A stretch of DNA of 64,000 nucleotides, from the NCBI GenBank assembly GCA_030390025.1, contig JASTWF010000324.1:1-64000 (forward strand). The letters are read 5' to 3'. The DNA comes from Squalus acanthias (Eukaryota). The position numbers and the translations under genes were made by a program. This document shows, one piece after another, positions 1 to 64,000 of the stretch; the stretch's first letter is position 1; each line of letters starts with the position of its first letter. Below the pieces are notes generated by a model. The model was given only the letters and a program-made list of their open reading frames with translations, was not told the origin of the DNA and did not search any database.

Positions 1-177
1 ACCACTTTTCAGCTTCCTGTATGACATCACTTCCTGTAATCAGTCCAGGATAAATACTGGACTGATCAGTTAGCTCTGGAAGAGGCATAGGGTAAGACCT
101 CTTTTGTATGCAGCACCGTTTTAAGTTGATTAAAGCTTACATTAAGTTTACCACGCGTAAGGCTCATTCTTACGACA
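1..177 (+). repeat. 5' LTR of copy 1 (partial)
   Basis: Matches 4238-4414 except at position 2 (C vs A); ends ...TTACGACA. Confidence 0.95.
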
Positions 178-256
178 ATTTAATCAACTTTGAAAAAACT
201 TCGCACTCAAACTTTTTGGACGAACTCGGAGCTAAGGATCCAGGGAATCACCCATC

Positions 257-3200
257 ATGGAAAACATCCTTAAACCATCGCGTCTTGACTTGGACCCAAA
301 CACCCCAGCAGCCGGTAAGGTGTGGAAACACTGGTATCGCACGTTTGAGAATTTTCTTGAGTATTGCAAAGCTGATGATAACTCAAAGTTGCGGATACTC
401 ATCAACTGTGTCACCCCGAATGTATTTCAGTATGTGGAAGACTGGGACAGTTATGAGGAGGCAATTCAGACGCTTAAGAGACTATATACTAAGACACCGA
501 ATGAGGTCTATGCTAGACATCTACTAGCTACAGCCCAACAAGGGCCGGAGGAATCCATTGATAAATTCCTCCAAGAGCTTCGCAGACTTAGTATGGACTG
601 TAACTTTCGGGCAGCCTCAGCTGAGCTATACCGCGAAGAAATGATCCGTGATGCGTTCATCTGCGGGCTTGCCTCCCCATTTATACGCCAGCGTCTACTG
701 GAAAGTAAGACACTTGAGCTGCAGAGAGCTTATGACCTGGCTTGCTCTCTAGATCTGGCAAAAAGAAATGCAGACCTTTTTACAGTGCCCAGACCTCGGT
801 CTGCTGCCTTAACTACAGTCAGGCAATTTAAGAGGCCACAGGTGAACTCTATTAGGGAGGACTTTATCCCTGACGATCGATCTGATGACTTCACTGATGA
901 AGAGGATGATGACCCCACTGTGGCAGCCTCTTGGCAATCTAAGAAATGCTTTTTTTGTGGTGATGAGTTTCACCCTCGGAGATTCTGCCCTGCTCGCAAT
1001 GCGTTTTGCAGTCATTGCAACAAAAAGGGTCATTTTGTAAAGGTTTGCCTATCAAGAGCCTCTACGAGGGCTTATCAAGCTAAGTCCTACCGAACTGCCC
1101 CAGTAAGGGCCTATCAGGATGTTCCAACTAAAAACTATCGTGCTTCCTCTCGGGTTTTTTCTCGAAGAAACACACCTAGAATTTCAGCCACTCTTTGTGC
1201 AACGACACCAATTACAGCTGCTTGTCCTCAGAATCTATTCCATGCAGCTACAAAAGCATCAATTAATGGACATACTTTAGATGCCTTAATTGACTCAGGT
1301 AGCACTGATAGTTTCATTAGGGAACAGACTGTTGCACAGTTAAAGCTACATGTTTTTCCATCGGACCAGGCAGTTGCGATGGCTCAGTCATCACTTAATA
1401 CCAGAATTTCTGGCTTCTGTGTAGTTGAAATAATGCTTAAAGGTCACAGGTATCCCTCCACCCGGCTTTCGGTGCTCAAGGACTTATGTAGTGATCTTAT
1501 CTTAGGGCTGGATTTTCAAAAGCAGCATAAGAAGCTTACCATTGAGTTCGGCGGATCCAAACCTGAACTCACTATTTCTAATATACGACCTCGATTACCG
1601 TTCTGTGCCTTGTCAGCAGCTTCACTGGATGAACCCTCACTGTTTGCCAGTATCCCTCCTCGATGCAAACCGATTATAACAAAGTCACGCCGTTTCAGTC
1701 AGGAAGACCAGTCTTTTATTGCGGCTGAGATTTCTCGGCTTTTAGCAGAGGATATCATCGAGCCTTGTTCGTCGCCATGGCGCGCCCAGGTCGTTATTGT
1801 TAAGAACCCTCTACAACCTCACAAGAAACGGCTGTGCATTGACTATTCACAGACCATCAATCAGTATACGGACTTGGACGCATACCCATTGCCGCGCATC
1901 GATGATATGGTTAATAAATTGGCTGAGTACACGGTGTTCTCGACTTATGATCTGAAAAGCGCCTATCATCAGGTACCCTTGAAGGTCTCAGACAAGCAGT
2001 ATACAGCCTTTGAAGCCAATGGGCGGCTGTATCAATTTCGTCGCCTCCCCTTTGGGGTCACTAATGGAGTGGCTGTCTTCCAGCGAGCAATGGATGACCT
2101 GGTCAAACAGGAAGACTTGAAGGATACGTTTCCTTATCTGGACAATATTACTGTCGCAGGTCGCAATCAGCAGGAACATGACGCCAATCTCCAACGATTT
2201 TGGGATGCACTCCAGCACCGTAATTTGACATTGAATGCGGCTAAATCCATTGAGTCACAACCAACTATCAACATCCTTGGCTATTGTGTGGGCAATGGCA
2301 TCATTAAACCTGACCCTGAAAGGCTTCGCCCACTCCAAGAACTCCCGCCACCTAAGAATCCGGCCTCCTTGCGCCGGGCCCTCGGCCTGTTTGCATACTA
2401 TGCGAAATGGATTCCTAACTTCTCGGACCGAATCCAACCTCTACTGAAGGCCAGCATATTCCCACTAGACACAACGGCTGTTGCAGCCTTTAACCTCCTG
2501 AAAAAGCAGTTGGAGAAAGCGGCTCTTCACTCCATCGATGAGAGTCTTCCTTTCGTGGTTGAGTGTGATGCCTCGGAGGTGGCAATCTCAGCCACTCTGA
2601 ATCAGGAAGGTCGTCCGGTGGCATTTTTGTCCAGGACTTTTCAAGGGGCTGAGCTACATTATCCTCCAGTCGAGAAAGAAGCTACAGCCATCATAGAGGC
2701 AGTACGGAAGTGGAGTCATCTCCTGGCTCGCCAGCACTTTACCTTAATCACGGACCAGCGATCGGTCGCCTTCATGCTCGATAATCGAAAACGGACCAAA
2801 ATTAAAAATAATAAAATCCAGCTTTGGCGGCTGGAATTGGCCTCTTTTGGTTACACCATCCACTATCGACCTGGCAAGGAGAATGTGGCTCCGGATACCC
2901 TCACACGAGCATTCTGCTCCGCCATGGCACCCTCTACGCTCGTAGACATCCATGATGGGTTGTGTCATCCAGGCGTTACTCGCATGCTGCACTTCGTGCG
3001 GTCCCGAAATCTCCCATTCTCTACCGGGGATGTAAAGAAGATGTGCTCGGACTGCAGAGTCTGTGCGGAATTGAAACCTCGGTTTTTCCGCCCCTCGGGT
3101 GGTATACTCATACATGCGACCCAGCCAATGCAAAGGCTTAGCATCGATTTTAAGGGGCCGTTGCCCTCTTCGACTCGCAACACTTATCTATTAACAATGG

Positions 3201-4213
3201 TTGATGAGTATTCTCGTTTTCCGTTTGCCTTTCCCTGCCCCAATATGCTGACAACCACGGTTATCAGCTGCCTTGAACAGGTATTTGCTTTCTGTGGCAT
3301 GGCATCCTATGTTCATTCAGATCGGGGCCCTTCTTTTATGTCGGGAGAACTCAAGGCCTATCTCTCGGAACGGGGTATTGCTGCCAGCAAAACGACGCCT
3401 TATCATCCGGTTGGGAATGGGCAAGTCGAGCGTTTTAACGCTATCATCTGGAATGCGGTACGTCTGGCTTTGAGATCTCGGGGCCTACCCAACCAGCATT
3501 GGGAAGCAGTACTTCCAGACGCATTACACTCCACACGGTCCCTCCTTTCGACCGCCACAAATACGACGCCTCATGAACGGTTCTTCCGATTTCAGCGTCG
3601 CTCATCCTATGGGACATCTCTCCCGTCGTGGCTGACTGCACCGGGACCAGTGCTACTCCGAAGATATGTCCGGGCGTCTAAGAATGACCCCCTGGTAGAT
3701 GAGGTTGAGCTCACTGACGTCAACCCTACCTACGCCTATATTCGGTATCCTGACGGTCGGGAATCTACCGTGTCATTGCGGGATCTGGCTCCCTGCCCGC
3801 CGAAACATAGAGGGACACCAGGGGATGATATTGTACCAAGCACATCTCTGGGCTTGCCAGGTGCCTCTCATCATGATCGGGATCTGACGCCGGCTGGTAC
3901 CTCACTCCAGCGTGCCGACCTGGGGCAGACTGACTATGAGCCCGTTGGGGCTCGCACGCGCAGCCACGATCAACCCTGTACCGTACGCTCAGAAACGGAT
4001 CTGCCACAGCCCTGCCTGACACCCATTCGGGTACCAGTACACAGTCAGGATCGTTCTGACCCCTCACAGAGCGGGCTGGAGCACTCGGACTCTGGTCCAT
4101 GGCCCGCAGCGGGTAAACGGGCTAGGGGCCCTCTACCGCTACGAGAACCCAAACGGGTGCGGCTCTCCCTCATCCAACGGCTACGAAATGGAGGGAGCAT
4201 CCCGGCCTCCTAA
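257..4213 (+). CDS. Gag-Pol polyprotein, 1318 aa (gag with two Zn knuckles, aspartic protease, RT, RNase H, integrase)
   Basis: CFFCGDEFHPRRFC and CSHCNKKGHFVKVC knuckles; protease LIDSGS; RT motifs LCIDY, YDLKSAYHQ, LPFGV, YLDN; RNase H ECDAS, EKEA, TDQ; integrase H-H-C-C (IHDGLCH...CSDCRVC) and D,D35E (SIDF, HSDRG, GQVER). No stop or frameshift. Confidence 0.96.
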   Translation: MENILKPSRLDLDPNTPAAGKVWKHWYRTFENFLEYCKADDNSKLRILINCVTPNVFQYVEDWDSYEEAIQTLKRLYTKTPNEVYARHLLATAQQGPEESIDKFLQELRRLSMDCNFRAASAELYREEMIRDAFICGLASPFIRQRLLESKTLELQRAYDLACSLDLAKRNADLFTVPRPRSAALTTVRQFKRPQVNSIREDFIPDDRSDDFTDEEDDDPTVAASWQSKKCFFCGDEFHPRRFCPARNAFCSHCNKKGHFVKVCLSRASTRAYQAKSYRTAPVRAYQDVPTKNYRASSRVFSRRNTPRISATLCATTPITAACPQNLFHAATKASINGHTLDALIDSGSTDSFIREQTVAQLKLHVFPSDQAVAMAQSSLNTRISGFCVVEIMLKGHRYPSTRLSVLKDLCSDLILGLDFQKQHKKLTIEFGGSKPELTISNIRPRLPFCALSAASLDEPSLFASIPPRCKPIITKSRRFSQEDQSFIAAEISRLLAEDIIEPCSSPWRAQVVIVKNPLQPHKKRLCIDYSQTINQYTDLDAYPLPRIDDMVNKLAEYTVFSTYDLKSAYHQVPLKVSDKQYTAFEANGRLYQFRRLPFGVTNGVAVFQRAMDDLVKQEDLKDTFPYLDNITVAGRNQQEHDANLQRFWDALQHRNLTLNAAKSIESQPTINILGYCVGNGIIKPDPERLRPLQELPPPKNPASLRRALGLFAYYAKWIPNFSDRIQPLLKASIFPLDTTAVAAFNLLKKQLEKAALHSIDESLPFVVECDASEVAISATLNQEGRPVAFLSRTFQGAELHYPPVEKEATAIIEAVRKWSHLLARQHFTLITDQRSVAFMLDNRKRTKIKNNKIQLWRLELASFGYTIHYRPGKENVAPDTLTRAFCSAMAPSTLVDIHDGLCHPGVTRMLHFVRSRNLPFSTGDVKKMCSDCRVCAELKPRFFRPSGGILIHATQPMQRLSIDFKGPLPSSTRNTYLLTMVDEYSRFPFAFPCPNMLTTTVISCLEQVFAFCGMASYVHSDRGPSFMSGELKAYLSERGIAASKTTPYHPVGNGQVERFNAIIWNAVRLALRSRGLPNQHWEAVLPDALHSTRSLLSTATNTTPHERFFRFQRRSSYGTSLPSWLTAPGPVLLRRYVRASKNDPLVDEVELTDVNPTYAYIRYPDGRESTVSLRDLAPCPPKHRGTPGDDIVPSTSLGLPGASHHDRDLTPAGTSLQRADLGQTDYEPVGARTRSHDQPCTVRSETDLPQPCLTPIRVPVHSQDRSDPSQSGLEHSDSGPWPAAGKRARGPLPLREPKRVRLSLIQRLRNGGSIPAS

Positions 4214-4219
4214 TCTTTT

Positions 4220-4231
4220 GGGGGGGGAGAA
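4220..4231 (+). other. Polypurine tract of copy 1
   Basis: GGGGGGGGAGAA immediately upstream of the 3' LTR TG. Confidence 0.9.
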
Positions 4232-4414
4232 TGTGGTAACACTTTTCAGCTTCCTGTATGACATCACTTCCTGTAATCAGTCCAGGATAAATACTGGACT
4301 GATCAGTTAGCTCTGGAAGAGGCATAGGGTAAGACCTCTTTTGTATGCAGCACCGTTTTAAGTTGATTAAAGCTTACATTAAGTTTACCACGCGTAAGGC
4401 TCATTCTTACGACA
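4232..4414 (+). repeat. 3' LTR of copy 1 (183 bp)
   Basis: TGTGGTAA...TTACGACA, with TG..CA termini and an imperfect 8-bp terminal inverted repeat. Confidence 0.96.
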
Positions 4415-7400
4415 CTCAGTACTGTTATACACACACAGTCAGTGCTTGGACACTCAGTCCTGTTATACACACACAGTCAGTGCTGGGACACTCAGTCCTG
4501 TTACACACACAGTCAGTGCTGGGACTCTCAGTCCTGTTACACACACAGTCAGTGCTGGGACTCTCAGTCCTGTTACACACACAGTCAGTGCTGAGACACT
4601 CAGTCCTGTTACACACACAGTCAGTGCTGGGACACTCAGTCCTGTTATACACACAGTCAGTGCTGGGACACTCAGTCCTGTTACACACACAGTCAGTGCT
4701 GGGACACTCAGTCCTGTTACACACACACAGTCAGTGCTGGGACACTCAGTCCTGTTACACATACAGTCAGTGCTGGGACACTCAGTCCTGTTATACACAC
4801 AGTCAGTGCTGGGACACTCAGTCCTGTTATACACACAGTCAGTGCTGGGACACTCAGTCCTGTTACACACACAGTCAGTGCTGGGACACTCAGTCCTGAT
4901 ACGCTCACACAGTCAGTGCTGGGACACTCAGTCCTGTTACACATACAGTCAGTGCTGGGACACACAGTCCGGTTATACACACAGTCAGTGCTGGGACACT
5001 CAGTCCTGTTATACACACACAGTCAGTGCTTGGACACTCATTCCTGTTATACACACACAGTCAGTGCTGGGACACTCAGTCCTGTTACACACACAGTCAG
5101 TGCTGGGACTCTCAGTCCTGTTACACACACAGTCAGTGCTGAGACACTCAGTCCTGTTACACACACAGTCAGTGCTGGGATACTCAGTCCTGTTATACAC
5201 ACAGTCAGTGCTGGGACACTCAGTCCTGTTACACAAACAGTCAGTGCTGGGACACTCAGTCCTGTTACACACACAGTCAGTGCTGGGACACTCAGTCCTG
5301 TTATACACACATGTCAGTGCTGGGACACTCAGTCCTGTTGCACACACAGTGAGTGCTGGGACACTCAGTCCTGTTACACACACAGTCAGTGCTGGGACTC
5401 TCAGTCCTGTTATACACACACAGTCAGTGCTGGGACACTCAGTCCTGTTACACACAGAGTCATTGCTGGGACACTCAGTCCTGTTACACACACAGTCAGT
5501 GCTGGGACTCTCAGTCCTGTTACACACACAGTCAGTGCTGGGACACTCAGTCCTGTTACACACAGTCAGTGCTGGGACACTCAGTCCTGTTGCACACAGT
5601 CAGTGCTGGGACACTCAGTCCTGTTGCACACACAGGCAGTGCTGGGACACTCAGTCCTGTTACACACAGTCAGTGCTGGCACAATTAGTCCTTTTACACA
5701 CACAGTCAGTGCCTGGACACTCAGTCTTGTTACACACACAGTCAGTGCTGGGACACTCAGTCCTGTTGCACACACAGGCAGTGCCTGGACACTCAGTCCT
5801 GTTACACACACAGTCAGTGCCTGGACACTCAGTCCTGTTACACACACACAGTCAGTGCTGGGACACGCAGTCCTGATACACACAGTCAGTGCTGGGACAC
5901 TCAGTCCTGTTATACACACAGTCAGTGCTGGGACACTCAGTCCTGTTACACACACAGTCAGTGCTGGGACACTCAGTCCTGTTACACTCACACAGTCAGT
6001 GCTGGGACACTCAGTCCTGTTACACACACACAGTCAGTGCTGAGACACTCAGTCCTGTTACGCTCACACAGTCAGTGCTGGGACACTCAGTCCTGTTACA
6101 CATACAGTCAGTGCTGGGACACACAGTCCTGTTATACACACAGTCAGTGCTGGGACACTCAGTACTGTTATACACACACAGTCAGTGCTTGGACACTCAG
6201 TGCTGTTATACACACAGTCAGTGCTGGGACTCTCAGTCCTGTTACACACACAGTCAGTGCTGAGACACTCAGTCCTGTTACACACACAGTCAGTGCTGGG
6301 ACACTCAGTCCTGTTATACACACAGTCAGTGCTGGGACACTCAGTACTGTTATACACACACAGTCAGTGCTGGGACACTCAGTCCTGTTACACACACAGT
6401 CAGTGCTGGGACTCTCAGTCCTGTTACACACACAGTCAGTGCTGAGACACTCAGTCCTGTTACACACACAGTCAGTGCTGGGACACTCAGTCCTGTTATA
6501 CACACAGTCAGTGCTGGGACACTCAGTCCTGTTACACACACAGTCAGTGCTGGGACTCTCAGTCCTGTTACACACACAGTCAGTGCTGGGACACTCAGTC
6601 CTGTTACACACACAGTCAGTGCTGGGACACTCAGTCCTGTTACACACACACAGTCAGTGCTGGGACACTCAGTCCTGTTACACATACAGTCAGTGCTGGG
6701 ACACACTGTCCTGTTATACACACAGTCAGTGCTGGGACACTCAGTCCTGTTATACACACACAGTCAGTGCTTGGACACTCAGTGCTGCAATACACACACA
6801 GTCAGTGCTGGGACACTCAGTCCTGTTACACACACAGTCAGTGCTGGGACTCTCAGTCCTGTTACACACACAGTCAGTGCTGAGACACTCAGTCCTGTTA
6901 CACACACAGTCAGTGCTGGGACACTCAGTCCTGTTATACACACAGTCAGTGCTGGGACACTCAGTCCTGTTACACATACAGTCAGTGCTGGGACACTCAG
7001 TCCTGTTGCACTCACACAGTCAGTGCTGGGACACTCAGTCCTGTTACACACACACAGTCAGTGCTGGGACACTCAGTCCTGTTGCACACACAGTCAGTGC
7101 TGGGACACTCAGTCCTGTTATACACACACAGTCAGTGCTGGGACACTCAGTCCTGTTACGCTCACACAGTCAGTGCTGGGACACTCAGTCCTGTTACACA
7201 CACAGTCAGTGCTGGGACTCTCAGTCCTGTTACACACACAGTCAGTGCTGAGACACTCAGTCCTGTTACACACACAGTCAGTGCTGGGACACTCAGTCCT
7301 GTTACACACACACAGTCAGTGTTGGGACACTCAGTCCTGTTACACACACAATCAGTGCTGGGACACTCAGTCCTGTTACACACAGGCAGTGCTGGGACAC

Positions 7401-10303
7401 TCAGTCCTGTTACATACACACAGTCAGTGCTGGGACACTCAGTCCTGTTACACACACAGTCAGTGCTGGGACACTCAGTCCTGTTACACACACAGTCAGT
7501 GCTGGGACACTCAGTCCTGTTACACACACACAGTCAGTGCTGGGACACTCAATCCTGTTACACACACAGTCAGTGCTGGGACACTCAGTCCTGTTACACA
7601 CACACAGTCAGTGCTGGGACACTCAGTCCTGTTACACATACAGTCAGTGCTGGGACACTCAGTCCTGTTATACACACACAGTCAGTGCTTGGACACTCAG
7701 TGCTGCAATACACACACAGTCAGTGCTGGGACACTCAGTCCTGTTACACACACAGTCAGTGCTGGGACTCTCAGTCCTGTTACACACACAGTCAGTGCTG
7801 AGACACTCAGTCCTGTTACACACACAGTCAGTGCTGGGACACTCAGTCCTGTTATACACACAGTCAGTGCTGGGACACTCAGTCCTGTTACACATACAGT
7901 CAGTGCTGGGACACTCAGTCCTGTTGCACTCACACAGTCAGTGCTGGGACACTCAGTCCTGTTACACACACACAGTCAGTGCTGGGACACTCAGTCCTGT
8001 TACACACACAGTCAGTGCTGGGACACTCAGTCCTGTTATACACACACAGTCAGTGCTGGGACACTCAGTCCTGTTACGCTCACACAGTCAGTGCTGGGAC
8101 ACTCAGTCCTGTTACACACACAGTCATGCTGGGACTCTCAGTCCTGTTACACACACAGTCAGTGCTGAGACACTCAGTCCTGTTACACACACAGTCAGTG
8201 CTGGGACACTCAGTCCTGTTATACACACAGTCAGTGCTGGGACACTCAGTCCTGTTACACACACAGTCAGTGCTGGGACTCTCAGTCCTGTTACAGACAC
8301 AGTCAGTGCTGGGACACTCAGTCCTGTTACACACACAGTCAGTGCTGGGACACTCAGTCCTGTTACACACACACAGTCAGTGCTGGGACACTCAGTCCTG
8401 TTACACATACAGTCAGTGCTGGGACACACTGTCCTGTTATACACACAGTCAGTGCTGGGACACTCAGTCCTGTTATACACACACAGTCAGTGCTTGGACA
8501 CTCAGTGCTGTTATACACACACAGTCAGTGCTGGGACACTCAGTCCTGTTACACACACAGTCGGTGCTGGGACTCTCAGTCCTGTTACACACACAGTCAG
8601 TGCTGAGACACTCAGTCCTGTTACACACACAGTCAGTGCTGGGACACTCAGTCCTGTTATACACACAGTCAGTGCTGGGACACTCAGTCCTGTTACACAC
8701 ACAGTCAGTGCTGGGACTCTCAGTCCTGTTACACACACAGTCAGTGCTGGGACACTCAGTCCTGTTACACACACAGTCAGTGCTGGGACACTCAGTCCTG
8801 TTGCACACACACAGTCAGTGCTGGGACACTCAGTCCTGTTATACACACAGTCAGTGCTGGGACACTCAGTCCTGTTATACACACAGTCAGTGCTGGGACA
8901 CTCAGTCCTGTTACACACACAGTCAGTGCTGGGACACTCAGTCCTGTTACACTCACACAGTCAGTGCTGGGACACTCAGTCCTGTTACACATGCAGTCAG
9001 TGCTGGGACACACTGTCCTGTTATACACACAGTCAGTGCTGGGACACTCAGTCCTGTTATACACACAGTCAGTGCTGGGACACTCAGTCCTGTTACACAC
9101 ACAGTCAGTGCTGGGACTCTCAGTCCTGTTACACAAACAGTCAGTGCTGGGACACACTGTCCTGTTATACACACAGTGAGTGCTGGGACACTCAGTCCTG
9201 TTACACACAGTCAGTGCTGGGACACTCAGTCCTGTTACACACACAGTCAGTGCTGGGACTCTCAGTCCTGTTACACACACAGTCAGTGCTGGGACACTCA
9301 GTCCTGTTACACACAGTCAGTGCTGGGACACTCAGTCCTGTTACACACACAGTCAGTGCTGGGACTCTCAGTCCTGTTACACACACAGTCAGTGCTGGGA
9401 CACTCAGTCCTGTTATACACACAGTCAGTGCTGGGACACTCAGTCCTGTTACACACAGAGTCATTGCTGGGACACTCAGTCCTGTTATACACACAGTCAG
9501 TGCTGGGACACTCAGTCCTGTTACACACAAAGTCAGTGCTGGGACTCTCAGTCCTGTTACACACACAGTCAGTGCTGGGACACTCAGTCCTGTTACACAC
9601 AGAGTCATTGCTGGGACACTCAGTCCTGTTACACACACAGTCAGTGCTGGGACACTCAGTCCTGTTACACACAGTCAGTGCTGGGACACTCAGTCCTGTT
9701 ACACACACAGTCAGTGCTGGGACACTCAGTCCTGTTACACACAGTCAGTGCTGGGACACTCAGTCCTGTTACACACACAGTCAGTGCTGGGACACTCAGT
9801 CCTGTTACACACAGTCAGTGCTGGGACACTCAGTCCTGTTACACACACAGTCAGTGCTGGGACACTCAGTCCTGTTACACACACAGTCAGTGCTGGGACA
9901 CTCAGTCCTGTTACACACACATTTAGTGCTGGGACACTCAGTCCTGTTACACACAGTCAGTGCTGGGACACTCAGTCCTGTTACACACACACAGTCAGTG
10001 CTGGGACACTCAGTCCTGTTACACACACAGTCAGTGCTGGGACACTCAGTCCTGTTACACACACAGTCAGTGCTGGGACACTCAGTCCTGTTACACACAC
10101 ATTTAGTGCTGGGACACTCAGTCCTGTTACACACAGTCAGTGCTGGGACACTCAGTCCTGTTACACACACACAGTCAGTGCTGGGACGCTCAGTCTTGTT
10201 ACGCTCACACAGTCAGTGCTGGGACACTCAGTCCTGTTACATATACAGTCAGTGCTGGGACACACAGTCCTGTTATACACACAGTCAGTGCTGGGACACT
10301 CAG
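4415..10303. repeat. ~36-bp (34-38) minisatellite GTCAGTGCTGGGACACTCAGTCCTGTT(AC)nA, segment between the two LTR elements
   Basis: Directly visible tandem repeat; length varies in the CA tract. Confidence 0.98.
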
Positions 10304-13300
10304 TGTGGTAACACTTTTCAGCTTCCTGTATGACATCACTTCCTGTAATCAGTCCAGGATAAATACTGGACTGATCAGTTAGCTCTGGAAGAGGCATAGG
10401 GTAAGACCTCTTTTGTATGCAGCACCGTTTTAAGTTGATTAAAGCTTACATTAAGTTTACCACGCGTAAGGCTCATTCTTACGACAATTTAATCAACTTT
10501 GAAAAAACTTCGCACTCAAACTTTTTGGACGAACTCGGAGCTAAGGATCCAGGGAATCACCCATCATGGAAAACATCCTTAAACCATCGCGTCTTGACTT
10601 GGACCCAAACACCCCAGCAGCCGGTAAGGTGTGGAAACACTGGTATCGCACGTTTGAGAATTTTCTTGAGTATTGCAAAGCTGATGATAACTCAAAGTTG
10701 CGGATACTCATCAACTGTGTCACCCCGAATGTATTTCAGTATGTGGAAGACTGGGACAGTTATGAGGAGGCAATTCAGACGCTTAAGAGACTATATACTA
10801 AGACACCGAATGAGGTCTATGCTAGACATCTACTAGCTACAGCCCAACAAGGGCCGGAGGAATCCATTGATAAATTCCTCCAAGAGCTTCGCAGACTTAG
10901 TATGGACTGTAACTTTCGGGCAGCCTCAGCTGAGCTATACCGCGAAGAAATGATCCGTGATGCGTTCATCTGCGGGCTTGCCTCCCCATTTATACGCCAG
11001 CGTCTACTGGAAAGTAAGACACTTGAGCTGCAGAGAGCTTATGACCTGGCTTGCTCTCTAGATCTGGCAAAAAGAAATGCAGACCTTTTTACAGTGCCCA
11101 GACCTCGGTCTGCTGCCTTAACTACAGTCAGGCAATTTAAGAGGCCACAGGTGAACTCTATTAGGGAGGACTTTATCCCTGACGATCGATCTGATGACTT
11201 CACTGATGAAGAGGATGATGACCCCACTGTGGCAGCCTCTTGGCAATCTAAGAAATGCTTTTTTTGTGGTGATGAGTTTCACCCTCGGAGATTCTGCCCT
11301 GCTCGCAATGCGTTTTGCAGTCATTGCAACAAAAAGGGTCATTTTGTAAAGGTTTGCCTATCAAGAGCCTCTACGAGGGCTTATCAAGCTAAGTCCTACC
11401 GAACTGCCCCAGTAAGGGCCTATCAGGATGTTCCAACTAAAAACTATCGTGCTTCCTCTCGGGTTTTTTCTCGAAGAAACACACCTAGAATTTCAGCCAC
11501 TCTTTGTGCAACGACACCAATTACAGCTGCTTGTCCTCAGAATCTATTCCATGCAGCTACAAAAGCATCAATTAATGGACATACTTTAGATGCCTTAATT
11601 GACTCAGGTAGCACTGATAGTTTCATTAGGGAACAGACTGTTGCACAGTTAAAGCTACATGTTTTTCCATCGGACCAGGCAGTTGCGATGGCTCAGTCAT
11701 CACTTAATACCAGAATTTCTGGCTTCTGTGTAGTTGAAATAATGCTTAAAGGTCACAGGTATCCCTCCACCCGGCTTTCGGTGCTCAAGGACTTATGTAG
11801 TGATCTTATCTTAGGGCTGGATTTTCAAAAGCAGCATAAGAAGCTTACCATTGAGTTCGGCGGATCCAAACCTGAACTCACTATTTCTAATATACGACCT
11901 CGATTACCGTTCTGTGCCTTGTCAGCAGCTTCACTGGATGAACCCTCACTGTTTGCCAGTATCCCTCCTCGATGCAAACCGATTATAACAAAGTCACGCC
12001 GTTTCAGTCAGGAAGACCAGTCTTTTATTGCGGCTGAGATTTCTCGGCTTTTAGCAGAGGATATCATCGAGCCTTGTTCGTCGCCATGGCGCGCCCAGGT
12101 CGTTATTGTTAAGAACCCTCTACAACCTCACAAGAAACGGCTGTGCATTGACTATTCACAGACCATCAATCAGTATACGGACTTGGACGCATACCCATTG
12201 CCGCGCATCGATGATATGGTTAATAAATTGGCTGAGTACACGGTGTTCTCGACTTATGATCTGAAAAGCGCCTATCATCAGGTACCCTTGAAGGTCTCAG
12301 ACAAGCAGTATACAGCCTTTGAAGCCAATGGGCGGCTGTATCAATTTCGTCGCCTCCCCTTTGGGGTCACTAATGGAGTGGCTGTCTTCCAGCGAGCAAT
12401 GGATGACCTGGTCAAACAGGAAGACTTGAAGGATACGTTTCCTTATCTGGACAATATTACTGTCGCAGGTCGCAATCAGCAGGAACATGACGCCAATCTC
12501 CAACGATTTTGGGATGCACTCCAGCACCGTAATTTGACATTGAATGCGGCTAAATCCATTGAGTCACAACCAACTATCAACATCCTTGGCTATTGTGTGG
12601 GCAATGGCATCATTAAACCTGACCCTGAAAGGCTTCGCCCACTCCAAGAACTCCCGCCACCTAAGAATCCGGCCTCCTTGCGCCGGGCCCTCGGCCTGTT
12701 TGCATACTATGCGAAATGGATTCCTAACTTCTCGGACCGAATCCAACCTCTACTGAAGGCCAGCATATTCCCACTAGACACAACGGCTGTTGCAGCCTTT
12801 AACCTCCTGAAAAAGCAGTTGGAGAAAGCGGCTCTTCACTCCATCGATGAGAGTCTTCCTTTCGTGGTTGAGTGTGATGCCTCGGAGGTGGCAATCTCAG
12901 CCACTCTGAATCAGGAAGGTCGTCCGGTGGCATTTTTGTCCAGGACTTTTCAAGGGGCTGAGCTACATTATCCTCCAGTCGAGAAAGAAGCTACAGCCAT
13001 CATAGAGGCAGTACGGAAGTGGAGTCATCTCCTGGCTCGCCAGCACTTTACCTTAATCACGGACCAGCGATCGGTCGCCTTCATGCTCGATAATCGAAAA
13101 CGGACCAAAATTAAAAATAATAAAATCCAGCTTTGGCGGCTGGAATTGGCCTCTTTTGGTTACACCATCCACTATCGACCTGGCAAGGAGAATGTGGCTC
13201 CGGATACCCTCACACGAGCATTCTGCTCCGCCATGGCACCCTCTACGCTCGTAGACATCCATGATGGGTTGTGTCATCCAGGCGTTACTCGCATGCTGCA

Positions 13301-14723
13301 CTTCGTGCGGTCCCGAAATCTCCCATTCTCTACCGGGGATGTAAAGAAGATGTGCTCGGACTGCAGAGTCTGTGCGGAATTGAAACCTCGGTTTTTCCGC
13401 CCCTCGGGTGGTATACTCATACATGCGACCCAGCCAATGCAAAGGCTTAGCATCGATTTTAAGGGGCCGTTGCCCTCTTCGACTCGCAACACTTATCTAT
13501 TAACAATGGTTGATGAGTATTCTCGTTTTCCGTTTGCCTTTCCCTGCCCCAATATGCTGACAACCACGGTTATCAGCTGCCTTGAACAGGTATTTGCTTT
13601 CTGTGGCATGGCATCCTATGTTCATTCAGATCGGGGCCCTTCTTTTATGTCGGGAGAACTCAAGGCCTATCTCTCGGAACGGGGTATTGCTGCCAGCAAA
13701 ACGACGCCTTATCATCCGGTTGGGAATGGGCAAGTCGAGCGTTTTAACGCTATCATCTGGAATGCGGTACGTCTGGCTTTGAGATCTCGGGGCCTACCCA
13801 ACCAGCATTGGGAAGCAGTACTTCCAGACGCATTACACTCCACACGGTCCCTCCTTTCGACCGCCACAAATACGACGCCTCATGAACGGTTCTTCCGATT
13901 TCAGCGTCGCTCATCCTATGGGACATCTCTCCCGTCGTGGCTGACTGCACCGGGACCAGTGCTACTCCGAAGATATGTCCGGGCGTCTAAGAATGACCCC
14001 CTGGTAGATGAGGTTGAGCTCACTGACGTCAACCCTACCTACGCCTATATTCGGTATCCTGACGGTCGGGAATCTACCGTGTCATTGCGGGATCTGGCTC
14101 CCTGCCCGCCGAAACATAGAGGGACACCAGGGGATGATATTGTACCAAGCACATCTCTGGGCTTGCCAGGTGCCTCTCATCATGATCGGGATCTGACGCC
14201 GGCTGGTACCTCACTCCAGCGTGCCGACCTGGGGCAGACTGACTATGAGCCCGTCGGGGCTCGCACGCGCAGCCACGATCAACCCTGTACCGTACGCTCA
14301 GAAACGGATCTGCCACAGCCCTGCCTGACACCCATTCGGGTACCAGTACACAGTCAGGATCGTTCTGACCCCTCACAGAGCGGGCTGGAGCACTCGGACT
14401 CTGGTCCATGGCCCGCAGCGGGTAAACGGGCTAGGGGCCCTCTACCGCTACGAGAACCCAAACGGGTGCGGCTCTCCCTCATCCAACGGCTACGAAATGG
14501 AGGGAGCATCCCGGCCTCCTAATCTTTTGGGGGGGGAGAATGTGGTAACACTTTTCAGCTTCCTGTATGACATCACTTCCTGTAATCAGTCCAGGATAAA
14601 TACTGGACTGATCAGTTAGCTCTGGAAGAGGCATAGGGTAAGACCTCTTTTGTATGCAGCACCGTTTTAAGTTGATTAAAGCTTACATTAAGTTTACCAC
14701 GCGTAAGGCTCATTCTTACGACA
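10304..14723 (+). mobile_element. Ty3/Gypsy LTR retrotransposon, copy 2, full length 4420 bp, 5-bp TSD CTCAG
   Basis: LTRs 10304-10486 and 14541-14723 look identical; CTCAG at 10299-10303 and 14724-14728; PPT at 14529-14540. Confidence 0.98.
10566..14522 (+). CDS. Gag-Pol polyprotein, 1318 aa, same protein as copy 1
   Basis: Same translation in the ORF track; one synonymous difference seen (T3946 vs C14255). Confidence 0.96.
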   Translation: MENILKPSRLDLDPNTPAAGKVWKHWYRTFENFLEYCKADDNSKLRILINCVTPNVFQYVEDWDSYEEAIQTLKRLYTKTPNEVYARHLLATAQQGPEESIDKFLQELRRLSMDCNFRAASAELYREEMIRDAFICGLASPFIRQRLLESKTLELQRAYDLACSLDLAKRNADLFTVPRPRSAALTTVRQFKRPQVNSIREDFIPDDRSDDFTDEEDDDPTVAASWQSKKCFFCGDEFHPRRFCPARNAFCSHCNKKGHFVKVCLSRASTRAYQAKSYRTAPVRAYQDVPTKNYRASSRVFSRRNTPRISATLCATTPITAACPQNLFHAATKASINGHTLDALIDSGSTDSFIREQTVAQLKLHVFPSDQAVAMAQSSLNTRISGFCVVEIMLKGHRYPSTRLSVLKDLCSDLILGLDFQKQHKKLTIEFGGSKPELTISNIRPRLPFCALSAASLDEPSLFASIPPRCKPIITKSRRFSQEDQSFIAAEISRLLAEDIIEPCSSPWRAQVVIVKNPLQPHKKRLCIDYSQTINQYTDLDAYPLPRIDDMVNKLAEYTVFSTYDLKSAYHQVPLKVSDKQYTAFEANGRLYQFRRLPFGVTNGVAVFQRAMDDLVKQEDLKDTFPYLDNITVAGRNQQEHDANLQRFWDALQHRNLTLNAAKSIESQPTINILGYCVGNGIIKPDPERLRPLQELPPPKNPASLRRALGLFAYYAKWIPNFSDRIQPLLKASIFPLDTTAVAAFNLLKKQLEKAALHSIDESLPFVVECDASEVAISATLNQEGRPVAFLSRTFQGAELHYPPVEKEATAIIEAVRKWSHLLARQHFTLITDQRSVAFMLDNRKRTKIKNNKIQLWRLELASFGYTIHYRPGKENVAPDTLTRAFCSAMAPSTLVDIHDGLCHPGVTRMLHFVRSRNLPFSTGDVKKMCSDCRVCAELKPRFFRPSGGILIHATQPMQRLSIDFKGPLPSSTRNTYLLTMVDEYSRFPFAFPCPNMLTTTVISCLEQVFAFCGMASYVHSDRGPSFMSGELKAYLSERGIAASKTTPYHPVGNGQVERFNAIIWNAVRLALRSRGLPNQHWEAVLPDALHSTRSLLSTATNTTPHERFFRFQRRSSYGTSLPSWLTAPGPVLLRRYVRASKNDPLVDEVELTDVNPTYAYIRYPDGRESTVSLRDLAPCPPKHRGTPGDDIVPSTSLGLPGASHHDRDLTPAGTSLQRADLGQTDYEPVGARTRSHDQPCTVRSETDLPQPCLTPIRVPVHSQDRSDPSQSGLEHSDSGPWPAAGKRARGPLPLREPKRVRLSLIQRLRNGGSIPAS

Positions 14724-17700
14724 CTCAGTACTGTTATACACACACAGTCAGTGCTTGGACACTCAGTCCTGTTATACACACACAGTCAGTGCTGGGACAC
14801 TCAGTCCTGTTACACACACAGTCAGTGCTGGGACTCTCAGTCCTGTTACACACACAGTCAGTGCTGAGACACTCAGTCCTGTTACACACACAGTCAATGC
14901 TGGGACACTCAGTCCTGTTACACACACAGTCAGTGCTGGGACACTCAGTCCTGTTATACACACAGTCAGTGCTGGGACACTCAGTCCTGTTACACACACA
15001 GTCAGTGCTGGGACTCTCAGTCCTGTTACACACACAGTCAGTGCTGAGACACTCAGTCCTGTTACACACACAGTCAGTGCTGGGACACTCAGTCCTGTTA
15101 TACACACAGTCAGTGCTGGGACACTCAGTCCTGTTACACACACAGTCAGTGCTGGGACACTCAGTCCTGTTACACACACACAGTCAGTGCTGGGACACTC
15201 AGTCCTGTTACACATACAGTCAGTGCTGGGACACTCAGTCCTGTTATACACACAGTCAGTGCTGGGACACTCAGTCCTGTTATACACACAGTCAGTGCTG
15301 GGACACTCAGTCCTGTTACACACACAGTCAGTGCTGGGACACTCAGTCCTGATACGCTCACACAGTCAGTGCTGGGACACTCAGTCCTGTTACACATACA
15401 GTCAGTGCTGGGACACACAGTCCGGTTATACACACAGTCAGTGCTGGGACACTCAGTCCTGTTATACACACACAGTCAGTGCTTGGACACTCATTCCTGT
15501 TATACACACACAGTCAGTGCTGGGACACTCAGTCCTGTTACACACACAGTCAGTGCTGGGACTCTCAGTCCTGTTACACACACAGTCAGTGCTGAGACAC
15601 TCAGTCCTGTTACACACACAGTCAGTGCTGGGATACTCAGTCCTGTTATACACACAGTCAGTGCTGGGACACTCAGTCCTGTTACACAAACAGTCAGTGC
15701 TGGGACACTCAGTCCTGTTACACACACAGTCAGTGCTGGGACACTCAGTCCTGTTATACACACATGTCAGTGCTGGGACACTCAGTCCTGTTGCACACAC
15801 AGTGAGTGCTGGGACACTCAGTCCTGTTACACACACAGTCAGTGCTGGGACTCTCAGTCCTGTTATACACACACAGTCAGTGCTGGGACACTCAGTCCTG
15901 TTACACACAGAGTCATTGCTGGGACACTCAGTCCTGTTACACACACAGTCAGTGCTGGGACTCTCAGTCCTGTTACACACACAGTCAGTGCTGGGACACT
16001 CAGTCCTGTTACACACAGTCAGTGCTGGGACACTCAGTCCTGTTGCACACAGTCAGTGCTGGGACACTCAGTCCTGTTGCACACACAGGCAGTGCTGGGA
16101 CACTCAGTCCTGTTACACACAGTCAGTGCTGGCACAATTAGTCCTTTTACACACACAGTCAGTGCCTGGACACTCAGTCTTGTTACACACACAGTCAGTG
16201 CTGGGACACTCAGTCCTGTTGCACACACAGGCAGTGCCTGGACACTCAGTCCTGTTACACACACAGTCAGTGCCTGGACACTCAGTCCTGTTACACACAC
16301 ACAGTCAGTGCTGGGACACGCAGTCCTGATACACACAGTCAGTGCTGGGACACTCAGTCCTGTTATACACACAGTCAGTGCTGGGACACTCAGTCCTGTT
16401 ACACACACAGTCAGTGCTGGGACACTCAGTCCTGTTACACTCACACAGTCAGTGCTGGGACACTCAGTCCTGTTACACACACACAGTCAGTGCTGAGACA
16501 CTCAGTCCTGTTACGCTCACACAGTCAGTGCTGGGACACTCAGTCCTGTTACACATACAGTCAGTGCTGGGACACACAGTCCTGTTATACACACAGTCAG
16601 TGCTGGGACACTCAGTACTGTTATACACACACAGTCAGTGCTTGGACACTCAGTGCTGTTATACACACAGTCAGTGCTGGGACTCTCAGTCCTGTTACAC
16701 ACACAGTCAGTGCTGAGACACTCAGTCCTGTTACACACACAGTCAGTGCTGGGACACTCAGTCCTGTTATACACACAGTCAGTGCTGGGACACTCAGTAC
16801 TGTTATACACACACAGTCAGTGCTGGGACACTCAGTCCTGTTACACACACAGTCAGTGCTGGGACTCTCAGTCCTGTTACACACACAGTCAGTGCTGAGA
16901 CACTCAGTCCTGTTACACACACAGTCAGTGCTGGGACACTCAGTCCTGTTATACACACAGTCAGTGCTGGGACACTCAGTCCTGTTACACACACAGTCAG
17001 TGCTGGGACTCTCAGTCCTGTTACACACACAGTCAGTGCTGGGACACTCAGTCCTGTTACACACACAGTCAGTGCTGGGACACTCAGTCCTGTTACACAC
17101 ACACAGTCAGTGCTGGGACACTCAGTCCTGTTACACATACAGTCAGTGCTGGGACACACTGTCCTGTTATACACACAGTCAGTGCTGGGACACTCAGTCC
17201 TGTTATACACACACAGTCAGTGCTTGGACACTCAGTGCTGCAATACACACACAGTCAGTGCTGGGACACTCAGTCCTGTTACACACACAGTCAGTGCTGG
17301 GACTCTCAGTCCTGTTACACACACAGTCAGTGCTGAGACACTCAGTCCTGTTACACACACAGTCAGTGCTGGGACACTCAGTCCTGTTATACACACAGTC
17401 AGTGCTGGGACACTCAGTCCTGTTACACATACAGTCAGTGCTGGGACACTCAGTCCTGTTGCACTCACACAGTCAGTGCTGGGACACTCAGTCCTGTTAC
17501 ACACACACAGTCAGTGCTGGGACACTCAGTCCTGTTGCACACACAGTCAGTGCTGGGACACTCAGTCCTGTTATACACACACAGTCAGTGCTGGGACACT
17601 CAGTCCTGTTACGCTCACACAGTCAGTGCTGGGACACTCAGTCCTGTTACACACACAGTCAGTGCTGGGACTCTCAGTCCTGTTACACACACAGTCAGTG

Positions 17701-20700
17701 CTGAGACACTCAGTCCTGTTACACACACAGTCAGTGCTGGGACACTCAGTCCTGTTACACACACACAGTCAGTGTTGGGACACTCAGTCCTGTTACACAC
17801 ACAATCAGTGCTGGGACACTCAGTCCTGTTACACACAGGCAGTGCTGGGACACTCAGTCCTGTTACATACACACAGTCAGTGCTGGGACACTCAGTCCTG
17901 TTACACACACAGTCAGTGCTGGGACACTCAGTCCTGTTACACACACAGTCAGTGCTGGGACACTCAGTCCTGTTACACACACACAGTCAGTGCTGGGACA
18001 CTCAATCCTGTTACACACACAGTCAGTGCTGGGACACTCAGTCCTGTTACACACACACAGTCAGTGCTGGGACACTCAGTCCTGTTACACATACAGTCAG
18101 TGCTGGGACACTCAGTCCTGTTATACACACACAGTCAGTGCTTGGACACTCAGTGCTGCAATACACATACAGTCAGTGCTGGGACACTCAGTCCTGTTGC
18201 ACTCACACAGTCAGTGCTGGGACACTCAGTCCTGTTACACACACACAGTCAGTGCTGGGACACTCAGTCCTGTTGCACACACAGTCAGTGCTGGGACACT
18301 CAGTCCTGTTATACACACACAGTCAGTGCTGGGACACTCAGTCCTGTTACGCTCACACAGTCAGTGCTGGGACACTCAGTCCTGTTACACACACAGTCAG
18401 TGCTGGGACTCTCAGTCCTGTTACACACACAGTCAGTGCTGAGACACTCAGTCCTGTTACACACACAGTCAGTGCTGGGACACTCAGTCCTGTTACACAC
18501 ACACAGTCAGTGTTGGGACACTCAGTCCTGTTACACACACAATCAGTGCTGGGACACTCAGTCCTGTTACACACAGGCAGTGCTGGGACACTCAGTCCTG
18601 TTACATACACACAGTCAGTGCTGGGACACTCAGTCCTGTTACACACACAGTCAGTGCTGGGACACTCAGTCCTGTTACACACACAGTCAGTGCTGGGACA
18701 CTCAGTCCTGTTACACACACACAGTCAGTGCTGGGACACTCAATCCTGTTACACACACAGTCAGTGCTGGGACACTCAGTCCTGTTACACACACAGTCAG
18801 TGCTGGGACACTCAGTCCTGTTACACATACAGTCAGTGCTGGGACACTCAGTCCTGTTATACACACACAGTCAGTGCTTGGACACTCAGTGCTGCAATAC
18901 ACACACAGTCAGTGCTGGGACACTCAGTCCTGTTACACACACAGTCAGTGCTGGGACTCTCAGTCCTGTTACACACACAGTCAGTGCTGAGACACTCAGT
19001 CCTGTTACACACACAGTCAGTGCTGGGACACTCAGTCCTGTTATACACACAGTCAGTGCTGGGACACTCAGTCCTGTTACACATACAGTCACTGCTGGGA
19101 CACTCAGTCCTGTTGCACTCACACAGTCAGTGCTGGGACACTCAGTCCTGTTACACACACACAGTCAGTGCTGGGACACTCAGTCCTGTTACACACACAG
19201 TCAGTGCTGGGACACTCAGTCCTGTTATACACACACAGTCAGTGCTGGGACACTCAGTCCTGTTACGCTCACACAGTCAGTGCTGGGACACTCAGTCCTG
19301 TTACACACACAGTCATGCTGGGACTCTCAGTCCTGTTACACACACAGTCAGTGCTGAGACACTCAGTCCTGTTACACACACAGTCAGTGCTGGGACACTC
19401 AGTCCTGTTACACACACACACAGTCAGTGTTGGGACACTCAGTCCTGTTACACACAGGCAGTGCTGGGACACTCAGTCCTGTTACATACACACAGTCAGT
19501 GCTGGGACACTCAGTCCTGTTACACACACAGTCAGTGCTGGGACACTCAGTCCTGTTACACACACAGTCAGTGCTGGGACACTCAGTCCTGTTACACACA
19601 GTCAGTGCTGGGACACTCAGTCCTGTTACACACACAGTCAGTGCTGGGACACTCAGTCCTGTTATACACACATGTCAGTGCTGGGACACTCAGTCCTGTT
19701 ACACACACAGTGAGTGCTGGGACACTCAGTCCTGTTACACACACAGTCAGTGCTGGGACTCTCAGTCCTGTTATACACACACAGTCAGTGCTGGGACACT
19801 CAGTCCTGTTACACACAGAGTCATTGCTGGGACACTCAGTCCTGTTATACACACACAGGCAGTGCTGGGACACTCAGTCCTGTTACACACAGTCAGTGCT
19901 GGGACACTCAGTCCTGTTACACACACAGTCAGTGCTGGGACACTCAGTCCTGTTATACACACATGTCAGTGCTGGGACACTCAGTCCTGTTACACACACA
20001 GTGAGTGCTGGGACACTCAGTCCTGTTACACACACAGTCAGTGCTGGGACTCTCAGTCCTGTTATACACACACAGTCAGTGCTGGGACACTCAGTCCTGT
20101 TACACACAGAGTCATTGCTGGGACACTCAGTCCTGTTATACACACAGTCAGTGCTGGGACACTCAGTCCTGTTACACACAAAGTCAGTGCTGGGACTCTC
20201 AGTCCTGTTACACACACAGTCAGTGCTGGGACACTCAGTCCTGTTACACACAGTCAGTGCTGGGACACTCAGTCCTGTTACACACACAGTCAGTGCTGGG
20301 ACACTCAGTCCTGTTACACACAGTCAGTGCTGGGACACTCAGTCCTGTTACACACACAGTCAGTGCTGGGACACTCAGTCCTGTTACACACAGTCAGTGC
20401 TGGGACACTCAGTCCTGTTACACACACAGTCAGTCCTGTTACACACAGTCAGTGCTGGGACACTCAGTCCTGTTACACACACAGTCAGTGCTGGGACACT
20501 CAGTCCTGTTACACACACAGTCAGTGCTGGGACACTCAGTCCTGTTACACACACAGTCAGTGCTGGGACACTCAGTCCTGTTACACACACATTTAGTGCT
20601 GGGACACTCAGTCCTGTTACACACAGTCAGTGCTGGGACACTCAGTCCTGTTACACACACACAGTCAGTGCTGGGACACTCAGTCCTGTTACACACACAC

Positions 20701-23700
20701 AGTCAGTGCTGGGACGCTCAGTCTTGTTACGCTCACACAGTCAGTGCTGGGACACTCAGTCCTGTTACACATACAGTCAGTGCTGGGACACACAGTCCTG
20801 TTATACACACAGTCAGTGCTGGGACACTCAGTACTGTTATACACACACAGTCAGTGCTTGGACACTCAGTCCTGTTATACACACACAGTCAGTGCTGGGA
20901 CACTCAGTCCTGTTACACACACAGTCAGTGCTGGGACTCTCAGTCCTGTTACACACACAGTCAGTGCTGAGACACTCAGTCCTGTTACACACACAGTCAA
21001 TGCTGGGACACTCAGTCCTGTTACACACACAGTCAGTGCTGGGACACTCAGTCCTGTTACACACACAGTCAGTGCTGGGACACTCAGTCCTGTTACACAC
21101 ACAGTCAGTGTTGGGACACTCAGTCCTGTTACACACACAGTCAGTGCTGGGACACTCAGTCCTGTTACACACACAGTCAGTGCTGGGACACTCAGTCCTG
21201 TTACACTCACACAGTCAGTGCTGGGACACTCAGTCCTGTTACACATGCAGTCAGTGCTGGGACACACTGTCCTGTTATACACACAGTCAGTGCTGGGACA
21301 CTCAGTCCTGTTATACACACAGTCAGTGCTGGGACACTCAGTCCTGTTACACACACAGTCAGTGCTGGGACTCTCAGTCCTGTTACACAAACAGTCAGTG
21401 CTGGGACACTCAGTCCTGTTACACACACACAGGCAGTGCTGGGACACTCAGTCCTGTTACACACAGTCAGTGCTGGGACACTCAGTCCTGTTACACACAC
21501 AGTCAGTGCTGGGACACTCAGTCCTGTTATACACACATGTCAGTGCTGGGACACTCAGTCCTGTTACACACACAGTGAGTGCTGGGACACTCAGTCCTGT
21601 TACACACAGTCAGTGCTGGGACACTCAGTCCTGTTACACACACAGTCAGTGCTGGGACTCTCAGTCCTGTTATACACACACAGTCAGTGCTGGGACACTC
21701 AGTCCTGTTACACACAGAGTCATTGCTGGGACACTCAGTCCTGTTATACACACAGTCAGTGCTGGGACACTCAGTCCTGTTACACACAAAGTCAGTGCTG
21801 GGACTCTCAGTCCTGTTACACACACAGTCAGTGCTGGGACACTCAGTCCTGTTACACACAGTCAGTGCTGGGACACTCAGTCCTGTTACACACACAGTCA
21901 GTGCTGGGACACTCAGTCCTGTTACACACAGTCAGTGCTGGGACACTCAGTCCTGTTACACACACAGTCAGTGCTGGGACACTCAGTCCTGTTACACACA
22001 GTCAGTGCTGGGACACTCAGTCCTGTTACACACACAGTCAGTGCTGGGACACTCAGTCCTGTTACACACAGTCAGTGCTGGGACACTCAGTCCTGTTACA
22101 CACACAGTCAGTGCTGGGACACTCAGTCCTGTTACACACACAGTCAGTGCTGGGACACTCAGTCCTGTTACACACACACAGTCAGTGCTGGGACACTCAG
22201 TCCTGTTACACACACATTTAGTGCTGGGACACTCAGTCCTGTTGCACACAGTCAGTGCTGGGACACTCAGTCCTGTTACACTCACACAGTCAGTGCTGGG
22301 ACACTCAGTCCTGTTACACACACACAGTCAGTGCTGGGACGCTCAGTCTTGTTACGCTCACACAGTCAGTGCTGGGACACTCAGTCCTGTTACACATACA
22401 GTCAGTGCTGGGACACACAGTCCTGTTATACACACAGTCAGTGCTGGGACACTCAGTACTGTTATACACACACAGTCAGTGCTTGGACACTCAGTCCTGT
22501 TATACACACACAGTCAGTGCTGGGACACTCAGTCCTGTTACACACACAGTCAGTGCTGGGTCTCTCAGTCCTGTTACACACACAGTCAGTGCTGAGACAC
22601 TCAGTCCTGTTACACACACAGTCAATGCTGGGACACTCAGTCCTGTTACACACACAGTCAGTGCTGGGACACTCAGTCCTGTTGCACACACAGTCAGTGC
22701 TGGGACACTCAGTCCTGTTAGACACACAGTCAGTGCTGGGACACTCAGTCCTGTTACACACACAGTCAGTGCTGGGACTCTCAGTCCTGTTACACACACA
22801 GTCAGTGCTGAGACACTCAGTCCTGTTACACACACAGTCAGTGCTGGGACACTCAGTCCTGTTATACACACAGTCAGTGCTGGGACACTCAGTCCTGTTA
22901 CACACACAGTCAGTGCTGGGACACTCAGTCCTGTTACACACACACAGTCAGTGCTGGGACACTCAGTCTTGTTACACATACAGTCAGTGCTGGGACACTC
23001 AGTCCTGTTATAAACACAGTCAGTGCTGGGACACTCAGTCCTGTTATACACACAGTCAGTGCTGGGACACTCAGTCCTGTTACACACACAGTCAGTGCTG
23101 GGACACTCAGTCCTGTTACGCTCACACAGTCAGTGCTGGGACACTCAGTCCTGTTACACATACAGTCAGTGCTGGGACACACAGTCCGGTTATACACACA
23201 GTCAGTGCTGGGACACTCAGTCCTGTTATACACACACAGTCAGTGCTTGGACACTCATTCCTGTTATACACACACAGTCAGTGCTGGGACACTCAGTCCT
23301 GTTACACACACAGTCAGTGCTGGGACTCTCAGTCCTGTTACACACACAGTCAGTGCTGAGACACTCAGTCCTGTTACACACACAGTCAGTGCTGGGATAC
23401 TCAGTCCTGTTATACACACAGTCAGTGCTGGGACACTCAGTCCTGTTACACAAACAGTCAGTGCTGGGACACTCAGTCCTGTTACACACACAGTCAGTGC
23501 TGGGACACTCAGTCCTGTTATACACACATGTCAGTGCTGGGACACTCAGTCCTGTTGCACACACAGTGAGTGCTGGGACACTCAGTCCTGTTACACACAC
23601 AGTCAGTGCTGGGACTCTCAGTCCTGTTATACACACACAGTCAGTGCTGGGACACTCAGTCCTGTTACACACAGAGTCATTGCTGGGACACTCAGTCCTG

Positions 23701-26590
23701 TTACACACACAGTCAGTGCTGGGACTCTCAGTCCTGTTACACACAGTCAGTGCTGGGACACTCAGTCCTGTTATACACACAGTCAGTGCTGGGACACTCA
23801 GTCCTGTTACACACACAGTCAGTGCTGGGACACTCAGTCCTGTTACACTCACACAGTCAGTGCTGGGACACTCAGTCCTGTTACACACACACAGTCAGTG
23901 CTGGGACACTCAGTCCTGTTACGCTCACACAGTCAGTGCTGGGACACTCAGTCCTGTTACACATACAGTCAGTGCTGGGACACACAGTCCTGTTATACAC
24001 ACAGTAAGTGCTGGGACACTCAGTACTGTTATACACACACAGTCAGTGCTTGGACACTCAGTGCTGTTATACACACAGTCAGTGCTGGGACTCTCAGTCC
24101 TGTTACACACACAGTCAGTGCTGAGACACTCAGTCCTGTTACACACACAGTCAGTGCTGGGACACTCAGTCCTGTTATACACACAGTCAGTGCTGGGACA
24201 CTCAGTACTGTTATACACACACAGTCAGTGCTGGGACACTCAGTCCTGTTACACACACAGTCAGTGCTGGGACTCTCAGTCCTGTTACACACACAGTCAG
24301 TGCTGAGACACTCAGTCCTGTTACACACACAGTCAGTGCTGGGACACTCAGTCCTGTTATACACACAGTCAGTGCTGGGACACTCAGTCCTGTTACACAC
24401 ACAGTCAGTGCTGGGACTCTCAGTCCTGTTACACACACAGTCAGTGCTGGGACACTCAGTCCTGTTACACACACAGTCAGTGCTGGGACACTCAGTCCTG
24501 TTACACACACACAGTCAGTGCTGGGACACTCAGTCCTGTTACACATACAGTCAGTGCTGGGACACACTGTCCTGTTATACACACAGTCAGTGCTGGGACA
24601 CTCAGTCCTGTTATACACACACAGTCAGTGCTTGGACACTCAGTGCTGCAATACACACACAGTCAGTGCTGGGACACTCAGTCCTGTTACACACACAGTC
24701 AGTGCTGGGACTCTCAGTCCTGTTACACACACAGTCAGTGCTGAGACACTCAGTCCTGTTACACACACAGTCAGTGCTGGGACACTCAGTCCTGTTATAC
24801 ACACAGTCAGTGCTGGGACACTCAGTCCTGTTACACATACAGTCAGTGCTGGGACACTCAGTTCTGTTGCACTCACACAGTCAGTGCTGGGACACTCAGT
24901 CCTGTTACACACACAGTCAGTGCTGGGACACTCAGTCCTGTTACGCTCACACAGTCAGTGCTGGGACACTCAGTCCTGTTACACACACACAGTCAGTGTT
25001 GGGACACTCAGTCCTGTTACACACACAATCAGTGCTGGGACACTCAGTCCTGTTACACACAGGCAGTGCTGGGACACTCAGTCCTGTTACATACACACAG
25101 TCAGTGCTGGGACACTCAGTCCTGTTACACACACAGTCAGTGCTGGGACACTCAGTCCTGTTACACACACAGTCAGTGCTGGGACACTCAGTCCTGTTAC
25201 ACACACACAGTCAGTGCTGGGACACTCAATCCTGTTACACACACAGTCAGTGCTGGGACACTCAGTCCTGTTACACACACACAGTCAGTGCTGGGACACT
25301 CAGTCCTGTTACACATACAGTCAGTGCTGGGACACACTGTCCTGTTATACACACAGTCAGTGCTGGGACACTCAGTCCTGTTATACACACACAGTCAGTG
25401 CTTGGACACTCAGTGCTGCAATACACACACAGTCAGTGCTGGGACACTCAGTCCTGTTACACACACAGTCAGTGCTGGGACTCTCAGTCCTGTTACACAC
25501 ACAGTCAGTGCAGAGACACTCAGTCCTGTTACACACACAGTCAGTGCTGGGACACTCAGTCCTGTTATACACACAGTCAGTGCTGGGACACTCAGTCCTG
25601 TTACACATACAGTCAGTGCTGGGACACTCAGTCCTGTTGCACTCACACAGTCAGTGCTGGGACACTCAGTCCTGTTACACACACACAGTCAGTGCTGGGA
25701 CACTCAGTCCTGTTACACACACAGTCAGTGCTGGGACACTCAGTCCTGTTATACACACACAGTCAGTGCTGGGACACTCAGTCCTGTTACGCTCACACAG
25801 TCAGTGCTGGGACACTCAGTCCTGTTACACACACAGTCAGTGCTGGGACTCTCAGTCCTGTTACACACACAGTCAGTGCTGAGACACTCAGTCCTGTTAC
25901 ACACACAGTCAGTGCTGGGACACTCAGTCCTGTTACACACACACAGTCAGTGTTGGGACACTCAGTCCTGTTACACACACAATCAGTGCTGGGACACTCA
26001 GTCCTGTTACACACAGGCAGTGCTGGGACACTCAGTCCTGTTACATACACACAGTCAGTGCTGGGACACTCAGTCCTGTTACACACACAGTCAGTGCTGG
26101 GACACTCAGTCCTGTTACACACACAGTCAGTGCTGGGACACTCAGTCCTGTTACACACACACAGTCAGTGCTGGGACACTCAATCCTGTTACACACACAG
26201 TCAGTGCTGGGACACTCAGTCCTGTTACACACACACAGTCAGTGCTGGGACACTCAGTCCTGTTACACACACAGTCAGTGCTGGGACACTCAGTCCTGTT
26301 ATACACACAGTCAGTGCTGGGACACTCAGTCCTGTTACACACACAGTCAGTGCTGGGACACTCAGTCCTGTTACACACACACAGTCAGTGCTGGGACACT
26401 CAGTCCTGTTACACATACAGTCAGTGCTGGGACACTCAGTCCTGTTACACACACACAGTCAGTGCTGGGACACTCAGTCCTGTTACACACACAGTCAGTG
26501 CTGGGACACTCAGTCCTGTTACACACAGTCAGTGCTGGGACACTCAGTCCTGTTACACACACAGTCAGTGCTGGGACACTCAGTCCTGTT
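14724..26590. repeat. ~36-bp minisatellite, continuation (~11.9 kb) with higher-order blocks
   Basis: Same unit as 4415-10303; rare variants recur in conserved order. Confidence 0.98.
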
Positions 26591-26790
26591 CGTTATTCTT
26601 CAACCAACATCACTAAAATAGATTAATTCGGCCATCGTCACATTGCTGTTGTGGGAGCTTGCTGTGTATAAATTGGGTGCCGGTTTTCTTACATTACAAC
26701 AGTGACCACACTTCATAAAGTGAAGCATTGGTTGTGAAACGATTTGGGCGTCCTGAGGTCGTGAAAGGTGCTATAGAAATGCAAGTTCTG
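26591..26790 (+). mobile_element. 3' part of a SINE (same family as 52134-52590)
   Basis: Aligns by eye with 52395-52590 (caacatcactaaaa...ggtgctatagaaatgcaag). Confidence 0.8.
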
Positions 26791-27614
26791 TTTTCTCTTG
26801 AAGGGCGCGAGATGCATCTTAAAGGTTTGTTTTGGAACTGCGATAAATCGAGAAGGTGAGCCGCCCCGAGTCGGGGCGGGGCCGCGGAGATTGGCAGGCT
26901 GGTGCCAAACCCCCGGTGCCAGTCAGATTGGCTTTGTGAAAACCACAAAGGTGTTGTGACGGGGTGATCGATATGTCTTGTTCTGGATGAAGCCGCAGCG
27001 GGGGGGCGGGGGGCGGGGGGGCAGAATTGTGATGTCAGGCGCCCAACAACAACAGCAAAAGAAACTCCAGACTCGGCTTCTTCTGAAATAGACAGCTGGG
27101 TGAGAGGGGCAGGCTTTGTGGAAGGAAGGGAGAGAGAGGGGGAAAGAAAAGCAAAAATACCAAATGCAAATGCATGGATTCGGAGGCTGGCGAGTGCCTT
27201 CGCTTTGCTAATCTTTCCTCTGGGACCACACTGCTGTTGTAATCCAATTATACCAGCATAAGCAATTTGTTAGACACTGTACATAATGTAGCAATTTCCC
27301 AATAAGCTCAGACTTGTAATAACAGCAGCAAGCTCTTGCATAAATCTGCCTGAATCAAGGGGGCTTTGAGACAAGCGACTGGGGGCCGGGAACCGATGGC
27401 ATCAGCAGTTTCTCAGCTGGTTGTGTTGTGAACCTTAAATCCGCACGAGCAGCAGCTCCCGCCTGCTTATGTTTCTGGGATTGATTCCGGGCCTCTCCGG
27501 CTGGAGAAACCCGCAACATTCTGCCATTGTTGGGTCAGTCGGTTCCCCATCCAGCACGTTCCTGTTATAATGACAGACTCCTGACTCGCTGCTCCCGCGT
27601 GGGGAGAACAATCC

Positions 27615-28318
27615 AGGCATTTCTGCAGCGCCTTTCACAGCCTCAGGACGTCCCAAAGCCCTTTACAGCCAAGGAAGTATTTTTGAAGTGTAGTCACTGT
27701 TGTAATGTAGGAAACACAGCAGCCAATTTGTGCACAGCAAGATCCCACAAGCAGCAATTAGATAAATAACCAGATCATCTGTTTTAGTGATGTTGGTTGA
27801 GGGATAAATATTGGCCCCAGGACACTGGGGAGAACTCCCCTGCTCTTCTTTGAAATGGGTTCTTTTACATCCACCTGAGAAAGCAGACAGGGCCTCGCTT
27901 TAATGGCTCATCTGAAAGACGGCACCTCCGACAGTGCGGCACTCCCTCAGTACTGCCCCTCCGACAATGCAGCGCTCCCTCAGTACTGCCCCTCTGACAG
28001 TGCGGCGCTCCCTCAGTACTGCCCCTCTGACAGTGCGGCGCTCCCTCAGTACTGCCCCTCCGACAGTGCAGCGCTCCCTCAGTACTGCCCCTCCGACAGT
28101 GCGGCGCTCCCTCAGTACTGCCCCTCCGACAGTGCAGCGCTCCCTCAGTACTGCCCCTCCGACAGTGCAGCGCTCCCTCAGTACTGCCCCTCCGACAGTG
28201 CAGCGCTCCCTCAGTACTGCACTGGAGTGTCAGCCTAGATTTTGTGCTCAGGTCTCTGGAGTGGGGCTTGAACCCACGACCTCCTGACTCAGGGACGAGA
28301 GTTCTACCCACTGAGCCG
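27615..28318 (-). mobile_element. tRNA-derived SINE with internal 33-bp tandem expansion
   Basis: Reverse-strand tRNA-like head with A/B boxes (GGCTCAGTGG, GGTTCAAGCC) at ~28265-28318; body and tail match 52134-52590. Confidence 0.85.
27926..28220. repeat. 33-bp minisatellite (~9 copies) CCCTCAGTACTGCCCCTCCGACAGTGCRGCGCT inside the SINE
   Basis: Visible tandem units; the ORF track shows 11-aa periodicity. Confidence 0.95.
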
Positions 28319-28682
28319 AGTTGACAGCTTTATTCCAGGGGTCAGGAATTCAAGAACTGAGGCAAGATATGGCAGGAGCAGGAGACATGGCAAGAATCCT
28401 CACCCGCGACTAGAATGCAACAACGGGCGCTCCCAAACCGGAGCTGTTGCCGCTTGCTCAGCTTTAGGAGCCTCCATTAGCAGCTGCATCATGCTCCTCA
28501 ATCCAGTCGGAACCAGAGCGAACGGCTCAAGGTCATGAGCAACCCTTCAACAATGTCACCTATCTGTTCGCCATTAACATATTGTGCTGAAACTCCGCCC
28601 AGCTCCTGGCGGGAGCCTCTGTGCCAATTCAAATGGCCGCCTCAGTCACAGGATACCGCTGGCCTTGGACTCCGCCCCCTGT

Positions 28683-30591
28683 CAACAACAACAACTACCT
28701 GCATTTATATAGCGTCTTCCATCCCAAAGCACTTCACAGCAGCATTATCAAATAAAATTTGACACCGAGCCACATGAGGAGATATTAGGACAGGTGAGCA
28801 AAAGCTTGGCCAAAGAGATTTTAAGGAGCGTCTTCAGGAGAGAGGTGGAGATTTGGGAAGGGAATTTCAGAGCTTAGGGCCCAGGCAGCTGAGGCACGGC
28901 CACCAATGGTGGAGCGATTAAAATTGGGGATGCGCAAGAGGCCAGAATTGGAGAAGCGCAGAGATCTCGGAGGGTTGTAGGGCTGGAGGAGGTTACAGAG
29001 ATCGCGGAGGGTTGCGGGGCTGGAGGAGGTTACAGAGATCGGGGAGGGTTGCGGGGCTGGAGGAGGTTACAGAGATCGTGGAGGGTTGCGGGGCTGGAGG
29101 AGGTTACAGAGATCGCGGAGGGTTGCGGGGCTGGAGGAGGTTACAGAGATCTCGGAGGGTTGTGGGGCTGGAGGAGGTTACAAAGATCGCGGAGGGTTGT
29201 TGGGCTGGAGGAGGTTACAGAGATCGCGGAGGGTTGTTGGGCTGGAGGAGGTTACAGAGATCGCGGAGGGTTGCAGGGCTGGAGGAGGTTACAGAGATCT
29301 CGGAGGGTTGTGGGGCTGGAGGAGGTTACAGAGATCTCGGAGGGTTGTGGGGCTGGAGGAGGTTACAGAGATCTCGGAGGGTTGCAGGGCTGGAGGAGGT
29401 TACAGAGATCGCGGAGGGTTGTTGGGCTGGAGGAGGTTACAGAGATCGCGGAGGGTTGCAGGGCTGGAGGAGGTTACAGAGATCTCGGAGGGTTGTGGGG
29501 CTGGAGGGGGTTACAGAGATCTCGGAGGGTTGTGGGGCTGGAGGAGGTTACAGAGATCTCGGAGGGTTGCAGGGCTGGAGGAGGTTACAGAGATCGCGGA
29601 GGGTTGCAGGGCTGGAGGAGGTTACAGAGATCGCGGAGGGTTGCAGGGCTGGAGGAGGTTACAGAGATCTCGGAGGGTTGTGGGGCTGGAGGGGGTTACA
29701 GAGATCTCGGAGGGTTGTGGGGCTGGAGGAGGTTACAGAGATCTCGGAGGGTTGCAGGGCTGGAGGAGGTTACAGAGATCGCGGAGGGTTGCAGGGCTGG
29801 AGGAGGTTACAGAGATCGCGGAGGGTTTTGGGGCTGGAGGAGGTTACAGAGATCTCGGAGGGTTGTGGGGCTGGAGGAGGTTACAGAGATCTCGGAGGGT
29901 TGCAGGGCTGGAGGAGGTTACAGAGATCGCGGAGGGTTGTTGGGCTGGAGGAGGTTACAGAGATCGCGGAGGGTTGCAGGGCTGGAGGAGGTTACAGAGA
30001 TCGCGGAGGGTTGTTGGGCTGGAGGAGGTTACAGAGATCGCGGAGGGTTGCAGGGCTGGAGGAGGTTACAGAGATCGCGGAGGGTTGTTGGGCTGGAGGA
30101 GGTTACAGAGATCGCGGAGGGTTGTAGGGCTGGAGGAGGTTACAGAGATCGCGGAGGGTTGTTGGGCTGGAGGAGGTTACAGAGATCTCGGAGGGTTGTG
30201 GGGCTGGAGGAGGTTACAGTGATCTCGGAGGGTTGTTGGGCTGGAGGAGGTTACAGAGATCGCGGAGTGTTGTTGGGCTGGAGGAGGTTACAGTGATCTC
30301 GGAGGGTTGTTGGGCTGGAGGAGGTTACAGAGATCGCGGAGGGTTGTTGGGCTGGAGGAGGTTACAGTGATCTCGGAGGGTTGTTGGGCTGGAGGAGGTT
30401 ACAGAGATCTCGGAGGGTTGTAGGGCTGGAGGAGGTTACAGTGATCTCGGAGGGTTGTAGGGCTGGAGGAGGTTACAGTGATCTCGGAGGGTTGTAGGGC
30501 TGGAGGAGGTTACAGAGATTGCGGAGGGTTGTAGGGCTAGAGGAGGTTACAGAGATCTCGGAGGGTTGTGGGGCTGGAGGAGGTTACAGAG
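28683..30591 (-). mobile_element. L2-type LINE 3' fragment whose interior is expanded into a 37-bp array
   Basis: 28683-28990 aligns with 51510-51830; (CAA)n tail plus tgcatttatatagcg end; the minus-strand translation of the 51.5-kb relative (LKILILVFKSLHGLAP...GGRAFS..GPELWNSLP) is L2-like. Confidence 0.75.
28959..30591. repeat. 37-bp minisatellite (~44 copies) GGAGGGTTGYRGGGCTGGAGGAGGTTACAGAGATCKC
   Basis: Visible tandem units with 37-bp period. Confidence 0.97.
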
Positions 30592-30949
30592 GCGACTGAG
30601 CCACAGCTGGCAGTTCGGAAGGTCCAGGTTCAGTTTTGTTAACTGTTCTCAGTCAGGAGAACTTCAATGAGCCTCACCACACCTGAGCTGAGCGGCAAAA
30701 ATCCGCCATGGATCCCGTCCCTCTCTGTGCTGTCACCCCACTGATACGACCGTAACATCGCTGGACGTGTGGCGTGTGAAAGGGAGGGACGAGGCTAAGG
30801 AGGGATTTGAAAATAAGGAGAGGAATCTCCAGTTGAGGTGTTGCCAGACCGTTTCCTGCTCCCTCACCCTCCACATCCATTGATGGAGAATCACGGAGAG
30901 AGAAATCGGCCCCAATATATCTCAGACGTTCAGTTCCTTCGTGTCTGCT

Positions 30950-31360
30950 TGACTCTATTGGTACCGCTCTCGGCTCTGTGTCAGAAGTCCGTGTGTTTAC
31001 GCCCCACTCCAGGACGACAACAACAACAACAACATGTAGTTATATAGCGTCTGTAACGCTGTAAAACGTCCCAAGGACCTCAGCACATAATCCAGGCGGC
31101 ACAGTACCGAGGGCGTGCTGCATTGCTGGAGGTAGCATCCCTCAGAGGAGACATTAAACCGCTGTCTGCCTGTTCCACTAACTCACTATCCCTTGGTGCT
31201 ATTTGAGGATGAGGAAGGAGTTCTCCCGGCAACACCTCTCCCTCAACCGATTGCCAAAAAAAACCACAAATGCAGCCTGTGGGTTCTTGCTGTGTGCAAA
31301 ATGGCAACTGCAGCTGCCAAGACTGCAGCGCGACGTCACTGACAGCGCGTGAGGTGCTTT
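30950..31360 (+). mobile_element. Degraded SINE relic, interrupted by a short reverse-oriented SINE/L2 tail (~31015-31080)
   Basis: Patchy similarity to 52134-52590; (CAA)n and tatatagcg tail motif. Confidence 0.45.
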
Positions 31361-31984
31361 TTATATCTCCCTCAGTCGTGATAAGGTGCTGACTGTCCAA
31401 GGACAAGTCTTTCATTCATAGTTGGGTAACTGATCGATAATTACATGAGAAATATTCTGATAATAATCCGAGTCTGCTCGTCAAGCCCAGCGTGCTGGAA
31501 CCCGAGTGAGCTTCCCCGCCCACACCTGTCACTCCGCACTCTCTGCATCACTCCTGCTCTCCCACATCCTCCTCCTCACTGCCGGACACCGAGCTGTTTT
31601 TGTGCCCTTTCTTGCGGAAATATCTCCCACAATCACCTTGCCTGTTAACCCACCTGCTTCTGAAAACCCTCCTTTGACCAAGCCTTTGGTCGCCCTTCTC
31701 CAATTTACTGATAACACCAATCTTTCTCCTGTTTGGGACATGCCCTTCACACAAGGAGTGCGAAACAATACAAGGCTCGTCGGTACACAGAGGCTGCAGA
31801 GTAATGAGTGCCAAACCACAGTGAGAACCTTATCAACACTGCGGTTACAGCAGCACTGTTACAGTATCAGTGTATGCCCAGAGTGGGTTCTGGTATGGCC
31901 CTACCATGCCAGTGAAGTGCAATTGTGAATCTGTAAAAGCCTTGTGCACATGCTCTGTGAGAAACTCCAAGCTGCATAGCCAGG

Positions 31985-32778
31985 ACAGTGCAGAGGGAGC
32001 TTTACTCTGTATCTAACCCGTGCTGTACCTGCCCTGGGAGTGTTTGATGGGACAGTGTAGAGGGAGCTTTACTCTGTATCTAACCCGTGCTATACCTGCC
32101 CTGGGAGTGTTTGATGGGACAGTGTAGAGGGAGCTTTACACTGTATCTAACCCGTGCTGTACCTGCCCTGGGAGAGTTTGATGGGACAGTGTAGAGGGAG
32201 CTTTACTCTGTATCTAAATCGTGCTGTACCTGCCCTGGGAGTGTTTGATGGGACAGTGTAGAGGGAGCTTCACTCTGTATCTAACCCGTGCTGTACCTGT
32301 CCTGGGGGTGTTTGATGGGACAGTGTAGAGGGAGTTTTACTCTGTATCTAACCCGTGCTGTACCTGTCCTGGGGGTGTTTGATCGGACAGTGTAGAGGGA
32401 GCTTTACTCTGTATCTAACCCGTGCTGTACCTGCCCTGGGAGTGTTTGATGGGGCAGTGTAGAGGGAGCTTTACTCTGTATCTACCCGTGCTGTACCTGT
32501 CCTGGGGGTGTTTGATGGGACAGTGTTGAGGGAGCTTTACTCTGTATCTACCCGTGCTGTACCTGTCCTGGGGGTGTTTGATGGGACAGTGTAGAGGGAG
32601 CTTTACTCTGTATCTAACCCGTGCTGTACCTGCCCTGGGGGTGTTTGATGGGACAGTGTAGAGGGAGCTTTACTCTGTATCTAACCCGTGCTGTACCTGT
32701 CCTGGGGGTATTTGATGTGACAGTGTAGAGGGAGCTTTACTCTGTATCTAACCCGTGCTGTACCTGTCCTGGGAGTGT
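31985..32778 (+). repeat. 67-bp satellite AGAGGGAGCTTTACTCTGTATCTAACCCGTGCTGTACCTGCCCTGGGAGTGTTTGATGGGACAGTGT (~12 copies)
   Basis: Visible tandem units with period 67. Confidence 0.97.
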
Positions 32779-32914
32779 GAGTGTGGATGTAGGGTGAGGA
32801 CAGAAGCGAGCTGTGTTATAACGCCCGCCACCCCCACAGTCAAATAACTAGTTGACCCTCAGTGCGTTGTTCCCAGATACAGAAGAGTTACTTGGGGTGA
32901 TATTCAGGAGTGCA

Positions 32915-35900
32915 CCTGTACCCCAGCGAGGGAGACTGTACCCCAGCGAGGGAGACTGTGCCCCAGCGAGGGAGACTGTGCCCCAGCGAGGGAGACTGAG
33001 CCCCAGCGAGGGAGACTGTGTCCCAGCGAGGGAGTCTCTGTAGCCCAGCGAGGGAGCCTCTGTACCCCAGCGAGGGAGACTGTGCCCCAGCGAGGGAGAC
33101 TGAGCCCCAGCGAGGGAGCCTCTGTACCCCAGCGAGGGAGACTGTGCACAAGCGAGGGTGCCTCTGTACCCCAGCGAGGGAGACTGTGCCCCAGCGAGGG
33201 AGACTGATCCCCAGCGAGGGAGATTGTGCCCCAGCGAGGGAGACTGTGCCCCAGCGAGGGAGACTGTGTCCCAGCGAGGGGGACTGTGTCCCAACGAGGG
33301 AGACTGTACCCCAGCGAGGGAGACTGTACCCCAGCGAGGGAGACTGTGCCCCAGCGAGGGACACTGTGACCCAGCGAGGGAGACTGTGTCCCAGCGAGGG
33401 GGACTGTACCCCAGCGAGGGAGACTGTGTCCCAGCGAGGGAGACTGTGCCCCAGCGAGGGAGACTGTACCCCAGCGAGGGAGACTGTACCCCAGCGAGGG
33501 AGACTGTGCCCCAGCCAGGGAGACTGTGCCCCAGCGAGGGAGACTGTGCCCCAGCGAGGGAGACTGAGCCCCAGCGAGGGAGACTGTGTCCCAGCGAGGG
33601 AGTCTCTGTAGCCCAGCGAGGGAGCCTCTGTACCCCAGCGAGGGAGACTGTGCCCCAGCGAGGGAGACTGAGCCCCAGTGAGGGAGCCTCTGTACCCCAG
33701 CGAGGGAGACTGTGCACAAGCGAGGGTGCCTCTGTACCCCAGCGAGGGAGACTGTGCCCCAGCGAGAGAGACTGATCCCCAGCGAGGGAGACTGTACCCC
33801 AGCGAGGGAGACTGTACCCCAGCGATGGAGACTGTGCCCCAGCGAGGGAGACTGTGCCCCAGCGAGGGAGACTGTGCCCCAGCGAGGGAGACTGTGCCCC
33901 AGCGAGGGAGACTGTACCCCAGCGAGGGAGACTGTACCCCAGCGATGGAGACTGTGCCCCAGCGAGGGAGACTGTGCCACAGCGAGGGAGACTGTGTCCC
34001 AGCGAGGGAGACTGTGCCCCAGCGAGGGAGACTGTGCCCCAGCGAGGGAGACTGTGCCCCAGCGAGGGAGACTGTGCCCCAGCGAGGGAGACTGAGCCCC
34101 AGCGAGGGAGACTGTGTCCCAGCGAGGGAGCCTCTGTACCCCAGCGAGGGAGACTGTGCCCCAGCGAGGGAGACTGAGCCCCAGCGAGGGAGACTGTGCC
34201 CCAGCGAGGGAGACTGAGCCCCAGCGAGGGAGACTGTGCCCCAGCGAGGGAGACTGTGCCCCAGCGGGGGAGACTCTGTACCCCAGCGAGGGAGACTGTG
34301 CCCCAGCGAGGGAGCCTCTGTACCCCAGCGAGGGAGACTGTACCCCAGCGAGGGAGACTCTGTACCCCAGCGAGGGAGATTGTACCCTAGCGAGGGAGAC
34401 TCTGTACCCCAGCGAGGGAGACTGTGCCCCAGCGAGGGAGCCTCTGTAGCCCAGCGAGAGAGCCTCTGTACCCCAGCGAGGGAGCCTCTGTACCCCAGCG
34501 AGGGAGACTCTGTACCCCAGCGAGGGAGACTGTGCCCCAGCGAGGGAGACTGTGCCCCAGCGAGGGAGACTCTGTACCCCAGCGAGGGAGACTCTGTATC
34601 CCAGCGAGGGAGACTCTGTACCCCAGCGAGGGAGACTCTGTACCCCAGCGAGGGAGACTGTACCCCAGCGAGGGAGACTGTCCCCAGCGAGGGAGACTGT
34701 ACCCCAGCGAGGGAGACTGTACCCCAGCGAGGGAGACTGTGCCCCAGCGAGGGAGACTCTGCACCCCAGCGAGGGAGACTCTGTACCCCAGCGAGGGAGA
34801 CTGTACCCCAGCGAGGGAGACTGTGCCCCAGCGAGGGAGACTGTACCCCAACGAGGGAGACTGTACCCCAGCGAGGGAGACTGTACCCCAGCGAGGGAGA
34901 CTGTACCCCAGCGAGGGAGACTGTGCCCCAGCGAGGGAGACTGTACCCCAGCGAGGGAGACTCTGTACCCCAGCGAGGGAGACTCTGTACCCCAGCGAGG
35001 GAGACTGTGCCCCAGCAAGGGAGACTGTGCCCCAGCGAGGGAGACTGTGTCCCAGCGAGGGGGACTGTGTCCCAACGAGGGAGACTGTACCCCAGCGAGG
35101 GAGACTGTACCCCAGCGAGGGAGACTGTGCCCCAGCGAGGGAGACTGTGCCCCAGCGAGGGAGACTGTGTCCCAGCGAGGGGGACTGTGTCCCAGCGAGG
35201 GAGACTGTGTCCCAGCGAGGGAGACTGTGCCCCAGCGAGGGAGACTGTACCCCAGCGAGGGAGACTGTGCCCCAGCGAGGGAGACTGTGCCCCAGCGAGG
35301 GAGACTGTGCCCCAGCGAGGGAGACTGAGCCCCAGCGAGGGAGACTGTGTCCCAGCGAGGGAGTCTCTGTAGCCCAGCGAGGGAGCCTCTGTACCCCAGC
35401 GAGGGAGACTGTGCCCCAGCGAGGGAGACTGAGCCCCAGCGAGGGAGCCTCTGTACCCCAGCGAGGGAGACTGTGCACAAGCGAGGGTGCCTCTGTACCC
35501 CAGCGAGGGAGACTGTGCCCCAGCGAGGGAGACTGATCCCCAGCGAGGGAGACTGTACCCCAGCGAGGGAGACTGAGCCCCAGCGAGGGAGCCTCTGTAC
35601 CCCAGCGAGGGAGACTGTGCACAAGCGAGGGTGCCTCTGTACCCCAGCGAGGGAGACTGTGCCCCAGCGAGGGAGACTGATCCCCAGCGAGGGAGACTGT
35701 ACCCCAGCGAGGGAGACTGTACCCCAGCGATGGAGACTGTGCCCCAGCGAGGGAGACTGTGCCCCAGCGAGGGAGACTGTGCCCCAGCGAGGGAGACTGT
35801 ACCCCAGCGAGGGAGACTGTGCCCCAGCGAGGGAGACTGTACCCCAGCGATGGAGACTGTGCCCCAGCGAGGGAGACTGTGCCACAGCGAGGGAGACTGT

Positions 35901-38268
35901 GTCCCAGCGAGGGAGACTGTGCCCCAGCGAGGGAGACTGTGCCCCAGCGAGGGAGACTGTGCCCCAGCGAGGGAGACTGAGCCCCAGCGAGGGAGACTGT
36001 GTCCCAGCGAGGGACCCTCTGTACCCCAGCGAGGGAGACTGTGCCCCAGCGAGGGAGACTGAGCCCCAGCGAGGGAGACTGTGCCCCAGCGAGGGAGACT
36101 GTGCCCCAGCGAGGGAGACTCTGTACCCCAGCGAGGGAGACTGTGCCCCAGCGAGGGAGCCTCTGTACCCCAGCGAGGGAGACTGTGCCCCAGCGAGGGA
36201 GACTCTGTACCCCAGCGAGGGAGATTGTACCCTAGCGAGGGAGACTCTGTAGCCCAGCGAGAGAGCCTCTGTACCCCAGCGAGGGAGACTGTGCCCCAGC
36301 GAGGGAGACTGTGCCCCAGCGAGGGAGACTCTGTACCCCAGCGAGGGAGACTCTGTACCCCAGCGAGGGAGACTCTGTACCCCAGCGAGGGAGACTCTGT
36401 ACCCCAGCGAGGGAGACTCTGTACCCCAGCGAGGGAGACTCTGTACCCCAGCGAGGGAGACTGTGCCCCAGCGAGGGAGACTCTGTACCCCAGCGAGGGA
36501 GACTCTGTACCCCAGCGAGGGAGACTGTACCCCAGCGAGGGAGACTGTCCCCAGCGAGGGAGACTGTACCCCAGCGAGGGAGACTGTACCCCAGCGAGGG
36601 AGACTGTGCCCCAGCGAGGTAGACTGTGCCCCAGCGAGGGAGACTCTGCACCCCAGCGAGGGAGACTCTGTACCCCAGCGAGGGAGACTGTACCCCAGCG
36701 AGGGAGACTGTGCCCCAGCGAGGGAGACTGTACCCCAGCGAGGGAGACTGTACCCCAGCGAGGGAGACTGTACCCCAGCGAGGGAGACTGTACCCCAGCG
36801 AGGGAGACTGTACCCCAGCGAGGGAGACTGTACCCCAGCGAGGGAGACTCTGTGCCCCAGCGAGGGAGACTGTGTCCCAGCGAGGGGGACTGTACCCCAG
36901 CGAGGGAGACTGTGTCCCAGCGAGGGAGACTGTGCCCCAGCGAGGGAGACTGTACCCCAGCGAGGGAGACTGTACCCCAGCGAGGGAGACTGTGCCCCAG
37001 CGAGGGAGACTGTGCCCCAGCGAGGGAGACTGTGCCCCAGCGAGGGAGACTGTGTCCCAGCGAGGAAGCCTCTGTGCCCCAGCGAGGGAGACTGTGTCCC
37101 AGCGAGGGAGACTGTGCCCCAGCGAGGGAGACTGTGCCCCAGCGAGGGAGACTGTGCCCCAGCGAGGGAGACTGTGTCCCAGCGAGGGAGACTGTACCCC
37201 AACGAGGGAGACTGTGCCCCAGCGAGGGAGACTGTGTCCCAGCGAGGGAGACTGTGTCCCAGCGAGGGAGACTGTGTCCCAGCGAGGGAGACTGTACCCC
37301 AGCGAGGGAGACCGTGTCCCAGCGAGGAAGCCTCTGTACCCCAGCGAGGGAGACTGTGTCCCAGCGAGGGAGACTGTACCCCAGCGAGGGAGCCTCTGTA
37401 CCCCAGCGAGGGAGCCTCTGTACCCCAGCGAGGGAGACTGTACCCCAGCGAGGGAGACCGTGTCCCAGCGAGGAAGCCTCTGTACCCCAGCGAGGGAGAC
37501 TGTGTCCCAGCGAGGGAGACTGTACCCCAGCGAGGGAGCCTCTGTACCCCAGCGAGGGAGCCTCTGTACCCCAGCGAGGGAGCCTGTACCCCAGCGAGGG
37601 AGACTGTGCCCCAGCGAGGGAGACTGTGCCCCAGCGAGGGAGACTGTACCCCAGCGAGGGAGACTGTACCCCAGCGAGGGAGACTGTACCCCAGCGAGGG
37701 AGACTGTACCCCAGCGAGGGAGACTGTACCCCAGCGAGGGAGACTCTGTACCCCAGCGAGGGAGACTCTGTACCCTAGCGAGGGAGACTGTGCCCCAGCG
37801 AGGGAGACTGTGCCCCAGCGAGGGAGACTGTGTCCCAGCGAGGGGGACTGTGTCCCAACGAGGGAGACTGTGCCCCAGCGAGGGAGACTGTGCCCCAGCG
37901 AGGGAGACTGTGTCCCAGCGAGGGGGACTGTACCCCAGCGAGGGAGACTGTACCCCAGCGAGGGAGACTGTGCCCCAGCGAGGGAGACTGTGCCCCAGCA
38001 AGGGAGACTGTGTCCCAGCGAGGAAGCCTCTGTACCCCAGCGAGGGAGACTGTGCCCCAGCAAGGGAGACTGTGTCCCAGCGAGGAAGCCTCTGTACCCC
38101 AGCGAGGAAGCCTCTGTGCCCCAGCGAGGGAGACTGTGCCCCAGCGAGGAAGCCTCTGTACCCCAGCGAGGGAGACTGTGTCCCAGCGAGGGAGACTGTA
38201 CCCCAGCGAGGGAGCCTCTGTACCCCAGCGAGGGAGCCTCTGTACCCCAGCGAGGGAGCCTGTACCCC
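32915..38268. repeat. 20/22-bp minisatellite CCCCAGCGAGGGAGAC(TC)TGTR
   Basis: Visible tandem units over ~5.35 kb. Confidence 0.98.
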
Positions 38269-39344
38269 TTCAGGGGGGAGTGAATTGAAGGAAGAATAAA
38301 ATTCAGGATGGGAAACTGGTCTGGCACGGTCCCCTGGGCTTTGTGGTTACCACCGAGTCCTAATTTAAACAGGGAGCGGGTCGCGAGCCTCCGTGGCTCG
38401 TGTGCCAAGCTTTCTGTGTCAGGGTCTGTCCGCACATTCGGAGACTGATGAAAGCAAATTAGGACAATCAATTGCGCTGATCGCCGTTGTTTGGAGAGGA
38501 TGGACAATATGGCAGCGGGTAATCAATCATCGGGCCGGTGTCAAATTAAGTCAGCAGTATGGAAACCTGGGGGTAGGGCAGTCAGCTGATGGCTAATCGG
38601 AGTGCTGTAAAATCAATGCGGTGGATATTATTCTGTGATCGACCGTGTAATGAGCGGCTCCAGAGGCAGCGGGGCTGATGTATGAGTGTCCCAGCTGCTC
38701 TCTCTCTCCCGACCACACACTACATCACGCCAAGTCCTGCAAAAAAAAAAGGCTTTCATCAAAATAAAAGCTGCAGAAATGAAGAACAACAAAAAGATGG
38801 GGAGGGAGGGAGGAGGAGAAAGCAGCGAAAAAATAAGTGTGTAAAATAAGAAGCTGGAGTGTGCGGGAGGGCCCTGACGGAGCGGGCGCTAAGTGAGCTG
38901 CCAACCTGAGGGTGGAGAGATCTCAATCAGTCTTTGTTTTACAGTCGGGGCCCCTCAGCCCAGCTCAGCTGCCTCCGTCTACTGTGTCCAAACACCGCTG
39001 TACTCTCCCCGTGTTAAAGAGCTGGGTCTGAGGGCTGCTCTCAGTGTAGGGGAATGCTACCATTGATTCACACACCGCTCAATTACATTTCTCAGGATAA
39101 TTCATCCCTCGATGAGAAAATAGACTCTACACCTGGGCCAGCCAGCAGCTTACAGCACTCTCCCAGGAAGGTCCTGTAAAAAAAACCCTCATTGTGAGAA
39201 AGAGGGTGAAGGTGGTTCGCTCGGTGGGATAATCTGCACCCCTGGTGCCTCGCTGGGCATCGCTTACCCTTCCTCACACTGCCTTTCCAGCGGAGAGCAA
39301 AGAGAATCAAAATACCCTCCATTCATACAAACCATACATTGAGT

Positions 39345-42172
39345 ACAGATACCCGGGAGTGAGTTACAGGCTGGAATCTAATCGAGGGGTTCGGGGGGTT
39401 TATATATAGAATAACAGATACCCGGGAGTGAGTTACAGGCTGGAATCTAATCGAGGGGTTCGGGGGGTTTATATATAGAATAACAGATACCCGGGAGTGA
39501 GTTACAGGCTGGAATCTAATCGAGGGGTTCGGGGTGTTTATATATAGAATAACAGATACCCGGGAGTGAGTTACAGGCTGGAATCTAATCGAGGGGTTCG
39601 GGGTGTTTATATATAGAATAACAGATACCCGGGAGTGAGTTACAGGCTGGAATCTAATCGAGGGGTTCGGGGGGGTTTCTATATAGAATAACAGATACCC
39701 GGGAGTGAGTTACAGGCTGGAATCTAATCGAGGGGTTCGGGGGGTTTATATATAGAATAACAGATACCCGGGAGTGAGTTACAGGCTGGGATCTAATCGA
39801 GGGGTTCGGGGGGTTTATATATAGAATAACAGATACCCGGGAGTGAGTTACAGGCTGGAATCTAATCGAGGGGTTCGGGGGGTTTATATATAGAATAACA
39901 GATACCCGGGAGTGAGTTACAGGCTGGAATCTAATCGAGGGGTTCGGGGGGTTTCTATATAGAATAACAGATACCCGGGAGTGAGTTACAGGCTGGAATC
40001 TAATCGAGGGGTTCGGGGGGTTTATATATAGAATAACAGATACCCGGGAGTGAGTTACAGGCTGGAATCTAATCGAGGGGTTCGGGGGGTTTATATATAG
40101 AATAACAGATACCCGGGAGTGAGTTACAGGCTGGAATCTAATCCAGGGGTTCGGGGGGTTTATATATAGAATAACAGATACCCGGGAGTGAGTTACAGGC
40201 TGGAATCTAATCGAGGGGTTGGGGGGGGTTTATATATAGAATAACAGATACCCGGGAGTGAGTTACAGGCTGGAATCTAATCGAGGGGTTCGGGGGGTTT
40301 ATATATAGAATAACAGATACCCGGGAGTGAGTTACAGGCTGGAATCTAATCCAGGGGTTCGGGGGGTTTATATATAGAATAACAGATACCCGGGAGTGAG
40401 TTACAGGCTGGAATCTAATCGAGGGGTTCGGGGGGGTTTATATATAGAATAACAAATACCCGTGAGTGAGTCACAGGCTGGAATCTAATCGAGGGGTTCG
40501 AGGGGTTTATATATAGAATAACAGATACCCGGGAGTGAGTTACAGACTGGAATCTAATCGAGGGGTTCGGGGGGTTTATATATAGAATAACAGATACCCG
40601 GGAGTGAGTTACAGGCTGGAATCTAATCGAGGGGTTCGGGGGTTTATATATAGAATAACAGATCCCCGGGAGTGAGTTACAGGCTGGAATCTAATCGAGG
40701 GGTTCGGGGGGTTTATATATAGAATAACAGATACCCGGGAGTGAGTTACAGGCTGGAATCTAATCGAGGGGTTCGGGGGGTTTATATATAGAATAACAGA
40801 TACCCGGGAGTGAGTTACAGGCTGGAATCTAATCGAGGGGTTCGGGGGGTTTATATATAGAATAACAGATACCCGGGAGTGAGTTACAGGCTGGAATCTA
40901 ATCGAGGGGTTCGGGGGGTTTCTAAATAGAATAACAGATACCCGGGAGTGAGTTACAGGCTGGAATCTAATCGAGGGGTTCGGGGGGTTTATATATAGAA
41001 TAACAGATACCCGGGAGTGAGTTACAGGCTGGAATCTAATCGAGGGGTTCGGGGGGTTTATATATAGAATAACAGATACCCGGGAGTGAGTTACAGGCTG
41101 GAATCTAATCCAGGGGTTCGGGGGGTTTATATATAGAATAACAGATACCCGGGAGTGAGTTACAGGCTGGAATCTAATCGAGGGGTTGGGGGGGGTTTAT
41201 ATATAGAATAACAGATACCCGGGAGTGAGTTACAGGCTGGAATCTAATCGAGGGGTTCGGGGGGTTTATATATAGAATAACAGATACCCGGGAGTGAGTT
41301 ACAGGCTGGAATCTAATCCAGGGGTTCGGGGGGTTTATATATAGAATAACAGATACCCGGGAGTGAGTTACAGGCTGGAATCTAATCGAGGGGTTCGGGG
41401 GGGTTTATATATAGAATAACAAATACCCGTGAGTGAGTCACAGGCTGGAATCTAATCGAGGGGTTCGAGGGGTTTATATATAGAATAACAGATACCCGGG
41501 AGTGAGTTACAGACTGGAATCTAATCGAGGGGTTCGGGGGGTTTATATATAGAATAACAGATACCCGGGAGTGAGTTACAGGCTGGAATCTAATCGAGGG
41601 GTTCGGGGGTTTATATATAGAATAACAGATCCCCGGGAGTGAGTTACAGGCTGGAATCCAATCGAGGGGTTCGGGGGGTTTATATATAGAAAAACAGATA
41701 CCCGGGAGTGAGTTACAGATGGAATCTAATCGAGGGGTTTGGGGGGTGTTTATATATAGAATAACAGATACCCGGGAGTGAGTTACAGATGGAATCTAAT
41801 CGAGGGGTTTGGGGGGAGTTTATATATAGAATAACAGATACCCGGGAGTGAGTTACAGACTGGAATCTAATCAAGGGGTTCATAGGGGTTTATCTATAGA
41901 ATAACAGATACCCGGGACTGAGTTACAGGCTGGAATCTAATCGAGGGTTTCGGGGGTTTATATATAGAATAACGGATACCCGGGAGTGAGTTGCAGGCTG
42001 GAATCGAATCGAGGGGTTCAGGGGTTTATATATAGAATAACAGATACCCGGGAGTGAGTTACAGGCTGGAATCTAATCGAGGGGTTCGGGGGTTTATATA
42101 TAGAATAACAGATACCCGGGAGTGAGTTACAGACTGGAATCTAATCGAGGGGTTCGGAGGGTTTATTTATAT
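39345..42172. repeat. 69-bp satellite AGATACCCGGGAGTGAGTTACAGGCTGGAATCTAATCGAGGGGTTCGGGGGGTTTATATATAGAATAAC (~41 copies)
   Basis: Visible tandem units with period 69. Confidence 0.98.
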
Positions 42173-42203
42173 GGAATAATGGATATTCTATTGATAAATG
42201 TAA

Positions 42204-42588
42204 CCAGAGAGCTGCGCTACACTGCACTGGGGCACCAGCGAGCTGTGGTACACTGCACTGGGGCACCAGCGAGCTGCGGTACACTGCACTGGGACACCAG
42301 CGAGCTGCGGTACACTGCACTGGGGCAACAGCGAGCTGCGGTACACTGCACTGGGGCACCAGAGAGCTGCGGTACACTGCACTGGGGCAACAGCGAGCTG
42401 CGGTACACTGCACTGGGGCAACAGCGAGCTGCGGTACACTGCACTGGGGCACCAGAGAGCTGCGGTACACTGCACTGGGGCAACAGCGAGCTGCGGTACA
42501 CTGCACTGGGGCACCAGCGAGCTGTGGTACACTGCACTGGGGCACCAGCGAGCTGCGGTACACTGCACTGGGGCAACAGCGAGCTGCT
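42204..42588. repeat. 31-bp minisatellite GAGCTGCGGTACACTGCACTGGGGCAMCAGC (~12 copies)
   Basis: Visible tandem units. Confidence 0.95.
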
Positions 42589-43136
42589 CGAAACAAAGAA
42601 AATTAGGAAAATAGACTTGAGTTTCAGTGATCACAATAAAGCAGCTTCGTGCCTGCACACTGTGAGCTTGTGACAGCCTTTATCTATCACTTCCAAAGGA
42701 AACTAGCAATACACAGGCCTTCCAATTACCTCAACCACTTGGGGACATCATTAGCTGAGATGATCAGTAGTTTAGATAATGGAAGGCTGCTTTTACAATT
42801 ACCATACATCAGAGGTTAACCTCGAGTTAAACTAAAAGCAGATTTGGCAGATTTGAAGTTGACTCCAGTGTTAAATGAGCAGACTACTGTCTGTGCACCC
42901 GGGTTCAAATACAACTCAAACTGATGAGACGGAAGACTCTCTGACTGTAAGAGAAGTAGTCGAGTGAGATTCAAGTATTCGCAGTTCAGTACCCGTGACT
43001 GCAGGTCCGCTATGTAAAGCTGCTCACAATTTGAAAGAAATCGGCACAGGACAGACAGAGAGAAGCCGCAACGGTCACAGGTGAAGGAAATAGAAAAAGT
43101 CACACGGGAGCCTTCATCTGAGACATCTTGTTAGGT

Positions 43137-46100
43137 AGTGTAGAGGGAGCTTTACCCTGTATCTAACCCGTGCTGTACCTGCCCTGGGAGTGTTTGATGG
43201 GACAGTGTAGAGGGAGCTTCACTCTGTATCTAACCCGTGCTGTACCTGCCCTGGGAGTGTTTGAAGGGACAGTGTAGAGGGAGCTTTACTCTGTATCTAA
43301 CCCGTGCTGTACCTGCCCTGGGAGTGTTTGATGCGACAGTGTAGAGGGAGCTTTACTCTGTATCTAACCCGTGCTGTACCTGCCCCGGGAGTGTTTGATG
43401 GGGCAGTGTAGAGGGAGCTTTACCCTGTATCTAACCCGTGCTGAACCTGCCCTGGGAGTGTTTGATGGGACAGTGTAGAGGGAGCTTTACTCTGTATCTA
43501 ACCCGTGCTGTACCTGCCCTGGGAGTGTTTGATGGGACAGTGTAGAGGGTGCTTTACTCTGTATCTAACCCGTGCTGTACCTGCCCTGGGAGTGTTTGAT
43601 GGGAGAGTGTAGAGGGAGCTTTACTCTGTATCTACCCCGTGCTGTACCTGCCCTGGGAGTGTTTGATGGGACAGTGTAGAGGGAGCTTTACTCTGTATCT
43701 AACCCGTGCTGTACCTGCCCTGGGAGTGTTTGATGGGTCAGTGTAGAGGGAGCTTTACTCTGTATCTAATCCGTGCTGTACCTGCCCTGGGAGTGTTTGA
43801 TGGGACAGTGTAGAGGGAGCTTTACTGTGTATCTAACCCGTGCTGTACCTGCCCTGGGAGTGTTTGATGGGACAGTGTAGAGGGAGCTTTACTCTGTATC
43901 TAATCCGTGCTGAACCTGCCGTGGGAGTGTTTGGTGGGACAATGTCGAGGGAGCTTTACTCTGTATCTAACCCGAACTGTACCTGCCCTGGGAGTGTTTA
44001 ATGGGGTAGTGTAGAGGGAGCTTTACTCTGTATCTAACCCGTGCTGTACCTGCCCTGGGAGTGTTTGATGGGACAGTGTAGAGGGAGCTTTACTCTGTAT
44101 CTATCCCGTGCTGTCCCTGCCCTGGGAGGGTTTGATGGGATAGTGTAGAGGGAGCTTTACTCTGTATCTAACCCGTGCTGTACCTGCCCTGGGAGTGATT
44201 GATGGGGTAGTGTAGAGGGAGCTTTACTCTGTATCTAACCCGTGCTGTACCTGCCCTGGGAGCGTTTGATGGGAGAGTGTAGAGGGATCTTTACTCTGTA
44301 TCTAACCCGTGCTGTACCTGCCCTGGAAGTGTTTGATGGGACAGTGTAGAGGGAGCTTTACTCTGTGCCTAACCCGTGCTGTACCCGCACTGGGAGTGTT
44401 TGATGGGACAGTGTAGAGGGAGCTTTACTCTGTATCTAACCCGTGCTGTACCTGCCCTGGGAGTATTTGATGGGGCAGTGTAGAGGGAGCTTTACACTGT
44501 ATCTAACCTGTGCTGTACCTGCCCTGGGAGTATTTGATGGGACAGTGTAGAGGGAGCTTCACTCTGTATCTAACCCGTGCTGTACCTGCCCTGGGAGTGT
44601 TTGATGGGACAGTTTAGATGGAGCTTCACTCTGTATCTAACCCGTGCTGTACCTGCCCTGGGAGTGTTTGATGGGACAGTTTAGATGGAGCTTTACTCTG
44701 TATCTAATCCGTGCTGTACCTGCCATGGGAGTGTTTGATGGGACAGTGTAGAGGGAGCTTTACTCTGTATCTAATCCGTGCTGTACCTGCCCTGGGAGTG
44801 TTTGATGGGGCAGTGTAGAGGGAGCTTTACCCTGTATCTAACCCGTGCTGAACCTGCCCTGGGAGTGTTTGATGGGACAGTGTAGAGGGAGCTTTACTCT
44901 GTATCTAACCCGTGCTGTACCTGCCCTGGGAGTGTTTGATGGGACAGTTTAGATGGAGCTTCACTCTGTATCTAACCCGTGCTGTACCTGCCCTGGGAGT
45001 GTTTGATGGGACAGTTTAGATGGAGCTTTACTCTGTATCTAATCCGTGCTGTACCTGCCATGGGAGTGTTTGATGGGACAGTGTAGAGGGAGCTTTACTC
45101 TGTATCTAATCCGTGCTGTACCTGCCCTGGGAGTGTTTGATGGGGCAGTGTAGAGGGAGCTTTACCCTGTATCTAACCCGTGCTGAACCTGCCCTGGGAG
45201 TGTTTGATGGGACAGTGTAGAGGGAGCTTTACTCTGTATCTAACCCGTGCTGTACCTGCCCTGGGAGTGTTTGATGGGACAGTGTAGAGGGTGCTTTACT
45301 CTGTATCTAACCCGTGCTGTACCTGCCCTGGGAGCGTTTGATGGGAGAGTGTAGAGGGATCTTTACTCTGTATCTAACCCGTGCTGTACCTGCCCTGGGA
45401 GTGTTTGATGGGACAGTGTAGAGGGAGCTTTACTCTGTATCTAACCCGTGCTGTACCTGCCCTGGGAGTGTTTGATGGGTCATTGTAGAGGGAGCTTTAC
45501 TCTGTATCTAATCCGTGCTGTACCTGCCCTGGGAGTGTTTGATGGGACAGTGTAGAGGGAGCTTTACTGTGTATCTAACCCGTGCTGTACCTGCCCTGGG
45601 AGTGTTTGATGGGACAGTGTAGAGGGAGCTTTACTCTGTATCTAATCCGTGCTGAACCTGCCGTGGGAGTGTTTGGTGGGACAATGTCAAGGGAGCTTTA
45701 CTCTGTATCTAACCCGTGCTGTACCTGCCCTGGGAGTGTTTAATGGGGTAGTGTAGAGGGAGCTTTACTCTGTATCTAACCCGTGCTGTACCTGCCCTGG
45801 GAGTGTTTGATGGGACAGTGTAGAGGGAGCTTTACTCTGTATCTATCCCGTGCTGTCCCTGCCCTGGGAGGGTTTGATGGGATAGTGTAGAGGGAGCTTT
45901 ACTCTGTATCTAACCCGTGCTGTACCTGCCCTGGGAGTGATTGATGGGGTAGTGTAGAGGGAGCTTTACTATGTATCTAACCCGTGCTGTACCTGCCCTG
46001 GGAGCGTTTGATGGGAGAGTGTAGAGGGATCTTTACTCTGTATCTAACCCGTGCTGTACCTGCCCTGGAAGTGTTTGATGGGACAGTGTAGAGGGAGCTT

Positions 46101-47040
46101 TACTCTGTGCCTAACCCGTGCTGTACCCGCACTGGGAGTGTTTGATGGGACAGTGTAGAGGGAGCTTTACTCTGTATCTAACCCGTGCTGTACCTGCCCT
46201 GGGAGTATTTGATGGGGCAGTGTAGAGGGAGCTTTACACTGTATCTAACCTGTGCTGTACCTGCCCTGGGAGTATTTGATGGGACAGTGTAGAGGGAGCT
46301 TCACTCTGTATCTAACCCGTGCTGTACCTGCCCTGGGAGTGTTTGATGGGACAGTTTAGATGGAGCTTCACTCTGTATCTAACCCGTGCTGTACCTGCCC
46401 TGGGAGTGTTTGATGGGACAGTTTAGATGGAGCTTTACTCTGTATCTAATCCGTGCTGTACCTGCCATGGGAGTGTTTGATGGGACAGTGTAGAGGGAGC
46501 TTTACTCTGTATCTAATCCGTGCTGTACCTGCCCTGGGAGTGTTTGATGGGAAAGTGTAGAGGGAGCTTTACCCTGTATCTAACCCGTGCTGTACCTGCC
46601 CTGGGAGTGTTTGATGGGACAGTGTAGAGGGAGCTTTACTCTGTGTCTAACCCGTGCTGTACCTGCCCTGGGAGTGTTTGATCTGACAGTGTAGAGGGAG
46701 CTTTACTCTGTATCTAACCCGTGCTGTACCTGCCCTGGGAGTGTTTGATGGGACAGTTTAGAGGGAGCTTTACTCTGTATCTAACCCGTGCTGTACCTGC
46801 CCTGGGAGTGTTTGATGGGACAGTGTAGAGGGAGCTTTACTCTGTATCTAATCCGTGCTGTACCTGCCCTGGGAGTGTTTGATGGGACAGTGTAGAGGGA
46901 GCTTTACTGTGTATCTAACCCATGCTGTACCTGCCCTGGGAGTGTTTGATGGGACAGTGTAGAGGGAGCTTTACTCTGTATCTAATCCGTGCTGTACCTG
47001 CCCTGGGAGTGTTTGATGGGACAGTGTAGAGGGAGCTTTA
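43137..47040 (+). repeat. 67-bp satellite, large array (~58 copies)
   Basis: Same unit as 31985-32778. Confidence 0.98.
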
Positions 47041-47430
47041 TTCTGATATCATGTGGCTGAACATCAAAATTGCATCAACCATTATTGGGTGCTGCATGAA
47101 TGCTGTCAGCTCCTGTGGTCGGAGAAATGGACTGACTAACATCGCATGTGGGTTTGGTGCACTTGATAACCAACGTGCAGCATATATACAGGGCAGGACA
47201 GCTTTCAACATTGCTTGAATGCCACTAGTCAGCTGTAAGAGCAACGGGCGGGGGCGACTGCCAAAGTTCCCAACACAATGTTGTTCTCAGGGACTATATT
47301 GTTTGGTGATTCAGAAGCCGTGCAAGCCTAGTTGTAGCACTGAGATGAAGCTAGCCCGCACTGGTTTTCACCCTGAGCTGTGTTGGGAACCCTTCAAATA
47401 TTGACACACTGTGAGGAGGCCCTGCAATTA

Positions 47431-47760
47431 ATCATAGAATCATGGAATACAGCACAGGAGGAGGCCATTCGGCCCATCGTGCCTGTGCCGGCTCTTTGAA
47501 AGAGCTCTCCAATTAGTCCCACTCCCCCCTGCTCTTTCCTCATAGCCCTGCAAATTTTTCCTTTTCAAGTATTTGTCCAATTCCCGATTGAAAGTTATTA
47601 TTGAATCTGCTTCCAACGTCCTTTCAGACAGAGCATTCCAGATCATGACAAAAAAATTCTCATCTTCTCCCCTCGGGTTCTTTTGCTGATCATCTTCAAT
47701 CTGTGCCCTCCTGCCAGTGGAAATGGTTTCTCCCGATCTACTCCATTAAAACCCCTCAGA
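47431..47760 (-). mobile_element. CR1 LINE 3' end fragment
   Basis: Reverse complement of the CR1 3' UTR (ggccattcggcccatc, atcatagaatc tail); the minus-strand translation IWNALSERTLEADSIITFNRELDKYL resembles a CR1 ORF2 C-terminus. Confidence 0.8.
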
Positions 47761-47789
47761 ATGGTTCACACCCTCAAATATTCACATCA

Positions 47790-49061
<1,272 letters not shown>

Positions 49062-49754
49062 TCAATTGGCAGCACCAATGTAGACAGGTCGCAGCAGGGC
49101 ACAGTGGGCTTGCTCGTATCACAAACTTCATTTACACCTGGGCGGGCAGTCAGTGTCCGTGTACCCTTGCCCTACCCCAGGAACCTGGTCAATCAGCAGG
49201 TGCACAAGCAGCACCAGGTGGTGGAGGCGCTGTAGAAATTATTTTTTTTAAACTACACTCGCCATTCTATCACCAAGCATATTTTCCATAATTCAGAAGA
49301 AATGGGGGGCATGGGGTTGGACTCAGCCCTTGGGACAGAATGAGAAACAGGTGGCTATCTTAACTGTGAACAGATGCAAGGAAAGTGGCAGAGGGGCTGC
49401 CTTGGTGACACTGGTCATGATGAATATCAACACCAATATGCAAGCGATTGCACACCCACATCCTGAGTGCAGCTAACACTGATTAATACCGGAGATCAGC
49501 AACACATCCATCAGCTGCCAGAGCACTTAATGGCAGCAGTCAGATCTGTATTTACCGCACAAATCCAACCTTCTCCTGTCTATTTCATCCATGATATTGT
49601 CTCTCAACTTTCTGCTCTTGTTCCTCCTGATCTGCAAATGTTCCGTCCCGTACACCTTTTCCCGCCCTGCGCCCTCACGGTGTCGAGATAGAGAGCCATC
49701 GCAACGTGTAGAAAGCTCAGACGCCCGCCTGCTTGTTGTCCCATTTGCCCCTCA

Positions 49755-50098
49755 TCCCCATCCTCACTGACCTACACTGTCCCCCATCCTCACTGACCTA
49801 CACTGTCCCCCATCCTCACTGACCTACACTGTCCCCATCCTCACTGACCTACACTGTCCCCATCCTCATTGACCTACACTGTCCCCCATCCTCACTGACC
49901 TACACTGTCCCCCATCCTCACTGACCTACACTGTCCCCCATCCTCACTGACCTACACTGTCCCCCATCCTCACTGACCTACACTGTCCTCCATCCTCACT
50001 GACCTACACTGTCCCCCATCCTCACTGACCTACACTGTCCCCCATCCTCACTGACCTACACTGTCCCCCATCCTCACTGACCTACACTGTCCCCCATC
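49755..50098. repeat. 26-bp minisatellite CCCCCATCCTCACTGACCTACACTGT (~13 copies)
   Basis: Visible tandem units. Confidence 0.95.
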
Positions 50099-50244
50099 AC
50101 AGTGAATTTAAAATCTTCACAATAACAACAACAACTTGCATTCATATAGCGCCTTTAACGTAATGCCCCAGTGTGACAGTCTTCGATATCCCACACTCTC
50201 CTCTGTGGTACCAAGAAGTTTGTTACGGCTAGACCACACCAGGC

Positions 50245-50360
50245 TCTGGGAAAGGAGCAGGGGGGGAGTGGGACTGATTGGGGAGCTCGTTCAAAGAGCC
50301 GGCACAGGCACAATGGGCCGAATGGCCTCCTTCTGTGCAGTATGATTCTATGAGTCTATG
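50245..50360 (+). mobile_element. CR1 3' UTR fragment
   Basis: Forward-strand match to the element at 47431-47540; ends in tatgattctatg. Confidence 0.7.
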
Positions 50361-50544
50361 TGACGACAGATCTGAGATCCTAATTTTGATGACCAGCTGT
50401 TTAACTGATTTTTTTTTGTTAAACTGTTCTCTTCACAACATGCTCAATAGAGCGGATACAAAACACCACAGTTGGCGTTCTTAAAAGATTTAAAGGTGGA
50501 GGCGGGAATTAATGTATTTCTTCATAATACATACGAGTCGGCTA

Positions 50545-50970
50545 TGCCCAGTGGCCGCACTCTCTCACCTCAGCAGGTTGTGGGCTCGAGCCACAAGTCC
50601 AGGACATGAGCCCAAAATGCAGGCCGACACTCCCGGTGCCAGTATTGAGGGAGTGCAGCACTGTCGGAGGTGCCGCCTATCGGATGAGGCCGGTTAAACC
50701 GAGGCCCCGTCTGCCCTCTCGGGTGGATGTGAAAGATCACGCGGCACTCCTGGTAGAACAGCAGAGTTCCCACTGGTTCGACCGATAATCCCTCCCTCAA
50801 CCAAAACCAGATTGACTAATCGTTCATCTTGCGGTTTGTGGGATCTTGCTGTGCCTAAAATGGCTGCTGCATTTGCCTAGGCAACAACAGTTACTGCATT
50901 CCAGAGTAATTCATCGTATGGCGCGCACTTGGAGCCGTTTCTGAGAGCGATCAGGTGCGATATAAATTCA
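50545..50970 (+). mobile_element. Degraded tRNA-derived SINE
   Basis: Collinear similarity to 52134-52590. Confidence 0.65.
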
Positions 50971-51507
50971 CACGCTGTTCTTTAACCTTCCTTCCCTTTC
51001 CCGCTCAGCCCCTGGGAAACTCTGGCAGGCCTCCCCTCCCTCCCCAAGTGGAGAGGGAGACTCCCGCTGCGATCCTCGCCTCCTGTTGGCTAGGCTGCCG
51101 GTGATGGTCCCGCTCAGACTCCGCCAGGATCAGGAGCCCCGAAGTTATTTATAAGCATTAAACGCACTGCATATTTCACACCATTAAATAAATAATGATC
51201 AATTTTTGTCAAATGTGCTGATTCTTATTCCCCGACAGAGTGTATCAAATAATGGAGGCTCGCTGTAAATCGGATTTTTTTTTTTTTCTTTCCTGAGTTT
51301 CGACCAATTTTGTTTCAGCCAACTCTGATTCAGGTCATTTTCTCAATTCAATAAATCTCCTCTCCAGGATGGTTGTAAAACTTAATTACTTTTCAAAAAA
51401 AATCAAAACTGGTAATTTTCATATCCTTTTCTAATTTACCATTGACTCACTTTCTTTCCTCACTGGGTCTGGTCTGGGACCCACCGTGGGAGCAAGATCA
51501 GAGCCTC

Positions 51508-52012
51508 ACAGCAACAACTGGCATTTATATAGCGCCATTAATGTCGTAAAACGGCCCAAGGTGCTGCACAGGGGCGATTATCAGAAAAAATTTGACGCCG
51601 AGCCACATTAGGACAGGGGCTGGGTCAAAGAGGGCGGTTTTAAGGAGGGTCTTAAAGGAGGAGAGAGAGGCGGAGAGGTTTAGGGAGGGAATTCCAGAGC
51701 TCAGGGCCCAGGCAGCTGAAGGCACGGCCGCCAATGGTGGAGTGATGGAAATCGGGGATGCTCAAGAGGCCAGAATTGGAGGAGTGCAGAGATCTCGGAG
51801 GATTGTGGGGCTGGAGGAGGTTACAGAGAGAGGGAGGGGCGAGGCCATGGAGGGATTTGAAAACAAGGATGAGAATTTTTAAATTGAGGTGAGTGAGCAC
51901 AGGTGGTGATGGGGGAACGGGACTCAGTGCGAGTTAGGATGCGGGCAGTAGAGTTTTGGATGAGATGAAGTTTGTGGAAGGTGGGAGGCCGGCCAGGAGA
52001 GTGTTGGATTAG
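51508..52012 (-). mobile_element. L2-type LINE 3' fragment
   Basis: Minus-strand translations (KLHLIQNSTARILTRT..RSPIT; LKILILVFKSLHGLAPPSL; GGRAFSCLGPELWNSLP) are typical of the L2 ORF2 C-terminus. Confidence 0.8.
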
Positions 52013-52133
52013 TCGACAGACGGGGTCTGTGCTGGGTGAGCTGCCCACCGCTGGAGCGGGCAGTAGTGGCGGTGGGTTATCAACCCTTTAGGATTGTCCT
52101 GGAGTCTCCAGGAATTGAAGTTTAATCTCCAGG

Positions 52134-52590
52134 TGTCAGCCGTGGCTCAGTGGGCAGCACTCTCGCCTCTGCGTCTGAAGATTGTGGGTTCAATCCCCAC
52201 TCCAGAGACTTGAGCACAAAAATCTAGGCTGACACTCCAGTGCAGTGCTGAGGGAGTGCTGCACTGTCGAAGGTGCCGCCTTTCGGATGAGAGGTTAAAC
52301 CAAGTCTGCCCTCTCAGGTGAACGTAAAAGATCCTATGGCGCTATTTCGGAGAAGAGCAGGGGAGTTACCCCCAGTTACCCTGGGGCCAATATTAATCCC
52401 TCAATCAACATCACTAAAACAGATTATCTGGCCATTATCACATTGCTGTTTGTGGGAGCTTGCTGTGTGCAAATTGGCTGCCACGTTTCCTACATTACAA
52501 CAGTGACCACACTTCAAAAGTACTTCATTGGCTGTAAAGCGCTTTGGGACGTCAGGTGGTCATGAAAGGCGCTATAGAAATGCAAGTCTT
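52134..52590 (+). mobile_element. Full-length tRNA-derived SINE (Deu-domain-like by recollection) with probable 8-bp TSD TCTCCAGG
   Basis: A box TGGCTCAGTGG and B box GGTTCAATCC; 3' tail resembles the L2 tail; TCTCCAGG at 52126-52133 and 52591-52598. Confidence 0.85.
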
Positions 52591-53134
52591 TCTCCAGGAC
52601 ACTGCTGGGGAGAAAAATCACTGGGGGCATAAAAAAAATTTGTATTTTCAAAAAAATTGTTTGAACTCTTATTAGTTATAAAAATATCGGCGATGGGGAA
52701 AAGTTGTTTGACCGACAATCAAGAATGATCCAATCAGGTGAAGAAGAGTTTGTTTGCTTTCCGATTGGCCGTGGGATGGTGGGGCGCCGTGAGGTTGGGT
52801 GTGTTGAGCGACCAATGATGGGAGACTGGGGGCGGGGCGGCTGGATGCAGGAATATGTCCAACCCGGGTACACAAACCGACAGGCAACAAGCCCCAAACA
52901 CCATGGGTTTCAGAGGGCGAAAACCAACCAGAACTCCGGCACCTGACCACAACCCAATCACAGCTGCGGGAAAGCATGCAGACATTGAGTGAGCACAGGA
53001 TCGGCTAGAATACCCTCCGTGGTCGATTAGCCTGCTGCCACGCATTGTACAAAAACACACACACAGAAAGGCCACTTCGGTGATGTACAGTGGAAGGTGT
53101 ACTTGGTAAGGGTGTGCTTACTAAGGCAACGATT

Positions 53135-53406
53135 AGAGTAAAGCTCCCTCTACACTGTCCCATCAAACACTCCCAGGGCAGGTACAGCACGGGTTAGATA
53201 CAGAGTAAAGCTCCCTCTACACTGTCCCATCAAACACTCCCAGGGGAGGTACAGCACGGGTTAGATACAGAGTAAAGCTCCCTCTACACTGTCCCATCAA
53301 ACACTCCCAGGGCAGGTACAGCACAGGTTAGATACAGAGTAAAGCTCCCTCTACACTGTCCCATCAAACACTCCCAGGGCAGGTACAGCACGGGTTAGAT
53401 ACAGAG
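53135..53406 (-). repeat. 67-bp satellite, reverse orientation, left of the LTR insertion
   Basis: Reverse complement of the 67-bp unit. Confidence 0.95.
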
Positions 53407-55099
53407 TGTGGTAACACAATACAGCTTCCTGTGACTCGAACTTTATTGCATCACTTCCTGTGATTAGTCCAGGATAAATACTGGACTGATCAGTTGGATC
53501 CTGGAGAGGCATAGAGTAAGACCTCTTTTGTATGTAGCACCTTTTTAGTTGATTAAAGCTTACTTTAAGTTCACCACGCGTAAGGCTCATTCTTACGACA
53601 ATTTAATCAACTTTGGAAAACTTCGCACTCAAACTTTTTGGACGAACTCGGAACTAAGGATCCAGGGAATCACCCATCATGGAAAACATCCTTAAACCAT
53701 CGCGTCTTGACTTGGACCCAAACACCCCAGCAGCCGGTAAGGTGTGGAAACACTGGTATCGCACGTTTGACAATTTTCTGGAATATTGTAAGGCTGATGA
53801 TGACTCAAAGTTGCGGATACTCATCAACTGTGTCACCCCGAATGTATTTCAGTATGTGGAGGAATGGGACAGTTACGAGGAGGCAATTCGGAAGCTTAAG
53901 AGACTATATACTAAGACACCGAATGAGGTCTATGCCAGACATCTACTTGCTACAGCCCAACAAGGGCCGGAGGAATCCATTGATAAATTCCTCCAAGAGC
54001 TTCGCAGACTTAGTATGGACTGTAACTTTCGGGCGGCCTCAGCTGAGCTGTACCGTGAAGAAATGATCCGTGATGCTTTCATCTGCGGGCTTGCCTCCCC
54101 ATTTATACGCCAGCGTCTACTGGAAAGTAAGACACTTGAGCTTCAGAGAGCTTATGACATGGCTTGCTCTCTAGATCTGGCAAAAAGAAATGCAGACCTT
54201 TATACAGTGCCCAGACCTCGGTCTACTGCCTTAACTACAGTCAGGCAATTTAAGAGGCCACAGGTGAACTCTATTAGGGAGGTCTTTATCCCTGACGATC
54301 AATCTGATGACTTCACTGATGAAGAGGATGATGACCCCACTGTGGCAGCCTCTTGGCAATGTAAGAAATGCTTCTTTTGTGGTGATGAGTTCCACCCTCG
54401 GAAATTCTGCCCTGCTCGCAATGCGTTTTGCAGTCATTGCAACAAAAAGGGTCATTTTGCAAAGGTTTGCCTATCAAGAGCCTCTACGAGGGCTTATCAA
54501 GCTAAGTCCTACTGAACTGCCCCGGTAAGGGCCTATCAAGATGTTCCGGCTAAAATCTATCGGGCTTCCTCTCGAAGAAACACACCTAGAGTTTCAGCCA
54601 CTCTTTGTGCAACGACACCAATTACAGCTGCTTGTCCTCAGAACCTATTCCATGCAGCTACAAAAGCATCAATTAATGGACATACTTTAGATGCCTTAAT
54701 TGACTCAGGTAGCACTGATAGTTTCATTAGGGAACAGATTGTTGCAGAGTTAAAGCTACATGTTTTCCCATCGGACCAGGCAGTTGCGATGGCTCAGTCA
54801 TCACTTAATACCAGAATTTCTGGCTTTTGTATGGTTGAAATAACACAATACAGCTTCCTGTGACTCGAACTTCATCCCGGCTCCTAATCTTTTGGGGGGG
54901 GAGAATGTGGTAACACAATACAGCTTCCTGTGACTCGAACTTTATTGCATCACTTCCTGTGATTAGTCCAGGATAAATACTGGACTGATCAGTTGGATCC
55001 TGGAGAGGCATAGAGTAAGACCTCTTTTGTATGTAGCACCTTTTTAGTTGATTAAAGCTTACTTTAAGTTCACCACGCGTAAGGCTCATTCTTACGACA
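53407..55099 (+). mobile_element. Internally deleted non-autonomous Gypsy element (related subfamily), 194-bp LTRs, TSD CAGAG
   Basis: LTRs 53407-53600 and 54906-55099 look identical; CAGAG at 53402-53406 and 55100-55104; PPT retained; RT, RH and IN are absent. Confidence 0.96.
53679..54515 (+). CDS. Gag-only ORF (278 aa), ending at a CGA>TGA stop just after the Zn knuckles
   Basis: Highly similar to the N-terminus of 257..4213; followed by a partial protease remnant to 54840. Confidence 0.8.
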   Translation: MENILKPSRLDLDPNTPAAGKVWKHWYRTFDNFLEYCKADDDSKLRILINCVTPNVFQYVEEWDSYEEAIRKLKRLYTKTPNEVYARHLLATAQQGPEESIDKFLQELRRLSMDCNFRAASAELYREEMIRDAFICGLASPFIRQRLLESKTLELQRAYDMACSLDLAKRNADLYTVPRPRSTALTTVRQFKRPQVNSIREVFIPDDQSDDFTDEEDDDPTVAASWQCKKCFFCGDEFHPRKFCPARNAFCSHCNKKGHFAKVCLSRASTRAYQAKSY

Positions 55100-55250
55100 C
55101 AGAGTAAAGCTCCCTCTACACTGTCCCATCAAACACTCCCAGGGCAGGTACAGCACGGGTTAGATACAGAGTAAAGCTCCCTCTACACTGTCCCATCAAA
55201 CACGCCCAGGGCAGGTACAGCACGGGTTAGATACAGAGTAAAGCGCCCTC
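55100..55250 (-). repeat. 67-bp satellite, reverse orientation, right of the LTR insertion
   Basis: Resumes in register after the TSD. Confidence 0.95.
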
Positions 55251-55251
55251 T

Positions 55252-56007
55252 TTTTTGAATGGTGAGAGACTGGGAAATGTTTGTATTCAGAGGGACCTGG
55301 GTGTCCTTGTACATGAATCACAGAAAGTTAACATGCAGGTACAGCAAACAATTAAGAAAGCAAATGGTATGTTAGCTTTTGTTACAAAGGTATTAGAGTA
55401 TAAGAGTAAGTCTTACTACAATTATATAGGGCATTGGTGAGGTCACAGCTGGAGTACTGTGTACAGTTCTGGTCTCTTTACCTCAGGAAGGATATACTTG
55501 CTTTTAGAGGGAGTGCAACAAAGGTTCACCAGACTGGTTCCTGGGATGGGGGGGATTGTCCCATGAGGAGAGACTGAGTAGACTAGGCCTATATTCCCTA
55601 GAGTTTAGAAGAATGAGAGGTGAATAAATTGAAACATTTAAAATTCTTAAGTGGCTTGACAGGGTTGATGCTGAGAAAATGTTTCCCCTGGCTGGAGAGT
55701 CCAGAACCAGGGGTCACAGTCTCAGAATAAGGGGTCGGCCATTTAAGACTGAGATGAGGAGAAATTTCTTCACTCAGAGGGTGGTGAATCTTTGGAGATC
55801 TCTACCCCAGAGGGCTGTGGAGGCTCAGTCATTGAGTATATTCAAGACCGAGATCGGTAAATATTTGAGAACGAAGGGAATCAAGGGATATGGGGATAGT
55901 GCAGGAAAGTGGAGTTGAGGTCGAAGATCAGCCATGATCTTATTGAATGGCGGAGCAGGCTCGAGGGGCCGAATGGCCGACTCCTGCTCCTAATTCTTAT
56001 GTTCTTA
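55252..56007 (+). mobile_element. 5'-truncated, disrupted CR1 LINE
   Basis: Aligns with 61665-62420; ends tcttatgttctta. Confidence 0.9.
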
Positions 56008-56540
56008 CACTGTCTGTAGGTCCCAGCAGCGATTTATTGATATATACGCTCCCGGAGAGGAAGGCACCACACTGTGCTCGTAAAATCAGAATAAAGAGCC
56101 CTGAGATATCAGCACCGGAGTTGGCCTGAGAGAGGCAGTGCTGCCCTCCTGTGGTCTGAAGGAGAGGTGAGGAAGTTGCAAAGGTGAAAAGATGTCAGTT
56201 CGATCACTGAAACGAGATCCTTCTTAAGCGCAGGACTGTTCCTCACTGCAGACTCAAACACTCAGTACGTACTGCTTCCAGGGGAGCGAAATACAATGTT
56301 AGCTTAATCCCACCTTTACAAATTATACGGTTTGCTGCTTCTGGTAGGTGATTATATAGGTCGTTAATCGGTAACTAATGAGGCACAGGAGTGAAAGTTC
56401 ATTCGAGACCACCAGCGGCGTGATACCGCTGCAAGAAAAAAAGTTGAAATCAACTTGATCAAAATCACCGTGAATTCTCCTTTGCAGAGCATGACCTGCT
56501 GGAATTCAATGGGGAACAAACGTAAACATGGAAATAACCG

Positions 56541-57286
56541 TGGCCCGGATTCTGCGGTCAGCGGCCAATCAACGGTTCACTACACTTACCCACACAAGTG
56601 GGCTTTTACCCTGCGACGTGTGGTAATTAGAGAGCCATTTCGGTGCAGAGCCCTCTACAGGGGATCTGGGACCTGTGCGAACAGGACAAGCAACAGTGTG
56701 TCTCCTCAACCAATCAGATTGAAGAATCCTTACTGAGACATGCAGAGTCTAAACCAGGAAGTGTAAGATAGAATGGTACACTCAATGCCAAATCATGTAC
56801 AGAAAGCAAAATAAAGAGAGGAAAAGAAGGATGGGATTAAGAGAGGGATAAAAGAGACAGAAAAAGTAAAAAAATAGGTTTATTTAAATTTTTAAAAAAT
56901 CTCCAACAATAATTAAAATCTGGAGGAATGAGCCTCCACACTTGTAAAAGTAAATTTTCAAGGTCAGAGTGGTTGTTTGGCAGTAATTAAGACTTATCAC
57001 GCCGTTAAAAATTCACTTACACTTGAATGGATGAGCCCTAACTTTTTCTGACATGTTTAGTGGGTATCTATCACATAAGTACGGCCATGTGCTTGAATGC
57101 TGAGTCTCTCGGTGAGCTGCTGTTACAGCGAAGCTTCTGGAGGAGCAAGGCAACTCGGACAGCAACTTCCTGATTTCCGTGTTTAACTGTGCACGTGCAG
57201 ATGCCGGAAGTTGCCATCTGATTTACTCCTTAATAACGGTGAGCGCTGATAGCCTCATCATTATTCCTACCGCAAAATCCGGGCCA
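56541..57286. mobile_element. MITE-like non-autonomous DNA transposon
   Basis: 18-bp TIRs TGGCCCGGATTCTGCGGT / ACCGCAAAATCCGGGCCA with one mismatch; no coding capacity; no clear TSD. Confidence 0.6.
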
Positions 57287-57305
57287 ATCTATTCTTTTAC
57301 TTAAC

Positions 57306-57575
57306 TGTGTCAGCTCCTGTACATGTACTGTACACAGCGGGTAAAAGGGAACGATTCACTCCCCTCTGGGACTGTACGGCCCGTGTGTGTCTCAGTGTCG
57401 GCTCCTGTACATGTACAGCACACAGCGGGTAAAAGGGAACGATTCACTCCCTGTCTGGTACTGTACGGCCCCTGTGTGTCTCAGTGTCAGCTCCTGTACA
57501 GGTACAGTAGACACAGCGGGTAAAAGGGGACGATTCATTCCCGCCCGGTACTGTACGGCCCGTGTGTATCTCAGT
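57306..57575. repeat. ~88-89-bp tandem repeat, 3 diverged copies
   Basis: Units start near 57307, 57395 and 57484 (gtgtcagctcctgtaca...cagcgggtaaaaggg...ctgtacggccc). Confidence 0.85.
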
Positions 57576-57599
57576 ACCAATTCTGGAGCTATACATTAG

Positions 57600-58290
57600 A
57601 GTGTCATAGAATTTTACAGCAGAGAAGGAGGCCATTCGGCCCATCGTGCCTGTACTGGATCTCTGAAAAAGCTATTCACTCAGTCCCATTTCCCTGCCCT
57701 TACCCAATATCGTTTAAAATGTTTATTTTACAAATATTTCTCCACTTTGCTTCTAAAATTACTTCTAGATTCTGCTTCCCGCACAGTTTCTGGCCGGGTA
57801 TTCCACGTCCTAACACCCCTTACCATAAAGAGTGTCTGCCAACGCTCCCTTTGTTCTTTTGCAGATGACTTTAAATTGATGCCCTCGAGTGACCATCTCA
57901 CCGAGCAGTGGAAATAATTGTTCCCAATTTACCTTAGTGATGCCCCTCATCATTCTGAACGCTTCCCTCAGATCTCCTCTTAACCTTCCTTGTTAAAGAT
58001 AAAGAGCCCCAGTTCCCCTGCTCTTTCCTTACACCATCCCTGTTTACTCAGTCAATCTTCTCTACCCTCTCCACGGCCTTGACATCCTCCTTAAAATGAG
58101 GTGCCCAAAACTCCACACATTGACACGGAATTATCCAGCACAGAAACAGGCCATTCAGCCCGACTGATTTATGGCAGGGTTTGTGCTCCACACAAGCCTC
58201 ACTGATGCCTTCCAGTGATTTACAAAGGTTCAGCATCACCTCTTTGCTTTTGTACTCCAACTTATAAAACTTGGGATCCTATAAGCTTTT
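57600..58290 (-). mobile_element. Old CR1 fragment(s), reverse orientation
   Basis: CR1 3' UTR motif ggccattcggcccatc at ~57630; minus-strand remnants MEYKSKEVML and CVEFWAPHFKEDVKAVERV. Confidence 0.6.
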
Positions 58291-58304
58291 TTTTTACAGC
58301 TTTC

Positions 58305-58705
58305 CCATGAGTGTAGAAGATTAAGGGCTGACCTAACTGAGGCGTTTAGAATAATAAAAGCATTTGATAGGGTGGATCGAGAGAAACTATTTCCTCTGGT
58401 GGGGGGAGTCCAGAGCAAGGGGGTATAACCTTAAAATTAGAGCCAGGCCGTTCAGGGGTGATGTCAGGAAGCACTTCTTCACACAAAGGGTAGTGGAAAT
58501 CTGAAACTCAGTCCCACAAAAAGCTGTTGAGGCTGGGGGTCAATCGAATATTTCAAAACTGAGATTGATAGATTTTTGCTGGGTAAGGATATTAAAGTTT
58601 ATGGAACCAAGGCAGGTAGATGGAGTTGAGGTGCAGATCAGCCCTGATCTCATTGAATGGCGGAGCGGGCTTGAGGGGCTGAATGGCCTCCTCCTGTTCC
58701 TATGG
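58305..58705 (+). mobile_element. CR1 3' fragment
   Basis: Similar to 62020-62410; ends gaatggcctcctcctgttcctatg. Confidence 0.8.
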
Positions 58706-59361
58706 TGATCAACTTGTCCTCTCACTTTTAAAGATGTGTGTATCTGACCCACCCAGCGCCGTGCACAGCAAGTAACAGTGAATAACTCGCTCCAGCTCGG
58801 TACAGCACGGCTCGTGTGTGCCTCGGGATCAGCTCCTGGACCTGTGGAGCAGGTTTTGAAGAGCAGGATGAGATTTTTTATTCGTTCATGGGGTGTGAGC
58901 GTCGCTGCACTGTCTGAAGAAAGAGCAGTGATCACCTGTCCCGGGTGTCAGATGAGGAGAGCGGTGGGGAGTTCAGAACCCGGCTTACCTGCGCTGATAT
59001 TAATTAGAGAAAAACTGTTGTGTAAATTGGAGCCAGGTGCAGGAGAAGCAATGTCCTCGCACTGATACCACAAGTCATCATTAAAACAGGGACAGAGTTC
59101 AGAGCCGCGCACCACCCGCCTCTACCAAATGCTGGGTAATTAGGTGTTAAATTGTCAGTGTGTAATTAATATTTGACTGTCAGGGTTTTTAAATAAACAA
59201 TGAGTTGTGGTGCCAATTTCATTTAAACTTCACAGCTATAACTGTGAGAATGAAACCAGACTGTGGCTTAAAGCACTCATCGTCGATCAGACAGCCCCGG
59301 GATGGAAATCCAATCTGTGCCCAGATAGCTGACCTCAGTGGGGGAGTGATAGCAGAGCTGG

Positions 59362-59914
59362 AGCCGGACTCAGTGTCCCGGGATTGGGAGACTCCGCAAC
59401 CGGACTCAGTGTCCCGGGATTGGGAGACTCCGGAACCGGACTCAGTGTCCCGGGATTGGGAGACTCCGGAACCAGACTCAGTGTCCCAGGATTGGGAGAC
59501 TCCGGAACCAGACTCAGTGTCCCGGGATTAGGAGACTCCGGAACCGGAATCAGTGTCCCGGGATTGGGCGACTCCGTAACCAGACTCAGTGTCCCAGGAT
59601 TGGGAGACTCCGGAACCAGACTCAGTGTCCCAGGATTGGGAGACTCCGGAACCAGACTCAGTGTCCGGGGATTGGGAGACTCCGGAACCGGACTCAGTGT
59701 CCCAGGATTGGGAGACTCCGGAATCGGACTCGGTGTCTGGGGATTAGGAGACTCCGGAACCGGACTCAGTGTCCCGGGATTGGGAGATTCTGGAACCGGA
59801 CTCAGTGTCCCGGGATTGGGAGACTCCGGAACCGGACTCAGTGTCCCAGGATTGGGAGACTCCGGAACCGGACTCAGTGTCCCGGGATTGGGAGATTCCG
59901 GAACCGGACTCAGT
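59362..59914. repeat. 36-bp minisatellite CCGGACTCAGTGTCCCGGGATTGGGAGACTCCGGAA (~15 copies)
   Basis: Visible tandem units; the ORF track shows 12-aa periodicity. Confidence 0.95.
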
Positions 59915-59938
59915 GATATGTCCTGCTCCTGGTATCAC

Positions 59939-62332
59939 ATGAGTGATTTTAATCTCCATTTTGATTGGACAAATCAAATTGGCCATGGTAGCCTTGAGGA
60001 GGAGTTCATAGAGTGCATCCGGGATGGTTTCCTAGAACAGTATGTAATGGAACCAACCAGGGAGCAGGCTATCTTGGATCTGATACTGTGTAATGAGACA
60101 GAATTCATAAATTATCTCATAGTAAAGGATCCTCTAGGAAAGAGTGATCATAACATGGTTGAATTTCAAATTCAGTTGGAGGGTGAGAAAGTTGTATCTC
60201 AAACCAGTGTCCTGATCTTAAACAAAGGCAATTATAATGGCATGAGGGCAGCACTGGCTAAAGTGGACTGGAAAAATAAATTAAAGGGTAAGAAAGTTGA
60301 AATGCAGTGGCGGACATTTAAGGAGATATTTCATAACTCTCAACAAAAATATATTCCAGTGAGAAAGAAAGATTTTAAGAGAAGGGAGCACCATCCGTGG
60401 CTAACTAAGGAAGTAAAGGATGGTATCAAATTGAAAACGAAGGCATACAATGTTGCCAAGATTGGTGGGAGACCAGAGAATTGGGAAATTTTTAAAAACC
60501 AGCAAAGGATGACTAAAAAAATAAGAGAGAAAAAATGAATTGAGAGTAAACTGGCAAGAAATATTAAAACAGAAAGTAAGAGCTTCTACAGGTATATAAA
60601 AAGGAAGAGAGTAGCTAAAGTAAACGTTGGTCCCTTAGAGGATAAGACTCGGGAATTAATAATGGGGAACGGGGAAATGGCAGAGACTCTGAACAAATAT
60701 TTTGTATCTGTCTTCACAGTAGAAGACACTAACAACATCCCAATAATGGATAATCAAGGAGCCACAGGGAGGGGGGAACTAAAGACAATAACTATCACCA
60801 AGGAAAAAGTACTTGGTAAAATAATGGGACTAAAAGACAACAAGTCCCCTGGACCAGATGGCCTGCATCCCTGGGTCTTAAAAGAAGTGGCTGCAGAGAT
60901 AGTGGATGCATTGGTTGCAATATACCAAAATTCCCTGGACTCTGGAGAGGTCCCAGCGGATTGGAAAACCGCAAATGTAACACCCCTATTTAAGAAAGAA
61001 GGGAGACAGAAAGCAGGAAACTATAGACGAGTCAGCCTAACATCTGTCGTTGGGAAAATGCTGGAGTCCTTCATTAAGGAAGCAGTAGCAGGGCATTTGG
61101 AAAATCATAATGCAGTCAAGCAGAGTCAGCATGGTTTTATGAAAGGGAAATTATGTTTAACAAATTTGCTGGAGTTCTTTGAGGATGTAACGAGCAGGGT
61201 GGATAAGGGTGAGCCTCTGGATGTGGTGTATTTGGATTTCCAGAAGGCATTCGATAAGGTGCCACATAAAAGGTTACTGCATAAGATAAGAGCTCACGGA
61301 GTTGGGGGTAATATATTAGCATGGATAGAGAATTGGCTAACTACCAGAAAGCAGAGAGTCGGGATAAATGGGTCATTTTCTGGTTGGCAAACGGTAACTA
61401 GTGGGGTGCCACAAGGATCAGTGCTGGGGCCTCAACTATTTACAATCTATATTAATGACTTGGATGAAGGGACTGAGTATAATGTAGCCACGTTTGCAGA
61501 TGACACAAAGATGGGTGGGAAAGCAAGTTGTGCAGAGGACTCAAAGAATCTGCAAAGGGATATAGACAGGCTAGCTGAGTGGGCAAACATTTGGCAGATG
61601 GAGTATAATGTGGGAAAGTGTGAGGTTATCCATTTTGGCAGGAAAAATAAAAAAGCAAATTATTATTTAAATGGAGAGAGATTACAAAATGCTACAGTTC
61701 AGAGGGACCTGGGGGTCCTTGTACATGAAACACAAAAAGTTAGCATGCAGGTATAGCAAGTAATCAAAAAGGCAAATAGAATGTTGGCCTTTATTTCAAG
61801 GGGGTTGGAGTATAAAAGCAGGGAAGTCCTGCTACAACTGTACAGGGTATTGGTGAGACCACACCTGGAGTACTGCGTACAGTTTTGGTCTCCTTATTTG
61901 AGGAAGGATATACTTGCATTGGAGGCAGTTCAGAGACGATTCACGCGGTTAATTCCAGAGATGAGGGGGTTGACTTATGAAGAAAGGTTGAGCAGGCTGG
62001 GCCTATACTCATTGGAATTTAGGAGAATGAGAGGTGATCTTATTGAAACATATAAGATGCTGAGGGGGCTCGACAAGGTAAATGCAGAGAGAATGTTTCC
62101 CCTCGTGGGGAAATCTAGAACTCAGGGGCACAGTTTCAGAATAAAGGGTCGCCCTTTTAGAATTGAGATGAGGAGGAATTTCTTCTCTCAGAGGGTCGTA
62201 AATCTGTGGAATTCTCTGCCCCAGAGACCCGTGGAGGCTGGGTCATTAAATACATTTAAGGTGGAGAGAGACCGATTTTTGCAAGATAAGGGAGTGAAGG
62301 GTTATGGGGAGCGGGCGGGGAGGTGGCTTTGA
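59939..62332 (+). pseudogene. CR1 ORF2 pseudogene in one reading frame, with stops at 60536-60538 (TGA) and 61754-61756 (TAG)
   Basis: ORF segments 59384-60538, 60662-61756 and 61781-62332 share a frame, and 60539-60661 is open in that frame. Confidence 0.88.
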
Positions 62333-62425
62333 GCCCAAGATCAGCCATGATCTTATTGAATGGCGGAGCAGGCTCGAGGGGCCAAGTGGCCTATTCCTGC
62401 TCCTATTTCTTATGTTCTTATGTTC
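59939..62425 (+). mobile_element. 5'-truncated CR1 LINE (partial endonuclease, RT and 3' UTR)
   Basis: Endonuclease motifs SDFN and LGKSDH; RT motifs KSPGPDG, YLDFQKAFDKV, GVPQGSVLGP, FADD; 3' tcttatgt tail repeats. Confidence 0.93.
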
Positions 62426-62512
62426 CTGATCACTATCCAGTGATTCCTGTTGGAAAGTGAGTGAGTGTTGTAGATTAGTTGAATAATCTTACCATTGAAA
62501 TCCCTTATAGAT

Positions 62513-63463
62513 GGGGATCCTCGACACCGGGTGCAGGGGAGCCTCGAGACCGGGTACGGGGGGAAGCCTCGACACCGGGTACAGGGGGAGCCGCGACACC
62601 GGGTACGGGGGAGCCTCGACACCGGGGGAGCCTCGAGACCAGGTACGGGGGAGCCTCAAGACCGGGTACGAGCCTCGACACCGGGTACGGGGGGGGGAGC
62701 CTCGACACCGGGTACGGGGGGGAGCCTCGACACCGGGTACGGGGGGGAGCCTCGACACCGGGTACGGGGGGGAGCCTCGACACCGGGTACGGGGGGGAGC
62801 CTCGACACCGGGTACGGGGGGGAGCCTCGACACCGGGGACGGGGGGAGCCTCGACACCGGGTACGGGGGGAGCCTCGACACCGGGTACGGGGGGAGCCTC
62901 GACACCGGGTACGGGGGGAGCCTCGACACCGGGTACGGGGGGAGCCTCGACACCGGGTACGGGGGGAGCCTCGACACCGGGTACGGGGGGAGCCTCGACA
63001 CCGGGTACGGGGGGGAGCCTCGACACCGGGTACGGGGGGGGATCCTCGACACCGGGGGAGCCTCGAGACCGGGTACGGGGGGGGATCCTCGACACCGGGG
63101 GAGCCTCGAGACCGGGTACGGGGGGAGCCTCGACACCGGGTACGGGGGGAGCCTCGACACCGGGTACGGGGGAGCCTCGACACCGGGGGAGCCTCGAGAC
63201 CAGGTACGGGGGAGCCTCAAGACCGGGTACGAGCCTCGACACCGGGTACGGGGAGAGCCTCGACACCGGGTACCGGGGGAGTCTCGACACTGGGTACCGG
63301 GGGAGTCTCGACACCGGGTACCGGGGGAGCCTCGACACCGGGTACGGGGGGAGTCTCGACACCGGGTACGGGGGGAGCCTCGACACCGGGTACGGGGGGA
63401 GCCTCGACACCGGGTACAGGGGGAGTCTCGACACCGGGTACAGGGGGAGCCTCGACACCAGGG
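62513..63463. repeat. ~27-bp GC-rich minisatellite GAGCCTCGACACCGGGTAC(G)n
   Basis: Visible tandem units. Confidence 0.95.
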
Positions 63464-64000
63464 CCCCTTTTAAAAATAATTGTATAAGATATCACAATGA
63501 TGGTAAAAGCAAATTGGACATTAGTGTCTATCTCCCCCAGAAGCCCATTATATTCACAGCGCAGGATGGGTTTAACACGCTACACTAATTAGATTTCGCA
63601 CACATTGGATAGTTAAAGAAAAACTTATTAAAAAAAAACTATATCCCGCAGATTGTTTAAGCGGCTGTCTGCCTGTTGAACCCTCCTGTTCCCGGCTAGT
63701 CGTGACGTACTCTAGTTGTGTGACTCTCGTACTAGTCCTGGTGAGAGCACCATGCCTCACAAGAATATAGTTAATCGATTGTGGTCTGAGTTGTCAGCTT
63801 AAATGTAGAACACAGTAAAAGCGATTGATTGCAATCATTTCCCTATTTACTGATGTTATAAATCCGCACTGACAATGCAAACCCTGTGCCACGTTAGCCC
63901 GAGTATCACTCTGGAGGGAAGCAAACACGATTCAGGATCATTTTCACCACAGCTCACCAGGCTTGTGGGCCTCGTGTCGATTGCGCTTCCCAGCTCCCAG

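Follow-up and report, generated by a model that had tools for sequence, protein, structure and literature searches.

Two members of a Ty3/gypsy family were inserted into tandem arrays within the 64,000 nucleotides of Squalus acanthias contig JASTWF010000324.1 analysed here (the window), and both placements are probably explained by a weak, symmetric preference of the integrase, of an ordinary sort, in DNA that is rich in repeats. Weak preferences are typical of this kind of element. The one described here, for T-R before and Y-A after the target site duplication (TSD), modestly extends a known rule: palindromic motifs reaching past the TSD are described as general for LTR families in the available part of PMC3276498.

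Two independent insertions in unrelated arrays

Element A lies in a 36-bp minisatellite, and element B, which belongs to a sister subfamily, interrupts a short 67-bp minisatellite. The features are as follows.

10299..10303, + strand, 5' TSD copy of element A, CTCAG (5 bp), inside the 36-bp minisatellite
10304..10486, + strand, 5' LTR of element A, 183 bp with TG...CA ends
10566..14522, + strand, single gag-pol ORF of element A, 1318 aa, with the protease-RT-RNase H-integrase order of Ty3/gypsy
14541..14723, + strand, 3' LTR of element A, with a polypurine tract directly before it
14724..14730, + strand, 3' TSD copy CTCAG of element A and flanking TA (TSD itself 14724-14728)
1..4414, + strand, second copy of element A, made by a 10,309-bp tandem duplication that included the array, and sharing the 3' flank
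53400..53406, + strand, flanking TA and 5' TSD copy CAGAG of element B (TSD itself 53402-53406)
53407..55099, + strand, element B, with identical LTRs at 53407-53600 and 54906-55099
55100..55106, + strand, 3' TSD copy CAGAG of element B and flanking TA (TSD itself 55100-55104)
4415..10303, no strand, 36-bp minisatellite array separating both copies of element A
14724..26590, no strand, 36-bp minisatellite array 3' of element A, with empty target alleles at 20827 and 22452
53135..55251, no strand, short 67-bp minisatellite array of about 4 + 2 units, interrupted by element B

The two LTRs of element A are identical. Direct LTRs with TG...CA ends next to a short TSD, together with Pfam matches in pol ordered protease-RT-RNase H-integrase, place the element in Ty3/gypsy. 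It has one ORF only, the Pfam search returned no env match, and the last 268 aa of the ORF matched neither a chromodomain nor any other Pfam family up to E=5. Element B resembles A with 85% identity in the LTR and 94% in the shared internal part; its ORF stops after 278 codons and most of pol is deleted.

The copy at 1-4414 was considered as a third insertion event and rejected, since it is a tandem duplicate with the same 3' flank. Two independent insertions with 5-bp TSDs therefore remain, as the preliminary description of this DNA had proposed, and the targets reconstructed from them, gacA[CTCAG]TActg and gatA[CAGAG]TAaag, are those it gave. A TSD longer than 5 bp was also rejected: the 4 letters preceding each 3' TSD copy are also found where the 5' LTR gives way to the internal region, and site B has different letters there. 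The 67-bp satellite had been called unrelated to the 36-bp array, and indeed no kinship of the two units was detectable, with 437 of 1,000 shuffles reaching their alignment score; a common origin of the two repeats was rejected on this ground.

Element A occupies a rare unit variant. The sequence CTCAGTAC occurs 10 times among the 459 CTCAG of the two 36-bp array stretches, and two of these occurrences are the TSD copies behind LTRs. The uninterrupted CTCAG-TA units thus number 8 of 457, which confirms an earlier count of about eight among several hundred. The eight arose as higher-order-repeat copies of one another and not by independent mutation. Two empty alleles, at 20827 and 22452, match the reconstructed site A at all but 1 of 125 positions. 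Because such near-identical empty alleles exist, the simplest view is that the TA variant was present before element A inserted.

Target letters in relatives from other hosts

The preliminary description had ascribed a sequence preference to the integrase. Examining 22 insertions of relatives in other hosts (31 junctions; integrase 37-68% identical where measurable), we found that this claim was supported for the two letters outside the TSD and that the relatives do not share the CWSAG core. TA, the only pattern derived from the earlier motif, lay just outside the 5-bp TSD at 9 of 31 junctions compared with 2.6 expected (p=0.0008), in a sample from few and distant hosts. Of the 31 junctions, 15 were unmatched or known from one end only, so that homology set their ends, and the paired half-sites of an insertion do not count as independent. 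TA or CA was present at 16 of 31 junctions (4.8 expected) and a YR step at 18 of 31 (7.5 expected, p=0.0001), YA and YR having been picked after the data were seen. When counted by offset, TA peaked with 9 at offset 5, against 1, 2, 2 and 4 at offsets 3, 4, 6 and 7. The enrichment was retained after removal of the closest family (6/27, p=0.018) and in TSD-backed junctions alone (4/16, p=0.03), and T at +1 by itself was not enriched among relatives (12/31, p=0.22). The four half-sites in the window carry TA in three cases and YR in all four.

With the half-sites of relatives pooled, symmetric letters thus extend beyond the TSD and form a weak palindrome at the level of the lineage. A high-information core within the TSD and common to the clade, as in errantiviruses, was not found: CWSAG or its reverse complement was present at 0 of 31 relative junctions, a clade-wide CWSAG core was rejected, and this core is drawn from the two window sites alone. 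An AC-NNN-GT motif was likewise rejected, as neither C at the first TSD position (8/31, p=0.21) nor A at -1 (12/31) was significant in relatives. An inner C...G is backed by both sites in the window and, in the closest relative family, by 2 of 4 junctions.

Chance combined with selective noticing could also have produced the likeness of sites A and B, in a family without meaningful sequence preference. There are only two sites, many windows were screened, and the five relative insertions with exact TSDs, taken alone, show TA at a non-significant 2 of 10 junctions (p=0.19). Compared directly, sites A and B share 6/8 and 9/14 letters, with p ~0.005-0.04 depending on null, width and orientation, and p ~0.01-0.04 when either orientation is allowed. 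However, the TA flank first noted in the window recurs in separate data at the right offset, and element A was placed in a rare unit, so we consider this explanation improbable.

We favour a weak two-fold symmetric target preference of the integrase of this lineage. The enzyme cuts the two strands 5 bp apart, as the TSDs show, and the statistics of the relatives show that it favours a pyrimidine-purine step, mostly TA or CA, directly outside the TSD on both sides (approximately T-R-[N5]-Y-A). In the element A/B family the inner C...G may add to this preference. Judged from established knowledge, the symmetry most likely arises because the integrase works as a multimer on target DNA that can bend. 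Within an array, such a preference would pick the position, as with the rare TA unit; that arrays are hit at all would follow from their share of the region, two thirds, and insertions there are probably tolerated.

A possible strong palindrome and possible steering into repeats

Sites A and B resemble each other more than a weak motif would usually yield, and each empty site is one mismatch from the palindrome TA[CTNAG]TA. It is conceivable, though unlikely, that the A/B family sharpened the lineage preference into this strong palindrome, with about one mismatch tolerated. Treated as four half-sites of one palindrome, the two sites depart from it at 2 of 16 letters (p 1e-4 to 9e-4 after correction for width), for a motif fitted to these two sites and a statistic picked after they were seen. 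The closest relative family has G|TA at 2 of 3 3' junctions, whereas the core is missing from all relative junctions. With elements and duplicates removed, the window has 75 near-perfect sites; 66 lie within arrays, including 42 in a single 3.9-kb array of the 67-bp unit. Since nearly every 67-bp unit carries a TA[CTNAG]TA-like site, this minisatellite would be a passive hot spot. In contrast, near-perfect sites are no denser in the 36-bp array (8 in 11.9 kb) than outside arrays (9 in 11.5 kb), and the two large 67-bp arrays with 52 such sites carry no element copy. Less likely still is the wider proposition of a young vertebrate Gypsy family, not of the errantivirus group, that reads the 9-bp palindrome TA[CTNAG]TA so closely that a widespread 67-bp minisatellite, with the site in almost all of its units, takes up a large part of the family's insertions; satellites would then be targeted by DNA sequence and not by chromatin.

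The suggestion that the family is steered into satellites as safe havens gained no support. Tandem repeats make up 64-68% of the element-free window, so two insertions in repeats are not beyond chance (probability ~0.4 for 2/2 at this repeat content), and 3 of 22 relatives lie inside arrays (4/22 counting a short TA microsatellite) against a background of 24%. If a tether of chromatin or protein truly steered the family to satellites or heterochromatin, this would be in line with both events lying in arrays, with the position of B in a small array within a stretch (47051-64000) of only 22% tandem repeat, and with the co-amplification of element A and its array. Two unrelated repeat types were hit, however. 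Some satellite- or centromere-targeting LTR elements carry a chromodomain or another known targeting domain downstream of the integrase core; Pfam found none here, although targeting can reside outside known domains. Such targeting does exist in plants, where the centrophilic Tal1 and ATHILA elements of Arabidopsis lie, like the elements here, within tandem repeats; Tal1 is targeted via CENH3 chromatin, as proven by de novo insertions in the part of PMC11735389 available, whereas no repeat enrichment is shown here. We therefore regard tethered steering as very improbable.

Known target motifs and the lineage

Part of the element is contained in 20 of 24 public sequencing runs listed. Reads of four public runs over 10280-10640 gave 8, 664, 2 and 2 records; none of the best 13 of 49 loose-end read groups from these runs held clean host flank at either LTR end, and the loose ends at 10304 in these 13 matched either the array or the purine tract of the element itself. 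Viral contigs searched with protein, alignment and LTR-end pattern yielded nothing, and 400 additional genomes of the same class as one genome examined gave 0 matches.

Cigr-1 clade elements prime independently of tRNA. The element here has an LTR-complementary primer site, and an ascidian homolog at 61% was among the hits. The Cigr-1 clade of Ciona intestinalis (named in PMC6238403), an animal Gypsy clade, is a possible home for the element.

Palindromic target motifs are known from Drosophila LTR families (412, gypsy and Idefix clades; Pao; Linheiro and Bergman 2012, PMC3276498, available part). As in those families, the symmetric motif described here extends past the TSD and is common within a clade, and the low-information T 5' and A 3' of the TSD in the 412 clade resemble the elements here. 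Drosophila Gypsy families in that source mostly have 4-bp TSDs with AT-rich cores, whereas here the TSD is 5 bp, conserved letters occupy -2/-1 and +1/+2, and relatives have no core in common. Elements of the errantivirus group (gypsy, ZAM and Idefix, with targets TATA, CGCG and ATAT) likewise combine a Ty3/gypsy integrase with a palindromic target, but their specificity is strong and inside the TSD, while the preference proven here is weak and in the flank; the part of this review available calls specificity of that kind exclusive to errantiviruses and their two-ORF derivatives (PMC5408687). Unlike the errantivirus type with two or three ORFs, element A has one ORF and no env. A parallel is found in plant LTR elements with 5-bp TSDs, including rice Tos17 (target ANGTT-TSD-AACNT), which show a weak palindromic flank and outer TSD letters biased to C/G; Tos17 is a Ty1/copia element, however, with flank letters other than T-R...Y-A (available part of PMC6911290 and work cited there).

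A literature search, conducted mostly outside subscription journals and with the clade not named, returned no description of the targets of this lineage. The favoured reading gives a Gypsy lineage that is widespread in animals a target motif, a 5-bp TSD between T-R and Y-A. If the strong motif were true genome-wide, the integrase would be sequence-selective although not of the errantivirus group, and a route into minisatellites would be encoded in the DNA itself, which would be of interest for transposon ecology.

The two insertions and their target sites

The repeat-rich animal DNA of the window carries two Ty3/gypsy insertions, element A in a 36-bp minisatellite array and its sister element B in a 67-bp array:

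1-4414, forward-strand numbering: second, near-identical copy of element A, product of a 10,309-bp tandem duplication, with the same 3' flank
10304-14723: element A, Ty3/gypsy, with identical 183-bp LTRs
53407-55099: element B, whose 194-bp LTRs are identical to each other and 85% like those of A; most of pol is deleted

Element A has a single ORF of 1318 aa that encodes protease, RT, RNase H and integrase, in that order. A Narcine homolog was among its matches; together with the minisatellite types, it points to a cartilaginous fish as the likely host. We take Cigr-1 to be a possible home clade. It has no tRNA primer site, and the 12 letters following the 5' LTR are complementary to an intra-LTR stretch (both within 10432-10499), a putative self-priming signature. 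Its relatives show a matching arrangement. The deletion joint of element B holds 35 bp (54841-54875) that repeat the beginning of the element's own LTR, which suggests template switching or recombination.

The window begins within an LTR of the duplicate copy. The two A copies show one internal difference, and about 5.9 kb of array was duplicated along with the element (period 10,309 bp, window 1-20600), with units gained or lost since; this repeat may be a real tandem duplication or an assembly artefact. Because the copy at 1-4414 shares the 3' flank of A through the duplication, the independent insertions number two, as the preliminary description stated.

It had also proposed a common target, A-CWSAG-TA. 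The claimed 5-bp duplications, each followed by TA, were found on both sides of each element: CTCAG at 10299-10303 and 14724-14728 for A, and CAGAG at 53402-53406 and 55100-55104 for B. In the 36-bp arrays CTCAG occurs 459 times and is followed by TAC in 10 cases, two of them copies behind LTRs; uninterrupted units of this type thus number 8 of 457, matching the roughly eight noticed earlier. Empty alleles at 20827 and 22452 equal the rebuilt A site at 124 of 125 positions, so that the TA variant would most simply have existed before element A inserted. No kinship was detectable between the 36-bp and 67-bp units.

Target preference among relatives

The four sequencing runs used, out of 24 listed, yielded no usable flanks. 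Thirty-two loci of relatives came from metagenome contigs and 12 from genome contigs (animal-like contigs in bacterial bins). Three of these GTDB bins (G001, G002 and G003; 145, 51 and 145 matches) supplied additional stretches and LTR copies; their long contigs of animal type, in which Gypsy elements and minisatellites abound, are host contamination. Where it could be measured, the integrase of relatives was 37-68% identical to that of element A (no value for L079/80; that of L085 is from elsewhere on its contig).

Collapsing repeated assemblies of one locus gave 22 insertions with 31 junctions: five with exact duplications (GAGCT, ATGAT, GCTAT, TCTCT, GGTAA), three near matches (L024, at first labelled unmatched, being counted as such in the flank-dinucleotide test), one element with unmatched sides (two junctions) and 13 single ends positioned by homology to another LTR copy. 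All exclusions preceded counting: same-locus repeats (L004, L006, L014, L021, L025, L026, L031, L032, L035, L038, L051, L053 and refetched stretches); collapsed circular contigs without flanks (L001, L033, L034); unfixable LTR ends (among others L007-L011, L013, L015-L017, L019, L022, L023, L028, L029, L039, L042, L043, L058, L059, L063-L067, L070, L075); and loci of ~30% identity, taken as a different lineage (L040, L041, L044).

The null for each junction was sampled from the flank of that junction. TA, the sole motif named before the relatives' data were seen, lay directly outside the duplication at 9 of 31 junctions (2.6 expected, p=0.0008), with the signal maximal at offset 5. TA or CA was present at 16 (4.8 expected; no draw out of 20,000 reached this) and YR steps at 18 (7.5 expected, p=0.0001), while position +2 was A in 19 (10.0 expected, p=0.0006). 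The TA excess persisted in duplication-backed junctions (4/16, p=0.03), after removal of the closest family (6/27, p=0.018; this family had TA at 3/3 3' junctions and 0/1 5' junction) and after removal of the closest and most divergent relatives (5/20, p=0.03). The five exact-duplication insertions alone gave 2/10 (p=0.19). Across the 31 junctions T at +1 alone showed no enrichment, the duplication began with C at 8 (p=0.21) and a CWSAG core occurred at none. The lineage therefore has a weak flank preference agreeing with the TA of the proposed motif, whereas a CWSAG-type core would at most be a putative feature of the one family.

Likeness of the two sites

Read directly, the A and B sites share 6/8 and 9/14 letters (p about 0.005-0.04, depending on which of four nulls, several widths and two orientations was used). 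From the outside inward their half-sites are CA/CT, TA/CT, TA/CA and TA/CT, and each site is one mismatch off TA[CTNAG]TA, a palindrome fitted to both. Random position pairs equalled this fit, width-corrected, at 9e-4 when drawn from the window, 1e-4 when one position came from the 36-bp and the other from the 67-bp array, 1.4e-4 in shuffled sequence and 2.3e-4 outside arrays. As the statistic was picked once the sites were known and the finding was itself selected out of many windows, a palindromic likeness beyond chance is suggestive only. The fit of both sites would suit a strong family-level palindrome preference, but with no CWSAG among the relatives' junctions we consider this unlikely, though somewhat less so than chance.

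Tandem repeats and integrase preference

The preliminary description held that the integrase steers the family into satellites as safe havens. In the element-free window, tandem repeats account for 68% of the sequence; the share falls to 64% once the duplicated block is removed, and in 47051-64000 it is 22%. Finding both insertions in arrays is unremarkable (probability about 0.4; about 0.2 for B alone). Of the 22 insertions of relatives, 3 touch an array called by TRF, and such arrays occupy 24% of the 95.5 kb of flank; one of the three arrays includes the LTR end and hence formed after insertion, and a fourth insertion adjoins a short TA/TG microsatellite. A Pfam search of the last 268 aa of the A ORF found no domain. 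Steering is thus not borne out, and true satellite targeting appears very improbable.

Of 75 sites that depart from the palindrome by at most one letter, 66 fall in arrays, chiefly the 67-bp array (42 in 3.9 kb), a density favouring a passive route; but DNA outside arrays, with 9 in 11.5 kb, is at least as rich in them as the 36-bp array (8 in 11.9 kb). The two large 67-bp arrays carry no element copy.

Several repeats were observed alongside. In L073 (7228-7540, G003:C362) a 54-bp tandem array has units that contain the last 3' LTR letters plus target DNA, a minisatellite seeded by an LTR junction. At L079/L080 (G003:C252) a distant relative lies within a 28-bp minisatellite, with TA on the 5' side. 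Window 26591-64000 is a dense mosaic of unrelated minisatellites (periods 20, 24, 26, 31, 33, 36, 37, 67, 69, 87 and 88 bp), with LINE reverse transcriptase fragments, presumably CR1/L2-type, at 55252-56010 and 59918-62500 (ORFs at 59918-62332).

We consider an ordinary weak symmetric integrase preference, acting in repeat-rich DNA, the probable explanation. Integrase multimers engage their target symmetrically, and that of this lineage makes a 5-bp staggered cut, seen in the duplications; across the lineage the letters at -2/-1 and +1/+2, directly outside them, are statistically biased. TA/CA steps may be preferred as bendable DNA; this preference would set the register and pick the rare unit inside the array, while array abundance and tolerance would account for the location.

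A search of the accessible literature found no paper on the targets of this lineage; the name Cigr-1, of the possible home clade, appears in PMC6238403. The 22 insertions of relatives showed no array enrichment that would place the lineage beside Tal1, a satellite-targeting element (PMC11735389), and it fails tests of errantivirus-type specificity (PMC5408687). It behaves like LTR elements with weak palindromic target motifs: palindromic motifs extending past the duplication are reported for all 22 Drosophila families studied (PMC3276498) and, in weak form, for plant LTR elements (PMC6911290).

Follow-up and report, generated by a model that had tools for sequence, protein, structure and literature searches.

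A Gypsy-type element of Squalus acanthias whose primer-binding position pairs with its own LTR: a candidate self-priming lineage without a chromodomain

The Gypsy-type LTR element found in the analyzed window (64 kb of Squalus acanthias DNA) has, at the primer-binding site (PBS) position, a sequence exactly complementary to a stretch inside its own LTR, and in relatives from other hosts, about 17 of them independent, compensatory changes preserve the resulting duplex. Priming of reverse transcription by the element's own RNA, as in Tf1, rather than by a host tRNA, is the best explanation of these patterns, and we regard it as quite probable. An earlier sequence-only reading of the window had proposed that the PBS position pairs with the LTR in a self-priming Gypsy lineage, and had named covariation of the duplex across family members as a check; the check bears the proposal out, with evidence that extends well beyond a single element.

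Structure of the element in the analyzed window

The complete element (copy 2, positions 10304-14723, 4420 bp) and all features described below lie on the + strand. It is flanked by the target-site duplication CTCAG (10299-10303, with the same 5 bases at 14724-14728, directly 3' of the 3' LTR) and is bounded by a 5' LTR of 183 bp with TG...CA ends (10304-10486) and a 3' LTR (14541-14723), which were identical at 183 of 183 positions in a BLAST comparison against the window. A single uninterrupted gag-pol frame of 1318 aa occupies positions 10566-14522, and a polypurine tract, GGGGGGGGAGAA (14529-14540), adjoins the 3' LTR, similar G-rich purine tracts being present before the 3' LTR in relatives. 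Copy 1 (1-4414), whose 5' LTR is cut by the window start, has its frame at 257-4213 and its 3' LTR at 4232-4414, the latter 100% identical to the 5' LTR of copy 2 (BLAST); the two copies are 99.98% identical and are offset by 10309 bases, with the same satellite flank. A diverged, internally deleted copy was also found (53405-55099), with LTRs about 85-89% like those of the main family.

The Pfam search of the gag-pol protein detected PR, RT, RNase H and integrase, and did not find the chromodomain PF00385 (E up to 0.01), which was likewise absent from the 120 homologues listed (0/120). Two CX2CX4HX4C knuckles were read from the translation of gag, so that the combination of a two-knuckle gag and a missing chromodomain, noticed earlier from the letters, was confirmed. 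An Atlas look-up of gag returned generic Gag and CCHC clusters only.

A self-complementary site beside the 5' LTR and its predicted RNA fold

The LTR-internal 12-mer AAGTTGATTAAA (10432-10443; 123-134 in copy 1), predicted to be the self-primer and ending in ATTAAA, has as its exact reverse complement TTTAATCAACTT, the putative PBS (10488-10499; 179-190 in copy 1), which begins after the single spacer base A (10487) that separates it from the CA end of the 5' LTR and that would be the first base copied. TGG is absent from the 20 bases 3' of the 5' LTR. The claim that no tRNA-type PBS exists here, and that the element's own LTR is matched instead, was reproduced in full, in both letters and coordinates (12/12 complementary positions), and so was the retention of an 11-bp version in the diverged copy (53547-53557 with 53602-53612). 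No other perfect inverted repeat of at least 12 bp with a loop of 20-90 nt occurs within the 4420-bp element, and when the 300 upstream nt were shuffled 30 times with dinucleotides preserved, the longest helix was 8.

When positions 10432-10499 were folded as RNA, a three-way junction was predicted (-16.4 kcal/mol, z -4.4, 0/200 shuffles as good), the 44 intervening bases (10444-10487) folding into two hairpins: P2 (GCTTA-cat-TAAGT, 10444-10456), which begins one base past the predicted cut, and P3 (10465-10483, in the U5 part), with a 7-bp stem and a 5-nt loop. The diverged copy gave a comparable fold (-15.5 kcal/mol, z -3.8, 1/200 shuffles as good); folding of the two copies thus bears out the previously described junction with two hairpins, P3 among them, that are both kept in the diverged copy. 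The helix and both hairpins survived in a 191-nt fold (10390-10580). The minimum free energy structure of 10432-10499 places the final two A of the 12-mer in a lengthened first hairpin; the centroid contains 11 helix pairs. Among relatives, 18 of 22 distinct sequences had a hairpin (4 bp or more) anchored at the base that follows the predicted cut, as compared with 51% for other anchors, which are a weak control.

Conservation and covariation of the helix among relatives

Relatives sharing 37-69% protein identity were collected as loci from contigs of metagenomes and MAGs, and of the 85 loci obtained 32 extend to the first 25 residues of gag; no relative was found among viral contigs. The helix scan was based on 26 elements with at least 150 nt upstream, including the two window copies, and a helix was counted when it was perfect, ended no more than 135 nt from the gag start and was longer than in all 30 shuffles. 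By this measure a perfect helix of 11-19 bp was present in 21 of the 26 elements, and two further elements had 10 bp, where reading by eye gave 13 of 14 positions paired around one non-Watson-Crick position; the remaining three (L039, L077, L091) had no helix. Among eight permuted short contigs, six held exactly one inverted repeat of at least 12 bp, which was the LTR/PBS pair, and two (L043, L055) lacked an LTR/PBS helix. The five helix-less relatives may represent older LTRs or broken contigs. Helix length was most often 13 bp, and its variability (11-19 bp, the longest in one sublineage) is an observation that counts against the self-priming model.

A pairing table was compiled for 29 elements, in six of which the helix anchors were set by hand on flanking motifs. 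Sites paired with their own partner at a mean of 13.25 of 14 positions, versus 9.18 with cross partners and 2.3-5.2 in slid registers. In an alignment of 25 sequences, 95.4% of 350 cells were paired (21-50% in slid controls) and 11 of the 14 pairs had changed on both sides, a covariation matched by none of 500 shuffles. Variation among hosts was located at positions 4-13 of the site and was accompanied by matched changes in the LTR. Hardly any variation was seen in the CA-A-TTT border or in the three pairs nearest the priming end (AAA/UUU): the PBS starts with TTT in 28 of the 29 elements and with TCT in one, never with TGG, and the six bases before it end in CAA in 25, the rest showing CAT, CAG or AAA. 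Since the PBS varies between hosts while tracking the LTR site, its partner is the element itself rather than a conserved tRNA, which would not give such a pattern.

Proposed priming mechanism and alternative explanations

According to the self-priming model, the transcript would begin at the helix or a few bases upstream of it, and its 5' segment would fold back onto the PBS. The RNase H of the element would then cut where the 12-mer meets P2, behind its final A (10443), and the new 3' OH would prime minus-strand strong-stop DNA from 10487 to 10444, which would move to the corresponding part of the 3' LTR, on the upstream side of the poly(A) site. Later in the cycle, plus-strand strong-stop synthesis would copy the RNA primer, and the PBS would in this way be rewritten in each cycle; such rewriting from the primer would explain the perfect complementarity seen in young copies.

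An unlikely alternative, albeit the best of those considered, is that the helix is a structure of the leader RNA serving packaging, dimerisation or control of gag translation, with a different primer in use. The fold is indeed thermodynamically marked, and the PBS ends 1-20 nt before the gag ATG in most relatives (the leader being 15-20 nt in many of them), with the helix spanning the ATG in L096 and L040, so that it could gate translation. However, the 3' arm always starts 0-2 bases beyond the LTR end (CA-A-TTT), exactly where minus-strand synthesis would start, a border that a mere leader structure need not respect, and there is no alternative primer site between the LTR and gag.

Binding of a host tRNA, a tRNA fragment or another small RNA to 10488-10499, with the LTR match as a secondary feature, appears very improbable in comparison with self-priming. 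Priming by tRNA is the rule for LTR elements, and elements of similar build (Steamer, MchSLE1) use tRNA sites; moreover, the tRNA set was barely sampled, the best complement of 6 nt being drawn from 27 distinct sequences that represent Lys(UUU) and Cys(GCA) only, which makes this a weak test (the Rfam search of the genome gave mostly tandem tRNA-Lys arrays). The case against a tRNA rests instead on covariation and on the missing TGG: a conserved tRNA cannot explain PBS positions 4-13 that differ among hosts together with matched LTR changes, and no TGG was found at the site in the window or in the 29 tabulated elements. In addition, the window contained no tRNA gene, and positions 10250-10700 had no Rfam match. 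Self-BLAST for direct repeats in fetched loci longer than 4.5 kb without a mapped LTR pair provided no further usable pair bearing a tRNA-type site.

A chance inverted repeat or AT-rich artefact, which might be invoked given that the arms are AT-rich and that three AAA/TTT pairs never vary, was refuted by the shuffles (exceeded in 21/26 elements), by the uniqueness of the repeat within the element and by the double changes in 11/14 pairs, and its probability is negligible.

RNA ends, promoter and polyadenylation signal

Because covariation reaches helix positions 12-13, the predicted RNA start must lie at or upstream of 10432, and not necessarily at AGTTGATTAAA. The sole TATA-like motif of this region in the window is ATAAATA (10359-10365), 73 nt upstream of the helix; if used, it would leave about 40 extra 5' bases on the RNA, unlike in Tf1. 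Among 16 relatives, no TATA-like motif was found at a conserved distance. Contigs from four of 18 public runs, all 18 being in contig form, cover the element and branch to many flanks at 10303/10304, 10487-10489 and 14724-14728, and in one run (X2) the depth of the LTR unitig was raised about fourfold. This branching at the LTR borders makes the contigs look like DNA assemblies, and they display neither an RNA start nor a poly(A) site.

The overlap between the 3' end of the putative primer and a poly(A)-type hexamer, suggested earlier for the window element, held in part across the family. In our own reading of the alignment, AATAAA or ATTAAA ends exactly at the junction in 14 of 25 elements; the other 11 have one-base variants, some of them with a canonical hexamer further downstream. 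Priming and polyadenylation signals (AAUAAA/AUUAAA at the primer 3' end) therefore probably share bases in most members.

Lineage assignment and comparison with known systems

The hosts named for homologues include shrimp, copepod, nematode, tunicate, sea anemone, mussel and ray, and among the homologues listed protein identity from RT to IN was 55-77% across phyla. Judged by its build and missing chromodomain, the lineage looks non-chromoviral and similar to the Mag/C-clade, its separation from the Tf1/sushi group resting on the missing chromodomain. With a length of 4.4 kb, LTRs of 127-234 bp and a pair of knuckles, the build matches that of the Mag lineage. Steamer and the SURL-like C-clade are alike in size (4.4-5 kb), in LTR length (about 150-220 bp), in having a single gag-pol and two zinc knuckles, and in their wide distribution in aquatic animals and high cross-phylum protein identity (PMC8905726, PMC3601003, PMC6238403). 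For Mag C, one of these papers gives a mean LTR of 174 bp and the LTR end motifs 5' TGTNATRT and 3' AYANAACA (PMC3601003). In the lineage studied here, the Mag C 3' motif is matched by LTR ends like ...CATAACA and ...CTACAACA, and the 5' motif is matched only partly by TGTGGTAA, TGATGTGA and TGTTGTGA.

The primer site sets the lineage apart from these elements. Steamer and the neighbouring branches C9 and C10 are described as having a 12-base tRNA-Leu site beginning with TGG, and the Steamer site is reported to be conserved across bivalves (PMC8905726); a putative tRNA-Asn site is given for MchSLE1 (PMC11046912). The Steamer-type tRNA-Leu site, in contrast, was absent from the window and from all of 115 loci (0/115), and its count in the genome was at chance level (70 matches vs. 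75 for the control). If this lineage belongs within the Mag C-clade, it would document that the type of primer has switched among elements closely related to Steamer.

The closest parallels in mechanism are Tf1 and Tf2 of Schizosaccharomyces pombe and Tj1 of S. japonicus which resemble the Squalus acanthias element in lacking a tRNA site and in having a PBS beside the 5' LTR that pairs with their own LTR-derived RNA, and whose structured U5 between the arms and cut at the inner end of the duplex are paralleled by the predicted hairpins and predicted cut here (PMC7175516, PMC4600332). In Tf1, the PBS is reported to pair with the first 11 bases, and the RNase H cut to fall between bases 11 and 12 (PMC7175516); its single gag-pol frame is also shared with the element studied here. 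The differences concern the animal host and the chromodomain, which was not found here; the helix, which is most often 13 bp (11-19) rather than 11 and may begin a few bases inside the RNA, unlike that of Tf1; and the primer 3' end, which here reads AAA throughout and is usually part of a poly(A)-type hexamer. Furthermore, the yeast elements have been studied experimentally, whereas the Squalus acanthias element is known from sequence alone.

Self-priming has so far been demonstrated only for elements of the fission-yeast Tf1 type and predicted for their chromoviral relatives and one plant copia lineage. The prediction for Tf1/sushi-type elements was reportedly made by Butler et al. in 2001. 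Sequence-based predictions of the same kind as ours are given in two papers for the vertebrate Tf1/sushi group (sushi-ichi and relatives), the Tcn1 clade of plants and fungi and the TAR lineage of plant Ty1/copia elements (PMC6317226, PMC4600332); the Gypsy groups among them are chromoviruses, whereas the present lineage lacks a chromodomain. A literature search, with the older SURL/Jule descriptions outside its scope, yielded no report of self-priming in Mag-lineage or other chromodomain-less animal Gypsy elements. With a signature backed by covariation in such an animal lineage, the mechanism would prove to be more widespread or to have arisen more than once, and the approximately 17 natural "compensatory mutants" would define the primer helix. 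Programs for LTR-element detection whose scoring includes a tRNA PBS will call too few members of the lineage or rank them wrongly.

A broader scenario can be put forward only tentatively, and we would not favor it as a whole: a pan-metazoan, Mag/C-clade-like Gypsy lineage may have swapped its tRNA primer for a self-primer independently of the Tf1/sushi chromoviruses, with about 13 nt of the LTR acting as 5' segment of the RNA, as primer and, in most members, as poly(A) signal. Freedom from a host RNA primer might then partly account for the 55-77% cross-phylum polymerase identity and for the thousands of copies in a vertebrate genome.

Copy number and age of the family

The family is large and young, and was recently amplified. 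With more than 2000 copies having an intact U5-PBS junction, the mechanism is testable in a vertebrate: an exact 22-mer across this junction occurs 2253 times in the genome (0 for the control), and identity over 257 nt was complete (100%) at 40 or more places.

The element and its copies in a satellite-rich contig

The contig is satellite-rich in character within the window, and a BLAST search of the region against the window delimited a complete LTR retrotransposon on the forward strand at 10304-14723. Its 5' and 3' LTRs (10304-10486 and 14541-14723) measure 183 bp each, are identical at 183/183 positions and have TG...CA ends; the element is flanked by target duplications of 5 bp (CTCAG; 10299-10303 and 14724-14728), and a polypurine tract (14529-14540) adjoins the 3' LTR. 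Positions 10566-14522 form a single uninterrupted frame that encodes 1318 aa, with the Pfam domain order aspartic protease, RT, RNase H and integrase; Pfam gave no chromodomain in this frame, and two CX2CX4HX4C knuckles were read from its translation. In U3 (10322-10373), the motif CTTCCTGT occurs twice (10322-10329 and 10339-10346) and an 8-bp palindrome (10350-10357 with 10366-10373) surrounds ATAAATA, both being possible factor-binding sites.

Copy 1 (1-4414), 10309 bases upstream, is 99.98% identical to this main element (copy 2) and shares its 36-bp satellite, whose array (4411-26590) hosts the element; the element occurs twice together with about 5.9 kb of satellite. Since the copies share the satellite at that offset, they are a block duplication within the array, not two insertions. 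A third copy, diverged and internally deleted, was found at 53405-55099 by BLAST against the window. It borders on a 67-bp satellite (53135-53407), further arrays of which lie at 31983-32778 and 43137-47050; at least eight other satellites are present in the contig (periods of 20, 24, 26, 31, 33, 37, 69 and 87 bp).

Complementarity between the LTR and the primer-binding position

The coordinates and letters of the sequence-only reading, which had proposed a self-priming Gypsy element, were all correct when the sequence was re-read: no TGG follows the 5' LTR, and the 12-mer at the primer-binding position (PBS, 10488-10499), one base past the LTR, is the exact reverse complement of an LTR-internal site (10432-10443), with 11 bp of complementarity retained in the diverged copy. 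This pair is the element's only perfect inverted repeat of at least 12 bp (loop 20-90 nt). RNA folding also recovered the three-way junction described there, composed of the long-range helix and two hairpins (z -4.4 in the main copy, -3.8 in the diverged one), which still formed in a 191-nt context.

Relatives of the element

Of 8000 candidates scored with an RT-to-IN query, 1765 proteins matched at E up to 0.001. Identity was 55-88% in the top 120 of these, and a chromodomain was given for none of the 120; those among them with a named source, from shrimp, copepod, nematode, tunicate, sea anemone, mussel and ray, showed 55-77% identity. Such high identity across animals is reminiscent of the horizontal transfer reported for Steamer-like elements.

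With an alignment (A1) of 32 full-length homologues as query, 80 DNA loci were fetched from metagenomes and 5 from MAG contigs; viral contigs gave no locus. Copies of the lineage, complete or partial, in contigs filed as bacterial MAGs (L111-L115; bins: one unclassified bacterium, Bacteroidetes, Ekhidna and Metamycoplasmataceae) are most likely host-DNA contamination of the bins. The 5' ends were examined in the 32 of 85 loci that reach the first 25 residues of gag; the other 53 stayed outside the helix analysis, bar four with later query starts, in which no LTR pair was found. Where both LTRs were mapped, they measured 127-234 bp and the post-border stretch had its complement 38-56 nt upstream of the LTR end; at exactly mapped borders, a single base separates the LTR end from TTT(A/T).

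Covariation of the helix

The pairing of the LTR-internal site with the PBS was evaluated in 34 elements, two window copies included, 26 of them with at least 150 nt upstream of gag and 8 being short, circularly permuted contigs. The longest perfect helix with its 3' arm within 135 nt of the gag start was 11-19 bp (mode 13) in 21/26, longer than in all 30 dinucleotide shuffles. Two more (L068 and L092) had a 10-bp helix, with 13/14 positions paired by eye around one non-Watson-Crick position, and three of the 26 (L039, L077 and L091) had no helix above background. Exactly one inverted repeat of at least 12 bp, namely the site/PBS pair, was present in 6/8 permuted contigs; the remaining two (L043 and L055) had none of that length.

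Pairing was then compared among the 29 elements with a helix (24 distinct arm combinations; five helix-less elements omitted), six anchors being hand-placed on the flanking AAA/GCC and CAA/TTT motifs. Watson-Crick pairs averaged 13.25 of 14 for an element's own arms, 9.18 between elements and 2.3-5.2 in slid registers. A MAFFT alignment of the helix region (A2; 25 sequences, four exact duplicates excluded) bore out the proposed duplex: 95.4% of 350 cells were paired (slid controls, 21-50%), two-sided changes affected 11 of 14 pairs (70 cells), and the covariation score was 0.588 vs. 0.161 in shuffles, with 0/500 shuffles as high. Positions 1-3, at the priming end, are nearly invariant A-U, positions 4-13 show two to four standard pair types each with unpaired cells almost absent, and position 14 is paired in 17/25; in the L096/L040 sublineage, covariation supports a helix of up to 19 bp.

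Interpretation of the priming mechanism

Because the PBS changes among hosts and the LTR follows, the partner of the PBS is, on this comparative sequence evidence, the element's own LTR. With a tRNA as partner, the site would stay constant; the tRNA-Leu site of Steamer elements is described as constant in many bivalves (PMC8905726). In the host tRNAs sampled, which were of two acceptor types, Lys(UUU) and Cys(GCA), the longest complement to the PBS was 6 nt. The Steamer-type site was absent from the window and from 115 loci and at chance level in the host genome, so that what is described for Steamer and neighbouring branches (PMC8905726) lacks a counterpart in the window element, whereas the compact build and LTR size match the Mag C-clade by description (PMC3601003, PMC6238403, PMC8905726). 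The helix might also be a mere leader structure; however, its 3' arm invariably begins at the LTR border, the start point of the minus strand, which a leader structure need not respect.

Pairing with the element's own LTR resembles the arrangement of Tf1, in which the 11 bases at the RNA 5' end anneal to the PBS and are released by an RNase H cut between bases 11 and 12 (PMC7175516), and to which that of Tj1 is comparable (PMC4600332); as in Tf1, the PBS of the main element is predicted to pair with a stretch of its own RNA. Self-priming is known for Tf1, Tf2 and Tj1 (PMC7175516, PMC4600332) and predicted for the Tf1/sushi group, Tcn1 and the plant copia TAR lineage (PMC6317226). It was not found for the Mag lineage or other chromodomain-less animal Gypsy elements in the literature covered, which did not extend to older SURL, Jule and Steamer papers, and an earlier report could exist.

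Covariation reaching positions 12-13 (19 bp in L096/L040) implies that the RNA must contain those bases, and its predicted start in the window would have to be at or upstream of 10432. No TATA-like motif was found at a fixed distance from the helix in 16 relatives, nor at the usual distance in the window. In 18/22 distinct relatives, the nucleotide following the predicted cut (after 10443 in the window) opens a hairpin, the control for this being weak; the hairpin is of the type RCCT...AGGY in relatives and GCTTA...TAAGT in the window. The predicted overlap of priming and polyadenylation signals proved frequent, not universal, since by eye AATAAA or ATTAAA ends exactly at the predicted cut in 14/25 elements of A2, the remainder having one-base hexamer variants there or a canonical hexamer farther downstream.

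In many relatives (L035-L042, L052, L067, L072, L096, L105 and L108) the PBS ends 1-5 nt before the gag ATG, which in L096 and L040 is covered by the helix; the gap in the window is 66 nt. With the PBS near or over the ATG, the priming structure and translation start may compete.

Copy number in the host genome

In the 3.7-Gb host genome, LTR plus leader (257 bases) was 100% identical at no fewer than 40 places (40 of 930 candidates scored). The exact 22-mer across the U5-PBS border occurred 2253 times and that around the LTR-internal site 804 times (control 0 in each case); among 100 places listed, most occurrences of the latter were paired at a spacing of about 4237 bases, the length of the element less one LTR. 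Apparently, older subfamilies have the PBS in common with the main family but differ at the outer end of the site; the diverged copy, in which T replaces A at helix position 12, is an example. At precisely the LTR borders, contigs from public runs fork into numerous different flanks, in agreement with the mapped borders and with many insertion sites; these contigs showed neither an RNA end nor a poly(A) site. Elsewhere in the host assembly, tRNA-Lys(UUU) genes are repeated in long tandem arrays, one period measuring about 1.78 kb (contigs C29, C2208, C1484 and C1516).
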